Positions 1 through 64,000 of a DNA stretch of 64,000 bases are shown here, piece after piece. The notes below the pieces were generated by a model. That model ran no database searches. It saw only the letters and a list, made by a program, of their open reading frames with translations, and had not been told where the DNA came from. Numbering within the stretch: the stretch's first letter is position 1; each line of letters begins with the position of its first letter. Source of the DNA: Rickettsiales bacterium (lineage in GTDB: Bacteria > Pseudomonadota > Alphaproteobacteria > Rs-D84); NCBI GenBank assembly GCA_031283185.1, contig JAITCH010000003.1, positions 39,900 to 103,899 of the forward strand, read 5' to 3'. The translations under genes were made by a program, and so were the position numbers.

Positions 1-117
1 AAGGGACATATTCCAGTGTCGCGCACTGGTGTTCCGGCGAAGGGTTATAGAACAAGAAAGAATAAAAGGACGCAGAGGATGATTATTCGTTCGCGTCATT
101 TGGCAAAGAAGAGATAA
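1..117 (+). CDS. rplB: 50S ribosomal protein L2, C-terminal fragment (5' end outside window)
   Basis: Frame 1 reads KGHIPVSRTGVPAKGYRTRKNKRTQRMIIRSRHLAKKR*, the conserved L2 C-terminus; directly upstream of rpsS as in S10 operons. Confidence 0.85.
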   Translation, partial: KGHIPVSRTGVPAKGYRTRKNKRTQRMIIRSRHLAKKR

Positions 118-128
118 GGGGTTAAATT

Positions 129-422
129 ATGGCAAGATCAACATGGAAAGGACCTTTTGTTCATCCGTCTGTTTTGAAAAAGGCGGCCAAAGCGAACGAA
201 GCGAATGATCGCAAGCCGATACGGACTTGGGCTCGGGGATCGACCATTATTCCGATGATGGTGGGTCTTACATTCGAGGTTCATAATGGGCAGAAACATA
301 TTCCGGTTTCTATTGTCGAGGATATGATTGGCCATAAATTGGGCGAATTCGCACCGACTCGGATATTCCGTGGGCACGCGGCGAATAAAAAGGCAACGAC
401 TGATACTAAGGGTAAGAAATAA
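129..422 (+). CDS. rpsS: 30S ribosomal protein S19
   Basis: 97 aa, [11 protein letters not shown]...HNGQKHIPV typical S19; operon position. Confidence 0.97.
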
Positions 423-823
423 TGTCGAAAAGATATGGATTAAGTGATAGTCAAGTTAGGGTGTTTAATCGCCTTATACGGACAAGCGCGCAGAAATTGA
501 ATTTGATTGCGGCTCAGATACGGGGCTTGCCTGTTGGCAAGGCGATAGAGGTTATGACATTCTCTAAAAAGCGCGCGGCGATTGATGTGAAAAAATCGTT
601 GTTGTCCGGCGTGGCGAATGCGGAGAATAATCAAAAGTTAAAGGCGGATACATTGATTGTGTCCGAGGCTTGGGTTGGCAAAGCGATAACGATGAAGCGT
701 ATATTTCCTGGCAAACAGGGCTCTGCGCGTCCGATATTGAAAAAGTTTTCAAGTATAACGATAGTGTTGGAATCGGCTGCACCGAAAGAAACGCCGAAGA
801 AAGATAAGAAAGAGGGGAAATAA
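422..823 (+). CDS. rplV: 50S ribosomal protein L22
   Basis: 133 aa; ATG overlaps rpsS stop; L22-like core with Lys-rich C-terminal tail; operon position. Confidence 0.95.
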
Positions 824-824
824 T

Positions 825-1550
825 ATGGGTCAGAAAGTATCTCCGATAGCGAATCGTCTTATGATAAATAAGACATCGGATTCCCGGTGGACGGCGTCTA
901 AAAAGACATATGCTGGATTGTTGATTGAAGATCACAAAATCCGCACATTCTTGGAAAAGAAATTGGACAAGGCGGGTCTTGCAAAGGTTGTCATTGAAAG
1001 ATTGGCGCGGAAATTGGTTATAACCGTCCATAGTTCGCGTCCTGGAATTATCATTGGCAAGAACGGCGCGGATATAGAGGCTTTGCGGAATGACATTAAA
1101 AAGTTGGTAAAGAACGATAATGTTATATTGAATATTGTAGAGGTTCGCAAGGCTGATATAAATGCGCGTCTTGTGGCGAAATCGATTGCCCAGCAGATAG
1201 AGGGTCGTGTTTCGTTCAAGCGGGCGATGAAGAAAGCGATGCAGAACGCGGAAAAATCGGGCGCACAGGGCATAAAGATTACTTGCAGCGGACGGCTGAA
1301 TGGCGCGGAAATTGCGCGCGATGAATCGATGAGAGAGGGGCGGATACCGCTTCATACGCTTCGCGCGGACATTGATTATGCGTCAGTGCAGGCCAAGACG
1401 ACATATGGTGTTATTGGTGTAAAGGTTTGGGTTTATACGGGCGATGTTGTGAACGAAGAAAAGTTGGTGCGTGAAATGTCCGCGCCGAAAGAATTTGCGG
1501 CGACTGCGACTTCGGAACGCCGCGCTCCGAGAAATAAAGAGGTTAGATAA
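825..1550 (+). CDS. rpsC: 30S ribosomal protein S3
   Basis: 241 aa; MGQKVSPI N-terminus, KH domain, [10 protein letters not shown] motif. Confidence 0.97.
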
Positions 1551-1963
1551 TGTTGATGCCGAACAAGACAAAATTCCGCAAGCAGCATAAGGGACGCATT
1601 CATGGCGTAGCCAAGGGCGGCAGCGAATTGGCATTTGGATCTTTTGGTCTGAAAGCGCAAAGTGCGGAACGCGTTACTGCGAGACAGATAGAGGCTGCGC
1701 GCCGCGCGATTTCGCGCCATATGAAGCGCATTGGTCGTCTTTGGATTCGCATATTTCCTGATGTTCCTGTTACCAAAAAACCGGCGGAAGTTCGTATGGG
1801 TAAGGGTAAAGGAGCGGTTGAGTATTGGTGTGTGCGTATAAAGCCGGGACGGATTATGTTTGAGTTGGACGGCGTATCGCAGACGATTGCGGAAGAGGCG
1901 TTTGCGCTGGCTTCGGCGAAATTGCCGGTCAAGACCAAAGTTGTAACGCGGCATGTGAATTAA
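1550..1963 (+). CDS. rplP: 50S ribosomal protein L16
   Basis: 137 aa; [16 protein letters not shown] canonical L16 start. Confidence 0.97.
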
Positions 1964-1975
1964 GGGAAGAATAAA

Positions 1976-2194
1976 ATGGCAAAGAAAGAAACGAATAAGA
2001 CTGAAAAACTTGACTTGGCGGCATTGGGCAGCAAGCTGACCGAGTTGAAGAAAGAGCAGATGAATCTCAGGTTCCAAAAGACTGCTGGTCAGTTGGCTGG
2101 GACGCATTTGATCAGGAAGACGCGCCGCGACATTGCGCGTGCTGCGACAGAAATCTCCGCTATAAAGAAAGCGGCTAAGAAAGGGGGCAAATAA
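1976..2194 (+). CDS. rpmC: 50S ribosomal protein L29
   Basis: 72 aa; [10 protein letters not shown] motif; operon position. Confidence 0.93.
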
Positions 2195-2466
2195 TGCCGA
2201 AAAGAATACTTAACGGAAATGTTATCAGCGCGAATATGGACAAAACCGTTGTGGTTAATGTTGACCGCCGTTTCCGTCATCCGCTTTATAAAAAGTTTGT
2301 AAAGCAGAGCAAAAAGTATAAAGCGCATGACGAGACCAATCAGTATAAGGTTGGCGATGTTGTGGAGATTTGCGAAAACCGCCCGATTTCCAAGACGAAA
2401 AGTTGGGTTGTAGTGGGCTTGGTTGGCAAACGGCAGGATAATTCTGTTGCCGGCGATGCGGAATAA
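2194..2466 (+). CDS. rpsQ: 30S ribosomal protein S17
   Basis: 90 aa; [16 protein letters not shown] motif; start overlaps rpmC stop. Confidence 0.95.
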
Positions 2467-2484
2467 CATAGGGGAATTGGGATT

Positions 2485-2859
2485 ATGATTCAGACAGAAA
2501 CGATATTGAATGTTGCGGATAATAGCGGCGCGAAAAAGGCGCAGTGCATAAAGGTCTTGGGTGGATCGCACCGCCGTTATGCGACCGTCGGCGACAAGAT
2601 AGTGTTGGCGATAAAGGAAGCGATTCCCAGAGGCAAAGTGCAAAAGGGAACCGTTCAGCGCGGGATAATTGTCCGTGTGAAGTATGATGTGAAACGCCCG
2701 GATGGATCTGTTATTAGGTTTGATGACAATGCGGTTGTGTTGATTAACAAAGGAAATTTCGAGCCGATTGGAACTCGTATATTCGGACCTGTGGCTCGTG
2801 AAACCAGAAACAAATATGATGTGCAAAAGATAATGTCGCTTGCGCCGGAGGTTATATAA
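2485..2859 (+). CDS. rplN: 50S ribosomal protein L14
   Basis: 124 aa; [17 protein letters not shown] canonical L14. Confidence 0.98.
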
Positions 2860-3161
2860 TGAAAATTAAGAAAAACGATGAAGTCGTAGTGATTTCGGGA
2901 AAGTATAAAGGGGTCAAGGGTAAAGTCTTGACGGCGATACCTGATGCGTGCCGCGTTATAGTGGCGGGCGTGAACCGGGTGAAAAAGCATATAAAGCCCA
3001 GCCAGGACAAACCTGGCCGGATAGAGGATGTAGAGCGTTCAATTCATGTATCTAATGTAGCGTTGGTTGATCCGAAAACGAAGAAACCGACCCGGGTTGG
3101 ATATAAAGTTGCGAATGGCAAAAAGGTTCGGATTGCGAAAAAATCCGGCGCGGAAGTTTAA
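2859..3161 (+). CDS. rplX: 50S ribosomal protein L24
   Basis: 100 aa; KOW motif [20 protein letters not shown]. Confidence 0.95.
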
Positions 3162-3176
3162 TAGGAGTATTAAAGA

Positions 3177-3746
3177 ATGGCAAAAACGGCAAATGTGGCA
3201 AATATAAATCGCCTCAGAAAAATTTACAAGGACAAGATAGTCCCGGAATTAAAAAAGGAATTCGGCTATAAGAATGATATGGCTGTTCCTCGTCTGACTA
3301 AGATTGTCCTTAATATGGGTGTTGGTGCGGCGGTATCGGACAAGAAAAAGTTGGATGCGGCGTTTGCCGATTTGACTGCGATTTCTGGGCAGAAACCTTT
3401 GATAACGAATGCTAAAAAATCCATTGCGACATATAGATTGCGCCAGGGTCAGCCGATTGGCGTCAAGGTTGATTTGCGCGGAACTCGTATGTATGACTTT
3501 TTGGACAAATTGATTATGGTCGCGTTGCCACGGATCAAGGACTTTCAGGGCTTGTCCAAATCAAAGTTTGACGGGAATGGAAATTATGCGTTTGGTATAA
3601 AAGAACATTTGATTTTCCCGGAAATTGACTTTGATAAAATGGATTCGGTGCGCGGAATGGATATAGTGATTGGGACGACTGCCAAGACTGATGCCGAGGC
3701 ATTGTCGTTGCTGTCTAAATTTAATCTGCCACTGGTATTGAAATAA
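3177..3746 (+). CDS. rplE: 50S ribosomal protein L5
   Basis: 189 aa; L5 N- and C-terminal domains; operon position. Confidence 0.96.
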
Positions 3747-3761
3747 TAAAGGAAGAATAAA

Positions 3762-4064
3762 ATGGCGAAAACATCGTTGGGCGAAAAGCAGAAGAAACGC
3801 GAAAAGATGGTGGCTCGGTTTGCTAAAAAGCGTGCTGAGTTAAAATCTAAAATGTCGGTTAGTTCATCGCCCGAAGAAAGAATTGATGCGATGAAAAAGT
3901 TGGCGAAATTGCCGCGTAATTCGGCAAAGGTTCGTCTGCATAATCGTTGTGCTATAACGGGGCGCGCGCGCGGATTCTTGCGTATGTTCGGGCTGTGCCG
4001 CCAGCAGGTTCGGACTTTGGCGTCCGAAGGGAAATTGCCGGGTGTTCGCAAGTCCAGCTGGTAA
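3762..4064 (+). CDS. rpsN: 30S ribosomal protein S14 (long form)
   Basis: 100 aa ending LPGVRKSSW. Confidence 0.95.
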   Translation: MAKTSLGEKQKKREKMVARFAKKRAELKSKMSVSSSPEERIDAMKKLAKLPRNSAKVRLHNRCAITGRARGFLRMFGLCRQQVRTLASEGKLPGVRKSSW

Positions 4065-4093
4065 AAAACGGAATTTAATCTAAGGGGTAAAAA

Positions 4094-4492
4094 ATGTCTT
4101 TCACACATCCTATTGGCGATATGATAACTCGGATTCGCAATGCGCAAAGTGCGGGCAAAGAACAGGTTGCTATGCCTGCGTCCAATCTTCGCGCGAATGT
4201 TTTGTCCGTATTAAAGGACGAAGGGTATATAGACGGCTTTCGTGTCAAGAAATTGACTGATGCCAAGTCGGAATTGGTTGTTGATCTTAAATACATAGAC
4301 GGGCAGGGGGCGATACAGGATGTTCGGATTGTGTCGAAACCTGGACGCCGCGTGTATTCCAAATCTACGAAACTGCCAAAAGTTTTGAATGGTTTGGGTG
4401 TGGTTGTTGTTTCGACACCAAAGGGTGTTATGGCGGATTATAAAGCGCGGACGATGAACCTTGGCGGCGAAGTCTTGTGTCAGATTATATAA
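4094..4492 (+). CDS. rpsH: 30S ribosomal protein S8
   Basis: 132 aa; PIGDMITRIRNA motif. Confidence 0.97.
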   Translation: MSFTHPIGDMITRIRNAQSAGKEQVAMPASNLRANVLSVLKDEGYIDGFRVKKLTDAKSELVVDLKYIDGQGAIQDVRIVSKPGRRVYSKSTKLPKVLNGLGVVVVSTPKGVMADYKARTMNLGGEVLCQII

Positions 4493-4508
4493 AAGAGGGC
4501 GGTGTAAA

Positions 4509-5057
4509 ATGTCAAGAGCAGGTAAATATCCAGTTATAATTCCGACCGGGGTTTCTGTTTCCCGGGAAGGGGATAAAATTGTGGTCAAGGGTCCAAAAGG
4601 GACGAATGAAGTCAACTTAGCGACTAAGAATGCCGGGTTGGTAAAGATTGAAATTGCGGACGGCAAAGTTTCTGTGAATCCGATTGATGCGGATGACAAA
4701 GACAGCCGTGCTATGTGGGGCGCGATGACGCGGAATATCAAATCTGCTGTGGAAGGTGTCAGCACTGGCTGGACGAAAGAGATGGGAATGAAGGGCGTCG
4801 GGTTCAAGGCGCAGGTAAAGGGTAAAGATTTAGTGTTGGTTGCTGGCTATTCGCATGATGTTATTATTCCGATTCCGGCGGGATTAAGTGTGGATATTGT
4901 TGCACCGACAGAATTCACGATAAAGGGCATAGATAAACACGCTGTTGGTCAGTTTGCGGATCAGGTGCGGAAAGTTAGAAAGCCGGAACCATATAAGGGC
5001 AAGGGCATATTCTATAAGAGCGAAACGATCCGCCGTAAAGAAGGCAAGAAGAAATAA
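4509..5057 (+). CDS. rplF: 50S ribosomal protein L6
   Basis: 182 aa from ATG 4509 (MSRAGKYPV); the longer ORF from 4461 overlaps rpsH and is rejected. Confidence 0.93.
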   Translation: MSRAGKYPVIIPTGVSVSREGDKIVVKGPKGTNEVNLATKNAGLVKIEIADGKVSVNPIDADDKDSRAMWGAMTRNIKSAVEGVSTGWTKEMGMKGVGFKAQVKGKDLVLVAGYSHDVIIPIPAGLSVDIVAPTEFTIKGIDKHAVGQFADQVRKVRKPEPYKGKGIFYKSETIRRKEGKKK

Positions 5058-5072
5058 TAAAGGAATACTAAG

Positions 5073-5426
5073 ATGAAGTTGCATTTAGATAATTTTTCGC
5101 GGAGATTGAAACGGAATCGTTTTGCGGCGAAAAGCAAGAATTACGGCAAGATTCGCTTGTCGGTTCATCGGACTGGTCGGCACATATATATCCAGGCGAT
5201 TGATGATGTTGCTGGTCGGACTCTGACGGCGGCGTCTTCGTTGGACAAGGGGTTTAAGGGCAAGGGCTGGTCGGTAGCGGGCGCGACATTGGTTGGCGCG
5301 GCGTTTGCGAAAAAGGCAAAGGAAATGAAGTTAAAGGATGTGTATTTTGATCGCGGCGCGTATAAGTATCATGGCCGGGTCAAGGCTTTGGCGGACGCTG
5401 TGCGCGAGGGCGGATTAAAATTCTAA
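5073..5426 (+). CDS. rplR: 50S ribosomal protein L18
   Basis: 117 aa; RLSVHRTGRHIYIQAIDD motif. Confidence 0.95.
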   Translation: MKLHLDNFSRRLKRNRFAAKSKNYGKIRLSVHRTGRHIYIQAIDDVAGRTLTAASSLDKGFKGKGWSVAGATLVGAAFAKKAKEMKLKDVYFDRGAYKYHGRVKALADAVREGGLKF

Positions 5427-5443
5427 AATAAGGGAAGTTGAAA

Positions 5444-5998
5444 ATGGCAAGAATGAATGCTGGTAATTTACAGACGGATAATCTGACGGACAAATTGGTT
5501 CATATAAACCGGGTGTCTAAAACTGTTAAGGGCGGTAAGAACTTTTCGTTCTCTGCGCTGGTGGTAGTCGGGGACAAGGCGGGCAAAGTTGGATTTGGTT
5601 TGGGCAAGGCGACCGAAATACAGGCGGCCGTGCAAAAAGCGACCAAGGCTGCGAAGAGGACGATGATTTCTGTTCCGTTGAAAGAAAGCAGAACATTGCA
5701 CCATGATATGACGGCCAAATTCGGATCGGGACAAGTTATTATTCGTTCGGCCGCGCAGGGAACTGGGATTATTGCGGGCGGCGCATTGCGTTCGGTGTTT
5801 GAATGCTTGGGCGTGCAGGATGTTGTATCCAAGTCCAAGGGTTCGAACAATCCATATAATGTGGTTCGTGCGGCGTTTGCGGCATTTGGCGGAATGAATT
5901 CGCCGAAGACCGTTGCGGCTCGTCGTGGCAAGCCTGTTACGGAAATCATTGCGGCGCGCGATGGCAAGCCGGTGAAAGAAGTTGCGGTAGAGGAATAA
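5444..5998 (+). CDS. rpsE: 30S ribosomal protein S5
   Basis: [15 protein letters not shown] motif; ATG 5444 preferred over TTG 5438. Confidence 0.95.
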
Positions 5999-6009
5999 TG
6001 GGGGACAAA

Positions 6010-6186
6010 ATGGCGAATATAAAAGTTAAACAGGTTAAAAGTTCTATTGGCGTGCGCGAAACGCAGATAAAGGTTTTGCGTGCATTGGGTCTTGGAAAAT
6101 TGGGCAAGTCCAAGGAATTGCCCGCGACTGATTCTGTTTTGGGAATGGTTGCAAAGGTAAAACATCTTATTAAAGTAGAGGGATAA
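6010..6186 (+). CDS. rpmD: 50S ribosomal protein L30
   Basis: MANIKVKQVKSSIG typical L30; alternative start at 5998. Confidence 0.9.
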   Translation: MANIKVKQVKSSIGVRETQIKVLRALGLGKLGKSKELPATDSVLGMVAKVKHLIKVEG

Positions 6187-6189
6187 AAA

Positions 6190-6795
6190 ATGGTTCAATT
6201 AAATACATTGTTTGATAAAGAAGGCGCGCGTCCGTCCAAAAAACGGGTTGGCCGCGGATTGGGTTCGGGTAAGGGTAAAACGGCGGGTCGCGGAACAAAG
6301 GGTCAAAAGGCCAGAACGGGAACTTCGGGCGTTCGGACATTTGAAGGTGGACAGACACCGCTGTATCGCCGTCTTGCGAAAGTTGGCTTTTTCAATATCT
6401 TTGCGAAAAAATTTACAGAGATGAACATCGGCAAGATTGAAAAGGCGATAGAGGGCAAAAGATTGAATGCGGACAAAATCATTGATCTTGCTGCATTAAA
6501 GGCGGCGCGATTGATTACCAAGGCCGAGGGTCAGTTAAAAATTTTGGGCGAGGGTAAATTGTCCAAAGCGGTAAAGATAGAGGCTGCGAAATGGTCGAAA
6601 TCGGCCGAAGCGGCGATTGCCAAGGCGGGCGGATCGATAGTTGCCCCGGGCAAGAAAAAGGAATCTGCGGCGAAGGTGGAAAAGGAAGAGAGCGCGCCGA
6701 AGAAAGAAAAGCCAGCCGCGAAAAAACCGGCCAAGGCTAAAACCGAAAAGCCGGCGGCCAAAAAACCGGCAAAGAAAAAAACGGAGAAAAAATAA
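6190..6795 (+). CDS. rplO: 50S ribosomal protein L15 with long Lys/Ala/Pro-rich C-terminal tail
   Basis: 201 aa; GRGLGSGKGKTAGRGTKGQ core; tail KKPAKAKTEKPAAKKPAKKKTEKK. Confidence 0.95.
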   Translation: MVQLNTLFDKEGARPSKKRVGRGLGSGKGKTAGRGTKGQKARTGTSGVRTFEGGQTPLYRRLAKVGFFNIFAKKFTEMNIGKIEKAIEGKRLNADKIIDLAALKAARLITKAEGQLKILGEGKLSKAVKIEAAKWSKSAEAAIAKAGGSIVAPGKKKESAAKVEKEESAPKKEKPAAKKPAKAKTEKPAAKKPAKKKTEKK

Positions 6796-7001
6796 TGTCA
6801 ACAGCAACAGTGTTTGAAATTGAAAATAATCCAATAACGGGTTTCAGTGTCAAGTATCCAGGCGAGGCTTCTGATAAAAGGCGGGCAGAAAAATATCATA
6901 TAAATGAAAAGAGAATTAAGGGGCGTCCAATGGACGACAACGATGTTAAGAAACTCCGCGATAAGTTTGTTAAAGGAAAAGCGAGCCAGCACAACAGATG
7001 A
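6795..7001 (+). CDS. small basic hypothetical protein wedged between rplO and secY
   Basis: 68 aa ORF; ATG overlaps rplO stop (TAATG) and stop overlaps secY ATG (ATGA); no recognisable family. Confidence 0.55.
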   Translation: MSTATVFEIENNPITGFSVKYPGEASDKRRAEKYHINEKRIKGRPMDDNDVKKLRDKFVKGKASQHNR

Positions 7002-8320
7002 AATTATTCGGCGATATTTTTGGCAAGATGTCTGATTTGCAAAAGCGTATAGTATTTACGCTTGTTGCTTTGCTTGTCTATCGCATAGGAACTTTCATTC
7101 CACTGCCGGGGGTTAATGCCTCGGCAGTGCTTCATTTTTTCCAGGGTGATAATGGATTAATGGGAATGTTTGACGCGTTTTCGGGCGGCAGTCTTTCTCG
7201 TATGAGCATTATGGCCTTGAACATATTCCCATATATCTCGGCATCCATTGTTATTCAGTTGTTGACCGCAACCTCAAAGGGCTTGGCAGAGTTGCGTAAA
7301 GAAGGCGAGTCGGGCAGAATAAAGATTAATCAATATACTCGGTATTTGGCTGTCGCGCTTTGCGCGGTGCAGGCTTGGGCGGTGGCAAGTGGTTTAGAGG
7401 CTATGGCCCCCGTTAATGGATATTACGCGGTTATGAATCCTGGACTTGGGTTCAAGATTTCAACCTGTATAACATTGGTCGGCGGCACGGCGTTTATAAT
7501 GTGGCTGGCGGAACAGATTACGGCGCGCGGACTGGGGCAGGGCGCGTCATTGCTGATACTTGCGGGTATCGTGGCGGAATTGCCGAACGGCGTGGCCAAA
7601 TTATTGGAATTGGGCAGTGTTGGTCAGGTATCGCCGTTTATGATGCTGATGATTGTTGCGTTTATAGTTGGTATGATTGCTCTGATTGCATTTTTCGAGC
7701 AGGCTCAAAGACGGATACAGGTTTTATATCCGCGCCAGACTGCGGCGATTGGCGGCGCAGCGGCGCAGGCGAATAGTTCGTATCTGCCGATAAAGGTTAA
7801 TATGTCCGGCGTTATGGGCCCGGTGTTCGCATCGTCCATTATGATGTTGCCGGCATTTGTTGGCCGGTTCGCGCAAAGTGATAATCCGGTGGTTCAGAAC
7901 ATAATGGCATTTTTCACTTATGGAACTTGGTCTTATATTGCATTGTTCACATTGCTGATTGGATTCTTTGCATTCTTCCAAACAGCGGTGGTGTTTAATT
8001 CGGAAGAAACGGCCGAGAACTTGAAAAATAATGGCGGATATATTCCGGGCATTCGTCCTGGCGAACAGACGATGAAGTATTTGGATAGTTTGGTTTCACG
8101 CGTTACATGTATCGGGGTGTTGTATTTGATAACGGTGTGCGTGGTTCCGATAATTCTGAATGTTCGGTTTGGCGTTCCGATTGTGGTTGGCGGAACATCG
8201 GTTTTGATCGTGGCGGGTGTTGCATTGGACACGATGAATCAGATTCAATCATATATGATTGCAAAGCAGTATGCGAGTGTAATCAAGAAAGCGCAGCGCA
8301 GGGGTCGTTTCAGGGTGTAA
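6998..8320 (+). CDS. secY: preprotein translocase subunit SecY
   Basis: 440 aa polytopic membrane protein; N-terminal LLVYRIGTFIPLPGV motif. Confidence 0.97.
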   Translation: MKLFGDIFGKMSDLQKRIVFTLVALLVYRIGTFIPLPGVNASAVLHFFQGDNGLMGMFDAFSGGSLSRMSIMALNIFPYISASIVIQLLTATSKGLAELRKEGESGRIKINQYTRYLAVALCAVQAWAVASGLEAMAPVNGYYAVMNPGLGFKISTCITLVGGTAFIMWLAEQITARGLGQGASLLILAGIVAELPNGVAKLLELGSVGQVSPFMMLMIVAFIVGMIALIAFFEQAQRRIQVLYPRQTAAIGGAAAQANSSYLPIKVNMSGVMGPVFASSIMMLPAFVGRFAQSDNPVVQNIMAFFTYGTWSYIALFTLLIGFFAFFQTAVVFNSEETAENLKNNGGYIPGIRPGEQTMKYLDSLVSRVTCIGVLYLITVCVVPIILNVRFGVPIVVGGTSVLIVAGVALDTMNQIQSYMIAKQYASVIKKAQRRGRFRV

Positions 8321-8328
8321 GTATCCTG

Positions 8329-8356
8329 TTGACTTTTGGGTGCGTTGGGTTAGAAT
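8329..8356 (+). promoter_or_regulatory. candidate sigma70 promoter for rpsM-rpsK-rpoA
   Basis: TTGACT (8329-8334), 16-nt spacer, TAGAAT (8351-8356), 26 nt upstream of the rpsM GTG. Confidence 0.45.
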
Positions 8357-8382
8357 GCGGAAAATAAAAAAGGAGACGAATA

Positions 8383-8763
8383 GTGGCACGAATAGCAGGC
8401 GTTAACATACCGACAGAAAAGCGGGTTGAGATAAGTTTGACCTACATTTTCGGCATTGGACCGAAACGCGCGAAAGACATTTGCAAGGCGTTGGGCTTTG
8501 CGGATTCTTTGCGGACGAAAGATCTGACGGACGGGGATGTTATTAATATCAGAAATTATATAGAGCGACATTTCAAGGTAGAAGGCGATGTCCGTAAGGA
8601 AGTTGCGCTGAATATAAAGCGGTTGCAGGATACGAAATCGTATAGGGGTCTTCGTCATCGTAATCGCTTGCCGGTTCATGGACAGCGGACGCGGACGAAT
8701 GCTCGCACGCGTAAAGGAAATAAAAGGGTTGCAGTTGCAGGTGCGGCGACCAAGGGTAAATAA
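8383..8763 (+). CDS. rpsM: 30S ribosomal protein S13
   Basis: 126 aa; GTG start; [10 protein letters not shown] canonical. Confidence 0.96.
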
Positions 8764-8778
8764 TAGGGGATAAAAGAT

Positions 8779-9162
8779 ATGGCGGTAAAATCGACAAAGA
8801 AGAAAGTTGTTCGCAAGGTCAATCACGCGATTGCTCATGTGTTGGCGACATTTAATAACACGCGGATAACGCTGACGGATGTATCTGGCGCAGTGTTGTG
8901 CTGGGGAACATCTGGGATGAGCGGGTTCAAAAGTGCGAAGAAATCGACACCTTACGCGGCGTCCATTGTTGCTGAAACATTGGCAAAAAAGGCTGCGGAA
9001 ATGGGTGTGCGGACGATTGATGTTCTGATGCGCGGCCCTGGCGGCGGACGGGAATCGGCGGTGCGCGGGCTTGGCGTTGCTGGTATCAGTGTAAATTCGA
9101 TAACGGATACGACACGGATTCCGCATAACGGATGCCGCCCGAAAAAAGTGCGTCGCGTTTAA
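8779..9162 (+). CDS. rpsK: 30S ribosomal protein S11
   Basis: 127 aa; HVLATFNNTRITLTD and RIPHNGCRPKKVRRV motifs. Confidence 0.96.
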   Translation: MAVKSTKKKVVRKVNHAIAHVLATFNNTRITLTDVSGAVLCWGTSGMSGFKSAKKSTPYAASIVAETLAKKAAEMGVRTIDVLMRGPGGGRESAVRGLGVAGISVNSITDTTRIPHNGCRPKKVRRV

Positions 9163-9170
9163 TTAATAAT

Positions 9171-9203
9171 GTCATTCCGTGGCTTGACCACGGAATCTTG
9201 CCG
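9171..9203. repeat. short palindromic element, family A (GTCATYCC-N-GGCTTGACC-N-GGRATCT)
   Basis: gtcattccgtggcttgaccacggaatcttgccg; near-identical copies at 37096, 38763, 41949, 50925, 56889. Confidence 0.85.
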
Positions 9204-9233
9204 AATTAAATTAAAAACAAAAGAGGACTAGGA

Positions 9234-10268
9234 ATGATTGAAAAAAACTGGAACGCGTTGAGCAAGCCGAAAAAGATAGAGATTAAAGTTGATGCAGATA
9301 ATCCGAATGTAGCGATATTGACGGCAAAGCCGCTGGAAAAGGGTTTTGGCCATACGATTGGGACGGCGTTAAGACGGATATTGTTGTCGTCGTTGCAGGG
9401 TTGCGCGCCGCAGGCGATAAAGATTGACGGGGTTCAGCATGAATTTTCGTCTATTCCCGGGGTAAAGGAAGATGTGCCGGATATAATTCTTAATCTGAAA
9501 AATGTGTATTTCCAATCGGATTCCGAAGGGCAGTTAAAGGCGACTATAAAGGCCAAGGGCCCGGTTATGATTACCAGTGGTATGATAGATTGCCCGAATG
9601 GTCTGAAAGTTGTGAACGAGGATGTTGTTCTGTGTAATTTGGCCGAGGGTGCGACATTGAATATGGAAATAACATTGGGTCAGGGCAAGGGCTATGTTCC
9701 TGCGGATCAGAATGCGTCCGAGGGCGCGCCGCTTGGAACGATTGCTGTGGATTCGATATATTCACCGATTCTGAATGTTGGAATTGATGTATCGGAAACG
9801 CGCGTGGGTCAAAGGGTTGATTTTGATCAGTTGATATTGACTGTTAAGACGAACGGGACGATCTCGCCGGAAGACGCGGTTGCATATGCGGCGCGGATTA
9901 TGGTGGATCAGATGAATCCGTTTATTAATTTCGAGGATGTTGCGGCGACCATTGCAGAGGATACTGAGAAAAAGGATCTTATTGCGAGCCTGCCGTTCAA
10001 TCCGAAGTTGTTGAAACATGTTGAAGAATTGGAGTTGTCAGTCCGCGCGAATAATTGCTTGAAGAACGATCATATCAATTATATCGGTGAACTGGTGCAA
10101 AAGTCAGAGAATGATATGTTGAAAACTCCGAACTTTGGAAGAAAATCTTTGAACGAGATAAAGACGCAGCTTGAAACGATGGGTCTGGGCTTTGGTATGA
10201 ATGTGCCTGGCTGGCCACCCGAGAACATTGCCGAACTATCTCGCAAGTTCGAGAATCCGTATAAGTAA
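9234..10268 (+). CDS. rpoA: DNA-directed RNA polymerase subunit alpha
   Basis: 344 aa; NTD motif GFGHTIGTALRRILLSS, VQHEFSSIPGVKEDV; CTD LELSVRANNCLKN. Confidence 0.97.
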   Translation: MIEKNWNALSKPKKIEIKVDADNPNVAILTAKPLEKGFGHTIGTALRRILLSSLQGCAPQAIKIDGVQHEFSSIPGVKEDVPDIILNLKNVYFQSDSEGQLKATIKAKGPVMITSGMIDCPNGLKVVNEDVVLCNLAEGATLNMEITLGQGKGYVPADQNASEGAPLGTIAVDSIYSPILNVGIDVSETRVGQRVDFDQLILTVKTNGTISPEDAVAYAARIMVDQMNPFINFEDVAATIAEDTEKKDLIASLPFNPKLLKHVEELELSVRANNCLKNDHINYIGELVQKSENDMLKTPNFGRKSLNEIKTQLETMGLGFGMNVPGWPPENIAELSRKFENPYK

Positions 10269-10275
10269 TAAAAAA

Positions 10276-10293
10276 TCCCGGCTTTCGCCGGGA
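10276..10293 (+). terminator. intrinsic terminator after rpoA
   Basis: tcccggc-tttc-gccggga hairpin followed by TTTCT. Confidence 0.6.
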
Positions 10294-10304
10294 TTTCTAT
10301 TGCC

Positions 10305-10328
10305 GGGCGGGGTCTCCGAACCCCGCCC
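10305..10328. repeat. conserved GC hairpin (GGGNGGGGTCTCCGAACCCCNCCC family)
   Basis: gggcggggtctccgaaccccgccc between convergent rpoA and fabZ; same loop as hairpins at 19225 and 27487. Confidence 0.7.
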
Positions 10329-10345
10329 GAAATAGGAATATAAAA

Positions 10346-10789
10346 TTAATTAAATTGCAATATAGCGGACAGGGTTGTGGTGCAGGTCGTTTCGCCGTTC
10401 ACTCTTGCCACACCTTCAAACTTATACATCATCAATCTTTTTTGGATTTGTTTGACTTCCAATTCCAATACATCTCCGGGCTTTACCATTCGCGTAAATT
10501 TGCATTTATCAATGGTCGTAAAATATCCCATACCTTTTTTATTTGGATATTTCTCGCGCACATCGTTCAGCGCGACCAGACACGCTGTCTGCGCCAATGC
10601 CTCAACTTGCAACACTCCGGGCATAACCGGGTTTCCCGGAAAATGTCCCTTGCACCAGAATTCATCGGCGCGCACATTATGAATGGCGACCCCGTGTGTC
10701 TCCGTAATTTCCGTTGCCGCGTCCAGCAACATCATATTATCGCGGTGCGGTATAATTTTTTCAATTTCTTGTTTTGTTAGCGAGCTCAT
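10346..10789 (-). CDS. fabZ: 3-hydroxyacyl-ACP dehydratase FabZ
   Basis: 147 aa; IPHRDNMMLLD, FWCKGHFPGNPVMPGVLQVEALAQ hot-dog motifs. Confidence 0.95.
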   Translation of the reverse strand: MSSLTKQEIEKIIPHRDNMMLLDAATEITETHGVAIHNVRADEFWCKGHFPGNPVMPGVLQVEALAQTACLVALNDVREKYPNKKGMGYFTTIDKCKFTRMVKPGDVLELEVKQIQKRLMMYKFEGVARVNGETTCTTTLSAILQFN

Positions 10790-10896
10790 GTCTTCTTTCC
10801 ATTTTTTCAGACATACATTTTAATATGGCATAAAGGGAATGTCAATAGGGCGGAAAAACCCAAATAATAAATTGATAAGTGGCGGGAAGTCTTTAA

Positions 10897-11892
10897 TTAT
10901 TTCAATTTTTCAGCGATTATATTGACTTCATCGCTGATAGACAGCCGTTCGATCATTCCGGCCTCGTTAGTGAATTCGTAATCCAGCGCGCGGTCTTTCA
11001 ATTCCGGCGCGGTGTTGAATAATTGCATAAACGGAGTGATAAGAGTTCTCAGCCCCGCGCTGGGGGTTCCGCTAAGGCACGATTGCTGCGCGGCGATCAT
11101 TACATTTGCGACAGGGTCGCCGTTTGTCTGCGCGCGAATATCGTCTTCATCCCACAGCAGGCATTTTTCCGTGAAGTGGAAAATGTTGCGATCGTCATCC
11201 GCCCATTGCTGAACGGCCGCATCATCTGCGCCCATCTGTCGCAGGCTGGCCTGCACGGTGTGGAAACAGCAGTTGCGTCCTGTTTCAATCAGTTGGCGGT
11301 GTGCGATGATAAGTGTTTTACCAGATTCGGATTCCACCGGCAGATGCGGATTTTTCCGCAGTTCGTCTATGATACGGCAAAGGCTTTCTTCGGATATGGT
11401 TCTGTCTGGCTCGGTGTGTGTTATTGCGATGTGCGGCTTGGATTTCCAAATGCGGCATTTCTCTGCGGAATCAAAGGGGCATATTACCGAGCGGTGAAGT
11501 CTCGCGCAGTTGATCTTGCCATATTTTTGTTTGTTTGTCGGGCGCGTTTTATCAAAGGGTGCTTTGCTTGGCGCGACCGCGACCGAATCCACATCGCCGA
11601 TTAGTGTTAGATTGTTTTCGAACACATAGTTATTCTGAATATGGGTGAAGGGATTTGGATATGTAGGGGCTGGATGCCCTGCCATCATATCGCGGAGTGC
11701 ATCTTCAAAACTATTTCCCCAGCGAACGACAGGACGAACAGGGTCAAGACATTGTTCGTCCGCCGTTTTCTCGCTATCAATTATTATGTCGATGTTAAGG
11801 TCATTAGGATTTTCATCGGCATCGGACGCACGGGCATTAACGGACAATGCCGCCGTAATGGCAACCGCAAAAATCAGAACCGATTTTTTCAA
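10897..11892 (-). CDS. hypothetical secreted protein occupying the usual lpxD slot
   Basis: 331 aa; TTG start 3 nt after skp stop; signal peptide KKSVLIFAVAITAALSVNARA; several Cys; no hexapeptide repeats. Confidence 0.7.
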   Translation of the reverse strand: MKKSVLIFAVAITAALSVNARASDADENPNDLNIDIIIDSEKTADEQCLDPVRPVVRWGNSFEDALRDMMAGHPAPTYPNPFTHIQNNYVFENNLTLIGDVDSVAVAPSKAPFDKTRPTNKQKYGKINCARLHRSVICPFDSAEKCRIWKSKPHIAITHTEPDRTISEESLCRIIDELRKNPHLPVESESGKTLIIAHRQLIETGRNCCFHTVQASLRQMGADDAAVQQWADDDRNIFHFTEKCLLWDEDDIRAQTNGDPVANVMIAAQQSCLSGTPSAGLRTLITPFMQLFNTAPELKDRALDYEFTNEAGMIERLSISDEVNIIAEKLK

Positions 11893-11895
11893 TGC

Positions 11896-12534
11896 TTATT
11901 TTACCTTCAATTCGTATTTGGATGCTTTTTTATCCAGTGCCGAGATAATTTCATCCGTTATGTCCAAGCCTTTAACTTTGCTGGTCAGGCGAGTAAAGCG
12001 CGCATCCAATATCAAGTCCAAAGACTTTTTTGCGGCGAGCGCGTCAATAACCGGGTCAAGATGTTTCTGTTGAATATCGTTAAGGGCGGCTTGGAACGCG
12101 GCGTCAATGGCCTGGGCGCGTTCTGCGATTTCGCGTTGGAATTCGGCGACTTGCTTTTGGTAGTCCACAACTTTGCCCTGTAATGCTTCACGCGACAGGA
12201 TTCCTTGTTGGGATTCTATTTCTTTTTTATCGCCTTCTAATTTTTTCTGTTTCTTTTCCAAGTCGGATTTAAGGTTTGCTTCCAGTCTTTCGCGTTGAGT
12301 GCGAAGGTCGGAAAGAATCTTCGCGCTTTTTTGGATTTCATCCATTTTTACGACTGCAAAGCGAAGTTCCGATGCGGCGACTGAATCCGTTGATGCGCCT
12401 GCGACTGCGAGTTCTGCGGAAACGCTGCGTCCTTTGGACAAGACGAATACTCCGGCTGCGGCGGCGACAAGTGCGATACCGACTGCGCTTGCGATTATTA
12501 ACTTTTTCTTAGATGGTTTGATTTGGTTTGCCAT
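11896..12534 (-). CDS. skp: OmpH/Skp-like periplasmic chaperone
   Basis: 212 aa; N-terminal TM/signal, long coiled-coil, position upstream of fabZ as in alphaproteobacterial bamA-skp-lpxD-fabZ clusters. Confidence 0.65.
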   Translation of the reverse strand: MANQIKPSKKKLIIASAVGIALVAAAAGVFVLSKGRSVSAELAVAGASTDSVAASELRFAVVKMDEIQKSAKILSDLRTQRERLEANLKSDLEKKQKKLEGDKKEIESQQGILSREALQGKVVDYQKQVAEFQREIAERAQAIDAAFQAALNDIQQKHLDPVIDALAAKKSLDLILDARFTRLTSKVKGLDITDEIISALDKKASKYELKVK

Positions 12535-12636
12535 TATATTGCTCCTTTGATTTTTTGTTCTTCTATTTTATCAGAAAAACTGCGCGGACACAATTAAAAA
12601 CTAGATATTTGGGTGGTTGCGGAGTATAATCCGAAT

Positions 12637-13326
12637 ATGGGCATAAGGATTGCGAAATTTATAGCGGATTCGGGCGCGGCGTCTCGCCGGGCGGCCGAAA
12701 AATTCATTATAGACGGAAGGGTCAAGTGTAATGGTCAGGTTGTTGCCCGCGCCGCATTTGATGTAGAGCCGGATGACAAGGTGGAATTGGACGGCAAAGA
12801 GGTAAAATCGGCGGGAAAGGTGCGGGTTTTTGCGTTTTTCAAGCCGCTGAATACGATTGTAAGCGTTTCCGACCCGCAGGGTCGGCGGACGATTTATGAT
12901 ATTTTGCCCAAACAATTCCAAGGGTTGAAATATGTCGGGCGGTTGGATTTCAAGACGGACGGATTGTTGCTGATGACGACTAGCGGCAACCTGGCAAGGC
13001 AGTTAACCCTGCCGGATTCAGAGGTTTCGCGGGTTTATATGGTAAAGGTTTCGGGTTGGAAGGGCGAGGCGCAACTTGCCCCGGCTCGCGGCGGTATGAC
13101 CATAGATAAAATCAAATATAGACCGATGAAAATAGATGTGGTTCGCAAGGAAAAAGACCGGGCGGAGTTAAAGGTAGAGATTACCGAGGGTAAAAACCGG
13201 GAAATCCGCAATATAATGTTTGCATTGGGACTAAGCGTTTCCGCGCTTCGGCGGGTGAAATACGGCGATATAAAGTTGGGGGATATGAAACCGGGCGAAA
13301 TCCGCGAGGTAGATTTCCCATTATAA
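12637..13326 (+). CDS. pseudouridine synthase, RsuA/RluB family
   Basis: S4 domain (RIAKFIADSGAASRRAAEKFI) plus catalytic GRLDFKTDGLLLMT motif; ATG 12637 preferred over GTG 12613. Confidence 0.9.
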   Translation: MGIRIAKFIADSGAASRRAAEKFIIDGRVKCNGQVVARAAFDVEPDDKVELDGKEVKSAGKVRVFAFFKPLNTIVSVSDPQGRRTIYDILPKQFQGLKYVGRLDFKTDGLLLMTTSGNLARQLTLPDSEVSRVYMVKVSGWKGEAQLAPARGGMTIDKIKYRPMKIDVVRKEKDRAELKVEITEGKNREIRNIMFALGLSVSALRRVKYGDIKLGDMKPGEIREVDFPL

Positions 13327-13334
13327 TATTTTGC

Positions 13335-13362
13335 TTGACAAAAAATAAATTCGTTATATAAT
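13335..13362 (+). promoter_or_regulatory. strong sigma70-type promoter
   Basis: TTGACA (13335-13340), 16-nt spacer, TATAAT (13357-13362). Confidence 0.6.
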
Positions 13363-13392
13363 GCCCCTTGTGAAATACAAAAAGGGGCTAAA

Positions 13393-14115
13393 ATGCCAAT
13401 AAATTTGAAATTGAATCTAAACTTTGAGCAGATCATAGACAATATGAGCACGCGCGAACAGGTAAAAATATACCAATACCTGCGGCGCACATTAGAAGGC
13501 GATACGCACGACGGCACGAAATCACAGATAAAGCAAGTTGTTGCCAAAACCATTCGCGGATTTCCTTTGACGATTGGCGAACGGGAAATGCCGTATGGCA
13601 ATGGTTTTGTTATTCAAGATTCCAATGACACGGATATAATCTGCGTTAATGAAAAATTTCACGATGCGGGCAAGAATTCGATACAGACGGACATCGGGAC
13701 AAATAAGATAAAGGTTGATACCGGCGAAAGGAATTATTTTATGAACGGCCTTCCGCGCGTTTGGGAACTTTTTGGTAAAAAATACGGATGCCATATTAAC
13801 TTGGCTGGATATATGGTAGTGGCCAGCGATGACGAATCGAGTTATTATACGGTAATGTCTGACGAACCAAAGTTCAACAATGCCGGACTCAGTGTTGTCT
13901 ATAAAGTGCGCGTGACCATAGATGGCGGCGCAAGATGCTGTGATTCATTGTTTATATTTTATGAAAAGTTTAAATCGGTGGAGGAACGCGCGGCCAAGGG
14001 TGCGAACTTTGTTGTCGACAGCATTAATAGGCACGAAGACGAGCGCAAAACACTTTTATCTTCGCTCCACGATTCCATATATGTAATCCGCAATGGATCG
14101 CGTGGCAATATATAA
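13393..14115 (+). CDS. hypothetical protein, modular family member (N-module + GNGFVI core)
   Basis: 240 aa; paralog of 14344-15102 (EMPYGNGFVIQD...DIICVNEKFHDA vs EMNYGNGFVIKG...DIICVNDKFHNA). Confidence 0.8.
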   Translation: MPINLKLNLNFEQIIDNMSTREQVKIYQYLRRTLEGDTHDGTKSQIKQVVAKTIRGFPLTIGEREMPYGNGFVIQDSNDTDIICVNEKFHDAGKNSIQTDIGTNKIKVDTGERNYFMNGLPRVWELFGKKYGCHINLAGYMVVASDDESSYYTVMSDEPKFNNAGLSVVYKVRVTIDGGARCCDSLFIFYEKFKSVEERAAKGANFVVDSINRHEDERKTLLSSLHDSIYVIRNGSRGNI

Positions 14116-14129
14116 AGAAGAGAATAAAG

Positions 14130-14312
14130 ATGGTTGATCTTACTATAAAATTGAATATAGATATGAAGACCGAGATAGATAAACTTTCTGTCCGGGATCG
14201 AATTTCTATTTGGCAGTATCTCAACGAAATGCTTGCTAATGATTTCAAGAGCGTTGGAATCCAAGTAGAAATTAAGAAACTAGAAAATATAAATCAAAAT
14301 CCCGGACGATAA
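14130..14312 (+). CDS. hypothetical protein, N-module only
   Basis: 60 aa; KLSVRDRISIWQYLNEML matches N-termini of 13393, 14344, 53143, 56935 proteins. Confidence 0.55.
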   Translation: MVDLTIKLNIDMKTEIDKLSVRDRISIWQYLNEMLANDFKSVGIQVEIKKLENINQNPGR

Positions 14313-14343
14313 GTCTGGATAACAAAAAACAAGGAAAGAAAAA

Positions 14344-15102
14344 ATGAACACGAAAGTTAACTATGATTATCAATCAGAATTGTCCAAACTGCCGATTGCT
14401 CAGCAAAAGGTAATTTGGGAATGGCTGGGCAACCTGATAAATTCCGAGATCAGGGTGCACAAGGTTGCGGCCTTTACCGCCAGCGGCTTTCCGATTTCAA
14501 CGGAAGAATATGAAATGAATTATGGCAATGGATTCGTTATCAAAGGTTTAGACGGCGTTACCAAAGATTCAGCCGCCGTAGACATCATATGCGTCAATGA
14601 TAAGTTCCATAACGCGCATGTAGGTTCCATTAAAACGGAAATCGGCGTGGGTTCAATGGCCAAGGTTCAAATGGGAATTGAACCAATGCTCAAACAATGC
14701 GCAACGCTTATTGAACCACAATTCCAGCAGCAATACAAATATTCAATAAAATTTGCGGGCATAATGGTCGCGGGTTCAAATGACGAAATGGCATTTAATA
14801 AAATACATGATGCCGCTCCGAAGTTCGGCAAGGAAGGCCGCAGTGCGGTTTATAAAGGACGCATTTTTATTCCAGGCGGAGAAGATGGTAAAGACGCGCA
14901 AATAATTGATTCCAATTGGTTGTTCTCGCGCAGATATATATCCGCCAAACAACGGGCGGAAGAGGGCGCGTTGAATATATTGCGTAATGCAAGCCGTATG
15001 GATGACGGATTAAAAGCGTTGGTCAATGCGTTTAATTCCTGCCAATCGGCAATCGCCAGTGTTGTTGCCAGTAGAATGCAGAAAGAAAAGGAAGCGGAAT
15101 AA
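14344..15102 (+). CDS. hypothetical protein, modular family member (N-module + GNGFVI core)
   Basis: 252 aa; paralog of 13393-14115. Confidence 0.8.
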   Translation: MNTKVNYDYQSELSKLPIAQQKVIWEWLGNLINSEIRVHKVAAFTASGFPISTEEYEMNYGNGFVIKGLDGVTKDSAAVDIICVNDKFHNAHVGSIKTEIGVGSMAKVQMGIEPMLKQCATLIEPQFQQQYKYSIKFAGIMVAGSNDEMAFNKIHDAAPKFGKEGRSAVYKGRIFIPGGEDGKDAQIIDSNWLFSRRYISAKQRAEEGALNILRNASRMDDGLKALVNAFNSCQSAIASVVASRMQKEKEAE

Positions 15103-15103
15103 A

Positions 15104-15301
15104 ATGCCAAACACAATCAGAATTGACGGCGATTTCAAGTTTATTTCGAAGAAATTTGATTTGAACTTGGGTAGCGATGAAGGTTATTGCTTATTGGAAT
15201 TGACCGAGGATCAGCTGCGCCAGATTCGGTTTCAGATGGGCGGCGTGGATAATTTCCGCGGCGCGGTTCGCGCAGCCTTATCACAATCAAAAAGCAGATA
15301 A
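15104..15301 (+). CDS. hypothetical protein, C-module only
   Basis: 65 aa from ATG 15104; GGVDNFRGAVRAALSQSKSR matches the C-termini of the 53143 and 63595 proteins. Confidence 0.55.
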   Translation: MPNTIRIDGDFKFISKKFDLNLGSDEGYCLLELTEDQLRQIRFQMGGVDNFRGAVRAALSQSKSR

Positions 15302-15333
15302 CGGAAAACTTTCCTGTTGTATGGGAATTGTTC

Positions 15334-15365
15334 GGGCGGGTGTCTTATGACCTCCGCCCGTTTTA
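15334..15365 (+). terminator. intrinsic terminator of the 13393-15301 operon
   Basis: gggcgg...ccgccc hairpin followed by GTTTTAATTTT. Confidence 0.6.
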
Positions 15366-15379
15366 ATTTTCTTTTTCAT

Positions 15380-15408
15380 TTGACATCAAAAACCAAAATG
15401 TCCATAAT
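15380..15408 (+). promoter_or_regulatory. candidate sigma70 promoter
   Basis: TTGACA, 17-nt spacer, CATAAT. Confidence 0.5.
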
Positions 15409-15443
15409 CGCACGCAGAGGGGTCATTGGAGAGAGGAAAAATT

Positions 15444-16604
15444 ATGGCAAAAAAATCCAAAACTATAAAAACAATCAATGTGAAATCCGCTGAAAAGATG
15501 GACGAAGCACAGACGCAGACAATCAATGCTGCTGTTGCAACGCCATCAGCCGCGCCAAAAGTATCGCGGTTTGCGCGGTTGAAATCCGGCTCGGTCGCAA
15601 TCATATTTTGGTTGCTGATGGCTGCGTTCATCGCCGCTATATGCTGGACGATTATTAATTTCGAGCGGGGCTTGAATCCGAAACAGGCGGCGCAGCAGAT
15701 TGCAAATGTTGCAAAGACTAAATCCGCGCCTGTCGTTGCGGAACCTGTTGTCCAGGCGGAACCTGTGGTGGTTGTGCCGGAAATTGACACTCGCGTTGCG
15801 GTTGTTGCCAATGCTGTTGTTCTGACGGACGAACAAAAGGAACAAAAGGCGCAGGAATATATTCTATCCGGCGTTGATATGTTGAATGCGGGCAAGGCGG
15901 ATTTGGCTTTGTCTGAATTTAATTCGGCGATTGCATTGTTTCCGAACTTTGCGCCTTCGTATGTATATAGGGGCGAGGCGTTATTCCAAAAGACAGATTT
16001 TGCTGGCGCGATGGAAAGTTTCGAGACTGCGATTGCGATGGAGCCGAACTTGACTACTGCTTGGTTTGATAAATCGACATTGCAGGTGAAGTTGGGCGAT
16101 GCGGATGGTGCGCTGGCCAGTATTAATTCTGCGATTGATGCGTATAATAACGCGCCGGAAATCAACAAGGATGTCCAGGTGGACGAATTGTATCGGAAAC
16201 GCGCGCAACTTTATTTATGGGCGTCTAAATGGTTAGAGGCTGTGCATGATTATACAATGGCTGCCAGTTTTGCAAAAAGCCTTGGGAAATATGATTTTAT
16301 GGATGTGCAGGGCAGGGCGGATGCCAAGGCTGGACTTGGGGATTTCGCGGGCGCATTGAAAGATTATGATGAAGTAATTCGTTCTATTGCGACATTGATT
16401 GGCGAAATGAAGTCGGACGAAGACAAGGCTGATAGTGCGACTACGGCGATGGATGCGTTCGAGAAACGCGCTGCGATTAAATTGAGATTGGTGGATATTG
16501 ATGGTGCCAAGGAAGACATCCAGGGCGCGATAGTGCTTGCGGATGCGATCGGCGATACCGAGCGGAAAGAAAGCTTGGAATCCTCTCTCGCCCAGTTGCC
16601 ATAA
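15444..16604 (+). CDS. membrane-anchored TPR-repeat protein
   Basis: 386 aa; one TM (VAIIFWLLMAAFIAAICWTII) then TPR-like repeats (ALFPNFAPSYVYRGEALF, AMEPNLTTAWFDKS). Confidence 0.8.
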   Translation: MAKKSKTIKTINVKSAEKMDEAQTQTINAAVATPSAAPKVSRFARLKSGSVAIIFWLLMAAFIAAICWTIINFERGLNPKQAAQQIANVAKTKSAPVVAEPVVQAEPVVVVPEIDTRVAVVANAVVLTDEQKEQKAQEYILSGVDMLNAGKADLALSEFNSAIALFPNFAPSYVYRGEALFQKTDFAGAMESFETAIAMEPNLTTAWFDKSTLQVKLGDADGALASINSAIDAYNNAPEINKDVQVDELYRKRAQLYLWASKWLEAVHDYTMAASFAKSLGKYDFMDVQGRADAKAGLGDFAGALKDYDEVIRSIATLIGEMKSDEDKADSATTAMDAFEKRAAIKLRLVDIDGAKEDIQGAIVLADAIGDTERKESLESSLAQLP

Positions 16605-16612
16605 TCATTTAA

Positions 16613-16655
16613 TTCCTCTCCAACTTGGAGGGGTGCCCGAAGGGCGGGGTGGTTG
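16613..16655. repeat. short palindromic element, family B
   Basis: ttcctctccaacttggaggggtgcccgaagggcggggtggttg; double hairpin ending GGGGTGGTT. Confidence 0.75.
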
Positions 16656-16687
16656 AGTTTTCTAAACTCGCCACCCTTTTCTTTTTT

Positions 16688-16726
16688 GTCATCCCCGCGA
16701 AGGCGGGGATCTCAAATTGTAAAATG
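16688..16726. repeat. short palindromic element, family D
   Basis: gtcatccccgcgaaggcggggatctcaaattgtaaaatg, identical to 59374-59412. Confidence 0.85.
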
Positions 16727-16770
16727 AATATCCTCTTGCCCATATCCCCCCGATTCATTAACATTCATTT

Positions 16771-18801
16771 ATGAAAAAATTCCTGGAATCATTGCTGCCT
16801 AATATGGCGGTTATTGCGCCGTTTATGCTTGCATTCGGAATATCAGTTTATTTCGCATTGCCATCAGAGCCATTCATTGCATATCCATTTATAATCTCCG
16901 TGCTTATTGCGGGCATCATAATCAGAATTTTTTTAATGCGCGAAAAATTAAAGCCATATAACTATATCGCGGCGATGTTTGCATTATTTATTTTGCTGGG
17001 ATTTTTTTATTCGGCGGCGTGGACGCATGCGGTCGGAACAGAGATGATTTCGCGTCCGTGGCGGGATGCGGTTGTCCAGGGCGATGTCTCAAAGATTGAT
17101 TATTCTTCCGGCCGGGCGAAAGTCTGGATGAAAAATGCGACTACGAATAAAGATACGCCGCCGATGACTATGCGTATAACATTGCCATTGGACGCCGCGC
17201 TGCCGGATATAGGCGATACGATTTCGGTCAAGGCGGCATTGTGGAAGCCTGAACCTCCGGACGCGCCGGGCGCGTTTGATTTCGCCAAATGGTCTTACTT
17301 TAATGGCATTGGCGCGAACGGATATGCAACAGAAGAGCATCAATTAATCGCTCGCGGCGGCACGACCGGGGCGCGGGAATTTTTTTCGCGCCTTCGGAAT
17401 AAAATTCATACGAATATAGCGGCGAATGCGTCAGCAACGGCGACAATGCTTGCGGATTCGCTTGTGCTTGGGCATTCAAGAGCGATGAGCAGGGCAGAGG
17501 CGGATAACATTCGCGCATCGGGCTTGGCTCATGTGTTCACAATATCCGGGCTGCATATGACATTGATTGGCGGATGGTTTTTCATAATTTGGAATTTTCT
17601 TTTTCGGTTGTTTCCGCGAACGAACGATTGGATTTCTTCGGCGCGTCTGGCGGTGCTTCCGACTTGGATGTGTCTAGCGATGTATCTTGCGATTTCCGGC
17701 GCGGGCGTAGCGACCATAAGGGCGTTTATTATGGCCAGCATTGGGTTTCTGGCATTGGTGGCGCAGCGTCAGGTTGTGTCGCTTAGGATACTTGGGCTGT
17801 GTGCGTTTGCATTGTTGATTCTGCGTCCGCATTATGCATTGGAAGCGGGCTTTCAGATGTCGTTTGCCGCGGTGTTCGGTCTGATATATTTTTTGGGCGG
17901 CACGCACGAATATGTCAAGCGCACCAAGCGGCAGCGCATTGCCCGCGCGATGTGGTTTATAATTTTGACTTCCATCATATCAACGATTTTCACGATGCCG
18001 TTTTTGGCGCATCATTTTCATGCGATTGCAATATATGGCGAATTGGGGAATTTGTTTTGCCTTACGATATTTTCTGTGGCGATATTGCCGCTTGTTCTGT
18101 TCGGAACGATTGCTGCTGCTGCGGGATATTTTGGGATTTTGGAATTGGCGGCACAGGTTTTTCAATTTACTTATGGGATAATTGAATATATAGCGGCGAT
18201 GCCGCATTCATTGGTTTATGTTCCAAGCATTCCGGGCTTTGCATTGGGCGCGATAGTGTTCGGCGGAATGTTTATTTTGTTGGCACAGGGCAGGGCGCGA
18301 TATTTGGGTTGGATTCCGATTGCGCTGTCGGTTATATATGTGTTTGCCAAGCCCGCGCCGGTTATGTATGTCAGTAGAGATCGGGAAGTGATTGCTCTTA
18401 TGACGGACGATGGGCATTTGCGGTTTAATATGCCGCGGTCCAAGGATAATCCGTTTGTGTTTGAGTCTTGGGCGGGTTTGAATGCAGAGCCGTTTCCAGA
18501 GAGGCAAATGCGCCGCGCCTTTGGCAAAGGTTTTGTGGGCAAGAAGTTTTCGTTGGAATGTTCAGATGGGGTTTGTATTTATAAGACGAAGAATTGGAAT
18601 GCTGGGATTGCGTTGCGATTTGTGGGCTTGGTGAAGAATTTAGATTATCTTTGCGAGAATGCGGATTTTATAATTGCGGCGGATAGGGTGGATTATGAGA
18701 AGTGTTCTGCACGGATTATAAATGAATATAGATCATTTGTTGTATATCCCGATGGCGAGATAAAGTTTGTAGATGCTGATCGCCTTTGGCATAGAAAATA
18801 A
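16771..18801 (+). CDS. comEC: ComEC/Rec2 family competence channel protein
   Basis: 676 aa polytopic; SGLAHVFTISGLHMTLIGG motif. Confidence 0.85.
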   Translation: MKKFLESLLPNMAVIAPFMLAFGISVYFALPSEPFIAYPFIISVLIAGIIIRIFLMREKLKPYNYIAAMFALFILLGFFYSAAWTHAVGTEMISRPWRDAVVQGDVSKIDYSSGRAKVWMKNATTNKDTPPMTMRITLPLDAALPDIGDTISVKAALWKPEPPDAPGAFDFAKWSYFNGIGANGYATEEHQLIARGGTTGAREFFSRLRNKIHTNIAANASATATMLADSLVLGHSRAMSRAEADNIRASGLAHVFTISGLHMTLIGGWFFIIWNFLFRLFPRTNDWISSARLAVLPTWMCLAMYLAISGAGVATIRAFIMASIGFLALVAQRQVVSLRILGLCAFALLILRPHYALEAGFQMSFAAVFGLIYFLGGTHEYVKRTKRQRIARAMWFIILTSIISTIFTMPFLAHHFHAIAIYGELGNLFCLTIFSVAILPLVLFGTIAAAAGYFGILELAAQVFQFTYGIIEYIAAMPHSLVYVPSIPGFALGAIVFGGMFILLAQGRARYLGWIPIALSVIYVFAKPAPVMYVSRDREVIALMTDDGHLRFNMPRSKDNPFVFESWAGLNAEPFPERQMRRAFGKGFVGKKFSLECSDGVCIYKTKNWNAGIALRFVGLVKNLDYLCENADFIIAADRVDYEKCSARIINEYRSFVVYPDGEIKFVDADRLWHRK

Positions 18802-18825
18802 AAATTTCATTATAATTTCCACGAT

Positions 18826-18854
18826 TTGCACATCGGGATAAAATCTGATATAAT
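18826..18854 (+). promoter_or_regulatory. sigma70 promoter, short version of the repeated promoter cassette
   Basis: TTGCAC, 17-nt spacer, TGATATAAT; shares ...aaaatctgatataataaatccaa.caaagg with 42056 and 26691 cassettes. Confidence 0.6.
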
Positions 18855-18877
18855 AAATCCAAACAAAGGAAGCAAAA

Positions 18878-19195
18878 ATGAAAACAAAACTTTTAATTAT
18901 GCCAATAGTGGCAATGATGGCGGTTGGCGCGATAAATGCGGTGAGTGCATTCGCCCCGGATGTTGAATCAAAATTTGCCGAAATATGCCAAGGTTTTGAT
19001 GGCAATGTCCAAGCAAGTGAGGTTAATGGTAGAAATATGTTGAGTTGCAAAGTTCCCGTCACTGATGTAAAGGCCGCTTGGGATATAAATGGAAGTATTA
19101 TTCGTATTGTCCAAAGCGAAGGACTTGAAGTAGGAATGTCGGCTAGTTTTAGGCCAGAAGAGGGCGATATGGCCGTAGTATCCATAAGTGAATAG
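18878..19195 (+). CDS. small secreted hypothetical protein
   Basis: 105 aa; signal peptide MKTKLLIMPIVAMMAVGAINAVSA similar to that of 42242 gene. Confidence 0.7.
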   Translation: MKTKLLIMPIVAMMAVGAINAVSAFAPDVESKFAEICQGFDGNVQASEVNGRNMLSCKVPVTDVKAAWDINGSIIRIVQSEGLEVGMSASFRPEEGDMAVVSISE

Positions 19196-19224
19196 TTTTT
19201 TTTGGAATGGATATTTTTCTTAGC

Positions 19225-19250
19225 GGGAAGGGGTCTCCGAACCCCTTCCC
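19225..19250 (+). terminator. conserved hairpin terminator module
   Basis: gggaaggggtctccgaaccccttccc followed by GAACATTTT; 40-nt block identical at 27481-27521. Confidence 0.65.
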
Positions 19251-19310
19251 GAACATTTTCGCACATTATCAGTTGCTTAGACTTAATGATTAAGATATAA
19301 TTTGTTTCAA

Positions 19311-20144
19311 ATGAGCAGCACAAACATCAAACTTTTCGAGAATAAAAACATCCGCACTTTGTGGGATGACAAGGCAGAAAAATGGTATTTCTCCGTTCAC
19401 GATATAATCGCCGTATTGACCGACCAATCCGATTATGAGAAGGTTCGCAACTATTGGAAATGGCTTCGCAATAAATTAAAACAGGAAGGCAGTCAAGTGG
19501 GTAGTAATGCTACCCAGTTGAAAATGGTCGCGCCAGACGGAAAAATGCGCGAAACGGATGTTATGGATACGGAGCGGATTTTGCGCTTGGTGCAGACTAT
19601 CCCAAGCCACAAAGCCGAGCCTTTTAAGTTATGGTTGGCCAAGGTCGGCGCGGAAAGATTGGACGAAATCTCCGATCCGGAACTCGCCATAAATCGCGCA
19701 CTTGAAACATACGCCCGCAAAGGCTATTCGCTTGATTGGATAAATCAGCGATTGAAAACCATTGAAGTCAGAAAACTTATGACTGACGAATGGGACAAGG
19801 GCGGAATTAAAAAGGGCGCGGAATACGCAATTTTGACTGATGAAATTTACAAGGGCTGGGCGGGACTTGATGCGCGTGATTATAAAAAGTTGAAAGGTCT
19901 GACCAAGGAAAATCTGCGCGACAATATGACGAATCTTGAATTGGTGCTGAATATGTTGGCAGAGGTTACTACTACGGATTTAGCAAAGGACGAGCAGCCG
20001 CAAGGTTTGGTTGAAAATATAAAAGTTGCCCGCAAGGGAGCAAGTGTTGCATCTGCCGCGCGACAGGAATATGAAAACAGAATTGGTAGATCTGCAATCA
20101 CAGGACAGAACGCAAAAGGATTGAGAAAACTAATTAAAAAATGA
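19311..20144 (+). CDS. Bro-N domain protein (phage antirepressor-like), copy 1
   Basis: 277 aa; IRTLWDDKAEKWYFSVHDI, KAEPFKLWLAKVGAERLDEI motifs; paralog of 31283-32095. Confidence 0.8.
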   Translation: MSSTNIKLFENKNIRTLWDDKAEKWYFSVHDIIAVLTDQSDYEKVRNYWKWLRNKLKQEGSQVGSNATQLKMVAPDGKMRETDVMDTERILRLVQTIPSHKAEPFKLWLAKVGAERLDEISDPELAINRALETYARKGYSLDWINQRLKTIEVRKLMTDEWDKGGIKKGAEYAILTDEIYKGWAGLDARDYKKLKGLTKENLRDNMTNLELVLNMLAEVTTTDLAKDEQPQGLVENIKVARKGASVASAARQEYENRIGRSAITGQNAKGLRKLIKK

Positions 20145-20166
20145 ATTAATGTTTAGAAGATGTTCA

Positions 20167-20192
20167 GGGTGGGGATTAAAAAATCCCCACCC
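20167..20192. terminator. bidirectional hairpin terminator
   Basis: gggtggggattaaaaaatccccaccc then AAACATTTT; lies between convergent genes. Confidence 0.6.
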
Positions 20193-20199
20193 AAACATT

Positions 20200-20448
20200 T
20201 TACTTTCCTGTCTTTTCCACTGACTTCATATATATTCTCATAAAGTCCAGCAGGCTGCAATCGGCGGCCTTTAAGATTTTAGAAATACTATTTGTCGAAG
20301 GCCAACGCTCTTGCCCGTATCTCGTAAATCTTTTGCTGCGATTAAATGTTGTTGCATCCAATCCAGAATGTCCCGCCAGCCAAGACACCGTTCTTCCGCG
20401 ATGTTTTGCAAAGGCATCAATCGCATTCCATACATCATTATGTTTCAT
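20200..20448 (-). CDS. helix-turn-helix transcriptional regulator (phage repressor-like N-domain)
   Basis: 82 aa; WNAIDAFAKHRGRTVSWLAGHSGLDATTFNRSKR...RWPSTNSISKIL, common alphaproteobacterial HTH family. Confidence 0.8.
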   Translation of the reverse strand: MKHNDVWNAIDAFAKHRGRTVSWLAGHSGLDATTFNRSKRFTRYGQERWPSTNSISKILKAADCSLLDFMRIYMKSVEKTGK

Positions 20449-20584
20449 ATTTCATCCCTCCATTAGGATAGAATACCACAGATTAAAACCATAACCAATA
20501 GATACCCGCTAGGGTTGTATTCCTGTGCCAATTTGTGCCAGTTTGGGCTATATTTCAGCCCCATCGCCGATTCGGTATTTTCAG

Positions 20585-23500
20585 TTAAAATCTATAAGTC
20601 GCGCCAATTCGTCCTGTTATGCCGTTTATATCTTCGCCGCTGCGTAAAAACATTTTTGCCTCGAATGTTGCGGATTCCGACATATTGCCGACTGCGCCCA
20701 ATCCATATTCGAAAAACCATTTTGGAGCGACCAGATCCGGCAATTCGATTTCGCCGATCCGTCCCTTGACATCATTCGCAAAGTTCATTACGAATGCGCC
20801 CGAAGCGTGCACATTCATCCAGTTCGTTCCGACTATGAATGCAAGTCCCGGCGCAATGCTAAGTCCGCTAAGATACCCGGTTTCCATATCTATGCTGCCA
20901 TTTGCCGACTCCCATTCGTTTCCGCCAAAGTAATTATACATCACCATAAAGTTCGGCTGGATTATCATATGTTCCGGCGCGAGGCGCAGGTCGTATGCGA
21001 TTTTCGCGCCCGCGCCTGCAAACCAGTTGTCGTTGGTATCGTCCACTTCGCCTATCTTGAAATTATTATTGTAGAATCCTGCGTATGTTAAAATTGCGCC
21101 GATGAATTCTCCATCTGTTATGCTGTTCTGCATTCCGATTTGTCCGCCGTTCTGGACGATTTCGACATCGCCGAACTTTTGTTGCCCTCCGTTATAAGCC
21201 ATATATATTGTCGGAACCCATCGCCAATTTCGGTTGATTACATTGACTGATAAATCAAGACCTGCGATTCCTCCATACAGGACATTTCGGGTTTCGCCGG
21301 TTCCTCCGCCCAATTCCATTCGGTCAGTTCCGCCGTATGCCTTTGCCCAAACGCCGGTCTGGCTTAAACCGAATTGCCAAGGCGCATTTTCGCACATCAG
21401 GCATTTGTTGCTGTCTAAAAATATATGGTCGAACATAATTCCGTTGACCAAGAGTTGAGAGAACATCATAGAGTTTGCGGCGACCCCTCCGCGCACGGCT
21501 TGCGAATTTGTAGATTGCAGACGAAGTTCATAGTTGCCTTCGCCGAGTGCAAAGATTCCGTATGTTCCGGCGGGCGTTATGATGGAATCGTTTTGTGTTG
21601 CGAATACGATGCTGGGGTCGTAGTTTGGCGATTCCATAATTGTGAAGGGCACGACTGATCCGCGCGGAGAATTTATAAGATTTAATTGTGTAAGCATTAC
21701 GACAGCGTCCATTGCATAGATGTCGTCTATGCCGCCCGCCGGGTTGCCGTTAATCACCAAATCGCCGGGCATAGCGGTTCCGCTGAACGAAAATTTGTCT
21801 GATACGAAATTCTGCGCGTCCAAATCAATCGCAAAGTTTGCGAAACTATTTGCCGCGTCAGGCATAGAGGATATGATTGCGAACTTTCCGGCAAAGGTGT
21901 GATTTTGTATTGTGCCGTCTATGGAATTGATCAGCGCGTTGTCGCCCATTGCGAGCGAGCCGGAGGTCGGAATGACAGAGCCACTTCCCGCGCCGAAGTT
22001 CAGTGTGTATCCGTTGATAAAGACGGATGCATTGGTCAGCACGATGTCGCCGCCGCCGAGGCCGCTGATGTCGGAATCTTCGCCAATTAAATATCCGATT
22101 GCTTGGTTGTAAAGTTGTAAAACTCCGCCGGTCTGTTTGTAGACGGATGAATAAACGCTCATCCCCAAACCTCCGATGGCAAGCCATCCGTCGCTTTGTG
22201 ATATAAGTCCGATTTGCCCATTGATGATTGGCACCGTGTCGGTGGTGTTCATATATACCGACCCGCCCGCGATTTCAAGTAAGCCGCCCGGGAAGAGGTT
22301 TAGTGTTGATGCCGCGCCAAGGATGTCGGCAGGATTGTCCAGTCGTAGCGTGCCATAAACATTCATTGTTCCACTTCCGACATTTATGATTGCGGTGCTA
22401 AGTTTTGATGCGCCGCTGTTCCAGTTCACTATGCCGGATTCTATGTTGTTTGTTCCGCCAAAGAATTTTGTATCGACATTTACAACCCCGTTGTATTGAT
22501 TGAAGTCTCCGACAAATTCCGAATTGTCGCCGGTCGCGGCGAGTTCTAAAACTACCGGGCTGTATTTGTTGATTGTGCCGCTTCCTGCGATTCCGCTGCC
22601 TATGTAGAAAGTTCCGCCTGTGCTGATGAAGTTCAGTTCGCCTTCATTGTATATGTCGTTGGGCTTTCCGCTCGCTATGTTGCCGGACAAAATCATATCC
22701 GCGCCGGGGAGGGACGCCATATAAAGGACGCTTCCCGCGGCATTGTAAATCGCGCCGCCAAGACCTGCCGCGGTGTTGCCCGTGAAGTGCATTCCGCCTT
22801 GACCTGCATATATGGTTGTGCCATCGGGTGAGTCGTTGTAGATTGCTCCGCCATTTCCGCCGGACTGGTTGCCGATGAAAAGTCCGCCGTGCTTGTTGAT
22901 TCCGCCCAGGTTATAAATTGCGCCACCATTGCCTGTTGCGGTGTTGTAAAGATAGGCAAGGTTGGTGCTGTATGAAGTGCCTGCGGTTATGATGACTGCG
23001 CCGCCGTCTCCGCCGGAAGAATTATTTTGGATTACCAGATTGGATAATGTTGCAGTGGAATTTGCATTGCTCATATTAAGAACTGATCCTCCGTCCGCGG
23101 AATACGCGCTTTGGATTGTTAAGTTGGTCAGCGAGAAATTCGTGTTGTCCGCAGTTATTTTGAACAACGATTGTTTGGTTGTTTGATCGTTCGCGTTCAG
23201 ACCGGACAGGATGGAATCACGATTGTTTGTTGACGCGCCATAGACCGAGAATGTTCCAGTCGCCATTTCGTCCAAATCGGCATCGTTGTAATATGTTTCA
23301 ATTACTGCAATCTGCCAGGCGCGGGCGACACTGCTTGATAGCCCGGCCGTTGTAGCATCTGTGTCCAACGAATTCACATCGTTTAAGTTCAATACCAACG
23401 AAGGAGGGTTGGTTGGCTTTGTAATTGACCCGGTGCCGCCGCTTCCATCGCCGGGGTTGGTTGTGCCTGCGGTGCTGCCGTCTGGATTGTTCACATTTGA

Positions 23501-26083
23501 CCCGCCGCCATTGGGGTCGGTGGTTATGATTGTCTGTCCGCCGCCGCCCGGTGGTGTTATGGTGGTGGTAGTGTTGCCGTCAGGGTCGGTGTTGACATCT
23601 ACGCTGCCACCGCCGGGCAAGTCAATGTGTCCGCTTCCTCCGGGTGGAATGTGGGTTATGTTTCCATTGCCGTCATCAATGTCAACGCTGCCGTCTGGAT
23701 TGTTTGTTATGGTGGAAGTATTTCCATTTCCGTCATCAACGATTGTATTTGATCCGCCGTCTGGATCGGTTGTGGTTGTGGTGCTGCCGCCGCCGGTATT
23801 TGGCGTGGTGGTGTCGGTAGAGCCGTCAGGTCCGACCGAAGAATCCGACCCGCCGGAATCTCCGCCTCCGCCACTTGCGGGAACGCTGTTCAGTTGTATG
23901 TATTGGTCGTTTATGGATGTTATGGTGTATGTCCCAAGGGATGTTGCGACATATTGTTGTTCGCCGTTTGTGAATTTAAGCGGCGACCCGTAAATGACGC
24001 GCATAACCCCGGTTAAAATTCCATTTACATCATCGACATATATGGTGCCGAGATTAATTGTTCCGCCGCCGGATGCAACATTGATTGTGTCCGCCATAAG
24101 CGAGCCTTGGTCGTTGCCGATTTTAAGGGTCAGGGCGGTCGCGCTGCTTGCGGTAAGGCTTGCAAAATTATATGCTTGATAATTCCCGGACGATTGCGCC
24201 AGGTCAATCGTAGAATTTCCATTCAGAAAATAATTTGTCGTGCCGGTATAGTTTGTGGAACCGAAAATTACATCGCTGTTGTTAAATGCGATTTTATTTG
24301 ATTGCCCGTTCTGAATATCGTTAAGTAATTTATACGACCCGGTTGCAAATTCCACATCTGCATTGGATCCGACAAAGTTTAATCCGGCAGACCAATCGTT
24401 TGCGGCTTGGCCGACTGATACTCGTTGCGTTGATGCCGAATTAAAATTCATAACGGAGTTGGATAGCATATTTGCATTAAAGTAAAACGAAGTCGCGCCA
24501 GTATTGATATTTGCCGTTCCGCCGATATTGTTTTGTCCGCCGAACATTTGCCCGGATGCGTTAAGGGTCGCGCCGCTTGCTTGATTGTATATTCCTGTGA
24601 ATCCGGGGCTTTGGCTTGCCCCGCCAAGATTAAAAGTTGTTCCGCCCGATTGGTTGATTGTGCCGATTCCGCCGATTCCGCCGTTGATGTTCATGCTGCC
24701 GGAACCAAGTATATTTATGACGGCATTGGCGGACGCTTGATATATGTCCGACCCGTTTGCGAAACTATCGGCATAGTTGTTTGCGAATGAAATCCCGTTT
24801 GTCGCGGTGTTCAGGTTGATGATCGCATCGCCGGAATTGTAAATTGCGCCGCCATATGACGCGCCATTGCCTGCGAACAAAGTTCCATCTGCGATGTTCA
24901 GGACAAAGTCCCCGGAATTAAAAATCGCGCCGCCATAGTTTGAAGCATAGTTGTTTGTTATGTTGCCGGATAGATTCATTGTAAGTGTTGATTGTCCGGC
25001 GGCGATGTTGTTGTAAATCGCGCCGCCATTTGCGGACTTGTTCGCATTGAAATTACCGCTGATGTTGAGGTTTATGTCGCCGCCGTAAGGGGAGTATTGA
25101 TCGCCGACCGCCGTCCAAATTGCGCCGCCGTTTTGCGATGCCAGGTTGGAATAAAAATTTCCATCTATGTTGATGTTGATGTCTGTGTTGCCGCCATTGA
25201 TTTCGTTGGCGATTGCGCCGCCATTTGCTGCTTGGTTTTGGGTAAATGTTCCGCCTGTTATGTTAAAGTTATTTATTGATGGCGCATTGCCATTGATGAC
25301 CCCGTTGTAAATCGCGCCGCCCATTGATTGCGCGGAGTTTTGATAATAGTTGTATCCCAAGGCAGTGAATTTGTTTTCAACGCTTCCACCATCTGCATTG
25401 TTTGCATAAAAATATATTCCGCCTCCGCTTTGCGCGGCATTGTTCAGCGATATGTAATGCGTGCTGTTAGAATCTATGACGGAAAAAGTTGTCGGGTTTA
25501 AGTTGCCGGAATAATAAGCATTGTTCGCGGCCATATAAATCGCGCCGCCATTTTGCGCGCTGTTTGCGGAAAATCCGTTGTCGGTTAGAATGTAAAAATT
25601 ATCCGCCGCGCTTTGGATCTGTGCGTTTATATTTATTGCTCCGCCATCGCCGGGGGTAGAGTTGCCATAGAAAAATACGCCGTCCACGGAAAAGTTATGT
25701 GTTCCAGTTCCATTTCCTGCGAATGATATTGCTCCATTTGTCGCGCTGTAAATGGACATATTGGTGAGTGTTGCGACCATATCATTACCCCATCCTGGGG
25801 TGAAACTAAGTGTTGACGACCCAAGCATCAATGCCGTTCCATTCTGCACGCTTCCGCCGCTGATTGACATATTCGCGCCGGAGAATGATTGTAAATAATC
25901 GGTTATAAAAATTCCGTAATTGTTTGCGGAATCAATGGGCGCGCCGACAATGACTATGGGGCTAAGGCCGTTGTTCCATACGGCGGCGAAGTCGGAAGAT
26001 GATATAACATTTGCGGCATACGCGCTTCGGAAAAAGATTGCGGATATGAATGCGCCGAAGAAAAATTTTCTTAAAATGTTCAT
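20585..26083 (-). CDS. giant autotransporter with Pmp-type (GGAI/FxxN) repeats
   Basis: 1832 aa from ATG 26083 (signal MNILRKFFFGAFISAIFFRSAYA); ORF extends to 26140; many xNGGAIYN repeats; C-terminal beta-barrel ending ...RIGATYRF. Confidence 0.9.
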   Translation of the reverse strand: MNILRKFFFGAFISAIFFRSAYAANVISSSDFAAVWNNGLSPIVIVGAPIDSANNYGIFITDYLQSFSGANMSISGGSVQNGTALMLGSSTLSFTPGWGNDMVATLTNMSIYSATNGAISFAGNGTGTHNFSVDGVFFYGNSTPGDGGAININAQIQSAADNFYILTDNGFSANSAQNGGAIYMAANNAYYSGNLNPTTFSVIDSNSTHYISLNNAAQSGGGIYFYANNADGGSVENKFTALGYNYYQNSAQSMGGAIYNGVINGNAPSINNFNITGGTFTQNQAANGGAIANEINGGNTDININIDGNFYSNLASQNGGAIWTAVGDQYSPYGGDINLNISGNFNANKSANGGAIYNNIAAGQSTLTMNLSGNITNNYASNYGGAIFNSGDFVLNIADGTLFAGNGASYGGAIYNSGDAIINLNTATNGISFANNYADSFANGSDIYQASANAVINILGSGSMNINGGIGGIGTINQSGGTTFNLGGASQSPGFTGIYNQASGATLNASGQMFGGQNNIGGTANINTGATSFYFNANMLSNSVMNFNSASTQRVSVGQAANDWSAGLNFVGSNADVEFATGSYKLLNDIQNGQSNKIAFNNSDVIFGSTNYTGTTNYFLNGNSTIDLAQSSGNYQAYNFASLTASSATALTLKIGNDQGSLMADTINVASGGGTINLGTIYVDDVNGILTGVMRVIYGSPLKFTNGEQQYVATSLGTYTITSINDQYIQLNSVPASGGGGDSGGSDSSVGPDGSTDTTTPNTGGGSTTTTTDPDGGSNTIVDDGNGNTSTITNNPDGSVDIDDGNGNITHIPPGGSGHIDLPGGGSVDVNTDPDGNTTTTITPPGGGGQTIITTDPNGGGSNVNNPDGSTAGTTNPGDGSGGTGSITKPTNPPSLVLNLNDVNSLDTDATTAGLSSSVARAWQIAVIETYYNDADLDEMATGTFSVYGASTNNRDSILSGLNANDQTTKQSLFKITADNTNFSLTNLTIQSAYSADGGSVLNMSNANSTATLSNLVIQNNSSGGDGGAVIITAGTSYSTNLAYLYNTATGNGGAIYNLGGINKHGGLFIGNQSGGNGGAIYNDSPDGTTIYAGQGGMHFTGNTAAGLGGAIYNAAGSVLYMASLPGADMILSGNIASGKPNDIYNEGELNFISTGGTFYIGSGIAGSGTINKYSPVVLELAATGDNSEFVGDFNQYNGVVNVDTKFFGGTNNIESGIVNWNSGASKLSTAIINVGSGTMNVYGTLRLDNPADILGAASTLNLFPGGLLEIAGGSVYMNTTDTVPIINGQIGLISQSDGWLAIGGLGMSVYSSVYKQTGGVLQLYNQAIGYLIGEDSDISGLGGGDIVLTNASVFINGYTLNFGAGSGSVIPTSGSLAMGDNALINSIDGTIQNHTFAGKFAIISSMPDAANSFANFAIDLDAQNFVSDKFSFSGTAMPGDLVINGNPAGGIDDIYAMDAVVMLTQLNLINSPRGSVVPFTIMESPNYDPSIVFATQNDSIITPAGTYGIFALGEGNYELRLQSTNSQAVRGGVAANSMMFSQLLVNGIMFDHIFLDSNKCLMCENAPWQFGLSQTGVWAKAYGGTDRMELGGGTGETRNVLYGGIAGLDLSVNVINRNWRWVPTIYMAYNGGQQKFGDVEIVQNGGQIGMQNSITDGEFIGAILTYAGFYNNNFKIGEVDDTNDNWFAGAGAKIAYDLRLAPEHMIIQPNFMVMYNYFGGNEWESANGSIDMETGYLSGLSIAPGLAFIVGTNWMNVHASGAFVMNFANDVKGRIGEIELPDLVAPKWFFEYGLGAVGNMSESATFEAKMFLRSGEDINGITGRIGATYRF

Positions 26084-26183
26084 ATGTGATTTTACATTTT
26101 TTGCCAGCGGATTTTTATAGGCAACTATTCTTACTGACATTTTGTGTGTGTTGTGCTTGGATTTCCGGGAATGGAGATTGCGA

Positions 26184-26633
26184 TTGAAGATACTCGTTGC
26201 GATATTTTTTTTACTTATTTTTTCGCCTGTGTTTGCGGCTTGCCCGGACGAGTATTATGAATCGCGCGGCGAGTATGAAAGAACGCACGATATAGTGGTG
26301 GGTTATAAGCAAGGGTGCAAGGTTATAAGAACCAATCGGCTGGACGGATGTGCATCGCGCAAGTCTGTGCAGTGGATGGAGTTTAATAATCAAGAGATGG
26401 TGGAATATGGTTATCAGAATATCTTGTATGACGGGACGGATGTGCAGTGCGATCGGGTGTTGAAAAAGCAGGGGTTTAGGGGGTTTTATAAGGTAGAGAA
26501 TCATGTGCGGGTTTCAATTAACGGACGAACATTGTGCGAGAGGCATTCGGAAGAAGGATATAATCCGCGTGTTGAGGAATGCGAGCAAATGGCCGAACGA
26601 TTTATGAGCGATAAATGTAAAGATAGGTTTTAG
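26184..26633 (+). CDS. putative lipoprotein
   Basis: TTG 26184 preceded by GGAG; signal (M)KILVAIFFLLIFSPVFAAC; ORF open from 26142, so start is uncertain. Confidence 0.6.
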   Translation: MKILVAIFFLLIFSPVFAACPDEYYESRGEYERTHDIVVGYKQGCKVIRTNRLDGCASRKSVQWMEFNNQEMVEYGYQNILYDGTDVQCDRVLKKQGFRGFYKVENHVRVSINGRTLCERHSEEGYNPRVEECEQMAERFMSDKCKDRF

Positions 26634-26690
26634 CCATTAATTTCCTGCCCCCATATTTTTCATTGACAAAATTGTATTTTTCGTTTATTG

Positions 26691-26818
26691 TATAATAAAT
26701 CCAACCAAAGGGTCAAAAAATGGCGGAAACCTACACACACACACACATCTAAACATTAATAAGCCAATTTTTGCACAAAATTAATTATGCGCTAGGGCGA
26801 ATGCCCTAGCGCATTTTT
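26691..26818 (+). promoter_or_regulatory. leader cassette copy 1: -10 box, (AC)7 mini-ORF, terminator hairpin
   Basis: TATAAT 26691-26696; mini-ORF 26720-26752 (MAETYTHTHI*); 12-bp hairpin 26787-26814 plus T4. Confidence 0.6.
26733..26747. repeat. (AC)7 dinucleotide microsatellite
   Basis: acacacacacacaca inside the mini-ORF. Confidence 0.95.
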
Positions 26819-26851
26819 GATAACAAAAAACAAAACCAAGGGAAGCATTAA

Positions 26852-27469
26852 ATGACAAAGACTTTGATAAAGCCAAATTTCACACGAGTATCGGAAGACC
26901 AATATGAAATATATGGACTTCCGTATTCGCGTAGCCAGATATTGGTGGTCAGTGCAGACGGATACGGAACGCTTGACGGCAACAATCATTATTATTGGAA
27001 GCCTGAGTATCGTTTTGATCCGCATTGTCAGGACACCGTTGGGGAAGATTTCAGCGGGGTTGTAAAATTGGGCAAGCGATATAATATAAAAATTGAACGA
27101 GTTTTATCAGTTCCGATAGCAGATGTTGGCCAAGATTTGAGCGGACAAATGGTGGGTGATGTTATTCCGTCTGCGTATAACTTTGATCAACCGAATAATC
27201 CTTGTAATGTTCTGTGTGTGCCGTTGGGCAAGGGCGACAGATCGTTTCATGCAGGCGTTTTTTCATTCCGTCATGAGACATTAGAGCATTTTACAAGTGC
27301 TGGATGGGATACCCAACATGTTTTGGACAAATACGAAAGTTTACAGCCGCATTTTCGTAGTTATTCTCCTTTCATGATAAATTGGTTTTTATTGGACAAA
27401 GACGAATATTTCCAGTGGACTTTGGGTGATAAATTGAAATCCCTGTTTGGATGTAACTACCGATCTTAG
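26852..27469 (+). CDS. hypothetical protein, dispersed modular family (SQILV-DG-TLDGN core)
   Basis: 205 aa; IYGLPYSRSQILVVSADGYGTLDGNNHYYWKPEYRF aligns with the 53143, 56935 and 63595 proteins. Confidence 0.8.
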   Translation: MTKTLIKPNFTRVSEDQYEIYGLPYSRSQILVVSADGYGTLDGNNHYYWKPEYRFDPHCQDTVGEDFSGVVKLGKRYNIKIERVLSVPIADVGQDLSGQMVGDVIPSAYNFDQPNNPCNVLCVPLGKGDRSFHAGVFSFRHETLEHFTSAGWDTQHVLDKYESLQPHFRSYSPFMINWFLLDKDEYFQWTLGDKLKSLFGCNYRS

Positions 27470-27486
27470 CGTGTGGGGGTCTTAGC

Positions 27487-27512
27487 GGGAAGGGGTCTCC
27501 GAACCCCTTCCC
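27487..27512 (+). terminator. conserved hairpin terminator module
   Basis: gggaaggggtctccgaaccccttccc then GAACATTTT. Confidence 0.65.
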
Positions 27513-27590
27513 GAACATTTTATAAACTTATTTTCCGCCAAATAATAAAAAGTTGCAAAATCCAAATTTTAATATAAACTATGCGGAGTT

Positions 27591-27667
27591 CGGGGCGTAG
27601 CTCAGTTTGGTAGAGTGCTTGCTTTGGGAGCAAGAAGTCGAAGGTTCGAATCCTTTCGCCCCGACCA
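27591..27667 (+). tRNA. tRNA-Pro (anticodon UGG), CCA encoded
   Basis: CGGGGCG acceptor stem pairs with CGCCCCG; anticodon arm CTTGC-TTTGGGA-GCAAG; T-arm GAAGG-TTCGAAT-CCTTT; ends ACCA. Confidence 0.92.
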
Positions 27668-27739
27668 ACTATTTTTGTCAAATTATTGTCTTGTTCAGCA
27701 AATAAAGAACTTAGTAGTAGTGAAACAATAAGTTTAATA

Positions 27740-28441
27740 TCACACTGCCCTAATTCTATATGCAACTTTGGTCATAAATTCGTCATAATTATTTAAGATG
27801 ACTGACGATTTGAAAGTATTGCTTATTACGGATGATTGCTTTATGTCAGCCCCCGTATAGGCTTTTACATACTTAGTCCTGTTGGTAATTTTTGTTATAT
27901 CCAATTTCGGCAAAGCAACAACCATTAACAATGTTTTATCCGGCGTATGAAGAAGAGTGTTTGGATTGTCCTCTGACAACTTAACATATTTTTCTACATT
28001 ATGGGCTGAAAACTTTTCTGCCTTTTTGATCGTGCCAGAATTATCATAATAAGGTATTTCTTCCGGGATTATGAATATCTGAAAATACGGGATATTGGCC
28101 GAGCGGATATTTGCAGTTTCGCCCAACATATTCTCAAAATAGTTATTGGAATTTTGCGAATAATTACTCATTACAAATTTCACGGCAACGCCGCCAACAA
28201 TTTCGCCATTGATTTTGGAAATCGTAATATCAACAACCTTATCAATATAACGACCATCAATCTTTTTCTCTTTTCCCGTTCCAACTCCAAGCGACTCAAC
28301 AATATAACTTTTACCAAGCAAATCTTGCAGGTCATTGGCGATTTTTGCATGCAAGATTTTCAATTTTTCATTGCTTCGCGCACCAGTGGTCAGATATTTC
28401 TGAAATGAAACCTTAATAGTTGGCAACAAGTTCAAACCCAT
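27740..28441 (-). CDS. putative type II restriction endonuclease (partner of adjacent methylase)
   Basis: 233 aa; overlaps methylase stop by 29 nt; AT-rich; candidate PD-(D/E)xK-like stretch IDKVVDITISK; no family recognised. Confidence 0.5.
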   Translation of the reverse strand: MGLNLLPTIKVSFQKYLTTGARSNEKLKILHAKIANDLQDLLGKSYIVESLGVGTGKEKKIDGRYIDKVVDITISKINGEIVGGVAVKFVMSNYSQNSNNYFENMLGETANIRSANIPYFQIFIIPEEIPYYDNSGTIKKAEKFSAHNVEKYVKLSEDNPNTLLHTPDKTLLMVVALPKLDITKITNRTKYVKAYTGADIKQSSVISNTFKSSVILNNYDEFMTKVAYRIRAV

Positions 28442-29846
28442 TTGTAATCCTTTCGTTCATATAATGGTTAAGAAATTTAGCCAGGTCAATTGATGAAAAT
28501 GTATAATACCCGCCGCTTTTATAATTTTTCAAAGCATACACATAGTTCAAAAATTCATCGGACATAAGTGCAGATTGAATTTCTTTTATGTGTTTGTCAG
28601 ATATGATATAAAGTCCGCCATAAACGCCACAGCCCGCCGGGACAAAATTTACTTTCAAAGAGTTTTTATCTTTTATTAATTGATTCACTGCGATTTTATT
28701 TTTTGACACATCGCGGAGTGCTTGCGATCGCCCAAACAAATACCATTCGTTTTTATTTGTAATGGCTCGTTTTTCCAGTTTTTCACGATTTGCGGACATA
28801 TGCTCCCAAATGTATTTATTATCACGCACAGCAAATTCCGGTAATGGCGAACCATCGGTTTTATAAGGGAATATACATTTAGTCCATTTGCCAGTAGAAG
28901 ACTTTATGATTTTGATAATATTTTTATTGTCCGCAAAATCGCCGATGAAAATATCATCCGCCAAAGTTGCAAATCCGTTTTTAACCGCAATGCTTTTGTC
29001 ATTCAAATAATGTGTTTCCATATCTCGTAATTTTTGTAGCATACTGCGCGGAGCGAGATAAATTTTTCCATTTATAAACGCGTCATTAAAAGTTAAATTA
29101 TCCACAAAATTTATTTTGCCTGCACCATTATAGCGATAATAAGAAAAGTCTTTGCGGTCATCCGTCACAGCATTATCAAATAAGGAAATCATTGTATATG
29201 TGGTGGCAGGGAAAGGCTGAAAATGTTCCAAATCTATAATCCCGCGCAAATTGCGGCGATTGAATATATAATTACGAAAACTTGCGCCTGCACTGCTGTT
29301 AAGACAAGAACTTGGTGTAATCAGGCACATCTTGCCGGTAGGGGACAGCATATTTAATCCAATCTCGAAAAACACTAAATATAAATCGGTCATGCCTTCG
29401 GATGAAAAGGCGAAATTTTTCGCACCGACATCCATATTATGCACCCGGACATAGGGTGGGTTTCCAACAACAAAATCCATTTTACCAAAGTATGATTTGC
29501 CCAGTTCCAAAGCATCGCCGCAAACAATGTTCCATTGGACATTTGATAAACCGAATTCGGTCGCAACACAATCAAGATTTTCTAAACATTTTCTGTATTC
29601 TGTTGGGTCTTTTTCAATCCCATGAATATATGTTTCAAGTTCAGATTTTAATGAATCGCGCGAATAAACTTTGCAATAACGCCGGACAATTTCGCAAAGG
29701 AACGCTCCATCGCCGCAACTATTTTCCATAATATGTTTGTTGATGATTGGAAATCCATTATAGCCGATAAAATCAAGCATATCTTTTACAAGGTATGCCG
29801 GTGTAAAAACCTGACCCTCTGACTTAATTTTGGCTTTTGGGGACAT
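28413..29846 (-). CDS. N6-adenine DNA methyltransferase (gamma-class, TaqI/Eco57I-like)
   Basis: 477 aa; GQVFTPAYLVKDML, motif I ENSCGDGAFL, motif IV VVGNPPYV. Confidence 0.88.
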   Translation of the reverse strand: MSPKAKIKSEGQVFTPAYLVKDMLDFIGYNGFPIINKHIMENSCGDGAFLCEIVRRYCKVYSRDSLKSELETYIHGIEKDPTEYRKCLENLDCVATEFGLSNVQWNIVCGDALELGKSYFGKMDFVVGNPPYVRVHNMDVGAKNFAFSSEGMTDLYLVFFEIGLNMLSPTGKMCLITPSSCLNSSAGASFRNYIFNRRNLRGIIDLEHFQPFPATTYTMISLFDNAVTDDRKDFSYYRYNGAGKINFVDNLTFNDAFINGKIYLAPRSMLQKLRDMETHYLNDKSIAVKNGFATLADDIFIGDFADNKNIIKIIKSSTGKWTKCIFPYKTDGSPLPEFAVRDNKYIWEHMSANREKLEKRAITNKNEWYLFGRSQALRDVSKNKIAVNQLIKDKNSLKVNFVPAGCGVYGGLYIISDKHIKEIQSALMSDEFLNYVYALKNYKSGGYYTFSSIDLAKFLNHYMNERITNGFELVANY

Positions 29847-29976
29847 TTTTCTTTCCTCAAAGCCAATAATAGCAAAAAGGCCAAAGTCAATTCCAGCGAT
29901 TTTTATTTAATCCGTCCAATTGTGGTTTTTGCTAGACCAGTCCGTTAATTAAATTAAGATCGCTTGAAACGGGTGC

Positions 29977-30006
29977 TTGACCCGCTGGCGCGATTTCAAG
30001 TATTAT
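29977..30006 (+). promoter_or_regulatory. candidate promoter giving a leaderless mRNA
   Basis: TTGACC, 18-nt spacer, TATTAT; -10 box ends 7 nt before ATG 30014; no SD. Confidence 0.45.
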
Positions 30007-30013
30007 ATGCTTT

Positions 30014-31108
30014 ATGAGGAAGTCTATACTGATTTTCGCCGCACTTTTCACGACCGCCACGGCGCGCGCCGATTATGATAATTATCTCAGCGGCTACACT
30101 CGCCCGATGCAAGTCCAGGCGACCGCGGCGGATTTCGTTTCGCCGGAAAGTTATAATTATATGCAGCCTTATCTGAATGCGGGAATGATGCGCCAACTCA
30201 GCCCCGACAGGACGATGATGCAGAATCAGACGACTCAGTTTAAGCGCAAGGTTATGCCGCGTTCTTATAATTCGGCGGCTCGGTCGGCGGCCGCGCCGGA
30301 TGTGGCGGCGGCCTCGGCGACATTGCAGGCGCGGGGCGCGGGGTTTGACTTGCCGCAGACGGTGCAGACTACGCGCGGGTCGGTTGGCGCGGCGCGGAAT
30401 AGCACTCCGCAGGATCGGCAGATGCGGAATGGGATTCCCGGTTCGGATATGGAGGGCTTGACCCTTACGCCGCAGTGGGCAGATCCAAAGTTGGCGCGGG
30501 CGGCGGATATAAATGCGGGGATTCAGGCGGGTGGGCTTACTTCGACAGGGCGTAGGATTACGGCCAGGGGCGGACATAATACGGGCGCGGCGCGATCGGC
30601 GACTGTGCAGACCGGGGGCAGGTTGACACCTAACGCGGGCTCAGTGCCATTGGCGCAGACGACCGGGGCGTCAGAAGTATCATTGTCGCAGTGTATGGCG
30701 GATTATAAAAAATGTATGGATGGATATTGTAGCCGTCCGGCAAGCAAGTATGACAGGTGTTATTGTTCGGCCAAGTTGGCGCAATTGGACGCGAAGTTTC
30801 AGCCGCAAATAGAAATGGCGCAGAAAAAGTTGGCGGTGTTGTCGGTAAGCGGCAAAGTGGATGATTGGTCGGCGACAGATGCGGGTAATGTTTTTGATTG
30901 GGCAGGGACGGAGGCGACCATAAAGGGGCAGGAAGCATATTTAGCAGGGAATAATGTATGTAGTAAAAGGATGTATGGGTGTTATTATGCGGCGAGCCAG
31001 TTGACTAATTTGTATCGGTCGGAGATGAGTAAGAGTTGTAAGGCATATGAGAATTATTTGACTGCATTCTTGAATTCATTAGAAGCCCAAGTGGCCAACT
31101 ACTATTAA
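30014..31108 (+). CDS. secreted cysteine-motif family protein, member 1 (short form)
   Basis: 364 aa; signal MRKSILIFAALFTTATARA; Ala/Arg/Ser-rich region; CMADYKKCMDGYCSRPASKYDRCYCS at 30692-30769. Confidence 0.85.
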   Translation: MRKSILIFAALFTTATARADYDNYLSGYTRPMQVQATAADFVSPESYNYMQPYLNAGMMRQLSPDRTMMQNQTTQFKRKVMPRSYNSAARSAAAPDVAAASATLQARGAGFDLPQTVQTTRGSVGAARNSTPQDRQMRNGIPGSDMEGLTLTPQWADPKLARAADINAGIQAGGLTSTGRRITARGGHNTGAARSATVQTGGRLTPNAGSVPLAQTTGASEVSLSQCMADYKKCMDGYCSRPASKYDRCYCSAKLAQLDAKFQPQIEMAQKKLAVLSVSGKVDDWSATDAGNVFDWAGTEATIKGQEAYLAGNNVCSKRMYGCYYAASQLTNLYRSEMSKSCKAYENYLTAFLNSLEAQVANYY

Positions 31109-31127
31109 TTCCCCGACACTTCCTTCC

Positions 31128-31156
31128 GTCATCCCGGCGAAGGCCGGGATATTTTG
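31128..31156. repeat. short palindromic element, family D variant
   Basis: gtcatcccggcgaaggccgggatattttg. Confidence 0.7.
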
Positions 31157-31282
31157 TCATACGCGTCGCGTCCACCTATATATTCGCCGCACCCAACTAC
31201 CCTAACACCTCGGCATTATATAACATAGGCTAAATAGATAACATTTGCGTCATCCATATTATTAAGATATAATTTGTTTCAA

Positions 31283-32095
31283 ATGAGCAGCACCAACATC
31301 AAACTTTTCGAGAATAAAAATATTCGCACATTGTGGGATGACAAGGCGGAAAAATGGTATTTCGCAATTGTGGATATTGTTGATGCTTTAACCGATAGCA
31401 AAGATGCGCGCAACTATTGGTATGTTCTTAAAAGCCGTCTAAAATCGGAAGGTAGTGAAGTCCTTACAAATTGTAAGGGGTTGAAAATGCTTGCTCCCGA
31501 TGGGAAGATGCGCGAAACAGATGCCGCTGATACCGCTCAAATCCTTCGCATAATTCAATCAATCCCCAGTCCAAAGGCCGAGCCGTTCAAAGTATGGCTG
31601 GCGCAAGTCGGCAGTGAGAGACTAGACGAAATCGCTGATCCAGAGGTTGCGATTCATCGCGCGCTTGATTATTATCGCCGCAAGGGATATTCCGAGGGTT
31701 GGATTGTTCAGAGATTAAAATCCATTGAAATCCGAAAGGAACTTACCAACGAATGGGATCGCGGCGGTGTTCAAAAGGGCTTGGAATACGCGATGTTGAC
31801 GGATGAACTTACTAATGCTTGGGCAGGAATGACTACGCGGGAATATAAGCAGGTCAAAGACCTTAAAAAAGAATCTTTGCGGGATAATATGACCAATGCG
31901 GAATTGGTTTTGAATATGTTGGCGGAATTATCCACTACGGAAATTGCCAGACAAGAAAAGCCGCAGGGTTTGGCGGGACAGATGAGTGCAGCCAAGCGCG
32001 GTGGTGCTGTTGCCGGTATTGCGCGGAAAAAACTGGAATTGGAAACTGGCAAGCCGGTTATTACAGGCAAAAATGCAAAGTTATTGAAGAAATAA
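31283..32095 (+). CDS. Bro-N domain protein, copy 2
   Basis: 270 aa; promoter and first ~100 nt nearly identical to copy 1 at 19290. Confidence 0.8.
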   Translation: MSSTNIKLFENKNIRTLWDDKAEKWYFAIVDIVDALTDSKDARNYWYVLKSRLKSEGSEVLTNCKGLKMLAPDGKMRETDAADTAQILRIIQSIPSPKAEPFKVWLAQVGSERLDEIADPEVAIHRALDYYRRKGYSEGWIVQRLKSIEIRKELTNEWDRGGVQKGLEYAMLTDELTNAWAGMTTREYKQVKDLKKESLRDNMTNAELVLNMLAELSTTEIARQEKPQGLAGQMSAAKRGGAVAGIARKKLELETGKPVITGKNAKLLKK

Positions 32096-32197
32096 TTAGT
32101 TTCTCAGCGGTTATAGTTATAACAATAAATAGACGAATTACCATTTGTTAATCCCCTTAAAAAGTGCTATAATATATTAATAATGAAGGAGTTTCTC

Positions 32198-34438
32198 ATG
32201 CCGAGAATAATGCAATTATTCGCTGCAATAACCTTATCCGTATTCTGTTTTGCGGATGTTATCGCCGACCCAATTCAAATGGAACAGCCCCAACAGGCGA
32301 CCCAATCGTCCCCGCGTTCGCGTAGTGCGGCGGCGGCGAGCAGGGCGCGGTCTTCCAGCGGAAATGTCCAGGATTCGATTAACGCGGCAATCAGCGGACA
32401 GCCTCAACGCGAAGTCATTATAGGTTCGCGTTCTGGTCAGGCGCGGACGGCGGTGAATACGGCGCAGGTTCAGACGGCGCAGGGGCAAGGCGTGCAAACG
32501 GCAGAATCTTCGCGTGTTTCTCGCGGTCGTGCGGCTCGGCGCGCTGCGGCGCGTTCGGCGATAGCGGCACCGCAGGCCGAAGGTGCCGAGGCAGTTGCAC
32601 AGCCGCAGGCGCATAGCCGGACGGTATCGCCGCGTGCGGCGGCGGCTCGGTCTGGATTGGCGACTGGGACGGCGACCCGGACGGTATCTGCGCGGGCGAG
32701 TTTGCGTGGCAGTCCGATAGCGGCGGCGGCGAATGCGGGCAATACGGCGCGTTCTGCGGTATGGAATTATGGAAGTGCATTATCTGGGATTGTTGATGAT
32801 ACGACTGGGACATTGTCAGCGGATTCGTATAGCGAATGCTTGGACGCGTATTATTCATGTATGGATGACATATGCACGGCGCGCAGTCCGGGTATGCGTA
32901 GATGCGCTTGTTCAAATAGAACGAATGCGCATTCGGGGCTGGAAGAGCAGTTATTCACATCAAAGGAAAACATATTAAAGGTGTCTTACGAATTGCAGAT
33001 GTTGATTGCGACCAAGGGTGGAGATTTAAGCGCGGCATTCCAGTTGACTGATGCGGAATTGTCATTGAATTGCGTTTCTTATCGTGAGGCCTATGCCAAG
33101 GATCAGTCTAGCAAAAATACAACCAAAACAGAAGTTAAAAACTGGTGTGCAAATCATAGTAATGGTAATTCATCCATGATGTCCGGCGAACATTATAGTT
33201 CCTCGGCCGACTGCCTTACTCTTGGTCCTGCGGGTCCTGCATATTGTGTTCGTTTGATGGGAACATTGGGCGCGGCGACTTTGTCTGGTAGCGACAGCGA
33301 CATAATGACGCAGTTGCAGAATATCGCGTCAAGTGTGGACAGCTCAAAGTTTTTAGAGAGTAAGAATGAAGACTTTTTCAGCAGCTTGTTTTCCAACAGC
33401 AATTTATATAACGACGGCTTAGGTTTTCAATCCGAAGAAACATGCGAAATCCCGTCTACTAAGGCAAAGTGCACCAAAGGTGATAAGGATTGTATCTGTA
33501 TTAAGAGCAAGAACCAAACCGATGTGCTAGATATTTGGGGCAAGGACTTGTTTGATTTTGCACATACCAATGTGTGCAAGCGGGTTTTGGATGCTTGCTT
33601 TGCCGGAATATGCGGATGGAGTTATACGGCAGATGCCAATGATCCGACAAAACCGCTGATTCTTGCATCAAACCCTGCTGACAAGGATATTGATACAGAT
33701 TGTTGGAACAAGCAGATAAAATCTAGCATTGGCACTCGTCCTGGACAAGGTGCTGCGAGCGCGAATAAATATACGACAGCGAACGACGGATATTATGGTT
33801 TGCGTGGTCCTGTTACCCAGGCTCGGTTCAGCATAATGCAGAAATATCATTTTGATGCGAATGCGGACTGCGATGTATATGGCGAAGATCTGAAAAAGCA
33901 AACACAGAATATATCGTTGCAAATGATCGCGGCGGAACAGATGTTGAAACAGAAACGGCTTGAATTCGCGCAGGAAAGGGCAACCGTAGCAGGCAAGGAA
34001 TTATCCGATGCACGGGTAAGTTTTGTGAACTGCATAGATCAGATAACTCAGTGCTTTAACAGTCTTAAATCCACCAATGAAGATAAGCACTATGGTTGGT
34101 CGGATAATTATATAAAGACGAAATGCTCTGTGGTGTCGGAAATTCCTGCCTGTTATCAGCCGATGCTTTGCGATAGCGGTGCGGATAAATTAGTGCCAAA
34201 GGATGTTTATACTGTAACAAAAGCGGTTGCTCCGGCTACATCGGATTCGCAGCTGTTAACATCGTATAGGAATGTAGTTGGTTTGAATGACATATTATAT
34301 AGAAATAAAGAAACCAGCAATTGTACGACGGGCACTGGCGGAGTCCAAACATGCACCCAAACTCCTGGAACGATTGAAGAATGCCTTAGCAAGGAGAGCG
34401 TGATTACAGATAGCATCCGTGTTATGGGCACGATTTAA
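32198..34438 (+). CDS. secreted cysteine-motif family protein, member 2
   Basis: 746 aa from ATG 32198 (AAGGAG SD); signal peptide; ARSA-repeat region; CLDAYYSCMDDICTARSPGMRRCACS at 32837-32914. Confidence 0.85.
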   Translation: MPRIMQLFAAITLSVFCFADVIADPIQMEQPQQATQSSPRSRSAAAASRARSSSGNVQDSINAAISGQPQREVIIGSRSGQARTAVNTAQVQTAQGQGVQTAESSRVSRGRAARRAAARSAIAAPQAEGAEAVAQPQAHSRTVSPRAAAARSGLATGTATRTVSARASLRGSPIAAAANAGNTARSAVWNYGSALSGIVDDTTGTLSADSYSECLDAYYSCMDDICTARSPGMRRCACSNRTNAHSGLEEQLFTSKENILKVSYELQMLIATKGGDLSAAFQLTDAELSLNCVSYREAYAKDQSSKNTTKTEVKNWCANHSNGNSSMMSGEHYSSSADCLTLGPAGPAYCVRLMGTLGAATLSGSDSDIMTQLQNIASSVDSSKFLESKNEDFFSSLFSNSNLYNDGLGFQSEETCEIPSTKAKCTKGDKDCICIKSKNQTDVLDIWGKDLFDFAHTNVCKRVLDACFAGICGWSYTADANDPTKPLILASNPADKDIDTDCWNKQIKSSIGTRPGQGAASANKYTTANDGYYGLRGPVTQARFSIMQKYHFDANADCDVYGEDLKKQTQNISLQMIAAEQMLKQKRLEFAQERATVAGKELSDARVSFVNCIDQITQCFNSLKSTNEDKHYGWSDNYIKTKCSVVSEIPACYQPMLCDSGADKLVPKDVYTVTKAVAPATSDSQLLTSYRNVVGLNDILYRNKETSNCTTGTGGVQTCTQTPGTIEECLSKESVITDSIRVMGTI

Positions 34439-34467
34439 GATTGTGGCGAGGGTTGAGTGGATAATTA

Positions 34468-36804
34468 ATGAATGAAAAAAAGTTAATTTTAATTAGTCTT
34501 ATATTCTGCCTCCCGCTAGCAATGGCGGGAGCGGACACAGATGCTAATACTGCTCGCGCCGCCGCCACCAAACAGCAAATCATCAACACTCAGATAAAGC
34601 CTCGCCCGGTCGCGGACGATAAAGTCCCCTTCGCTGGCGAAGGGGTGGACGGCAAAGCCGGACGGGGTAGTGGTAATAATGCGTCATCTCGCACAGCATC
34701 CGCAACTCCATCAACCACCCAATCCCGCACTGCCGTCCAAACGGCCACCGCACCTGCGCCGACCACAGATGCCGCGCGTTCCGTCCAAACGCGGCGCACT
34801 ACAACTGCGGCAACTGAACCGGCCGTGCGTTCCGATGCTGCCCGTGGAACGCGGAGTGTTGCTGACGAAATTTCCGAACGCGTGCCGGTATCTGCTCGTT
34901 CTGCATCTACTTCGCCGCGCCGTGGCGATACTGGCACGGGTCGTCAATCGGTCGCCGCAAGCGGCGGTCGCGCGATTGTATCGCGGACTGGCGAATATAC
35001 GACTTCCAACTTTGATGTGCGTTCGTCTTCGCATCGTTCTGCCCGCGCTCGCGCGGCGGTGGACGAAGACGCGCCCGTTTCCAATTCTGCCGTGGACAGC
35101 ATTATGAAGGATGCTGCGTTAACATCTTGCGCCGCGCGTTATGAAGAATGTATGGATCAGTTTTGCGATGTTGTGGATGACAATCAGAAACGCTGTTCTT
35201 GTTCCGGCAATTTGCAAAACTTCAAGGATGCGGAAGACCAGTTGAAAAAGGCGAATCAGAATCTGAATACGGTCGCGCAGAATATCCGCTATGTTGGATT
35301 GTCCGCCGAAGAAATTTATGCTTTGTTTAACGAGACCGAGGCGGAGCAAGCAATGCGCGGTGTGAATGATATTTCGCAGACGCGGAGTTTGTTGGAAGAG
35401 ATTGAAAAAATCATTGCTGGCGCAACCGACGACCTTAACAGCAAGGGCGCGCAGAAACTGGGTGGTGGCGTGAATATGTTTGACCTTGCGTTGGACGGGA
35501 ATGCGATGGATATGGACGCGTTGTTTGGAACTGGCAGTGCGAATAATATGTCGAATCTTCGCGGGACATCGCTGAAAAATGCGGCGGCGAAGAAATGCCA
35601 GAACATAGTGAATGATTGCAAAAAGGAAGGGGTCAAGGCGGATCAGTTGACTGCGAATTATGATCTGAAAATTGATAAGTCTTGTTTGGAATATGAAAAG
35701 ACGCTGACCAAGATGAATGATTCTGTTACGAATAATATCCGCTCTGCGAATACTATGTTGCAGAAAGCGCGGCTTGCGGTGTTAGAGAGTCAGAATGAAT
35801 ATGACTTCAAGGGTTGCGTGCAAATGATTGATAATTGCATTTTGGAAGATACTTCATGCGGCAAGAATTATATTAAATGCCTTGATCCAACGCGCAACTT
35901 CTTGGACGAAACAGGCAAGGTTATACTTGGTGGAAATCTACCTATGATTAAATACGCGTTCTCTAAATGTTCCGCGTCAACCGATTCTAGTTTATGTAGT
36001 AAAATTTGTATAACATCAACCGGGGCGAGTTGCACCGAAGGCGTAAATGGTTGCACTTGTAATAGCACATACACAGATATGAAATCTATGGTTGACGATG
36101 GTAGTAATAAGGTTGCGAATCTTCTAATGCAGAAAATCGGCAATGATCCTAAGGCTGGTGGTATGTGTATAGATGTGGTAAAAAGTTGCAGGCGGTTGAC
36201 TTATAAAGACGGCGCATATAATCCTGCGAATGAAGTTGTGCGTGAATATAAATTGCGCGCCGTTAGTCAGATGAAATCTGCGGCGGCCAAGGTGGTTTCG
36301 GATTACGCGAATAAATGTCTGACGGATGTTGGAACTTGTTATAGTAATCAGATGACCAATATATCTGCCTGGACATCGGTATATGCTGGGGTAAGTGCCG
36401 AGAATGTAAAGAATGTAATGCTTGGGGCTTGTCGCACGGTTTCATATACTTGTTCATCTGCGATATTCGAGGCTGATATAGTATCTTGCCCGCGCCCGCC
36501 GGTTTGGCCGGAAACTGCTTCGGTGCCATCAACTACGCAAGAGGATAAATGTATAGATAGTCTTTCCAAGTTGTTCTACAACTCACTTCTTTGCGGACCC
36601 AATATGGAATATAAACAGGTTACGGACAGATACTCGACCGATAGTCCGAAGAAAAAGGAATATAAATGTGTTTGCCAGTTTGGATATGAAAGTGTGGGCG
36701 GAGTATGCCGTCTATGTCCGAATGGCGCGGATGCTGCGGTCAATATGGAGGCTGGTTCCGATTATATACTTTACGGCGAAACGAAATGCAAACCAACGCC
36801 ATAG
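34468..36804 (+). CDS. secreted cysteine-motif family protein, member 3
   Basis: 778 aa; signal MNEKKLILISLIFCLPLAMAGA; CAARYEECMDQFCDVVDDNQKRCSCS at 35128-35205; second motif GCVQMIDNCILEDTSCGKNYIKC. Confidence 0.88.
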   Translation: MNEKKLILISLIFCLPLAMAGADTDANTARAAATKQQIINTQIKPRPVADDKVPFAGEGVDGKAGRGSGNNASSRTASATPSTTQSRTAVQTATAPAPTTDAARSVQTRRTTTAATEPAVRSDAARGTRSVADEISERVPVSARSASTSPRRGDTGTGRQSVAASGGRAIVSRTGEYTTSNFDVRSSSHRSARARAAVDEDAPVSNSAVDSIMKDAALTSCAARYEECMDQFCDVVDDNQKRCSCSGNLQNFKDAEDQLKKANQNLNTVAQNIRYVGLSAEEIYALFNETEAEQAMRGVNDISQTRSLLEEIEKIIAGATDDLNSKGAQKLGGGVNMFDLALDGNAMDMDALFGTGSANNMSNLRGTSLKNAAAKKCQNIVNDCKKEGVKADQLTANYDLKIDKSCLEYEKTLTKMNDSVTNNIRSANTMLQKARLAVLESQNEYDFKGCVQMIDNCILEDTSCGKNYIKCLDPTRNFLDETGKVILGGNLPMIKYAFSKCSASTDSSLCSKICITSTGASCTEGVNGCTCNSTYTDMKSMVDDGSNKVANLLMQKIGNDPKAGGMCIDVVKSCRRLTYKDGAYNPANEVVREYKLRAVSQMKSAAAKVVSDYANKCLTDVGTCYSNQMTNISAWTSVYAGVSAENVKNVMLGACRTVSYTCSSAIFEADIVSCPRPPVWPETASVPSTTQEDKCIDSLSKLFYNSLLCGPNMEYKQVTDRYSTDSPKKKEYKCVCQFGYESVGGVCRLCPNGADAAVNMEAGSDYILYGETKCKPTP
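34624..34677. repeat. family B palindromic element inserted in-frame in member 3
   Basis: gtccccttcgctggcgaaggggtggacggcaaagccggacggggtagtggtaat, translated VPFAGEGVDGKAGRGSGN; same element is intergenic at 45723, 49491, 50781, 56798. Confidence 0.85.
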
Positions 36805-36813
36805 AGAAACAAA

Positions 36814-38646
36814 ATGACAAAGTTGCGTATAATTTTTATTGCTTTGATTTCGTGCTTTGTCCTGACCGACACGCAGGCGGTCGCGCCATCGCGTGAAAAT
36901 TCCCGCACCACTACAACTGCGGACACTTCACAAACCACTCAATCCCGTTCCGCCGCTGAAAGTCCCCCTCAAAGGCGAAGGGGTGGCGGCGAAGCCGCCG
37001 GGGTAGTGGATAAAAAAAATCAAACAACTCAATCCCGTTCCGCCACAACACAACCTCGTTCCAACATCGCCCGTTCAGCCGCCACAAATAATAATGTCAT
37101 CCCACGGCTTGACCGGGGGATCTCGGCCGATAAATCTCGTTCCGCACTTCGCCGTGCGCCCGATAAAAATCCTAACGACTTAAAACCTTTACTCGCCCCG
37201 CGTTCCGTCCTCGCTCGCGCGGCGACTACTGCAACTCCCGGCACCAGTTTCGGCGATGCGGATTATAATACCTGTAAAGATGCTTATATGAATTGTATGG
37301 ATCAATTCTGTGGCGAGGCGGATGACACATATCATAGATGTATCTGCTCCAACAAGGTTGTTGACTTGCAGGCGCGTGCTGCGGCTGTGGAAAGCGCGAC
37401 TGCCGCATTGCAGAATTTCATTGCGGTTGATACTCTGACCATCGGTCTGGATGCCGAAGATGCCGTTGCGATGTTCAACGCGACAGAGGGCGAACTGGCG
37501 GTTCCAAAGGGCGAAGATAAATCCGCATTCGCGGGTAAATTGGATGACATTGCAAACCAGTTGCTTGGCGCGTCCAGTTCTAAAAGCCCGGCTAAGAAAT
37601 CTGCGGGCTCAAAATTTACGACTATTGACCTTAACGATCTCAGCGCGGATTTATTTGGCGGGAACAAGGGCGCGTCTGTGGATGTAAATCTGACCGGGGA
37701 TTCTCTTTATAATAATGTGCATTTGCAATGTTCGGATATGGTGGGCAAAATATGCTCGCAGAAAAATATCGGCCTTGTGGTGTCGCTTTATAAACAGGGT
37801 ATAAATAAGGATTGCGATGCCGCGGCCAAAAGTATGAAGGCCAAGGAAGACAATGTGAAAAAAGGCGTTACCAATACGCAGGTTGCATTGATGGAGGCGC
37901 GCTTAGAGGCGCACGAATCCCGCAATTCGCTTTCGGATTTGGAATGTTTGGAAGACGCGCTGAAACGAATGACCGATGATTTGGTTTGCGGCAAGGATTA
38001 TAGCAAGTGCCTTGATTTTTCGGGTCAGTATATAGATTCTCGCACGGGCAATCCGATTTATACTCCGAAATTTGGACACCTTGCGGATTGGCTGACGCTG
38101 CCGGACACGACCAAGAATCAGATGACGATGCGCGATGTTCCTGCGAACGCAGTGTTTATAAACAAATTGGATGAAATGCGGATATTCATAGAAAAAGATG
38201 TGTTGAAAAATTGCCAAAGTGTAGCGGACAGAATTTGGGGTCAAGTGGTTGATCGTGCGCTGATCGAGATTAAGAACGCGCAGCGGGACAAGGTTGATCA
38301 GGTGCGCGATCAGTGTATTGCGAAATTGGGAAGTTGCTTGGATGTGCAGACTGGCGCGTTTGACGGATTGAGGGATATTGTAGAGGGCACTCCGACAACG
38401 GCGAGTCCCAAGGCAGGCGAGGATGTGTTAAAGGGTCGTGATCCGAGCAGCCCCGAGGCGGTAGATTTGGCACTTGTTATATGCGAAGAATTAAAAAAGT
38501 CGTGTATTAGTGTATATGGCGATGTATTTGGGCAGTATTTGGAAGACGCGCTTAGCCGGACGCGGGCTATATGTACTTCGACATTAAAGGGCAAATGGAC
38601 GACTGCTGCGGATGGCACGCAGCAATGCCATATCATATTTCAATAA
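36814..38646 (+). CDS. secreted cysteine-motif family protein, member 4
   Basis: 610 aa; signal MTKLRIIFIALISCFVLTDTQA; CKDAYMNCMDQFCGEADDTYHRCICS at 37273-37350; second motif ECLEDALKRMTDDLVCGKDYSKC. Confidence 0.88.
   Translation: MTKLRIIFIALISCFVLTDTQAVAPSRENSRTTTTADTSQTTQSRSAAESPPQRRRGGGEAAGVVDKKNQTTQSRSATTQPRSNIARSAATNNNVIPRLDRGISADKSRSALRRAPDKNPNDLKPLLAPRSVLARAATTATPGTSFGDADYNTCKDAYMNCMDQFCGEADDTYHRCICSNKVVDLQARAAAVESATAALQNFIAVDTLTIGLDAEDAVAMFNATEGELAVPKGEDKSAFAGKLDDIANQLLGASSSKSPAKKSAGSKFTTIDLNDLSADLFGGNKGASVDVNLTGDSLYNNVHLQCSDMVGKICSQKNIGLVVSLYKQGINKDCDAAAKSMKAKEDNVKKGVTNTQVALMEARLEAHESRNSLSDLECLEDALKRMTDDLVCGKDYSKCLDFSGQYIDSRTGNPIYTPKFGHLADWLTLPDTTKNQMTMRDVPANAVFINKLDEMRIFIEKDVLKNCQSVADRIWGQVVDRALIEIKNAQRDKVDQVRDQCIAKLGSCLDVQTGAFDGLRDIVEGTPTTASPKAGEDVLKGRDPSSPEAVDLALVICEELKKSCISVYGDVFGQYLEDALSRTRAICTSTLKGKWTTAADGTQQCHIIFQ
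36962..37009. repeat. degenerate family B element in-frame in member 4
   Basis: gtccccctcaaaggcgaaggggtggcggcgaagccgccggggtagtgg, translated SPPQRRRGGGEAAGVV. Confidence 0.7.
37096..37128. repeat. family A element in-frame in member 4
   Basis: gtcatcccacggcttgaccgggggatctcggcc, translated VIPRLDRGISA. Confidence 0.85.
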
Positions 38647-38657
38647 ATCAAAATAAA

Positions 38658-38708
38658 TTCCCCGCCAATGGTGGCGGGGTGTCCGGCTTTGCCGGACGGG
38701 GTGGTTAG
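38658..38708. repeat. family B palindromic element
   Basis: ttccccgccaatggtggcggggtgtccggctttgccggacggggtggttag. Confidence 0.85.
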
Positions 38709-38762
38709 AAAATTTCCCTTGCCAACCGCTAAAATCCCGCTATAATCACATACAAATAAATA

Positions 38763-38795
38763 AGTCATTGCCCGGCTTGACCGGGCAATCTCGGC
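38763..38795. repeat. family A palindromic element
   Basis: gtcattgcccggcttgaccgggcaatctcggcc. Confidence 0.85.
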
Positions 38796-38810
38796 CACCA
38801 AGGGGAAATT

Positions 38811-39098
38811 ATGGCGAAAGACGACGCGATTGTAATGAACGGCGAGATAACGGAAAAACTTCCGAATACTATGTTTCGTGTGAAACTTGAAAACGGACAT
38901 ATGATATTGGGCACAGTTTCCGGCAAGATTCGCAAGCATAATGTGTGGGTTGCCGTGGGTCATAAAGTGCAGGTTGAAATGACGCCGTATGATTTGAATC
39001 GCGGCCGGATTATATTCCGCGAGAAAGAGGTAAAGCCAGGTGCCGCGCCGACCGCAACACCTGCCGCACCAACCGAAGAAAATAAACCCGCCCTATAA
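38811..39098 (+). CDS. infA: translation initiation factor IF-1 with Pro/Ala/Thr-rich C-terminal extension
   Basis: 95 aa; S1-like core [33 protein letters not shown]...[16 protein letters not shown]. Confidence 0.93.
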
Positions 39099-39147
39099 TT
39101 CCCCGCCAATGGTGGCGGGGTGGCGGCTTTGCCGCCGGGGTGGTTAG
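39099..39147. repeat. family B palindromic element
   Basis: ttccccgccaatggtggcggggtggcggctttgccgccggggtggttag. Confidence 0.85.
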
Positions 39148-39173
39148 AATAAAAAAATAAAAAGGAAAACCAA

Positions 39174-39536
39174 ATGTTCTCAGTTCTTTTAACCGCATTG
39201 ATAGTCGTAACGATTTTGATGATTGGGGTAATACTCTTGCAAAAATCCGAAGGTTCGGGAATGTCTGGGTCAAGCGCGGCATCAATGTTCGCGGGCGTGT
39301 TGACCGGCGCGAGCGCAGGGAATTTCTTGACCAAGTTGACGGCGATATTGGCGGCGTTGTTTTTCGCGCTTTGTATGGCATTGGCGATTGTGGTTTCTAA
39401 TCAGGGCAATACTAGACCGACATCTGATTTACGGAGAGAGTTGGCTGCTGCGGCAGAAATCACGGACGAGCCACAGGCGGAAATTCCTACTGCGGATAAT
39501 GTTCCTGTCGAACCTATCCAAATCCCAGAAGATTAA
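39174..39536 (+). CDS. secG: preprotein translocase subunit SecG
   Basis: 120 aa; ILLQKSEGSGMSGS...FLTKLTAILAALFF typical SecG, with acidic C-terminal extension. Confidence 0.88.
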   Translation: MFSVLLTALIVVTILMIGVILLQKSEGSGMSGSSAASMFAGVLTGASAGNFLTKLTAILAALFFALCMALAIVVSNQGNTRPTSDLRRELAAAAEITDEPQAEIPTADNVPVEPIQIPED

Positions 39537-39553
39537 AGAAAAAATTAAAGAAA

Positions 39554-39586
39554 AATTCCCCTCCGATGTGGAGGGGAATTTTTTTA
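39554..39586 (+). terminator. strong intrinsic terminator after secG
   Basis: 11-bp stem aattcccctcc/ggaggggaatt, 5-nt loop, T-run. Confidence 0.8.
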
Positions 39587-39624
39587 TGTTTCTTTAACCA
39601 TAAAATTATGATAAAATACTTTCA

Positions 39625-40386
39625 ATGAAACTCAATAATTTCATCTTTATTGCGGCATCAATTTTCGCAGTTTTTTCTGCGACAAATGCATTTGCATTGG
39701 ATCTTTCAAAACTTGATTCCGCTGTCGCGGAAAAAAGAAATTCTCCCAGTCAAGATTTGAATAGTTGCATAGCCAGGGTTGTGCAATCCGATAAGATTGT
39801 GGGTAAAAAACTTTCCGAGGGAAAAGAAAAAGAGATTATAGATAAAGAATGTGCCAAAGAAATTGCAGCGAATTCAGCGAAAACAACTGCTGCTCCGATG
39901 GCGCAGAAATCGCAGGTCGGAGAGAAAACGACTGACCCGGAAGTGTTGAAACAGATTAAAGAAGAAAAGGCAGATCAGCAGATTCACGCGGCGGGCAAAT
40001 CCGATGCGCCAGAGTTGAAATTAAAAACGCGCAAGGTTGGGCTTGATAACGATGCAGAGATTGCGCGGATTGAAAAATCCGTTAGTGATAAACCAAAGGC
40101 TCCCGCTATTGCTGCGGCGCCAGCGAAGAGCGAGAATTCCATAGCAGAAATTGATAAAGAAATTGCTTCATTGAAACAGGATCTTGCGAAAGAGGAAAAG
40201 AAAGAATCGCAGCCGCAGCGGGAACTTACCGAAAAGGAAAAGGCCGAGGTTGCATTGCTGACGAAAAATTTTGAGGATGCGACTAAGAATAAAGAAGTTA
40301 ACGATAAAAATGTTGCGGCATTTGAGAAACTCGTTAATGATTTTGAAGCGGCGATGAAAAAATACGGAATAAACCTCGCCGGATAA
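39625..40386 (+). CDS. secreted Lys/Glu-rich coiled-coil protein
   Basis: 253 aa; signal MKLNNFIFIAASIFAVFSATNAFA; TGATAAAAT box ends 7 nt before ATG. Confidence 0.75.
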   Translation: MKLNNFIFIAASIFAVFSATNAFALDLSKLDSAVAEKRNSPSQDLNSCIARVVQSDKIVGKKLSEGKEKEIIDKECAKEIAANSAKTTAAPMAQKSQVGEKTTDPEVLKQIKEEKADQQIHAAGKSDAPELKLKTRKVGLDNDAEIARIEKSVSDKPKAPAIAAAPAKSENSIAEIDKEIASLKQDLAKEEKKESQPQRELTEKEKAEVALLTKNFEDATKNKEVNDKNVAAFEKLVNDFEAAMKKYGINLAG

Positions 40387-40390
40387 AAAA

Positions 40391-40429
40391 TTCCCTGCCC
40401 CCTTGAGGGGCGGGGTTGGGGGTGGGGGT
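40391..40429. repeat. family C palindromic element
   Basis: ttccctgcccccttgaggggcggggttgggggtgggggt. Confidence 0.8.
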
Positions 40430-40454
40430 AATTAAAAACTAAAAGGAAGATGAA

Positions 40455-40700
40455 ATGAGAAAACTTTTAATTATTTGCGGAATAATGGCATTGGCTGTTG
40501 GGTCTGTTCGTGCGGACGACTGGGTTAATCCGACCGAAGAAGGTATGTGTGAGATTACGGATTCGGCGGTGCAGACTTATAGGGGCTTGGAAGACAATTT
40601 TGATAAAATGGATTTTTATAGCGAGTTGATAGTTCGGTGTGGTTGTCCGACTGGTGGCGGCAAAGTCCAAATATTTAGCAAAAAAGTCGTTTGCGATTAA
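40455..40700 (+). CDS. small secreted Cys-containing protein
   Basis: 81 aa; signal MRKLLIICGIMALAVGSVRA; SD AAGGAAG. Confidence 0.7.
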   Translation: MRKLLIICGIMALAVGSVRADDWVNPTEEGMCEITDSAVQTYRGLEDNFDKMDFYSELIVRCGCPTGGGKVQIFSKKVVCD

Positions 40701-40770
40701 CGGAATTAAAAACGATTGCCTAAATGATTTTCTAGTGGTATAATGTTAATGTAAGCGAAAGGAGGCAAAT

Positions 40771-41100
40771 ATGTCCCTAATCAAAAAAATCCTTTTTCCC
40801 GCGATTTTGGTTGTTGCGATGACGACCGCGGCTGACGCGTGGCAAATGGAAACGCAACGCACCCTTGGCAGTGGCGAGGGGGCGAATCAGAATGTTTTGG
40901 TCAAATGCACGACTTCGGCTGGTAAGACTTCGGGTCAGACTTGCGCGTTGCGTAGATACGCGAAATGCGCTAAGAATGCGAGCGGCAAGCAGGTGTGTAA
41001 TGGTTGGAACCAGTGGTCGGATATCAGGAATCCCGGCAAGGGCTATTCGACTTGGCAGTCTGCTGCGACCGAATGCTGTTCCGCCAAAGGCTTGAAGTAA
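40771..41100 (+). CDS. small secreted Cys-rich protein
   Basis: 109 aa; signal peptide; 7 Cys; TGGTATAAT promoter and AAGGAGG SD upstream. Confidence 0.75.
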   Translation: MSLIKKILFPAILVVAMTTAADAWQMETQRTLGSGEGANQNVLVKCTTSAGKTSGQTCALRRYAKCAKNASGKQVCNGWNQWSDIRNPGKGYSTWQSAATECCSAKGLK

Positions 41101-41180
41101 TAAATTCCCCGTCCATATATCGTCATTCCGGCGCGAATGCATAGGTATTCGCACTTTGATTTAACAACAAGGAGAGAGAA

Positions 41181-41783
41181 GTGATAAACAAAAAATTATT
41201 AATAATAAATGGGGCAGTCATAATTGGGCTTATAGCCGCCTTTTATTTTTATACGCCGACACAAAGCACAGAAGGTCTGTCCGAAGAAACCTGTGAAAAA
41301 ATAGACAGAGAAATTAAAGATGCAGTCGGATATAATTCTAAAATTAGCAATGCCAAGGAACTTGCCGATATTTTTTCCAAAGTTTGCCACAATAATAAAA
41401 TTAAAAAGCCGCAAGTTGTTGTGAAGGTGAAAACTTTGCCGAAAGAAACCTGTGTGGCGATTGAAGAATCGCTGTTGCCCAGAACAACTGGGGCTAATGA
41501 ATATGCAGAAGGTTCGTATAGTAAAATTGAAAGAGCCAATACTTATATTGATTTAAGCGAACGGGGATGTGCGGAAAACCGAGATAAATTCAGAAAACTT
41601 GCTGTGCGGGAAATTGAGATTGGCCGCGCTTTGATTTATGAGATAAAAGACAAATATACAATCGCTAGATTTGTGAATATCTATCAACGCCTTGGAATGA
41701 CACAAGAGGCAGAATCCATAATAGATGAATTTAGAAAAGCGAATCTTTCCGAAGACGAGATAAGGAAAAGGTTGGAACAATAA
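41181..41783 (+). CDS. membrane-anchored hypothetical protein
   Basis: 200 aa; GTG start after AAGGAGAGAG; N-terminal TM LLIINGAVIIGLIAAFYFY. Confidence 0.7.
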   Translation: MINKKLLIINGAVIIGLIAAFYFYTPTQSTEGLSEETCEKIDREIKDAVGYNSKISNAKELADIFSKVCHNNKIKKPQVVVKVKTLPKETCVAIEESLLPRTTGANEYAEGSYSKIERANTYIDLSERGCAENRDKFRKLAVREIEIGRALIYEIKDKYTIARFVNIYQRLGMTQEAESIIDEFRKANLSEDEIRKRLEQ

Positions 41784-41817
41784 ATTAAATCCGGGCGGGG
41801 AGTAGTTGTCAATACAA

Positions 41818-42046
41818 TTCCCCTCCAAGGTGGAGGGGTGCGCCCTAAGGGCGCGGGGTGGTTGGTGCTTATCCATTCCCAATCGTCATCCCCGCGGCTT
41901 GTCGCGCCGTAGCGAAGCGTAGGCGGAAGGCCGGGGTAGTGGTAATAAGTCATCCCCCGGCTTGACCGGGGGATCACGGCCTTATATTTTCCTGCCCCCG
42001 TTGCCGGGGGCGGGATGTCGGGCCAAGCCCGACAAGGTGGGGGTAG
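41818..42046. repeat. pile-up of four palindromic elements (B, A/B hybrid, A, C)
   Basis: 41818-41865 (B), 41885-41943 (hybrid), 41949-41981 (A), 41989-42046 (C), back to back. Confidence 0.85.
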
Positions 42047-42055
42047 TTTTACAAT

Positions 42056-42213
42056 TTGCACATATGAATAAAATCTGATATAATAAATTCAACCAAAGGG
42101 TCAAAAAATGGCAGAAACCTACACACACACACACACACACATCTAAACATTAATAAGCCAAATTTTGCAACGAATTAATTATGCGCCAAGGCATTCCGCC
42201 TCGGCGCATTTTT
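42056..42213 (+). promoter_or_regulatory. leader cassette copy 2: promoter, (AC)10 mini-ORF, terminator hairpin
   Basis: TTGCAC, 17-nt spacer, TGATATAAT (42079-42084); mini-ORF 42108-42146 (MAETYTHTHTHI*); hairpin 42181-42209 plus T4. Confidence 0.65.
42121..42141. repeat. (AC)10 dinucleotide microsatellite
   Basis: acacacacacacacacacaca inside the mini-ORF. Confidence 0.95.
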
Positions 42214-42241
42214 ATATAACCAAAAACAAAAGGAAGAAAAA

Positions 42242-42601
42242 ATGAAAATGAAACTTTTAATTGCGCTAATTGCATTTGGTGCAATCAATAATGCAATGGG
42301 TTGTTCATCAGTTTCGCATTCGGTTGAGACTGAGTATGAAGGACGTGTAGTAAAGCAGTGTGGTTATGATAAAGAACTGCTTGAAGAATCCCGACAAGCA
42401 TTTAGGACTGCCTGTTCTGAAAGTGGAGGATATATTGAAGAAAAGACATATTGTCATTTTCCGGTAATGCTTAATATAGAGATTACAGGAATGGAAGAAA
42501 AATGTTCACAGATTCAAGCCAAGATGGGTGAATTTTCTGATTTGGAAATTTCGGTCTTGGACTATGGATATTGTGATTTAGGGATGGATCCTAAATCATA
42601 A
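42242..42601 (+). CDS. putative lipoprotein
   Basis: 119 aa; MKMKLLIALIAFGAINNAMGC lipobox-like. Confidence 0.7.
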   Translation: MKMKLLIALIAFGAINNAMGCSSVSHSVETEYEGRVVKQCGYDKELLEESRQAFRTACSESGGYIEEKTYCHFPVMLNIEITGMEEKCSQIQAKMGEFSDLEISVLDYGYCDLGMDPKS

Positions 42602-42627
42602 TAATTAAGTATCCTTGGCGGGTTTAG

Positions 42628-42653
42628 CGGTAAGGGGCATCTCACCCCTTCCC
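42628..42653. terminator. hairpin between convergent genes (variant of conserved module)
   Basis: ggtaaggggcatctcaccccttccc then GAAAC. Confidence 0.5.
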
Positions 42654-42662
42654 GAAACTATT

Positions 42663-43682
42663 TTAATTATTTTTCACATTAGGTGGTCGTTCAATTTGTT
42701 TTTGGGTGGCTTTCAAGTTTTCCAAAAAATGCCGCTCTATATCCGATACATCAGAACCCAAAGCGCGATACTTAGCAAACTCATCCAGGGCTTTTTCATC
42801 TGCCTGCCGCTTGGATATTGTTCCGGCATCTGCCAATAACTTTTTTCCGCCGAGCGCAAGGAATTCATCCAACTTTTTTACCCAGTCTTTCATAAACATA
42901 GACACTTCATTCGTCGCCTGCATTTCTGCAAATTCCAAATAGGCAGTTGTAATTTTATTCAAAGTATCAAGTTCTTTATCATTAAGATAATTTTTCGCCA
43001 CTACCACATCCATCTTTTGTGGGCGCGAACCCGTCCAACTTTTAAGTCCCATAAATGGCTGACCTGCATCTGCCCGTTCATACTGCAATTCTGCCGCAGT
43101 GTGTCCGTGCGCTGCGAAGTGCATTTTGTTCTGCACTATTCTAAAAAATTCCAATGTTTCAACTGCATTTGGATCGTAATCCATAGATGTAGCATAAATA
43201 TCAAGAATCTGACGATAGAATACTCGCTCACTAGACCTTATATCACGAATACGGGCGAGCAGTTCTTTCCAATATCCGCCTCCACTGGATATTTTCAGTA
43301 GTTCGTCATTAAGTGCGAATCCTTTGCGTGCATATTCTGATAAAATCTCGGTTGCCCAACGGCGGAATTGTGTCCCGATGCGGGACTTGACTCGATACCC
43401 GACGGCAATAATCATTTCAAGATTGTAAGAGCGGATTTTATCATTTACTTGTCCGCGGAATCCACGATTCACGGCTTGTAAGAAATCCTTACAAGTCGCA
43501 TTTTCAGCCAATTCTTCATCTTCGTAGATGTTTTTTATGTGTTGAGTAATGTTTTGAGTGGTGGTTTGGAAAAGGTCGGACATCTGTGCCTGAGATAGCC
43601 ATACATTGCCATCGGTTAAGCGAACGGACAACTTAGTTTTTCCATCTTCTGCGGAATAGATTATAAGTTCTTGTTTGTCCAT
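42663..43682 (-). CDS. RhuM family virulence/defence-island protein
   Basis: 339 aa; LIIYSAEDGKTKLSVRLTDGNVWLSQAQMSDLFQTTTQNITQHIKNIYEDEEL is the typical RhuM N-terminus. Confidence 0.85.
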   Translation of the reverse strand: MDKQELIIYSAEDGKTKLSVRLTDGNVWLSQAQMSDLFQTTTQNITQHIKNIYEDEELAENATCKDFLQAVNRGFRGQVNDKIRSYNLEMIIAVGYRVKSRIGTQFRRWATEILSEYARKGFALNDELLKISSGGGYWKELLARIRDIRSSERVFYRQILDIYATSMDYDPNAVETLEFFRIVQNKMHFAAHGHTAAELQYERADAGQPFMGLKSWTGSRPQKMDVVVAKNYLNDKELDTLNKITTAYLEFAEMQATNEVSMFMKDWVKKLDEFLALGGKKLLADAGTISKRQADEKALDEFAKYRALGSDVSDIERHFLENLKATQKQIERPPNVKNN

Positions 43683-43764
43683 TTGTGTGCGAGCCGTTTA
43701 TTTTCAAATCATTATACCATAATGCTTTGGCATTTCCAGTATTTTGGATTGCGGGTGGTTGAAA

Positions 43765-44406
43765 CTATTCCCCGCTACCCATCAGTTGTTTTAATTTAGT
43801 CAGCATTTCCTGACCTGCGCCGCCGAACATTGGCAAGTAATTTTCATATCCCAACATATCCGCTTGCACTTCCGCTCTCAGCCGTTCGGTCGGCACGCCG
43901 CCCAATGCCTGGCTGGCGCGGAACCACAATCCGGTTGCCGTATCATATTTTATAACATTCGCCCAAACCGAAGACAATTCCGGGTTCCCGGCGAGCGCGG
44001 CCGCAATTTGTTCACGCCATCCATCGCCGCTTTTCTTGACGATTGCCAGGTCTTTAATCTGCTGCATATTTATCTGGTCGGGCTTCCAAATACGAAGTTC
44101 TCTGTTCAGTTCGGATATTTCGCCGCTTGAAAATTTCTCGCCGTTTGATTGTGTTTCCATTGCGCCGTCAAAGGGCAGCAGTTCCGGGTCGATAGAGTCG
44201 CGTCCTCCGCGTCCTTCGCGGAGATTTTTTATATGCCGCGCCAGCAGGTCGCCGGTGGGCAGCCGCCCGAGTTCAGAGATAACATCGGCGGTGCCTTCGG
44301 CCATAAAGATCGGATTAAGCGTTGCCCATTTGCCGTTGATGACATGATATTGGCGATAAAGGTTCAGCAATTTTTGCGCGATTACTTGCGGCTTTGCATC
44401 TTTCAT
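43765..44406 (-). CDS. hypothetical protein
   Basis: 213 aa; SD GGGGGAGAG; no recognisable domain. Confidence 0.7.
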   Translation of the reverse strand: MKDAKPQVIAQKLLNLYRQYHVINGKWATLNPIFMAEGTADVISELGRLPTGDLLARHIKNLREGRGGRDSIDPELLPFDGAMETQSNGEKFSSGEISELNRELRIWKPDQINMQQIKDLAIVKKSGDGWREQIAAALAGNPELSSVWANVIKYDTATGLWFRASQALGGVPTERLRAEVQADMLGYENYLPMFGGAGQEMLTKLKQLMGSGE

Positions 44407-44425
44407 TTTCTCTCCCCCATAATAA

Positions 44426-44486
44426 ATGTCATCCCGGGGCGGTTCGCGGCGTAGCGCAGCGAAGACGGATGACCCCGGGATCTTGC
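44426..44486. repeat. family A element with internal insertion
   Basis: gtcatcccggggcggttcgcggcgtagcgcagcgaagacggatgaccccgggatcttgcc. Confidence 0.8.
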
Positions 44487-44490
44487 CATA

Positions 44491-45519
44491 TTATTCAATA
44501 ATAATCTGCACGACTTTGTGTAGGCGACCTTTTTGAGTGGCGTTGATGGGCATTTTTTCATCCGGGTTGAACAGGAAGCCGTATAATTTTCCGTCATCCA
44601 TATTTTCTTTAACGACTACGATGTGTGCGACTATGGATTCGCCTTCTTTTATGTCGGAGTAGTTTTTCGGCAGCAAGACTGCGAGGTCGCCGGCCTGCAC
44701 ATTTGCGGACGGATTGACCAAGGCATATGACCGCGCGGGCAATACATTTTGCAAGCGACGCGAGTTAGGCATAATGGCATATATGTCGGGTTGACCTTCA
44801 AGTGCGGCTGGCGCGATGATCATTTTATCTTCGGATTTTTTGAATGCGATGGCATTGTCTTGGGGCGCGCCGAAGATAGGGATCATGCGATTGCGAGTCA
44901 GTTCATACATTTTCGCGCCGTAAAGGGTTCCTGCGACATTTATACCGGAAAGGTTTCCACCGGACATAGTGATAGATTTGGGTGCTTCTGCCGGGGCATC
45001 GGATTTAGTTTTCAGTTTGCCGGATTCGTGAAGTTGATATATATCGCGGATAAGGTTTTCGGGGGTGCGTTGCACCATAGTGGCAAGGTTTTTAATTTCG
45101 TCTTCATAGACATCGCGTTGCCCGACTTCAATGTGGTGATATACGGACAGGGTCATCTTTGCATCTTTGGCTGCCTGGACGATGGTTTTTCCCATATTCT
45201 TGCGAATGTGGCGAAGACCTGCGCCAAAGATTTTAAGGCCGGAATCTTCATTTTTCTTAAAGCGGCGGGACATTTCGGATTGCCATTCTTCAATGGCGTC
45301 TTTGTCGTTTTCTTTGATGAACAGGTCGGAAATTTTGCAACCGAGAACTTCGCAAAGTTTCAGCATAACCTTTTGGTTAATGCGGCGATAGCCCTTTTCG
45401 ATTTTAGACATCGCGGACAGGGATAAGTTGGTCTGCTTTGCGAGTTCGGTCATTTTTATGCCGGATTCCAGGCGGATTTTGCGTAGATTGTTTGCGAAAC
45501 AAATTTCTTCCAAGGCCAT
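44491..45519 (-). CDS. XRE-family regulator with two HTH domains and a CI/S24-like C-terminal domain
   Basis: 342 aa from ATG 45519 (AGGAG SD); HTH1 NLRKIRLESGIKMTELAKQTNLSLSAMSKIEKG, HTH2 LRHIRKNMGKTIVQAAKDAKMTLSVYHHIEVG; the longer ORF upstream is repeat-derived. Confidence 0.8.
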   Translation of the reverse strand: MALEEICFANNLRKIRLESGIKMTELAKQTNLSLSAMSKIEKGYRRINQKVMLKLCEVLGCKISDLFIKENDKDAIEEWQSEMSRRFKKNEDSGLKIFGAGLRHIRKNMGKTIVQAAKDAKMTLSVYHHIEVGQRDVYEDEIKNLATMVQRTPENLIRDIYQLHESGKLKTKSDAPAEAPKSITMSGGNLSGINVAGTLYGAKMYELTRNRMIPIFGAPQDNAIAFKKSEDKMIIAPAALEGQPDIYAIMPNSRRLQNVLPARSYALVNPSANVQAGDLAVLLPKNYSDIKEGESIVAHIVVVKENMDDGKLYGFLFNPDEKMPINATQKGRLHKVVQIIIE

Positions 45520-45540
45520 TGCCAACTCCTTTCTATTTAA

Positions 45541-45773
45541 TTCCCCGCCAATGGTGGCGGGGTGTCGCGCCGTAGCAAAGCGTAGGCGGACGGGGTGGTT
45601 AGATTTTTTCGTGTCAACATCATAGGCAACATTGTCAACTTTGTCAAGTATTAATTGAAAGCGGGTGGGGGTCTCCCGACCCCCACCCGTCATCCCCGCG
45701 AAGGCGGGAATAGGGCTCTTAATTCCCCTTCGCTGGCGAAGGGGTGGACGCGAAGCGGACGGGGTAGTGGTAG
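45541..45773. repeat. pile-up of palindromic elements (B, GC hairpin, D, B)
   Basis: 45541-45602 (B), 45663-45688 (gggtgggggtctcccgacccccaccc), 45689-45715 (D), 45723-45773 (B). Confidence 0.85.
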
Positions 45774-45828
45774 TTTCACATTAAATTACACTTTTTTCTG
45801 TAATGAAAATATGATATAATAGTCGCAA

Positions 45829-48768
45829 ATGAACACGAATAAATTTGCATTTTTGGCGATTTGCGGTGGATTTCTGCTGACTATGGCGGCGGATTCCGCG
45901 CCATCTCCGCGCGGTGGTGGACGCGGTGCGCCTGCGGCTGCTCCGGCGGGCGGCGCGCCTGTTGCATCGGCAAGATCTGCTACGACCCGCGGCGGCGGTG
46001 CACCGACTGCAACGGCGGCGGCACCATCAGCTGAGCCGGTGGCGAGTGCGCGTTCAGCGACAACCAGGGGCGGCGGGGCACCTACGGCTACTGCGGCTGC
46101 TCCGGCAGGCGGCGCGCCTGTGGTTTCGGCTCGGTCTGGCGTAAAGCAGACGACAATTCAGAAAAATGTAACGGTTAACCAGGCGGTGCAGGCGAGCGGC
46201 ATTTATGACGAAGAGTGTAAGACTATGCTGTTCGGATGCTTTGACCAGTTTTGTTTTGCAGGGAATGAGAATGGGGCAAGATGTAATTGTTCCAATGACA
46301 AGGATCCGATTGATAAATTGGCGGATGAAATTGCATCGCTTGAAAAGCAGGCGATAAATATATCCACGACCGGGGTGGAGACTGTTGCGCTGGGCGCAAA
46401 GGCGAATGTTATATTTGGAGACGGACAGATTCAGTATGATAAAGATGGCAATATAATTGATACTGCCAAGGTTGCGCGGGACGAGGCTACGGGCAAGACT
46501 GCGGCCAAGAAAGAAAAGCGCAAATTGACTTTTGGTTCGGACGATCTTGATGACTTGGATGACGGCGGCTTTGACGAGATGTTTGATAGTTCTGTGGCTG
46601 GCGCGGGCAAAAAGGGCCAGGCGTTGTTCCGTAGCGCGTATGATTCGTGCAAGGGCAAAGTTCCGCAGAATTGCCAAAAAGACATGCAGATGCTGATGCA
46701 GGTTTATAATGCGAGCATTGCATCAGATTGCAAGGGCTATTCGATAGAGATGGAGTCGCGGAAAAAGCAGATGTTGGCCAAGGTTGAAGAGGCCAAGAAA
46801 ATGGTGCGCGATGCACATATAGAGGCTTATGAAGAACAGAATAAATACAATCGCGGCGAATGTATGTTGGAATTTCGGAAATGTATGGCGGACAAGGACA
46901 GGGGCGGCTGCGGAACGGATTTCTCAGGATGCGCTGGTGCGGCGGGTCAGGCAAAGTTGACATTGGATGAAAAGAACAAAGTCGCGCAGAAAAGCCGGAC
47001 TATGACGAATGCGTCTGTGCCGGATGAAAATATCACGATTACATTTGCGGCCAGCACAATGGAAGTTTTAGAAAGCAAAAGATTTGTGTGCGAGCGCGTG
47101 TTGGATCAGTGTATGTCTGTGCGTCAGTTTGTGTGGGGTGATTTCTTGCGTGAAGTTGCGCCGACTATGCGCCAGGCGGAATTGAATTCGGAAAGTAATT
47201 TGCGTCAGAATTGTCTTAAAAATGTTACGGATTGTGTGCATAACGCGTGCCAGTCGGATATGGCTGGGACTGGTGCGGATATGAATATGTGTTTGGGCAA
47301 TCCCGATATGGCGAAAAGTTTCTGCAAGGTTCAGATAGACCAGTGTCAGATAGTGCAGGGCGAAGGTTTGTGGGAGGCGGTCAAATCGAGATTAGCGGCG
47401 ATGCGGGTTGATGCTTGCACGGACGAAGTGAAGAGTTGCTTTAAGAACGAGAATCGTTGTGGCGATACATATACGGCTTGTATTGGATTGGACTTGGCGG
47501 CGTTAAAGCAGATGTGCCCGTTGGACGCGTTGCCGGTCTGCACGAAGAATAGCACGATAAAATCTTGGGACGATGGCATATCACAGATAGTGCAGGGTAT
47601 ATTTCTGAATGTTGATAATAGTATGCTTACGGAATGCCAGAATCTGGTGGATAATAAGATGAACGAGATTTGCGGTGAAACACACGAATGCCTTGCTTTC
47701 ACATCAGACGACGACATCGGCGCAAGCCAGTTGCATGGCAATAAAGCCCCCAATGGTAATTGGCTTATAACTGGTTTAATTCAATTTGGCTTAATTGATA
47801 TAAAACTTGATAGCAATCAGAATGCAAACAGGGTTGAAGATCGGGATCGCAATGCGAATTGGTATGTTATAGACACTTCAACTTATATGGGTAAATTATG
47901 CGGGGTTAATGATGTTAATGGCAACTGCACTGATATAGCAGGTGTTAATGCCACGGAGATAAAGGGTGTTATAGAGGCGGAATTAAAAAACATCCAGGGT
48001 CGCGCGAACAAGGTTATGGATATGATTGCGACCGATCCAAAGATTTCTATGTGTATCAATGGACGCGATATGAGCCAAATCACAGGCGGTAGTCAGACAG
48101 AGGCGCGTTTCCCGAATCTTTTGCAGTCAACTTCTGCACAGGTTATGAATGCGGCGATATTAAAGGCAAGCCAGAATCATGCTAAAAAGGTGGCAGAAGA
48201 AACTGCGAAGGCTCTCAAAGAGGCTAATGCTGATGCCAAAAATTCGCTTTGCATTGATATGATAGAAAAACTAATTAGGTCGAAGGAAAATCAGAATCAG
48301 TTAGGTGCTCGGGAGCAGGGCAAATTGGACGGCGTTAAATTATCTAGTATTGCGGTTGAAATATCCGCATTAAAATCTGAATCTGGTAAAAGTGTTAGAC
48401 CGATGTCGCCTGAATATAAAATAGATACGAGTGGCATTACAAAAGTGGATGAAAAAGGTATTATGACTCAGATTGTTGGTGCGGCTGGTGTTGGTGGTGC
48501 GGTTACGGCTCTTGCATTAACCGCCGCCTCGCCGGCCGGATGGGTTATGGCTGGTATTGGCCTTGTTGGTGCGCTCGCTAGCAATATCTTTGGTGGCGCG
48601 ACAAGTATTGATATAAACGGTACTATACAGAGTTCATTTGATAAAGAAACATTAACTTGCACGGTTAAAAAGAATATAAAAACTTGCAAAACTACAAAGG
48701 GCGGTTGGTTCACAAAAACGAAACAAGATTGCAAAGACGACAATACCACTACCCCCATTAAAATGTAA
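45829..48768 (+). CDS. secreted cysteine-motif family protein, member 5 (largest, C-terminal Gly-rich TM segments)
   Basis: 979 aa; signal peptide; tandem ASARSATTRGGGAPTATAAAP repeat; CKTMLFGCFDQFCFAGNENGARCNCS at 46216-46293; second motif ECMLEFRKCMADKDRGGCGTDFSGC. Confidence 0.88.
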   Translation: MNTNKFAFLAICGGFLLTMAADSAPSPRGGGRGAPAAAPAGGAPVASARSATTRGGGAPTATAAAPSAEPVASARSATTRGGGAPTATAAAPAGGAPVVSARSGVKQTTIQKNVTVNQAVQASGIYDEECKTMLFGCFDQFCFAGNENGARCNCSNDKDPIDKLADEIASLEKQAINISTTGVETVALGAKANVIFGDGQIQYDKDGNIIDTAKVARDEATGKTAAKKEKRKLTFGSDDLDDLDDGGFDEMFDSSVAGAGKKGQALFRSAYDSCKGKVPQNCQKDMQMLMQVYNASIASDCKGYSIEMESRKKQMLAKVEEAKKMVRDAHIEAYEEQNKYNRGECMLEFRKCMADKDRGGCGTDFSGCAGAAGQAKLTLDEKNKVAQKSRTMTNASVPDENITITFAASTMEVLESKRFVCERVLDQCMSVRQFVWGDFLREVAPTMRQAELNSESNLRQNCLKNVTDCVHNACQSDMAGTGADMNMCLGNPDMAKSFCKVQIDQCQIVQGEGLWEAVKSRLAAMRVDACTDEVKSCFKNENRCGDTYTACIGLDLAALKQMCPLDALPVCTKNSTIKSWDDGISQIVQGIFLNVDNSMLTECQNLVDNKMNEICGETHECLAFTSDDDIGASQLHGNKAPNGNWLITGLIQFGLIDIKLDSNQNANRVEDRDRNANWYVIDTSTYMGKLCGVNDVNGNCTDIAGVNATEIKGVIEAELKNIQGRANKVMDMIATDPKISMCINGRDMSQITGGSQTEARFPNLLQSTSAQVMNAAILKASQNHAKKVAEETAKALKEANADAKNSLCIDMIEKLIRSKENQNQLGAREQGKLDGVKLSSIAVEISALKSESGKSVRPMSPEYKIDTSGITKVDEKGIMTQIVGAAGVGGAVTALALTAASPAGWVMAGIGLVGALASNIFGGATSIDINGTIQSSFDKETLTCTVKKNIKTCKTTKGGWFTKTKQDCKDDNTTTPIKM

Positions 48769-48789
48769 ATCAGATAAATATCAAACCAT

Positions 48790-49071
48790 ATGATAAAATC
48801 ATTCGCCTGTGTGGAAACACAAAAGATTTTTGATGGAATAATTTCCAGGAAATTTCCCCCAGATATACAATCCCGGGCTATGCGTAGGTTGATATTACTT
48901 GATGCTGCTGAAAATCTAGACGACCTGCGAATCCCGCCGTCCAATCATTTGGAAAAACTATCCGGCGATCGTGCAGGGCAATACAGCATTCGCATAAATG
49001 ATAAATACCGCATCTGCTTTGACTGGCGCAACAACGAATCCCAAAATGTAGAAATCGTGGATTATCACTGA
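48790..49071 (+). CDS. higB: HigB-type toxin (plasmid maintenance system killer family)
   Basis: 93 aa; MIKSF...LDAAENLDDLRIPPSNHLEKLSGDRAGQYSIRINDKYRICF...VEIVDYH. Confidence 0.9.
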   Translation: MIKSFACVETQKIFDGIISRKFPPDIQSRAMRRLILLDAAENLDDLRIPPSNHLEKLSGDRAGQYSIRINDKYRICFDWRNNESQNVEIVDYH

Positions 49072-49131
49072 AAATTAACTTGACATTACGCATTACATAA
49101 TATATAATAGCATTGAAAAAAGGTGATTATT

Positions 49132-49458
49132 ATGTCCAAATACATTGAACCCGACCATATCGGCACAATCCTTAAAGAAGAATTTATGGAATCCAACGGG
49201 CTTTCTATGAACGCGCTTGCGAATGCCATTGGCGTTCCTGCCAACCGCATACACGGGATTGTCCACGGGCTGCGCGGAATAACCGCAGATACCGATTTGC
49301 GTCTGACGCTCTTTTTCGGGCTGTCTCAGGGTTTTTTCCTGCGAATACAAAACCGCATTGATATGACCATTGCAAGGCAAGAACTGGACGAACAAATTGC
49401 AACAATAATTCCTATTAAATCCAATAGCCAATTCCATCCATCCGCCAGCACAATATAA
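49132..49458 (+). CDS. higA: HigA-type antitoxin (XRE HTH)
   Basis: 108 aa; GTILKEEFMESNGLSMNALANAIGVPANRIHGIVHGLRGITADTDLRL. Confidence 0.9.
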   Translation: MSKYIEPDHIGTILKEEFMESNGLSMNALANAIGVPANRIHGIVHGLRGITADTDLRLTLFFGLSQGFFLRIQNRIDMTIARQELDEQIATIIPIKSNSQFHPSASTI

Positions 49459-49459
49459 A

Positions 49460-49543
49460 TTCCCCTTCGCTTGATGTAGTCGCACAAAAGTCCCCTTCGC
49501 TGGCGAAGGGGTGGATGCCGCAGGCAGACGGGGTAGTGGTAAT
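49460..49543. repeat. family B element with partial duplication
   Basis: ttccccttcgc...tcgcacaaaagtccccttcgctggcgaaggggtggatgccgcaggcagacggggtagtggtaat. Confidence 0.8.
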
Positions 49544-49588
49544 AAATCCCCACTTCACACCTCGCACTAAATATGCTATAATATATTT

Positions 49589-50641
49589 ATGAGAGAGAAA
49601 CCAAAAAAGATAGCCGTTATTACGACCGGGGGCGATTGTTCCGGCCTTAATTCCACCATATTCAACCTTATTCGCGGTTGCGAGGCCCGCGGCTGGGAAC
49701 TGGTCGGCGTCCAAAACGGCACAGAGGGTCTAATCGAAGACCGCGTCATTCCGCTGAACCGCGACACACTGCCATATTCATCCATAAACATATCCGGATC
49801 GTTCCTGAAAAGCGGCACTTATGGCCTCAGTAAATACTATTGGGACGGCAGCAAGAACGGCATTTTCAAATTGCTCCGCGCGGGAATCACTCGCCTTGGC
49901 GCGGACGCGATAATCCATATTGGCGGGAACGGGTCTATATCTTGGGGCTATACGATTCCAGAACTTTACGACGGCGTGCAGGTAATTTTCGTTCCCAAAA
50001 CGATTGATATGGATGTGCCGTTGACGCGCGACCTGATTGGCTTTGCGACCGGGATTCAGCAGTTGACCACATATATAGACGGCATCGCACAGTCAGCCCG
50101 CAGCCACGCCCGTTGGTTTGTGGTCGAGGCTATGGGTCGTGATTCCGGGCACTTGGCCTTGCGCGGCGGCCTGGCGGGTGGCGCGGATGCGATTGTCTTG
50201 CCGGAAATAGAGGTCGAAATGCCTGACCTGGTAAAATTCGTTAAATCAACCAACCGCGATTATGGAATAGTAGTGGTGGCCGAAGGCGCGGACTTGAAGG
50301 CGAACGCAATCGCCGCCGCATTGACCAAGGTCGGAATCTCGGCACGGGCAACGAACGCGGATTATTTTCAGCGCGGCGGAATTACGATTGCGAACGACAG
50401 GATTTTAAGTGCGCGCTTTGCGGCGGCGGCATTGGACGCGGTGGCAAGGGGCGAAACGAAATGTATGGTTCGGACGGACGAGGGCGGTCGTTTTTCGGTA
50501 GTCAGCCTTAAAGAACTTTACGAGGCGGGCGAAGTTGCGAAAGATCCGAATGTTCCACGGATGAAAGTAAGTTTTGAAGTTGTGCGTCCAGACGATCCAT
50601 ATTTGGAAGCCGCCCGCAAATCCGGCATCTTCCTCGGCTAA
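49589..50641 (+). CDS. pfk: 6-phosphofructokinase (PfkA family, atypical motifs)
   Basis: 350 aa; KIAVITTGGDCSGLN, IGGNGS, VPKTIDMDV, VVEAMGRDSGHLAL. Confidence 0.85.
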   Translation: MREKPKKIAVITTGGDCSGLNSTIFNLIRGCEARGWELVGVQNGTEGLIEDRVIPLNRDTLPYSSINISGSFLKSGTYGLSKYYWDGSKNGIFKLLRAGITRLGADAIIHIGGNGSISWGYTIPELYDGVQVIFVPKTIDMDVPLTRDLIGFATGIQQLTTYIDGIAQSARSHARWFVVEAMGRDSGHLALRGGLAGGADAIVLPEIEVEMPDLVKFVKSTNRDYGIVVVAEGADLKANAIAAALTKVGISARATNADYFQRGGITIANDRILSARFAAAALDAVARGETKCMVRTDEGGRFSVVSLKELYEAGEVAKDPNVPRMKVSFEVVRPDDPYLEAARKSGIFLG

Positions 50642-50701
50642 CATCCCCAACCTATCTCCCTGTGTAAAATCCCTGCCCACCTCCGAGGCAGTGCAAAAAA
50701 A

Positions 50702-50956
50702 TCCCTGCCCCCTTGAGGGGCGGGGCGGTCGCCTGTTTCGGCGACCGGGGGTGGGGGTATCGTAAGTTAATCGCACAAAAGTCCCCTTCGCTGGCGAAGG
50801 GGTGTCAGCCAAAGGCTGACGGGGTAGTGGTAATAAAACCCAAACGGCACCTTTGGTGCCGTCATCCCGGCGGCTTGTCGCGCCGTAGCGAAGCGTAGGC
50901 GGAAGGCCGGGATATTTGTAATAAGTCATCCCCCGATTTAATCGGGGGATCTCGGC
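50702..50956. repeat. pile-up of palindromic elements (C, B, A/B hybrid, A)
   Basis: 50702-50758 (C), 50771-50834 (B), 50862-50919 (hybrid), 50925-50956 (A). Confidence 0.85.
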
Positions 50957-50978
50957 TAAATAAAAACCAACACTCAAA

Positions 50979-51302
50979 CTATTTAACTTCGCGGACTTTG
51001 ACTTTGAAGACAACCGATTTACCTGCCAAGTCCGGGTAATAGTTCATTGGAAATACAACATTCACATCCTTTTCATCGCCGGGCTTTGTTCCGACCAACT
51101 GGCTTTCGAATCCAGGAACGAATGCGTTGCTGCCCAGCATCAGCGGGTATTTTTCCGCACTGCCGCCCGGGAATGTATCGCCGTTGAGATAACCGACAAA
51201 GTCGATGACGACCGTATCGCCCATTTTGGCTGTCTTGGCATCTGATTGCCCGCAGGCGAAAGTGAATGCCGCGCAAATTATTATGCTAAGTATTTTTTTC
51301 AT
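50979..51302 (-). CDS. exported lipoprotein consisting of a trigger-factor-type FKBP PPIase domain
   Basis: 107 aa; signal/lipobox [17 protein letters not shown]; [44 protein letters not shown] aligns with the trigger factor PPIase domain. Confidence 0.8.
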
Positions 51303-51383
51303 TGTTTTTCTCCTTGTCTGTCCCTCTATTTTAGTAATTTTATTCCCTGTTTGTAAAGAGGAAAATAAATAGGGTAAAAATCC

Positions 51384-51986
51384 CTATCTAAATTCCAAAA
51401 CTTTGAACTTGAATGCCTTGGCTGCGTCTCCTGCCTCCAAGATTCGGGCAAAGTCCTCTTTCAGTCCCGGCTCGTATGCGACTTTCAGGTATTTAACCTG
51501 GTCGTCATCCACGCGCTTGTCCGCATCTGTCCAGGTTCTAAGACGGATGGACACCTTATAGTATTCTTCTTCGGGTTCTATGCTGACGACGAAGACATCG
51601 CGCTTTCCGTGCCGGGACGCGATTTCCTCAATTTCCGGCAGAACTTCATCTGACCAAATTTCGAACACTTCTGGCACAGAGGCGGAATATACGAACGAGT
51701 GCCGCGGATCTTTTGTCGCTCGAATTTTTGCATCTCCCAAATCCGGCACGGCGTAATAGGCATCATAAATCCATCGCCGGATCAGCAGGTCGATCATTCG
51801 TTTTTCGGACACATCATCTGCGGCGATAAGTTCTGCGCGCGCGGCGGCATAGTCCGAAGTCTGAAACACGATTGGTTCCACTCCGGCTTTTTTCGCGGAT
51901 GAAAATATGAATGCGGAAAGTGTGCCGGCGGCGAGCCCGAGTGCCAGAATCATCATCATAACCAAAGCGTTTATAAACTTTTTCAT
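51384..51986 (-). CDS. membrane-anchored hypothetical protein (possible VirB8/DotI-like NTF2 fold)
   Basis: 200 aa from ATG 51986 (MKKFINALVMMMILALGLAAG); single N-terminal TM; function call is speculative. Confidence 0.65.
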   Translation of the reverse strand: MKKFINALVMMMILALGLAAGTLSAFIFSSAKKAGVEPIVFQTSDYAAARAELIAADDVSEKRMIDLLIRRWIYDAYYAVPDLGDAKIRATKDPRHSFVYSASVPEVFEIWSDEVLPEIEEIASRHGKRDVFVVSIEPEEEYYKVSIRLRTWTDADKRVDDDQVKYLKVAYEPGLKEDFARILEAGDAAKAFKFKVLEFR

Positions 51987-51987
51987 A

Positions 51988-52776
51988 TCACTCCCAGAAG
52001 TAATAAAATTCCGAAACATATTGCCCCATATGCTTAGGATAGGTTTGATTGTTCGTGCTGATGCGGACAAATGCCTCTACGGGTTTCCGCCCGCGTTGCA
52101 CCAGATTGCTGTTGCCGGACACATCATAATCGATTACATCAAATTTCAGCCGCCACATAGTTCCGCTGCCGCTGAATTCGACATTGCCGATGGGTTCGGC
52201 TGCGACATCGACTTCGCCACGATCATTGGTGGCGACCGCTTGGGATTTTTTGCTATCAAACATCCGCCAGTAAATGACCACGAAGTTATTCACAAAGTTT
52301 CTGAATACTTCCGAGTTGGTCATACAGCAAAGTTCTGAACCCATATTTTCCTCGACTACGCCGCATCGGCCGTTGTCTCGGTCGCAAGTTTTCCAGTTGG
52401 CTTCATTTGCCGCACGCGAGTATGAAACGGAGAACCATCTACGGACAAAGTCGCGGGCTACGGATTCTTGAATAAGGCGCATTGTCATTTTGCGTTGTTC
52501 ATCGGTAGACCAGTCTTTTGATTCATCTATGACGACCCATTTTCCTTGATTGCTGCTAAGGGCGGTTTTGGTATTGGGTCGTGGGTCGGCCATAATGACT
52601 ACGGCTTTGGAGTTGTGATGTTGTTTTACGAAGATTATTGCTCCGCCGAGTGCTGCGATGATTGCCGCGCCGAGCATAAGCGCGATGGCGAGTATGCGGC
52701 AAAGTTCTATAAATCTATTTTCCGGCGCAGTAGGAATGTCAAATCTTTGCGGATATTCCGGATTGGGTATAGTCAT
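51988..52776 (-). CDS. membrane-anchored hypothetical protein (possible VirB8/DotI-like)
   Basis: 262 aa; short cytoplasmic N-terminus, one TM (ILAIALMLGAAIIAALGGAIIF), ~200-aa periplasmic domain; stop abuts next start. Confidence 0.7.
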   Translation of the reverse strand: MTIPNPEYPQRFDIPTAPENRFIELCRILAIALMLGAAIIAALGGAIIFVKQHHNSKAVVIMADPRPNTKTALSSNQGKWVVIDESKDWSTDEQRKMTMRLIQESVARDFVRRWFSVSYSRAANEANWKTCDRDNGRCGVVEENMGSELCCMTNSEVFRNFVNNFVVIYWRMFDSKKSQAVATNDRGEVDVAAEPIGNVEFSGSGTMWRLKFDVIDYDVSGNSNLVQRGRKPVEAFVRISTNNQTYPKHMGQYVSEFYYFWE

Positions 52777-52806
52777 AATAAGATCTCTCCCCTCGCGCCC
52801 TTGTGA

Positions 52807-52953
52807 TTATCCCATATAAACCATCATACAGGCGCAGGGCGAAAGTTTCAGTTCGTCTTGGTCGTATCCGACACCGACTGGGTCTTTGATGTAGACTTGA
52901 CCGCAGCCTGCGACTGCAAAGGCGATTAAGAATGCGAGTAAAACTTTTTTCAT
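52807..52953 (-). CDS. small lipoprotein (48 aa, below ORF-track cutoff)
   Basis: Reverse strand reads MKKVLLAFLIAFAVAGCGQVYIKDPVGVGYDQDELKLSPCACMMVYMG*; lipobox VAGC; heads the 52953-50979 operon. Confidence 0.6.
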   Translation of the reverse strand: MKKVLLAFLIAFAVAGCGQVYIKDPVGVGYDQDELKLSPCACMMVYMG

Positions 52954-53079
52954 TAAAATTCTCCCTTATTAAAGGGGATTATAGAAATTTTGCGCCCCCC
53001 TGGTCAACAGATAAATTCCCCTTTGCTGTTCGCCGACCCCGCCACCATTGGCGGGAGATTTTTACCAATAAAATATAAC

Positions 53080-53106
53080 TTGACAAAAAGCGGGGGGGGG
53101 TATAAT
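53080..53106 (+). promoter_or_regulatory. sigma70 promoter with G9 homopolymer in the spacer
   Basis: TTGACA (53080-53085), 15-nt spacer AAAAGCGGGGGGGGG, TATAAT (53101-53106). Confidence 0.6.
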
Positions 53107-53142
53107 CCGTAATGAAAATACTTAAAAAAGGAGAATCAACAA

Positions 53143-53790
53143 ATGATACAAGATTTACAGAATTATAAAATTGATGATCTGTCGAACATAGATAAATTGC
53201 CGCAGGATGTCCAATTTCGTATATACAAGGCTTTGAACACGAAATTCCATAATTCGCCAATGCTTTGCGGTGAATCGTTCCAAAAAATCTCGGACGAAGA
53301 GATTCGGATATTCGGCATACACTATACTCCCAGCCAAATTCTGGTCATCGGTCCTGACGGACAAAAAACCCTGGACGGCAATAAGTCATATTATTATCTG
53401 CCGAAATACAAGTTTAGTAAAGACGATAATAAGTATATACAAAACAAGTTCGGAAGATTTGTGGAATTGGGTAAAGAATATAATATAAATATCGGCCAGG
53501 TTGCGATCGTCCCGGTGAAATATAAAGAGGATGAGTTCGCCAAGTGCGTGGGTCAGGCGATCCCCGAGGCTTATGATTTTTCCAATGCGGATGAACCTTG
53601 TTGTGTGCTGTGCGTGCCGTTCGAGGGCAGGGACCAGGCACTAATTTCCGGCGTCTTCTCGGATTGCCGCCTCTCGGTCGGCGACTTCGCGTGGTGCGCG
53701 GGGATTATTTTAATGAACTACGCGGGTGTGAACACGGCTTTCCAGGGCGCGGTGCGCTTGGCTCTCGAACAAGTGCAAAAAACTAGATAA
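53143..53790 (+). CDS. hypothetical protein, dispersed modular family (N-module + core + C-module)
   Basis: 215 aa; AAGGAG SD; ~65% identical to the 56935-57615 product; C-terminus FQGAVRLALEQVQKTR. Confidence 0.85.
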   Translation: MIQDLQNYKIDDLSNIDKLPQDVQFRIYKALNTKFHNSPMLCGESFQKISDEEIRIFGIHYTPSQILVIGPDGQKTLDGNKSYYYLPKYKFSKDDNKYIQNKFGRFVELGKEYNINIGQVAIVPVKYKEDEFAKCVGQAIPEAYDFSNADEPCCVLCVPFEGRDQALISGVFSDCRLSVGDFAWCAGIILMNYAGVNTAFQGAVRLALEQVQKTR

Positions 53791-53804
53791 CGAGAGAACG
53801 ATTT

Positions 53805-53843
53805 GGGGGGGGGCGGGGGCTTTTGTGCCCCCGCCCTTTTTTT
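53805..53843 (+). terminator. intrinsic terminator preceded by a G9 run
   Basis: G9 at 53805-53813; 10-bp stem gggcgggggc/gcccccgccc, loop ttttgt, T7. Confidence 0.8.
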
Positions 53844-53905
53844 ATTCACTTGACATTTAATATATAATATCACATAATATATACTATAAAATTAAAGGTG
53901 GTATT

Positions 53906-54190
53906 ATGAATGTTATACAAGATGTTCGCCCGATAAGCGATTTTGTAAAAAGTGCCGGAATGCTTCTTGATTCAGTAAAGGAAACTAAACGCCCAATGTT
54001 TATTACCAAAAACGGCGTAATTGATGGCGTTGTCCTTGACCCGCATTCATATCAGCAGTTGATTGATTCCCAAGAACAAGCAGTATTGCATGATATTCAT
54101 GCCGCACTGCGGGATATTGAAGCCGGAAGAACCACGCCATATGAACAAAGTTTTGATAGAATCAGAAAAAAATACGGATTCGGCGAATGA
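53906..54190 (+). CDS. Phd/YefM-type antitoxin
   Basis: 94 aa; RPISDFVKSAGMLLDSVKETKRPMFITKNGVIDGVVLDPHSYQQL; stop overlaps toxin start (ATGA). Confidence 0.85.
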   Translation: MNVIQDVRPISDFVKSAGMLLDSVKETKRPMFITKNGVIDGVVLDPHSYQQLIDSQEQAVLHDIHAALRDIEAGRTTPYEQSFDRIRKKYGFGE

Positions 54191-54513
54191 ATAAATATGT
54201 GGTTCAAACATCAGAAATATTTGAAAATCGGCTTGATGGAATCATTAAATACATATATTTAGAAAGTCCGCAGATAGCGGACAAGGTTTTTGATGCGCTA
54301 AAAGATATGGTGGGCAAGTTATCTTATATCGCGCTTGCTTGCCCGGTTGCTTATGAGGCGGTTTATGTGCCGGGTGTAAATCTTCGCCAAGTATTTTGTA
54401 AAAATTTCAGAATTATTTTTGTTGTTCGTGATGATAATGTTTTTGTCGCGGCGATACAGGCTTGCCGACAGAATTTGCTGTCCGAAGATGAAACTAAGAA
54501 CCTCGCTTTATGA
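54187..54513 (+). CDS. ParE/RelE-family toxin
   Basis: 108 aa; FRIIFVVRDDNVFVAAIQACRQNL typical C-terminal strand pattern; coupled to the antitoxin. Confidence 0.8.
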   Translation: MNKYVVQTSEIFENRLDGIIKYIYLESPQIADKVFDALKDMVGKLSYIALACPVAYEAVYVPGVNLRQVFCKNFRIIFVVRDDNVFVAAIQACRQNLLSEDETKNLAL

Positions 54514-54602
54514 CCCCCCATTCCAAACCTTTATATCCCCGGAAAACTTTCGCATCGCACTCCACAACGCAACGCTGGTCAACCATAAAATCGGATGGGG
54601 TA

Positions 54603-56735
54603 TTAAACTCCGGCGGATTTTTTGTGGGGTTCAATTAGGAAGTCTGGAAGGAACCCGGACGGCGAGATGGCCTGCTTTTTGCGAAGTCCTTCGTCTTCAA
54701 ACCACCTTGGCAAGTCCGCCTCTATCGGTCGGTTCGCGTGGCCTTGGATTATTACGATTTCTTTCTTTTCGGATAGGGTTATGATGTCCATTGGTGCGTA
54801 AAGCGGAACGGGTTCTTTATTTTTGCCATCATCTCCGACTTCAATTTTTTGACCCATCATATGGGAGAATGCTTCGGCAGTTTTCATAGAATTTTGGCGA
54901 AGAACGATTTTCGCGGCGGTGGTGGACATCAGGGTTTCTGCTGCCTCACGCGAATATCCCGCAGCAATTTGTTCCAAGTCTTGCCCGATAAGCAGGTATG
55001 AAACCTGTTGTCCGCGCCCGACTGCGGGACCTTCAATGACGGCATTCAGTTTTATCATTTTAGGAAATTCGTCCAATACGAACAGGACGGGGCAGGGGCC
55101 AATTTTTCCATCTGGCTTTACCAAATCGGGCGGATTGGATATAAGGAAGTTGGACATTAATTCAACGAAGATTCCAGTGATTGGATTAAGCGCGCCGGCA
55201 TCAACTTGGTTGATGGACAGATAGACCGTTACTGGTTTGATTTTTCCATCTTTTGGGTCTTTCATTCCGCGCAGGTCTTTGAAGTGGAAATCGGAATGCG
55301 AAGTGCGCGCGCGAACGGCGGCATTGCGGAACACGGCGAGCGATGCGAATACCGTCGACAAAATAGATCCGCGTTCCCGGTCTGGTGTGTTGGCAAGTTG
55401 CGTTAATTCCAAGATTGCGCGATGCGCGTATCCGAATTGTTTGGCCTCGTTCACTGCGCCTTGGAACAGGTCTTTCATAGAATCTTCCATTCCGACATAT
55501 TGGTCGCCTTGGCGGCGGCGTTCTTCGACCTTGGCTTGGATGGCGAGTTGCGAAGTATTTATCCAGTCAAAAATCATAGAGAAAGATGCTTCGCGTCCGA
55601 TCCAGTGCGGCGGGATGTTTGCCCAGGTTCCGATGTGGGCATAGTTTGCGTCCGTAAGGTTTCCTGCACGGAGAGCGGTAATGGCAGCGGTTGCGTTTAT
55701 GTCGGAAATTTGGGAGTAGTAAGATGCAAGAAGTTCTGCGTCCTCGGCGTCAAATTCGCCGGATTTCAGGCGGGAAAAGAACCAGTCGTTTGCGCGCGCG
55801 CGTTCAATCTTTGATACCATAAAGTGGATAAAGCCGGACAATGCTGCGCGTCCAGTCAGCGTCCAGTGAACTTCCTTTGATGTTTCGCCGATTAGAACAT
55901 TGCACATACTATCGACATAAAGTTCTCGTTCCGACATATCCGGCGGAATGTGGGACGGAGATAATGGATTCCACGAAGGGTAGTATATTCCGCGGGTTGG
56001 ATCGTCTTGACCTGCCCAGTTAATGACGAATACGGGACCTATTGTTGAACGATAGCCGGAAGTCATCCGGGATATTTCGGGCTTGGGGTCGTTCACGATC
56101 ATTGAAATCGTATCGCATTCAAATATGGTGGGCACAACGACTCCGGCGGTTTTACCAGTGCCCGGAGGGGCAACGCAAAGCGCGGATAATGTTTCGGTCA
56201 GTTTGATGTATTTCTTATTAAATTTCCCAAGCACCATCATAAAGCCGTCGAACAGGCTCGCGCCTTTGCCGCCCATTTTCTTGATGTCTTTTTCGTTTGC
56301 CTTGCGGGAAGACTTCTTGTCGAAGACATCTGAACCATAAGGACCCAGCGACTTGAAATTATCATTATTAATAATTATATAAACCGCGAAGGCAAGCATT
56401 GGGAAAATTGTATAAATATCGGTGCGAAGGATGACGCGCACTGCCCAGTCTGGGATTTCTGCGAATACGGAAAGACCGAACGAAGACAGGAAATTTTGCA
56501 GATAAATGGACAGCCAAATTTGGGTAGCGTGCGTCCATCCATAGCGCAGGATATGTTCGGCTGGGAATGCGGCGGCGAGGGATAGGAACAGGACGAGCAA
56601 GGCGAACACGGCGAATCTACCGCGCCAAAAGAAACGCGCCATAGGTGTCTGTTCGTGGTCGTCATATTTGGATGACAGGAAGACCCCGAGACCCTTTCCT
56701 TTTCCAGACGCCGAAAGAAGTTTTAATTTAGTCAT
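54603..56735 (-). CDS. virD4: type IV secretion coupling protein VirD4/TraG family
   Basis: 710 aa; N-terminal TM segments; Walker A VAPPGTGKTAGVVVPT; NDPKPE (VirD4 DPKGE-like); Walker B VLFVLDEFPKM. Confidence 0.88.
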   Translation of the reverse strand: MTKLKLLSASGKGKGLGVFLSSKYDDHEQTPMARFFWRGRFAVFALLVLFLSLAAAFPAEHILRYGWTHATQIWLSIYLQNFLSSFGLSVFAEIPDWAVRVILRTDIYTIFPMLAFAVYIIINNDNFKSLGPYGSDVFDKKSSRKANEKDIKKMGGKGASLFDGFMMVLGKFNKKYIKLTETLSALCVAPPGTGKTAGVVVPTIFECDTISMIVNDPKPEISRMTSGYRSTIGPVFVINWAGQDDPTRGIYYPSWNPLSPSHIPPDMSERELYVDSMCNVLIGETSKEVHWTLTGRAALSGFIHFMVSKIERARANDWFFSRLKSGEFDAEDAELLASYYSQISDINATAAITALRAGNLTDANYAHIGTWANIPPHWIGREASFSMIFDWINTSQLAIQAKVEERRRQGDQYVGMEDSMKDLFQGAVNEAKQFGYAHRAILELTQLANTPDRERGSILSTVFASLAVFRNAAVRARTSHSDFHFKDLRGMKDPKDGKIKPVTVYLSINQVDAGALNPITGIFVELMSNFLISNPPDLVKPDGKIGPCPVLFVLDEFPKMIKLNAVIEGPAVGRGQQVSYLLIGQDLEQIAAGYSREAAETLMSTTAAKIVLRQNSMKTAEAFSHMMGQKIEVGDDGKNKEPVPLYAPMDIITLSEKKEIVIIQGHANRPIEADLPRWFEDEGLRKKQAISPSGFLPDFLIEPHKKSAGV

Positions 56736-56797
56736 ATTTCATTATATCATAAAAAAATAATAATGTCATTTTTAACTTCCCTGTCCAACACGATATA

Positions 56798-56921
56798 GTC
56801 CCCTTCGCTGGCGAAGGGGTGGACGGCGTAGCCGGACGGGGTAGTGGTCAATAAAAATTCCCCGCCAATGGTGGCGGGGGTTAAATAAGTCATCCCGGGG
56901 CTTGACCCCGGGATCTTGCCG
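56798..56921. repeat. pile-up of palindromic elements (B, partial B, A)
   Basis: 56798-56848 (B), 56858-56880 (partial), 56889-56921 (A). Confidence 0.85.
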
Positions 56922-56934
56922 AATAAAATCGCCG

Positions 56935-57615
56935 TTATAGCACCATCCCCAAAGGCGGGCAGCAAGCCATACGAACAGCGTTCTGAAAATTAGAAAGATT
57001 ATCCGCGCTGTATATGGCATCACGCGCCGCACATTTGGCAAATTCGGGAACCGAGTGCCAATAGTCCGCGAAAATGCCGGAATTTAATGGTTTGTCCCTA
57101 CCTTCAAACGGAATGCAAAGTGCGCTACACTTCAAGTCGATTTCCCCTTTGTTAAAATCATAATACTCTGGGACAACATGGCCAACAATATTGGCAAAGT
57201 GGTTATTATAAAATTTCACTGGGACTATTGCGACCTGACCGATATTTACTCGGCACGCTTTACCCAAATCTACCCAGGCACAGAATCTATCTTTTATATA
57301 ATCATTGACGGTTTTATAGCAGGTTCCATAGTCGATTGTATCAAACTTACAGTTTGGCTTCCAATAATATGAATTATTGCCGTCCAGCGTTTCCTGTCCA
57401 TCCGCACTTATTATCAAAATTTGGCTTGGGGCATAGGTTAGACCGAATATCTTATATTCATCATCAGAAATTTTCTGGAACGATTGCCCGCCAAAAATTG
57501 GCGAATTTCGGTATTTAAGATTAAGGGATTTGTATATACGAAATTGGACTTCATCTGGCAATTTATCTATGTTTGACAGGTCGCCAATTTTATAATTCTG
57601 CAAATCTTTTATCAT
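56935..57615 (-). CDS. hypothetical protein, dispersed modular family
   Basis: 226 aa; MIKDLQNYKIGDLSNIDKLPDEVQFRIYKSL...; inverted paralog of 53143-53790. Confidence 0.85.
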   Translation of the reverse strand: MIKDLQNYKIGDLSNIDKLPDEVQFRIYKSLNLKYRNSPIFGGQSFQKISDDEYKIFGLTYAPSQILIISADGQETLDGNNSYYWKPNCKFDTIDYGTCYKTVNDYIKDRFCAWVDLGKACRVNIGQVAIVPVKFYNNHFANIVGHVVPEYYDFNKGEIDLKCSALCIPFEGRDKPLNSGIFADYWHSVPEFAKCAARDAIYSADNLSNFQNAVRMACCPPLGMVL

Positions 57616-57627
57616 TTGTTGTGCCTA

Positions 57628-58044
57628 TTAATGCTGGTTATCGCCCATCAAAGCAGTGCGGACATCCATTTGTTTTTTGGAAGCCGCTTCAAATTCCAAT
57701 TCCAGTTTTATCAGCAATTCATCGGTATTTTCTTGCGTTCCGGAATCTGACCGCTCTAAAACATCAATGCACTTGTTGTATCTGGTGATCATAATGTCTT
57801 CCACATCGTTGATAAGTTGCGGGGAAATTTGTTTGCTCATATATTTCATAGTGCGTTCAAAAAAGGATGTATCTTTATATCGCACTTTCACGATTTCGCG
57901 TGTTTGTTGTTTGTGTTTTTGGTCTGCATAACGCGCCTGTTGGGCGAGTTGTTTATTAAGCAATTGGTCGCGGTTGCGTTTTTTGCGCTGGCTTCCTGTG
58001 TGGAATCCGCGGCTATTTTCGTTTTGTGTTTCTTGCATAAACAT
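57628..58044 (-). CDS. hypothetical basic protein
   Basis: 138 aa; 12 nt upstream of the 56935 family gene on the same strand; no recognisable domain. Confidence 0.6.
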   Translation of the reverse strand: MFMQETQNENSRGFHTGSQRKKRNRDQLLNKQLAQQARYADQKHKQQTREIVKVRYKDTSFFERTMKYMSKQISPQLINDVEDIMITRYNKCIDVLERSDSGTQENTDELLIKLELEFEAASKKQMDVRTALMGDNQH

Positions 58045-58065
58045 AATGTGGTCTTCTAGGGTTGC

Positions 58066-58089
58066 GAAAGGGGCGTTTTCGCCCCTTTC
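58066..58089 (-). terminator. hairpin terminator after the LysM gene
   Basis: gaaaggggcgttttcgcccctttc perfect palindrome. Confidence 0.6.
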
Positions 58090-58096
58090 TGTTGAT

Positions 58097-59278
58097 TTAT
58101 TTATTCTTCGTCGGGATTACGAAGACCTGTTTCGGATAAATCCAGTGAGGATTTTTAATTTTATTGTTGTTTGCGTCAAATATGGCGGTGTATAGGACTC
58201 CGCGGCCGTATTGGTGGCGGGATATTATCCATAGGCAGTCGCCTCTGCGGACGGTGTAGTATGCTTCATCACCTGGTTTAGATTCTGGCAGGTTGAATTT
58301 ATGTTTGGCGACATCCACTACATTTCCGATGTCGTCGGTCATTTTGACTTCAACTGCATAGTCCTGACCAGCGCGAAAGTCGCTGAAATCGGCGTCTATG
58401 CCCCAGTTGCGGGAATCGCCAACTTTGGCTGCGCCGACAACATTGCCGTTGATGCTGGCTGCAACATTCAAGCGCGGCAGTCCGTGTCCTGACAGGCGCA
58501 CCATATTATTTGCCAAATAGTCTATTTTAGAGATAGTCAGTTGACCTTCTGCATTTGCCGGGGCTTGAAGGAATTTAGAACCATCGGCAGTCATTAATAG
58601 AGAGAGCGAAGATTCCTTCTTTTCGGACGCGACATAGACGAAGACGGAATCGCGGCTGGCGATTTTCTTGTCATTGTTCAGCAAGCGGATGATATAGTTG
58701 CCCGGCTTGAATTTTTTAGAAGTGCTAAAAGCGAATTCGCCGTTTGCATCGCAGGTTTCCGATCCGATGACTTTTTTGTTGACTTCAATCTGCACGAGTT
58801 GTTTTGGCAGGAAACGGCCGGCTACGACTAGTCCTCCACCTGGTTCAGTGCGAACCATATCAAATGTTGGGACGATTGTTTGGCTGACTGCGGACACATT
58901 GTCGCCTTCCATTGCGACTTCGGAAGTATTGGAAGATTTACCCAAAAAATGGTATCCTGCGAACGCGATAAGGGCGACTACGATGGCTATTGGGAACCAA
59001 TATGAAAGGATATTGCCCCAAGATTCGCCATTTGAATGACCTTTATCCAGGACTTGGGAGGTAGATGCAACGCGGACTGGTGCTGTGGTGGCTGCGACCT
59101 TTACTGCGCCTGGATTTTTGGCTGCTTCGGCTTTGGCCTTGCGGATAGCGTCAATTTTGGCGCGGAATAATTTTGTGCTGCTGAACGAAGTCGCAGGCTT
59201 ATCTGCGGACTTGGCTTTGGCTGCGGGTTTGGATTCCGATTTATCGCCGTCCAGTTTGATTTCTTTGAAGTCTACCAT
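58097..59278 (-). CDS. membrane-anchored LysM peptidoglycan-binding protein
   Basis: 393 aa; TM WFPIAIVVALIAFAGYHF; C-terminal LysM YYTVRRGDCLWIISRHQYGRGVLYTAIFDANNNKIKNPHWIYPKQVFVIP. Confidence 0.85.
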   Translation of the reverse strand: MVDFKEIKLDGDKSESKPAAKAKSADKPATSFSSTKLFRAKIDAIRKAKAEAAKNPGAVKVAATTAPVRVASTSQVLDKGHSNGESWGNILSYWFPIAIVVALIAFAGYHFLGKSSNTSEVAMEGDNVSAVSQTIVPTFDMVRTEPGGGLVVAGRFLPKQLVQIEVNKKVIGSETCDANGEFAFSTSKKFKPGNYIIRLLNNDKKIASRDSVFVYVASEKKESSLSLLMTADGSKFLQAPANAEGQLTISKIDYLANNMVRLSGHGLPRLNVAASINGNVVGAAKVGDSRNWGIDADFSDFRAGQDYAVEVKMTDDIGNVVDVAKHKFNLPESKPGDEAYYTVRRGDCLWIISRHQYGRGVLYTAIFDANNNKIKNPHWIYPKQVFVIPTKNK

Positions 59279-59373
59279 AATGGTCTCCTTGGATTTTGAC
59301 CTTTTTCTGTTGGCAGTCTAGCATAAGAAATCTTTTTGTCAAGCACATTTTAATCCCCTGTCAATCTTCTTTT

Positions 59374-59474
59374 GTCATCCCCGCGAAGGCGGGGATCTCA
59401 AATTGTAAAATGCCAAATAATTTTCCTGCCCCCGTTGCCGGGGGCGGGTGTCGGCTTTGCCGACGGGTGGGGGT
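59374..59474. repeat. family D plus family C palindromic elements
   Basis: 59374-59412 identical to 16688-16726; 59423-59474 ttcctgcccccgttgccgggggcgggtgtcggctttgccgacgggtgggggt. Confidence 0.85.
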
Positions 59475-59480
59475 ATTTGG

Positions 59481-62015
59481 TTAAAACTTCAACCTAATCT
59501 TCGCATTCGCAATCATCGCTGTGAATCCCATCGCGCGTTCCGCATTAATTCCTAAATCCAACCAGGCAAAATCGGGGTCAAGCGCAACCGCCGCCGCGCC
59601 GCCCATATTCCACGCTGCTCCGCGCCCAATGGTATCTTGCCCAACCAGCCCGTGGACTTTCAATTTATGACAAGACCCGACAGCGCAGGTCTTGTATTCC
59701 AAAACCGCACCGGCATCAATTACGGAAAATAACAATCCGCCCGCGCCGTGGAACAGCGCGTCCTTCCAGTCCGCGACATTAGATTTCTGCCAGGTGTATC
59801 GTGCAATGGGCGAAATGGTTATGTCGTCCATAAACTGGAATTTATGTTCTGCGGACGCGCCCGCAAAGGCGGAACCGATTGAAATCCGATTGCTTGATTC
59901 TATGCCGAATGAATTTTTATCTTCGTCAAACCAAGCATATTGATACCCTGTTCGCGCGGCGAAAGTCCATTGATCTACCGCGACCTCGGGCGAAAAGCGC
60001 GCGCCGATTAAATTGCCGCTTGCGCGTCCGTCCAAATAATCCATACCTGCATTGGCATAGTAAATGTTAAAGAATTTTGCCGCGCCGATTCCTGCGCCAT
60101 TTGCGTGTCCGTCAGATGCGATGACCGAGAATGCGCCGATGTCCAAATCGCCGGTTTGCCCGCCGATTCCGCGTTGAACTGCGGCGGCAAGAAGCAGGGC
60201 GGATGCCTCAAACTTTCCAAATATGCTGCGGGCGACTGCGTCCCATTCATTGGGAGTTTTCGCGGCGGCAAGCAAAGCCTTGGCCGCACCTTCCGGCGCG
60301 CCGTTTATATAATCAATCATTTGTTGCGGCAGGGCGGAATCAGTTCCAACCCAATCGGGATTTTGATATATAAAAACGCCAAGTTCATTTCCGCGCCTTT
60401 CCAACTTTGCGGAAAAGAAGTTTGATAGGTTTGTTTGAACCGTTGCGCCGCCATAATTAATATCGTCTGATATAAATAGGGTTATAAAATCACCAACCTC
60501 CGCGATGTTGGGATTTGTAATGTTCAATACTAATGTGGCATTGTTTATTGTTATGGAATCTAATCGGAGTGCGGCTGGCGAAGGCGCAACATTCAGGGTT
60601 ATAGTGCTATTATTGATGGCAATTAGATCCAACGCGGGATAACCCACTACATGATATGATGATGATAGGGTGGATACGCGTGCCGAGCCATAAGAATTTT
60701 TAGATGCTTTTGGCATATAATTGCTAAGGTCGATTATGTCATCCGCGTCATCGATGCGGATTCCGAATTTCGCGCCGCTTGATTTGTCGATTTGCAAACT
60801 GCCCAGTTCGGAATTTGATTTTACAATTTGTATCAGTTCTGCCCCGCGTTCAACTTTAATCTTTTCAGAAATTGTGCCAGAATTTTGAATGGTCGCGCTT
60901 TCACCGCGTTCTATAATAATGGCGACATCTATATCGCCGGAATTGATAAGTTCTCCTGACAGGATAATTTTGCCATCGCCAGTTATTTTTCCAGTATTTT
61001 CATAATCGCCGAAATACTCTTCGCCATTAATTGTCAGCGTTGTTTCCGGCGCGGGTGGTGCTGGTTCGGGTTTAATGCCTGTGTCCGGCTTTGGATCATT
61101 CGGCTGCGTTGGTTGTTCGGGCTCGCCCGGAGCGGCGGGTTCATTCTTGGAATTAAAGACCACATAAAATTCGTCATTGCTAAGAATAAAATCATAATTC
61201 CAATCGGACAGATCTATATTTGCTGACAGGCTCAGGTTGTCCCAAGATAAATTTTCTACGGAGTGAAAAATGGAAATGCGTTGTCCGGCGGATATTTCAG
61301 TAATGTTTAACGCAAGGGTTGTATTGCTAAAAAAATTCTTGCCCGTAAGGGCAAGGGAGTTTTCAGTGAGCGTAATTGTAGAATTAGTAATACTAAGCGC
61401 AGTTATATTGTAGTGATATTGTTCTAATTTTTTTAGTAAGTTAAAGGCATCCGTTTGGATGTCGTTAATTTGGACATTAAGTATTCCGGCGGAACCGGGG
61501 GATATATTAAGGCTTCCGATTTCTTGGTTTGTGAAAACGCGATGGGTCAGTTCTGCGTTCTTGGCGATTTCGACATTGAAATCGTTGACGGATAAATCTT
61601 GGTTGCGATTTGAGATGGATGCATTTCCACTGACTAGTATCTGCATATTTTTTATTGCGCCGAAATTTTCCAAATACGCGCCATTGGAAAGTTCAATTGC
61701 TTTTCGTTCAAATCCTGAAATTGTTCCATAGTTGGTCAGGGAGTATTCTTTTAATATGATGTAGTTTTGATTTGTTGAAGAACCGATTATCAAGGATTCA
61801 TTTTTTTCAACGGATAAGTTATGGGTTGCTGTGTATGATTTTTCTTTCAGGCTGCATCTGAATTCGTCATCTAGGTCTATGCAAGATAGTGTTCCTGGAT
61901 TTTTCCAATTTGCGGCGGAGTTTGACCAATCACTAACGGAGGCGAGGGAAGAATTTATGTGTGTTATAACACACATAGTGGCGGCTACCGCCGCCACTAA
62001 TAAATTGATTTTCAT
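59481..62015 (-). CDS. autotransporter outer-membrane protein
   Basis: 844 aa; signal MKINLLVAAVAATMCVITHINSSLA; Pro-rich linker EPAAPGEPEQPTQPNDPKPDTGIKPEPAPPAPE; C-terminal barrel ending NAKIRLKF. Confidence 0.85.
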   Translation of the reverse strand: MKINLLVAAVAATMCVITHINSSLASVSDWSNSAANWKNPGTLSCIDLDDEFRCSLKEKSYTATHNLSVEKNESLIIGSSTNQNYIILKEYSLTNYGTISGFERKAIELSNGAYLENFGAIKNMQILVSGNASISNRNQDLSVNDFNVEIAKNAELTHRVFTNQEIGSLNISPGSAGILNVQINDIQTDAFNLLKKLEQYHYNITALSITNSTITLTENSLALTGKNFFSNTTLALNITEISAGQRISIFHSVENLSWDNLSLSANIDLSDWNYDFILSNDEFYVVFNSKNEPAAPGEPEQPTQPNDPKPDTGIKPEPAPPAPETTLTINGEEYFGDYENTGKITGDGKIILSGELINSGDIDVAIIIERGESATIQNSGTISEKIKVERGAELIQIVKSNSELGSLQIDKSSGAKFGIRIDDADDIIDLSNYMPKASKNSYGSARVSTLSSSYHVVGYPALDLIAINNSTITLNVAPSPAALRLDSITINNATLVLNITNPNIAEVGDFITLFISDDINYGGATVQTNLSNFFSAKLERRGNELGVFIYQNPDWVGTDSALPQQMIDYINGAPEGAAKALLAAAKTPNEWDAVARSIFGKFEASALLLAAAVQRGIGGQTGDLDIGAFSVIASDGHANGAGIGAAKFFNIYYANAGMDYLDGRASGNLIGARFSPEVAVDQWTFAARTGYQYAWFDEDKNSFGIESSNRISIGSAFAGASAEHKFQFMDDITISPIARYTWQKSNVADWKDALFHGAGGLLFSVIDAGAVLEYKTCAVGSCHKLKVHGLVGQDTIGRGAAWNMGGAAAVALDPDFAWLDLGINAERAMGFTAMIANAKIRLKF

Positions 62016-62260
62016 AGGTATTCTCTCTCTTATATTTCTGACTTAATTCCTAGTGCGTGGAAACTACAATATGAACATATACGAAGTCAATGAAAAAATT
62101 ATAAAAATGAAAATTATTTTTGCGCTGACAGATTTGCTAGGATAATATGCACACAATAAGTAATTGTTTGTCAAATGTGGGTGGATCAATACTTTAATTG
62201 AAAAGCCGCTTGATCATATTATCCAAAACTTGCTAAACTATCAAAACAGGAAGGTTGGTT

Positions 62261-63025
62261 ATGGATAGAACAATTTATAATGGCGATTGTTTTGAGATTA
62301 TGGAGCGGCTTGCGGCTGAGAATCCGAACGGCCTTGTTGACTGCATAATAACCGATCCGCCATATTTTCTTTCTAATGGCGGTCTCAGTTGTCAGGCAGG
62401 CAAAGCAGTCATTGTGGATAAGGGCGATTGGGACAAGTCTATGGGCGTTTTGGAAAATCACGCATTTAATCGCCGCTGGCTGGCACTTTGTCAAAAACTT
62501 TTGAAACCCAATGGCACTATTTGGGTGTCTGGCACACATCATGTCATTCATTCTATTGGCTTTGCTATGCAAGAACTTGAAATGAAAATACTTAACGAAA
62601 TATCTTGGGAAAAGCCGAATCCTCCACCCAACTTATCCTGTCGGTATTTTACGCATTCAACCGAGACAATAATATGGGCGGCTAAAAACGAGAATTCCAA
62701 ACATTGCTTTAATTATGATCTTATGCGATCAATTAACGGCGGCAAGCAGATGAAAACCGTTTGGCAATTTCTGCCGCCCAGCAATGATGAAAAGTTTTAT
62801 GGCAAGCATCCCACACAAAAACCAGTAAAACTTATGGAGCGTTTTATACAGGCTTCAACTATGCCGGGGAATGTAATTTTAGATCCTTTTATGGGAAGCG
62901 GGACGACCGGGGTTGCTGCACTTATGCACGACAGGCAGTTCATAGGTATAGAGCAGGATGCCGAGCATTTCAAATTGGCGGAAAAGAGACTTGAAGATGT
63001 TCCGAATTTGTTAGAGGTCGCATAA
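62261..63025 (+). CDS. beta-class N6-adenine DNA methyltransferase (CcrM/HinfI-like architecture)
   Basis: 254 aa; CIITDPPYF motif IV precedes HPTQKPVKLMERFI and DPFMGSGTTGVAA motif I. Confidence 0.88.
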   Translation: MDRTIYNGDCFEIMERLAAENPNGLVDCIITDPPYFLSNGGLSCQAGKAVIVDKGDWDKSMGVLENHAFNRRWLALCQKLLKPNGTIWVSGTHHVIHSIGFAMQELEMKILNEISWEKPNPPPNLSCRYFTHSTETIIWAAKNENSKHCFNYDLMRSINGGKQMKTVWQFLPPSNDEKFYGKHPTQKPVKLMERFIQASTMPGNVILDPFMGSGTTGVAALMHDRQFIGIEQDAEHFKLAEKRLEDVPNLLEVA

Positions 63026-63555
63026 TGAAAAAAGATGGCATAGGCGGAGCAAATACAAAAACCGGACTTGCATTTGAGGGGAAGACCGATCTGGAAACAT
63101 TCCTGAAAAAACAGAAAGGCTATTCTGTTATCAAAAACGAATTCACAGAGATAGTTTATAATAAAAAATCTGTGGCGTATATTTTCAAGAAACACGATCT
63201 TTACAAATTCTTGGATTCCCGAAATGTTGATTGGAAATCTATTTTATCAAAGAAACTTCTGCCTGATGATTCTATTTATGTGGTCGTGAACAATACACTA
63301 TTTATTATTGAAATTAAATATCAACAGGTTACGGGATCGACGGATGAAAAATTGCAGACTTGTGATTTCAAGAAAAAACAATATAAGAAATTATTAGCAC
63401 CGCTGAATATAGATGTTGAGTATATTTATCTGCTAAACGATTGGTTCAAAAAGCCCGAATATAAAGATGTGCTTGACTATATAGTATCAGTAGGATGTTC
63501 ATATTACTTTAATTATATTCCGTTGAATAAATTCAATTTACCCGTTCCCAAATAA
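63025..63555 (+). CDS. putative type II restriction endonuclease (partner of 62261 methylase)
   Basis: 176 aa; ATG overlaps methylase stop; candidate PD-ExK core DDSIYVVVNNTLFIIEIKYQ; AT-rich. Confidence 0.5.
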   Translation: MKKDGIGGANTKTGLAFEGKTDLETFLKKQKGYSVIKNEFTEIVYNKKSVAYIFKKHDLYKFLDSRNVDWKSILSKKLLPDDSIYVVVNNTLFIIEIKYQQVTGSTDEKLQTCDFKKKQYKKLLAPLNIDVEYIYLLNDWFKKPEYKDVLDYIVSVGCSYYFNYIPLNKFNLPVPK

Positions 63556-63594
63556 TAAAATATGAACATACAAATGGGAATAGGGGGACGGGGA

Positions 63595-64000
63595 TTACAT
63601 AGATTTTGATTTGTTCAATCTATCCAGCGCGGCGCGGAATGAATCATTGAAATCGCTGCAACATCCACCGCAACTTACCGCAATGCGTCCCGCGCTCCAA
63701 GCAAAGTTGCGGATTCCATCCAATCGATTGCCCACAAAAATTCCGAAATTTAATGCCTGTCCATTATCCTGAACCGGCACGCCCAAGGCGCGGCACCACC
63801 TGGTCGGCTTGTTAAAATTATATTCTTCTGGAACTGCTTTGCCGACACATTTCGCGTAATCGCCATCGTGAAATTTTGCGGGAATAATCAAAAACTGGTC
63901 TATGTTTATCTGATATTTTGCGCCCAGTTCTACGAATTTGGAAAAGTTATTTCCGATAAAATCATTATCCTTTTCATCCAATTTATATTCCGGCTGCCAA
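63595..64000 (-). CDS. hypothetical protein, dispersed modular family, 5'-truncated by window edge
   Basis: Frame stays open to position 64000 (...WQPEYKLDEKDND aligns with YYWKPEYRFD in paralogs); C-terminus FRAALDRLNKSKSM. Confidence 0.75.
   Translation of the reverse strand, partial: WQPEYKLDEKDNDFIGNNFSKFVELGAKYQINIDQFLIIPAKFHDGDYAKCVGKAVPEEYNFNKPTRWCRALGVPVQDNGQALNFGIFVGNRLDGIRNFAWSAGRIAVSCGGCCSDFNDSFRAALDRLNKSKSM

Follow-up and report, generated by a model that had tools for sequence, protein, structure and literature searches.

Organization of the leader cassette

Within the window, that is, the whole 64-kb stretch of DNA that was analyzed, a complete leader cassette was found twice on the + strand, the second copy having gone unseen in an earlier sequence-only reading of the locus. 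Both copies follow the same order of parts: a promoter, an SD and ATG, a mini-ORF encoding MAETY(TH)nI and its stop codon, a GC-rich hairpin with a run of five T residues, and the SD and ATG of a downstream gene. Copy 1 (26663-26851) was read directly from the sequence, while copy 2 (42056-42241) was found through the second AC tract reported by TRF and then read in the same way.

Copy 1 begins with a sigma-70-like site spanning 26663-26696, in which the -35 hexamer TTGACA (26663-26668) is followed by two options for the -10 box, TATTGT (26686-26691) at a spacing of 17 nt and TATAAT (26691-26696) at a spacing of 22 nt. An SD, AAAGGG (26707-26712), precedes the mini-ORF, which runs from the ATG at 26720 to the TAA at 26750-26752 with the codons ATG GCG GAA ACC TAC (ACA CAC)2 ATC TAA and encodes the peptide MAETYTHTHI. 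The (AC)7 tract, scored by TRF as 7.5 copies, lies inside this mini-ORF at 26733-26746. Two alternative TAA stops follow, the first (26757-26759) in the frame reached by gaining one AC unit and the second (26782-26784), 2 nt 5' of the hairpin, in the frame reached by losing one. The intrinsic terminator, identified by terminator scan and by folding, spans 26787-26818 and consists of a 12-bp stem with a GAAT loop and a T5 run. Its GC-rich hairpin reads ATGCGCTAGGGC-GAAT-GCCCTAGCGCAT (26787-26814), was scored as terminator-like on both strands by a pattern scan for terminators, and folds as RNA with -27.5 kcal/mol (z = -7.6). Since the first of the five T residues at 26814-26818 is paired within the stem, this description is equivalent to the 12-bp hairpin with a T4 tail that had been reported from the sequence alone; the TATAAT, the AAAGGG, the mini-ORF, and the SD and ATG of the gene were likewise located where the sequence-only reading had placed them. 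Beyond the terminator, a conserved A-rich linker, ATAACAAAAAACAAAA, and the SD of the downstream gene occupy 26819-26851, with the SD itself, AAGGGAAG, at 26838-26845. The gene starts with the ATG at 26852 and encodes a 205-aa protein (26852-27469, + strand) whose family is linked to VirD4 genes. On the upstream side, the terminator scan found no terminator between the end of the preceding gene (26633) and the cassette.

Copy 2 has a sigma-70-like promoter at about 42056-42084, composed of TTGCAC, a 17-nt spacer and TATAAT. Its SD AAAGGG and mini-ORF, encoding MAETYTHTHTHI and a stop, occupy 42095-42146, with the ATG at 42108 and the TAA at 42146. The (AC)10 tract reported by TRF lies at 42121-42140, and the alternative TAA stops are found at 42151-42153 and at 42176-42178, the latter again 2 nt 5' of the hairpin. 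The terminator (42181-42213) comprises a hairpin at 42181-42209 and a T5 run, with a predicted RNA fold of -20.8 kcal/mol (z = -5.3). The linker, followed by the SD AAGGAAG (42230-42236) and the gene, extends over 42214-42601. The gene itself (42242-42601, + strand) encodes a lipoprotein-like protein of 119 aa with a signal peptide followed by a Cys.

Conservation between the two copies

Outside the repeat, the leaders of the two copies are 90-95% identical. Identity was 40/42 from the -10 box to the tract, 36/40 over the shared 40 nt that run from the tract to the hairpin, and 19/24 in the hairpin arms. The stretch AAAGGGTCAAAAAATGGC and the linker ATAAC(A/C)AAAAACAAAA are common to both copies, and conservation extends about 20 nt beyond the T-run, up to the RBS of the gene. 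The -35 regions and the downstream genes, by comparison, are not alignable between the copies, and the two genes are unrelated. AAAGGG-N7-ATG is present in both copies, with (AC)7 or (AC)10 wholly within a mini-ORF whose lone substitution from copy 1 to copy 2, GCG>GCA, is synonymous.

The AC tract is the sole hypervariable element of this otherwise conserved leader. The main length difference between the copies, (AC)7 versus (AC)10, amounts to three units and keeps the frame. AC tracts of at least five units occur exactly twice in the 64-kb window, in both cases within a cassette copy, and the occurrence of an (AC)7 tract is far beyond chance (2e-4 expected per 64 kb; first-order Markov model). 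Together with two G9 runs, described below, these tracts are the only notable simple repeats in the window. It was also noted that (AC)7 is short, which counts against a slippage reading.

The hairpin arms of copy 2 differ from those of copy 1 by two compensatory pairs (T-A>C-G and G-C>A-T) and by one pair that is broken (an A.C mismatch). Pairing in the hairpin appears to be maintained through these compensatory substitutions, a pattern that points to selective maintenance of the terminator. The duplication alone is weak evidence of function, since this genome is full of duplicated intergenic modules.

Reading frames, RNA folding and promoter-like sites

We assessed where a ribosome leaving the AC tract would encounter a stop codon in each frame. 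The three frames of copy 1 stop at 26750, 26757 and 26782, which is 34, 27 and 2 nt 5' of the hairpin, in agreement with the frame arithmetic of the sequence-only reading, and the geometry of copy 2 is identical. Both copies are presently in the 34-nt state (number of AC units n = 1 mod 3), while n = 0 mod 3 places the TAA 2 nt before the 5' arm in each of them. Only one of the two out-of-frame states therefore reaches the hairpin, with its stop 2 nt short of the hairpin and not inside it, which counts against a switch. By our own estimate, an 11-codon open stretch arises in AT-rich sequence with a chance of roughly 0.4; as this is not rare, the presence of the long frame is not in itself statistically supported. 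Selection for a short peptide or ORF would explain the common frame of the two copies and the synonymous change equally well.

Constrained folding, in which the 3' arm of the hairpin was forbidden to pair, left the 5' arm pairing with nothing upstream in both copies, i.e., no antiterminator was found by this approach. Because no RNA antiterminator was found, the ribosome would be the most economical agent for defeating the terminator. The ribosome on the mini-ORF is the only element placed to reach the hairpin, and its reach is set by the number of AC units. Sigma-70-like sites were recognized, at the sequence level, upstream of both leader ORFs (26663-26691 and 42055-42084). The 32-33 nt that separate the T-run from the gene ATG contained no promoter-like site in either copy, and the downstream gene consequently most likely depends on read-through.

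At gathering thresholds, tRNA was the only Rfam match in the window, and a permissive Rfam scan of 26600-26900 returned sub-threshold noise only. With neither a competing RNA structure nor an Rfam match, trp/his-type attenuation and known riboswitches are excluded; a riboswitch reading of the leader was dropped for want of an antiterminator fold or an Rfam match. An integron attC-like hairpin was rejected on inspection, as the GTTRRRY / RYYYAAC core was lacking. A long-range stem (CAAAA..UGGC / GCCA..UUUUG) was also predicted at 26714-26773 and 42102-42167, where it would enclose the AC tract and cover the start codon of the mini-ORF. This stem does not vary between the copies, although a T>A change weakens it in copy 2, and it was set aside on account of its non-significance against shuffles (z -1.6 and -0.7) and its lack of covariation.

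Genomic context and shared modules

We found that the front part of the cassette belongs to a module, TTGCAC-17-TATAAT-AAATYCAAMCAAAGG...ATG, which is common to three genes in the window (18826-18880, 26663-26722 and 42056-42110). The TATAAT...CAAAGG module was counted three times in the window against 0.01 expected. The member at 18826-18880 (+ strand), which was detected with a profile of the two copies and matches copy 2 at 83%, is a promoter-SD-ATG module without mini-ORF, repeat or terminator. It reads TTGCAC-17-TATAAT-AAATCCAAACAAAGGAAGCAAAAATG and directly starts a 105-aa secreted ORF (18878-19195). The SD-ATG of the mini-ORF is homologous to the start of this 18878 gene, which indicates that the RBS of the mini-ORF is of the kind used for genuine genes. 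The RBS and first codons of the copy 2 gene (42242) are also homologous to those of the 18878 gene (0/500 shuffles), and on this basis the mini-ORF-(AC)n-terminator segment looks inserted between the shared promoter and the gene's own RBS.

Several other repeated elements were noted in the window. A family of terminator hairpins with a conserved GGGG-TCTCCGA-CCCC loop region and covarying stems is located at 10297-10338, 19218-19259, 27480-27521 and 42622-42663; two of these copies are 100% identical, and the hairpins are found after rplQ and after each of the three genes with the shared promoter module. GC-rich REP-like palindromes of several families lie in intergenic regions (34611-34684, 38648-38796, 41884-42050, 45531-45750, 49477-49550, 50768-50957, 56785-56921 and 59370-59475), often just 5' of TATAAT boxes. 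For a Rickettsiales-labelled bacterium, this genome has an unusually modular and repeat-rich makeup.

Two further observations concern the surroundings of copy 1. A GU-rich run, TTGTGTGTGTTGTG, lies on the + strand at 26142-26155 in the 5' region of a 149-aa lipoprotein-like gene; it complements the (AC)n RNA, which lies 580 nt downstream of it, with a match count within chance. On the - strand, the same positions are CA-rich, without an SD, and stand directly before the ATG at 26140, which is the longest-ORF start of an 1851-aa PMP-repeat protein. On the other side of the unit, 27591-29846 contains a tRNA-Pro(TGG) gene and, after it, an Eco57I-like N6-adenine methylase of 477 aa with an overlapping orphan ORF of 233 aa on the other strand; this is probably a small restriction-modification island.

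Genes downstream of the cassettes

The downstream proteins of both copies are orphans with no Pfam match, and the 205-aa protein of copy 1 had no database homolog when used as a single query. Through profile searches, it was assigned to a small family without a Pfam domain, comprising about 25 clusters among 1.84 billion representative proteins. The only named relative is a hypothetical protein from a MAG labelled 'Rickettsiales bacterium'. A structure search was precluded by the poor AlphaFold model of the family (pLDDT 54). The copy 1 gene has three paralogs in the window, two of which flank a VirD4-type coupling-protein gene (window 53143-57615), and distant relatives of the family are encoded just downstream of VirD4/TraG (L009, 1-4576; L010, 1-4618). 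This arrangement of neighboring genes suggests a role linked to type IV secretion. No simple repeats were found near the gene in these two distant relatives.

The two G9 runs of the window are both associated with the paralog at 53143-53790. One lies inside the 15-nt spacer between a TTGACA and a TATAAT (53080-53106), and the other (53805-53813) is at the foot of a terminator just after the paralog. A G9 run within the spacer of a putative promoter is the classical layout of a repeat-switched promoter, and the presence of such runs around a paralog of the copy 1 gene suggests that this genome uses repeat-based switching.

Searches beyond the window

Exact-pattern scans with 19-21-mers did not find the cassette in one genome per species, in JGI metagenomes or in viral contigs, the matches obtained being chance ones in GC-rich unrelated DNA; it was likewise not found by blastn against plasmids. 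The ribosomal proteins of this organism are singletons at 90% identity, characterizing a singleton lineage for which no strain comparison is therefore possible. Within the sample itself (SRR14710906), Logan contigs break at the repeated modules. One contig (L011, 6880-7024) ends inside the copy 1 AC tract, after (AC)6, and another (L001, 1-31) begins exactly after the copy 2 AC tract. From the last and first 31-mer positions, we infer that the SRR14710906 sample contains one or more additional copies or alleles of the cassette. An AC-length bubble appears less likely as the cause of these breaks, as their positions fit a merge with another copy or allele better, and the contig breaks were not counted as evidence of slippage.

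A candidate phase-variable attenuator

We interpret the cassette as a candidate phase-variable, translation-dependent transcription attenuator whose state would be set by the length of (AC)n. This interpretation is held tentatively, and we place it a little below an even chance. It assumes that the promoter is used, that the mini-ORF is translated, that transcripts terminate, that the tract slips and that expression is affected, all of which we infer. Transcription would start a few nt past the conserved TATAAT, and a ribosome would load at AAAGGG-N7-AUG and translate the mini-ORF. When n = 1 or 2 mod 3, the ORF would end 34 or 27 nt before the hairpin, allowing the terminator to fold. Most transcripts would then stop at the T-run, giving an RNA of about 115-120 nt, with only leak-through left for the gene. 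Both copies would at present be in this terminating state (n = 1 mod 3), and n = 0 mod 3 would arise by losing one unit or gaining two. According to established footprints, a terminating ribosome shields some 12-15 nt on the downstream side of its P site. Given this footprint and a stop only 2 nt away, the 5' arm would be occluded at n = 0 mod 3: the ribosome terminating at the TAA would cover the arm, no hairpin would form, and RNA polymerase would enter the gene. The CA repeat may itself aid the switch by keeping the mini-ORF well translated.

An attenuator of this kind had been put forward in the sequence-only reading. This interpretation is supported in part, by the recurrence of the frame geometry in copy 2, by the compensatory changes in the hairpin, by the absence of an internal promoter-like site or antiterminator, and by tracts of 7 and 10 units, while its novelty did not stand, as described below. 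The -35 of copy 1 is poorly spaced relative to the TATAAT, which counts against the switch reading. A more far-reaching version of the proposal would treat the cassette as a portable stochastic switch of about 130 nt (mini-ORF, (AC)n and terminator) that was placed, at several loci with unrelated genes, between a shared promoter and the gene's RBS and gave each gene an independent on/off lottery, with the terminated CA-repeat RNA possibly also acting in trans; we regard this version as distinctly unlikely.

Alternative explanations

A possible, though rather unlikely, alternative is a fixed leader that does not switch. Its promoter, CA-enhanced mini-ORF and leaky terminator would provide constant low read-through, or insulation from upstream transcription, and the AC lengths would drift neutrally in frame. 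Such a leader would be consistent with the same short frame in both copies, with a single ORF substitution that is synonymous, with the reuse of many intergenic modules in this genome, and with the enhancement of translation by CA repeats and ACA motifs (PMC3879156). As there is no terminator after the upstream gene (end 26633), the hairpin may end that transcript too. However, a strong terminator between a promoter and its only gene would be wasteful unless conditional, the tract is the one hypervariable element within a 90-95% conserved leader, and the layout agrees feature by feature with the proven pil1/pil3 switch. The conservation of the leader, set against a diverged -35 region and unrelated genes, also speaks against a decayed remnant, in which a truncated gene start fused to a terminator module would have been copied by recombination in a repeat-rich genome and would have no regulatory role. 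The promoter-SD-ATG module does drive an intact gene at 18878 as well, and the window holds many duplicated REP-like modules, both of which would suit a remnant; yet the hairpin has been kept by compensatory changes, and the copy 2 unit sits exactly between the shared promoter and a gene RBS homologous to that of 18878 (0/500 shuffles). We consider a remnant very unlikely.

The cassette could instead encode a stand-alone, trans-acting sRNA of about 115-120 nt with sibling copies, whose unstructured CA region would pair with GU-rich targets or titrate an RNA-binding protein, the genes being reached by incidental read-through. A promoter and terminator of its own are present, in the fold the CA tract stays single-stranded within a large loop, after which comes an AU-rich stretch beside the terminator, and the sRNA GcvB is known to pair with C/A-rich elements (PMC3879156). 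The GU-rich run at 26142-26155, in the 5' region of the neighboring gene, could serve as a target, but GU-rich matches outside the cassette are at chance level (2 found versus 1.6 expected). This reading is further weakened by a 5' part that is a bona fide SD-ATG module, by conservation that runs about 20 nt past the T-run to the gene RBS, by the presence in both copies of a same-strand ORF with an SD 32-33 nt on and no promoter-like site, and by the lack of an Rfam family match, and it appears unlikely. The RNA of about 115 nt, which the sequence-only reading had offered as an alternative in the form of a terminated small RNA, is the expected by-product of any attenuator of the pil1/pil3 type. 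The least probable explanation, and one that we find scarcely credible, is a classical amino-acid attenuator comparable to the thr and his leaders, in which the ribosome would stall at Thr (ACA) or His (CAC) codons under starvation and refold the RNA. The alternating Thr and His codons of the mini-ORF and the terminator downstream recall such leaders, although the Thr/His content simply follows from the AC repeat and neither target, the orphan protein of 205 aa or the small lipoprotein-like one, is biosynthetic. The 5' arm has no alternative antiterminator pairing in either copy, and this reading was already contradicted by that result of the constrained folding.

Comparison with known systems

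The proposed switch shares individual features with several known forms of control. In pyrBI-type attenuation of E. coli, a translating ribosome sterically blocks the terminator, and UTP-dependent polymerase pausing tunes the coupling. The likeness lies in a leader ORF near the terminator and a closely coupled ribosome that prevents folding without antiterminator RNA, whereas the proposed switch would replace UTP-dependent pausing with a heritable frame change. Simple-repeat contingency loci are similar in that slipped-strand changes of repeat length set expression; these include H. pylori oipA, in which CT dinucleotide repeats drive phase variation (PMC10564699), a precedent in favor of a dinucleotide tract as a switch, and promoter-spacer homopolymers. 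In such loci, the repeat lies in the 5' coding region of the gene or in the promoter spacer, while here it is part of a separate mini-ORF further upstream, and its action would be via termination. The RepG-tlpB G-repeat leader (PMC8295292) and NikS / HPnc4160 (PMC8035401) of H. pylori also have a repeat in or near a leader or sRNA gene that tunes control, but they act via sRNA-mRNA pairing or sRNA promoter strength and not via leader-ORF length and a terminator. Translation has been reported to be enhanced by CA repeats downstream of the start codon (Yang et al. 2014, PMC3879156; Martin-Farmer & Janssen 1999, as cited in PMC3879156). The position of the CA repeat just 3' of the start codon is alike, although an enhancer needs neither a terminator nor a variable length.

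The combination of a repeat-bearing leader ORF with a terminator had been taken in the sequence-only reading as undescribed, but the same logic has been proven for pil1 and pil3 of S. gallolyticus (Danne 2014, PLoS Pathog, PMC3894217). The pil1 leader ORF contains 22 GCAGA repeats, and its stop precedes a stem-loop terminator by 39 bp; when the repeat number changes out of frame, a longer leader results whose translation blocks the hairpin and raises pilus transcription, a model confirmed by experiments in which the ATG was mutated, the terminator deleted or stop codons introduced (PMC3894217). The same module is found at pil3, with 13 repeats and a terminator of -28.2 kcal/mol placed 33 bp downstream, and in S. 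gallolyticus strain 2475, which is high-expressing, the leader stop is immediately upstream of the hairpin (PMC3894217).

In both systems, a promoter, an RBS and ATG, a repeat-bearing leader ORF, its stop, an intrinsic terminator and the gene RBS are found in the same order. The gap from stop to terminator is 33-39 bp in S. gallolyticus and 34 nt here, the hairpins have -18.7 and -28.2 kcal/mol in S. gallolyticus versus -27.5 and -20.8 kcal/mol here, and each genome has the module at two loci, which differ in repeat number. In S. gallolyticus an out-of-frame repeat change extends the leader and lets the ribosome prevent hairpin formation, and the frames predict the same here. The cassette thus appears to possess every sequence-level feature of the pil1/pil3-type attenuator class. 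It differs in having a dinucleotide repeat, (AC)7-10, in place of 13-22 copies of the pentanucleotide GCAGA, in that only a single frame of the three extends to the hairpin, ending 2 nt before it, and in the absence of sequence homology to the streptococcal leader. The host here belongs to a Gram-negative, Rickettsiales-labelled uncultured lineage, and the targets, known here from sequence alone, are a lipoprotein-like protein and an orphan of a VirD4-linked family instead of pili.

If the cassette is confirmed, phase variation through a leader peptide and terminator would have a second case, the first such switch outside streptococci, the first on a dinucleotide repeat, and the first such device to serve as a reusable module before unrelated genes. 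It would show a convergent origin of the design, warrant a systematic search for mini-ORFs that carry repeats ahead of terminators, and mark heterogeneously expressed small surface or secretion-linked proteins in an uncultured, probably host-associated bacterium. Because the cassette matches the proven pil1/pil3 design, the mechanism suggested in the sequence-only reading becomes credible and is strengthened, though it is not new. From this comparison, the cassette is a plausible new, convergent example of a known switch rather than a new mechanism.

Follow-up and report, generated by a model that had tools for sequence, protein, structure and literature searches.

An undescribed family of predicted exported, cysteine-rich proteins in Rs-D84 gut bacteria, possibly part of an envelope or cell-surface assembly

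Bacteria of the order Rs-D84 have genomes smaller than 1 Mb, without respiration or transporters, and are thought to depend on a partner cell (PMC12306168). What kind of protein, in such reduced bacteria, is kept as three to five large paralogs per minimal genome and occupies more than 10 kb of the stretch analysed here, a window of 64,000 nucleotides from a Rickettsiales bacterium (contig JAITCH010000003.1)? The window encodes five paralogous open reading frames (m1 to m5; 364, 746, 778, 610 and 979 aa), for which the coordinates of the initial annotation hold. All five carry motif 1, C-x3-[YL]-x2-C[MF]D-x-[FYI]C-x8-[RH]CxCS, exactly where that annotation had placed it, and no other match was found in the six frames of the window.

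30014 to 31108, plus strand: m1, the short member (364 aa, 8 cysteines, 204-aa cationic N-terminal region, predicted signal peptide)
32198 to 34438, plus strand: m2 (746 aa, 26 core cysteines), gene 1 of the m2-m3-m4 operon
34468 to 36804, plus strand: m3 (778 aa, 32 core cysteines)
36814 to 38646, plus strand: m4 (610 aa, 18 core cysteines)
45829 to 48768, plus strand: m5 (979 aa, 36 core cysteines)
30692 to 30769, plus strand: motif 1 of m1, CMADYKKCMDGYCSRPASKYDRCYCS
32837 to 32914, plus strand: motif 1 of m2
35128 to 35205, plus strand: motif 1 of m3
37273 to 37350, plus strand: motif 1 of m4
46216 to 46293, plus strand: motif 1 of m5
35794 to 35880, plus strand: motif 2 of m3
37924 to 38010, plus strand: motif 2 of m4

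Among the open reading frames of the window, a profile HMM of the family matched only these five (E 9e-51 to 4e-158), which excludes a chance resemblance. With respect to the second motif, proposed for m3, m4 and m5, the first two fit the strict pattern, while the m5 copy is homologous and deviates by an x8 spacing; m2 has a degenerate version as well. The short m1 is devoid of the C-terminal two-thirds of the longer members, and no ortholog was found for it, which leaves it a singleton. The spacings of 29 and 9 nt across m2-m3-m4 are correct as first given, and a Shine-Dalgarno sequence, AAGGAG, precedes the m2 start at 32198 (an alternative ATG lies at 32183). Other candidate expression signals are found around m1 and m5.

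29977 to 30006, plus strand: promoter-like site 5' of m1, TTGACC-18-TATTAT (consensus match only)
31131 to 31150, plus strand: terminator-like hairpin 3' of m1
44491 to 45693, minus strand: XRE-type HTH regulator gene, divergent from m5

The hairpin suggests that m1 is monocistronic, and the XRE-type protein may regulate m5, since its gene is divergent and, in the closest relative (locus L083), conserved in both place and sequence (75 % identity). A low-GC restriction-modification island and a Bro-N gene adjoin m1. An RNA gene 3' of m4 (38.8-39.1 kb) was considered and rejected: the conserved stretch there is infA followed by secG, and the Rfam matches are noise.

The motif could initially be placed in no known family, and our searches lead to the same result: scans of the five proteins against Pfam, NCBIfam and PHROGs returned noise only, PDB sequence-profile searches with both alignments were empty, and no recurrent Pfam family appeared across 34 members of the m5-type alignment. 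The motif string CMDQFC was not found in a full-text literature search, and the literature on Enterousia and Rs-D84 consists of genome descriptions in which the family goes unmentioned. An exhaustive profile search (E <= 1e-3) yielded 1,072 representatives at 50 % identity, with 688 clusters for the m5-type alone, and the strict motif 1 was present in all 52 of the 52 first matches. At least 588 family loci lie in genome contigs, almost all of them from alphaproteobacterial or Enterousia MAGs, and gut metagenomes dominate among the sources. The phylogenetic distribution agrees with the lineage specificity suspected at the outset, nearly all members belonging to uncultured gut Alphaproteobacteria of the order Rs-D84 (Ca. 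Enterousia and relatives). The family is real, previously undescribed, order-restricted and widespread.

The set had also been taken as rapidly diversifying; what we find instead is that the subfamilies are ancient, with orthologs across the order and a conserved gene order. Orthologs of m2 occur in L001 (36 %) and L083 (43 %), m4 is an ortholog of the order-wide 'YRRC' subfamily, and m5 belongs to the subfamily that is best conserved across the order (39 % to an Enterousia gene of ~834 aa, E 6e-158). The gene cluster of the window is syntenic with that of L083, and the module BOF - fam834 - fam744 <-> fam837 - small secreted protein is conserved in 49 of 82 loci. Within Enterousia the paralogs are 51-66 % identical, compared with 89 % for ribosomal protein S6 and 44 % for a PMP autotransporter; judged from these sequences, the divergence rate appears moderately fast, not exceptional, with the m4-type nearly matching the speed of the surface autotransporter. 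PMP autotransporter genes lie near the family genes both in the window and in Enterousia. A phage or mobile origin was rejected, as no confirmed family relative was found in 2.9 million viral contigs scanned, the orthologs are chromosomal and syntenic, and PHROGs gave no match.

The predicted signal peptides are present in all five proteins, where heuristic inspection finds an n-region, an h-region and then a small-x-small site, and about 90 % of 287 homologs have one by heuristic prediction. On inspection, none of the five signal peptides ends in a lipobox ([LVI][ASTVI][GAS]C), and something lipobox-like was found in only 7 of the 287 homologs; having no lipobox, the five proteins do not appear to qualify as bacterial lipoproteins. 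The low-complexity region that follows is real as well, extending 107-204 aa past the signal peptide, rich in A, S, T, R, G and Q, free of cysteine and with a net charge of +5 to +10. This disordered, cationic, Cys-free N-terminal region is cationic in 99 % of 173 homologs, and its repeat [VS][AS]R[ST]A was observed 346 times where 50 were expected.

The cysteine counts of m1 to m5 are all even (8/26/32/18/36), as they are in 84 % of 467 cores, sequences that are phylogenetically related (modes 36 and 28); odd counts are found in a minority of homologs, for example 29 cysteines in 32 cores. Conservation of the motif cysteines in orthologs, which the initial annotation had singled out for checking, is complete in every homolog examined. 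In m4, 17 of the 18 cysteines reach 100 % conservation and the extra cysteines co-vary pairwise (r = 1.0), and C-x6-C pairs are numerous in the core, where they are the dominant spacing. In L083 the m5 ortholog is directly followed by a DsbA-like gene with a CPFC site, and in L010, L066, L068 and L074 such a gene lies no more than a few kb from the cluster; DsbA adjacency thus concerns only 5 of about 84 loci, a figure partly limited by locus length, and a DsbA gene looked for in the window was not found. Even counts, gain and loss of cysteines in pairs and the DsbA-like neighbour in relatives together suggest that the proteins are disulfide-bonded, as had been proposed, and the even counts and invariant cysteines favour intramolecular bonds over a network. 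Rs-D84 is reportedly without respiration, which leaves no obvious way to re-oxidise DsbA, a point against such oxidation.

Where the initial annotation had predicted a coiled coil, the AlphaFold2 models of m4 and m5 are all-alpha helical bundles with helices of 45-60 residues, the all-alpha core of m4 reaching pLDDT >= 90 for 203 residues. Foldseek searches (PDB and BFVD for the m4 model, PDB for the m5 model) gave no match at E <= 0.001, the best rows being generic long-helix proteins (E >= 0.16, PDB best about 0.3-1, TM <= 0.15); the predicted fold would have no relative in PDB or in the viral models covered. Two accessory features were noted in m3 and m5.

36667 to 36708, plus strand: EGF_2-like module in m3, aa 734-747, CVCQFGYESVGGVC (pattern match only, no Pfam EGF)
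48466 to 48603, plus strand: hydrophobic Gly/Ala-rich (Gly-zipper-like) segment of m5, aa ~880-925

The PROSITE EGF_2 pattern, C-x-C-x2-[GP]-[FYW]-x4-8-C, is present in 1-7 copies in 18 of 304 members, mostly m3-type, at pattern level and with no Pfam EGF match. Of six long m3-type members, five (P0279, P0282, P0283, P0294 and P0318) are fused to Listeria-Bacteroides repeats (PF09479; 31-139 bits, cutoff 27), which are absent from the five window proteins in the Pfam scan; in the other long members (1,076-1,279 aa) no extra Pfam domains were recognised. The contig of P0294 is just 6 kb long and its neighbourhood uninformative. These long relatives contain 1-5 detected stretches of the repeat, which is characteristic of surface or extracellular proteins such as those of the internalin B-repeat type; they differ from the latter in that the repeats are an accessory C-terminal module of some relatives and do not define the family. 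The hydrophobic segment of m5 is shared with the Enterousia 744-type and is modelled by AlphaFold2 at pLDDT < 50, not as helices; it is possibly a membrane-inserting anchor. Its two-part G/A-rich make-up, …GAAGVGGAVTALALTAASPAGWVMAGIGLVGALAS…, recalls SlyB/Pcp and the Rickettsia 17-kDa antigen in composition only: unlike these glycine-zipper 2TM proteins, m5 and the 744-type are very large non-lipoproteins with the segment close to the C-terminus, and glycine-zipper Pfam families (Rick_17kDa_Anti etc.) did not match m5 at E <= 1. The m3-type fusions, the DsbA-like neighbour and the m5 hydrophobic segment suggest an oxidised envelope or surface-exposed assembly.

We accordingly favour, with a probability of about one half, the reading that the family proteins form an envelope or cell-surface assembly, a contact or adhesion interface of Rs-D84 bacteria, in which export, disulfide status, surface location, complex formation and adhesive role are predicted properties. 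Sec would export each protein and signal peptidase I would cleave it, family-wide to judge from the sequences. A DsbA-type oxidoreductase anchored in the membrane would then form, on the periplasmic side, intramolecular disulfides from the 8-36 cysteines, and i/i+7 C-x6-C pairs would staple long antiparallel alpha-helices into a rigid elongated core, as we infer from the AlphaFold2 models, from cysteines that are even in number, invariant and gained or lost pairwise, and from the DsbA gene beside relatives' genes. Two same-face cysteines bonded to a neighbouring antiparallel helix are also seen in CHCH twin Cx9C and alpha-hairpinin CX3C proteins, whereas here the spacing is C-x6-C (i, i+7) and the proteins are bacterial, exported, probably stapled many times and without homology to them. 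Helicobacter Hcp is likewise a secreted, multi-paralog, alpha-helical family with disulfides bridging helix pairs; it consists of short Sel1-like hairpins, in contrast with the 45-60-residue helices, 600-1,000 aa and C-x6-C pairs of the present proteins from another lineage, and neither the five proteins nor the m5-type members gave a Sel1/SLR/TPR-like Pfam match, nor do the models contain short 36-44-aa repeats. The paralogs would then be non-redundant subunits of one envelope or surface assembly, because ancient subfamilies persist in a conserved cluster of very small genomes; synteny is the one line of evidence that points to complex formation. The Gly-zipper-like segment of m5-type and 744-type proteins would provide a C-terminal anchor, the m3-type would expose EGF-like modules and, in its longer relatives, Listeria-Bacteroides repeats for extracellular adhesion, and the cationic N-region might act as a flexible tether or bind anionic polymers, be it peptidoglycan, LPS or a partner surface. 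Against the surface model, the adhesion-module fusions are confined to the m3 subfamily, and m3 itself has one pattern-level EGF-like match.

The location may indeed be purely periplasmic, because it is not evident how an all-alpha protein that is no lipoprotein would cross the outer membrane; the autotransporter barrel PF03797 is absent from all five and readily detected in L010 in the PMP protein next to the family genes. One can then imagine a periplasmic scaffold, with a Gly-zipper-like anchor, disulfide-stapled struts and the N-region lying on peptidoglycan, that stabilises the envelope of a bacterium unable to make many of its envelope components. We hold this to be unlikely, even though the Sec signal peptide comes without a recognisable outer-membrane translocation signal, the BOF/YgiW-type OB-fold neighbour is typically periplasmic, OmpA-domain and M23 peptidase genes lie near the family genes in L083, the N-region is cationic and disordered, and the periplasm is where DsbA acts: the Listeria-Bacteroides repeats and EGF-like modules of m3-type relatives are typically extracellular, the divergence of the m4-type comes close to that of a surface autotransporter, and three to five big paralogs seem too many for a simple strut. 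The chlamydial outer-membrane complex, evoked in the initial annotation as an analogy, would imply intermolecular bonds between paralogs and an outer-membrane lattice conferring osmotic rigidity. OmcB/OmcA (with MOMP) resemble the present, predicted envelope proteins in being Cys-rich, Sec-exported and encoded in the small genome of a host-dependent bacterium that also has PMP-type autotransporters, the cysteines are many, the paralogs are co-encoded, and the odd counts of a minority could leave free cysteines. No positive evidence for the analogy emerged, and such a lattice seems improbable to us: the Chlam_OMP6 and Chlam_OMP3 Pfam profiles were unmatched by the five proteins at E <= 1 and by the 34 m5-type members, the predicted fold is all-alpha and not beta-rich, a long cationic disordered N-region sets the family apart, and even counts (5 of 5 window members, 84 % of the family) with invariant cysteines favour intramolecular pairs.

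Co-encoded paralogous long-helix proteins, a hydrophobic segment in m5 and a partner-dependent lineage without transporters might also evoke multi-component alpha-helical toxins or effectors, akin to the tripartite ClyA family, that are secreted and act on partner or host membranes to free nutrients. This is still more doubtful, since ClyA-family, Hbl, Nhe, AhlABC and XaxAB proteins are not among the listed Foldseek PDB matches of either model, nor is a Tc-like one, and Pfam toxin families, HBL and XaxA included, were unmatched; known alpha-pore-forming toxins are poor in cysteine, dense stapling would limit the conformational freedom they need, and the cluster has no linked secretion system. 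Finally, the invariant cysteine clusters could hold Zn or Fe-S in metal-binding or redox proteins, an idea to which the anaerobic habitat of a lineage without respiration, where oxidative folding is less obvious, lends some appeal. We give it very little credit: the spacing is mostly C-x6-C on helices and not CxxC, the invariant columns have no conserved His partners, Sec export means unfolded, cofactor-free transit, changes in cysteine content come two at a time, and relatives have an adjacent DsbA-like gene.

Rs-D84 bacteria (Ca. Enterousia) are commonly found in the guts of ruminants, horses, chickens, humans and termites, have never been cultured and are devoid of most biosynthesis. Because their minimal genomes keep clustered large paralogs with every cysteine preserved, it very likely has a central part in the envelope or partner interface of these bacteria, as a family. 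It offers a testable handle for localisation, enrichment and structure, in the form of antibodies, cryo-ET landmarks and metaproteomic markers. In a bolder and tentative version of the envelope or surface assembly, which we consider possible at best, the proteins would build a new surface structure, a hetero-oligomeric coat or attachment organelle of disulfide-stapled subunits with very long helices and a fold without known relatives, serving to dock onto and exploit other bacteria, protists or host epithelium; if that were true, the family would be the key lifestyle determinant of widespread uncultured gut bacteria.

Our analyses confirm that five paralogous genes of the window belong to a real, large and undescribed protein family. 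All five ORFs are present as the initial annotation described them, and a six-frame regular-expression scan found its first cysteine motif (motif 1, C-x3-[YL]-x2-C[MF]D-x-[FYI]C-x8-[RH]CxCS) exactly where it had been reported, with no further match in the 64-kb window:

30014-31108, m1, ORF of 364 aa; motif 1 at 30692-30769
32198-34438, m2, ORF of 746 aa, start 32198 preceded by AAGGAG, alternative ATG at 32183; motif 1 at 32837-32914
34468-36804, m3, ORF of 778 aa; motif 1 at 35128-35205
36814-38646, m4, ORF of 610 aa; motif 1 at 37273-37350
45829-48768, m5, ORF of 979 aa; motif 1 at 46216-46293

Overall identity among the paralogs is 22-28 %. Among the window ORFs, a profile HMM of the family matches m1-m5 only (E 9e-51 to 4e-158), and the shared features therefore reflect homology rather than chance. 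The second cysteine motif (motif 2), attributed to members 3-5, occurs in its strict form in m3 and m4 only; m5 bears a homologous element with a spacing of x8, not x5-6, and m2 a degenerate version. The intergenic gaps of 29 nt (m2-m3) and 9 nt (m3-m4) are correct and, taken with the AAGGAG, a promoter-like site at 29977-30006 and a terminator-like hairpin after m1, suggest that m1 is monocistronic and that m2, m3 and m4 form a single operon.

When the trimmed alignment of the paralogs was used in a word-indexed search, 52 clusters came back. All of them keep motif 1 in its strict form, with CMDQFC at its core, and its cysteines are conserved in these homologs; Pfam domains are absent from every cluster, and the only name, given to a few, is "hypothetical protein". 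Exhaustive HMMER searching of 1.84 billion representatives retrieved 1,072 proteins at E <= 1e-3 (605 at E <= 1e-30), and the m5-type alone amounts to 688 clusters at 90 % identity. At least 588 genomic loci were confirmed when a single genome of each species was scanned; nearly all of the best 80 lie in MAGs that bear the label Alphaproteobacteria, Ca. Enterousia or "Rickettsiales", and three carry the label Muribaculaceae and are probably mis-binned. Metagenome matches come from termite-gut, rumen, other herbivore-gut and human-gut samples and from one activated-sludge contig; the viral contigs scanned yielded no carrier. The closest relatives of the window genes lie on termite-gut contigs (58 % identity for the protein P0054, 47-48 % for P0055 and the loci L083 and L084). 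As initially proposed, the motif belongs to no catalogued family: curated family searches (Pfam, NCBIfam, PHROGs) gave no match, nor did a PDB profile search by sequence or a Foldseek search by fold with the m4 and m5 models.

Clustering of 247 members separated two order-wide sets, an m4-type subfamily (125 sequences) and an m5-type group (111 sequences, including the ~834-aa and ~744-aa genes of Enterousia and a ~1,000-aa type), from the m3-type, which is narrower (6 sequences), the m2-type (2 sequences) and the singleton m1. A fixed trio of members, of which one is divergent from the other two on their shared strand, recurs in 49 of 82 loci; its neighbours are a BOF/YgiW-type OB-fold protein (PF04076) and a secreted protein of 243 aa. 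Features around the array, and one from a relative, are:

38811-39098, plus strand, infA (IF-1), directly 3' of m4
39174-39536, plus strand, secG, following infA
39625-40386 and 42242-42601, small signal-peptide ORFs
40771-41100, plus strand, small secreted Cys-rich protein of 109 aa
44491-45693, minus strand, XRE-type HTH protein, divergent from m5
L083 (termite-gut relative) 4405-4728, minus strand, ORF of 107 aa with 7 Cys in the same neighbourhood, 62 % identical to the 109-aa protein

In the window infA adjoins m4, in Enterousia loci it adjoins the ortholog of m4, and in L083 it adjoins family genes, so a housekeeping gene and the family are linked by conserved synteny. L083 keeps the window order: m2, m3, infA, secG, the small Cys-rich protein, a 214-aa protein, then the divergent XRE regulator and m5-type genes. 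The regulator is 75 % identical between the two and thus more conserved than m5 (48 %). The small secreted proteins near the array may be further envelope components. The family had been called rapidly diversifying; it does evolve faster than core genes, but not explosively, as within Enterousia its members share 66 %, 66 % and 51 % identity against 89 % for S6, 86 % for L9 and 44 % for a PMP autotransporter. We conclude that the paralogs are ancient and have been kept as separate subunits from a time before the diversification of the order.

The wider surroundings include elements of other kinds:

16771-18801, plus strand, ComEC
20585-26140, minus strand, PMP-type autotransporter gene of 1,851 aa with Chlamydia-PMP repeats
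27591-27667, tRNA-Pro, followed by a low-GC stretch (0.37-0.40)
27740-28441, minus strand, unannotated 233-aa ORF in that stretch
28413-29846, minus strand, Eco57I-type N6 DNA methylase in that stretch
31274-32095, plus strand, Bro-N domain gene between m1 and m2
42663-43682, minus strand, RhuM-family gene between m4 and m5
54603-56735, minus strand, VirD4/TraG-type T4SS coupling protein
38660-38710, 39101-39150, 45543-45562, 53037-53056 (minus strand) and 56860-56879, GC-rich palindromic repeat of ~50 nt, core CCCCGCCAATGGTGGCGGGG

The low-GC stretch just upstream of m1 is probably a restriction-modification island, and mobile-element-type genes (Bro-N, RhuM) are interspersed with the array. 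The palindromic repeat, present in five copies against 0.02 expected, looks like a REP-like or terminator-like element: it is mostly intergenic, for instance on either side of infA, and a second hairpin follows the core in at least two of the copies. The 45543 copy lies inside the XRE ORF as called, at its 5' end, and because of this overlap the true start of that ORF is probably further downstream. The coupling protein had been rightly pointed out, and the mention of autotransporters holds for the Chlamydia-PMP repeats, but no beta-barrel domain was detected in the window's PMP protein. The supposed absence of lipid A is doubtful for the lineage, since the relative represented by locus L001 encodes PagL, a lipid A deacylase.

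Export, as the initial annotation had it, agrees with the signal peptides of m1-m5 (basic n-region, hydrophobic h-region, small-x-small site), none of which has a lipobox. Of 287 full-length homologs judged by a crude heuristic, 259 show the signal-peptide pattern and only 7 a lipobox-like one; those without the former look like truncated gene calls. The low-complexity region that follows was likewise found (107-204 aa, A/S/T/R/G/Q-rich, Cys-free, charge +5 to +10). It is disordered in AlphaFold2 models and enriched in m1-m5 in [AS]R[ST]A or AR[ST][AV], a short motif with 346 occurrences in 173 independent homologs against 50.5 expected from composition and an extended consensus close to [TN][VS][AS]R[ST]A[TV]. 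This region is cationic in 99 % of the 173 homologs (median charge +12); outside it, m2-m5 carry a net negative charge (-7 to -15), and m1, which is short, one of +2. After the signal peptide, many members of the m4-type and m5-type begin with a conserved A-x-[AQ]-P-[NS]-P-R-[GS] (m5 aa 21-30), and the Enterousia 834- and 744-types end in C-E-D-I-x-M; both ends may be sorting signals.

The cores contain 8, 26, 32, 18 and 36 cysteines in m1-m5, all even numbers, many as C-x6-C pairs. AlphaFold2 models built with family alignments predict an all-alpha core for m4 (mean pLDDT 68.8, 203 residues at >=90; helices 316-370, 464-513 and 547-590) and a mostly alpha core for m5 (499 residues at pLDDT >=70; helices of 44-61 residues) that also includes some small beta elements and, at the C-terminus, a sheet of low confidence. 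One Enterousia subfamily shares with m5 a hydrophobic Gly/Ala-rich segment (~aa 880-925 of m5), which is modelled with low confidence. Of the 18 core cysteines of m4, 17 show 100 % conservation among the 61 m4-type orthologs sampled, and extra cysteines come and go as correlated pairs (r up to 1.0). Cysteine counts are even in 84 % of 467 distinct cores, with sharp modes at 36 and 28, a parity whose nominal p-value overstates the evidence because the cores are related sequences. No DsbA gene lies in the 64-kb window; DsbA homologs lie no more than a few kb from the cluster in four Enterousia loci, a closed genome among them, and relatives encode:

L083 12917-13756, plus strand, membrane-anchored DsbA-family protein with a CPFC active site (PF01323/PF13462), directly 3' of the m5 ortholog
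L010 (one of the four Enterousia loci) 1535-2362, minus strand, membrane-anchored DsbA-like oxidoreductase (CPFC site) next to family genes

Combined, the conserved cysteines, their paired gain and loss, the even counts and the nearby DsbA lead us to favour intramolecular disulfides that would staple neighbouring helices.

As for location, five of the six very long members (1,504-1,845 aa), all of the m3 subfamily, have, on the C-terminal side of the family region, Listeria-Bacteroides repeats (PF09479, 31-139 bits). The subfamily also has 1-7 EGF_2-like modules (C-x-C-N-x-G-[YF]-x4-8-C), m3 itself having one (aa 734-747, a pattern-level match only). Such repeats and modules typify proteins that are extracellular or on the surface, and they are the best evidence that m3-type proteins are probably exposed at least at their C-terminal end; they concern one subfamily only. 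PMP-type autotransporter genes lie near the cluster in Enterousia too.

We regard the family as new and unrelated to others, within a known broad kind, the exported cysteine-rich envelope or surface proteins. Its nearest functional analogues are the sets of disulfide-rich proteins in the envelope or on the surface of bacteria that depend on a host, and its nearest structural principle is that of disulfide-stapled helical hairpins (CHCH domains, alpha-hairpinins, Hcp), from which it differs in Cys spacing and scale. We propose, at roughly even odds (about 0.5) for the mechanism as a whole, that Sec would export the proteins, that DsbA-dependent intramolecular disulfides would staple them into rigid helical rods, and that non-redundant paralogs would assemble into an envelope or surface interface in which some subunits anchor and others display adhesion modules.

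The main rival, a purely periplasmic scaffold, could share the signal peptides and the nearby DsbA and is unlikely, the surface-type modules of the m3 subfamily speaking for exposure. Less likely is a cross-linked lattice of the chlamydial type, the analogy drawn initially: the cysteine richness recalls it, and the window proteins fall outside OmcA/OmcB and their cysteines favour intramolecular pairing. Toxins are also less likely; the long helices of the co-encoded paralogs would suit them, and the window proteins gave no match to the ClyA type. The same holds for metal-binding proteins, to which conserved cysteines would be suited, the paired gain and loss pointing rather to disulfides. Nor do the window's family proteins belong to the Sel1/Hcp proteins, autotransporters, glycine-zipper proteins or lipoproteins.

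One account (PMC12306168) describes the genomes of Rs-D84 and Ca. Enterousia as below 1 Mb, without respiration and most biosynthesis, and the bacteria as presumably living on other cells as obligate symbionts or parasites. Secreted families that are confined to one lineage and uncharacterised are not rare, and the function of this one is inferred. It is order-wide and invariant, takes up an appreciable part of a minimal genome, and gives experiments a direct way into a gut lineage that is uncultured.
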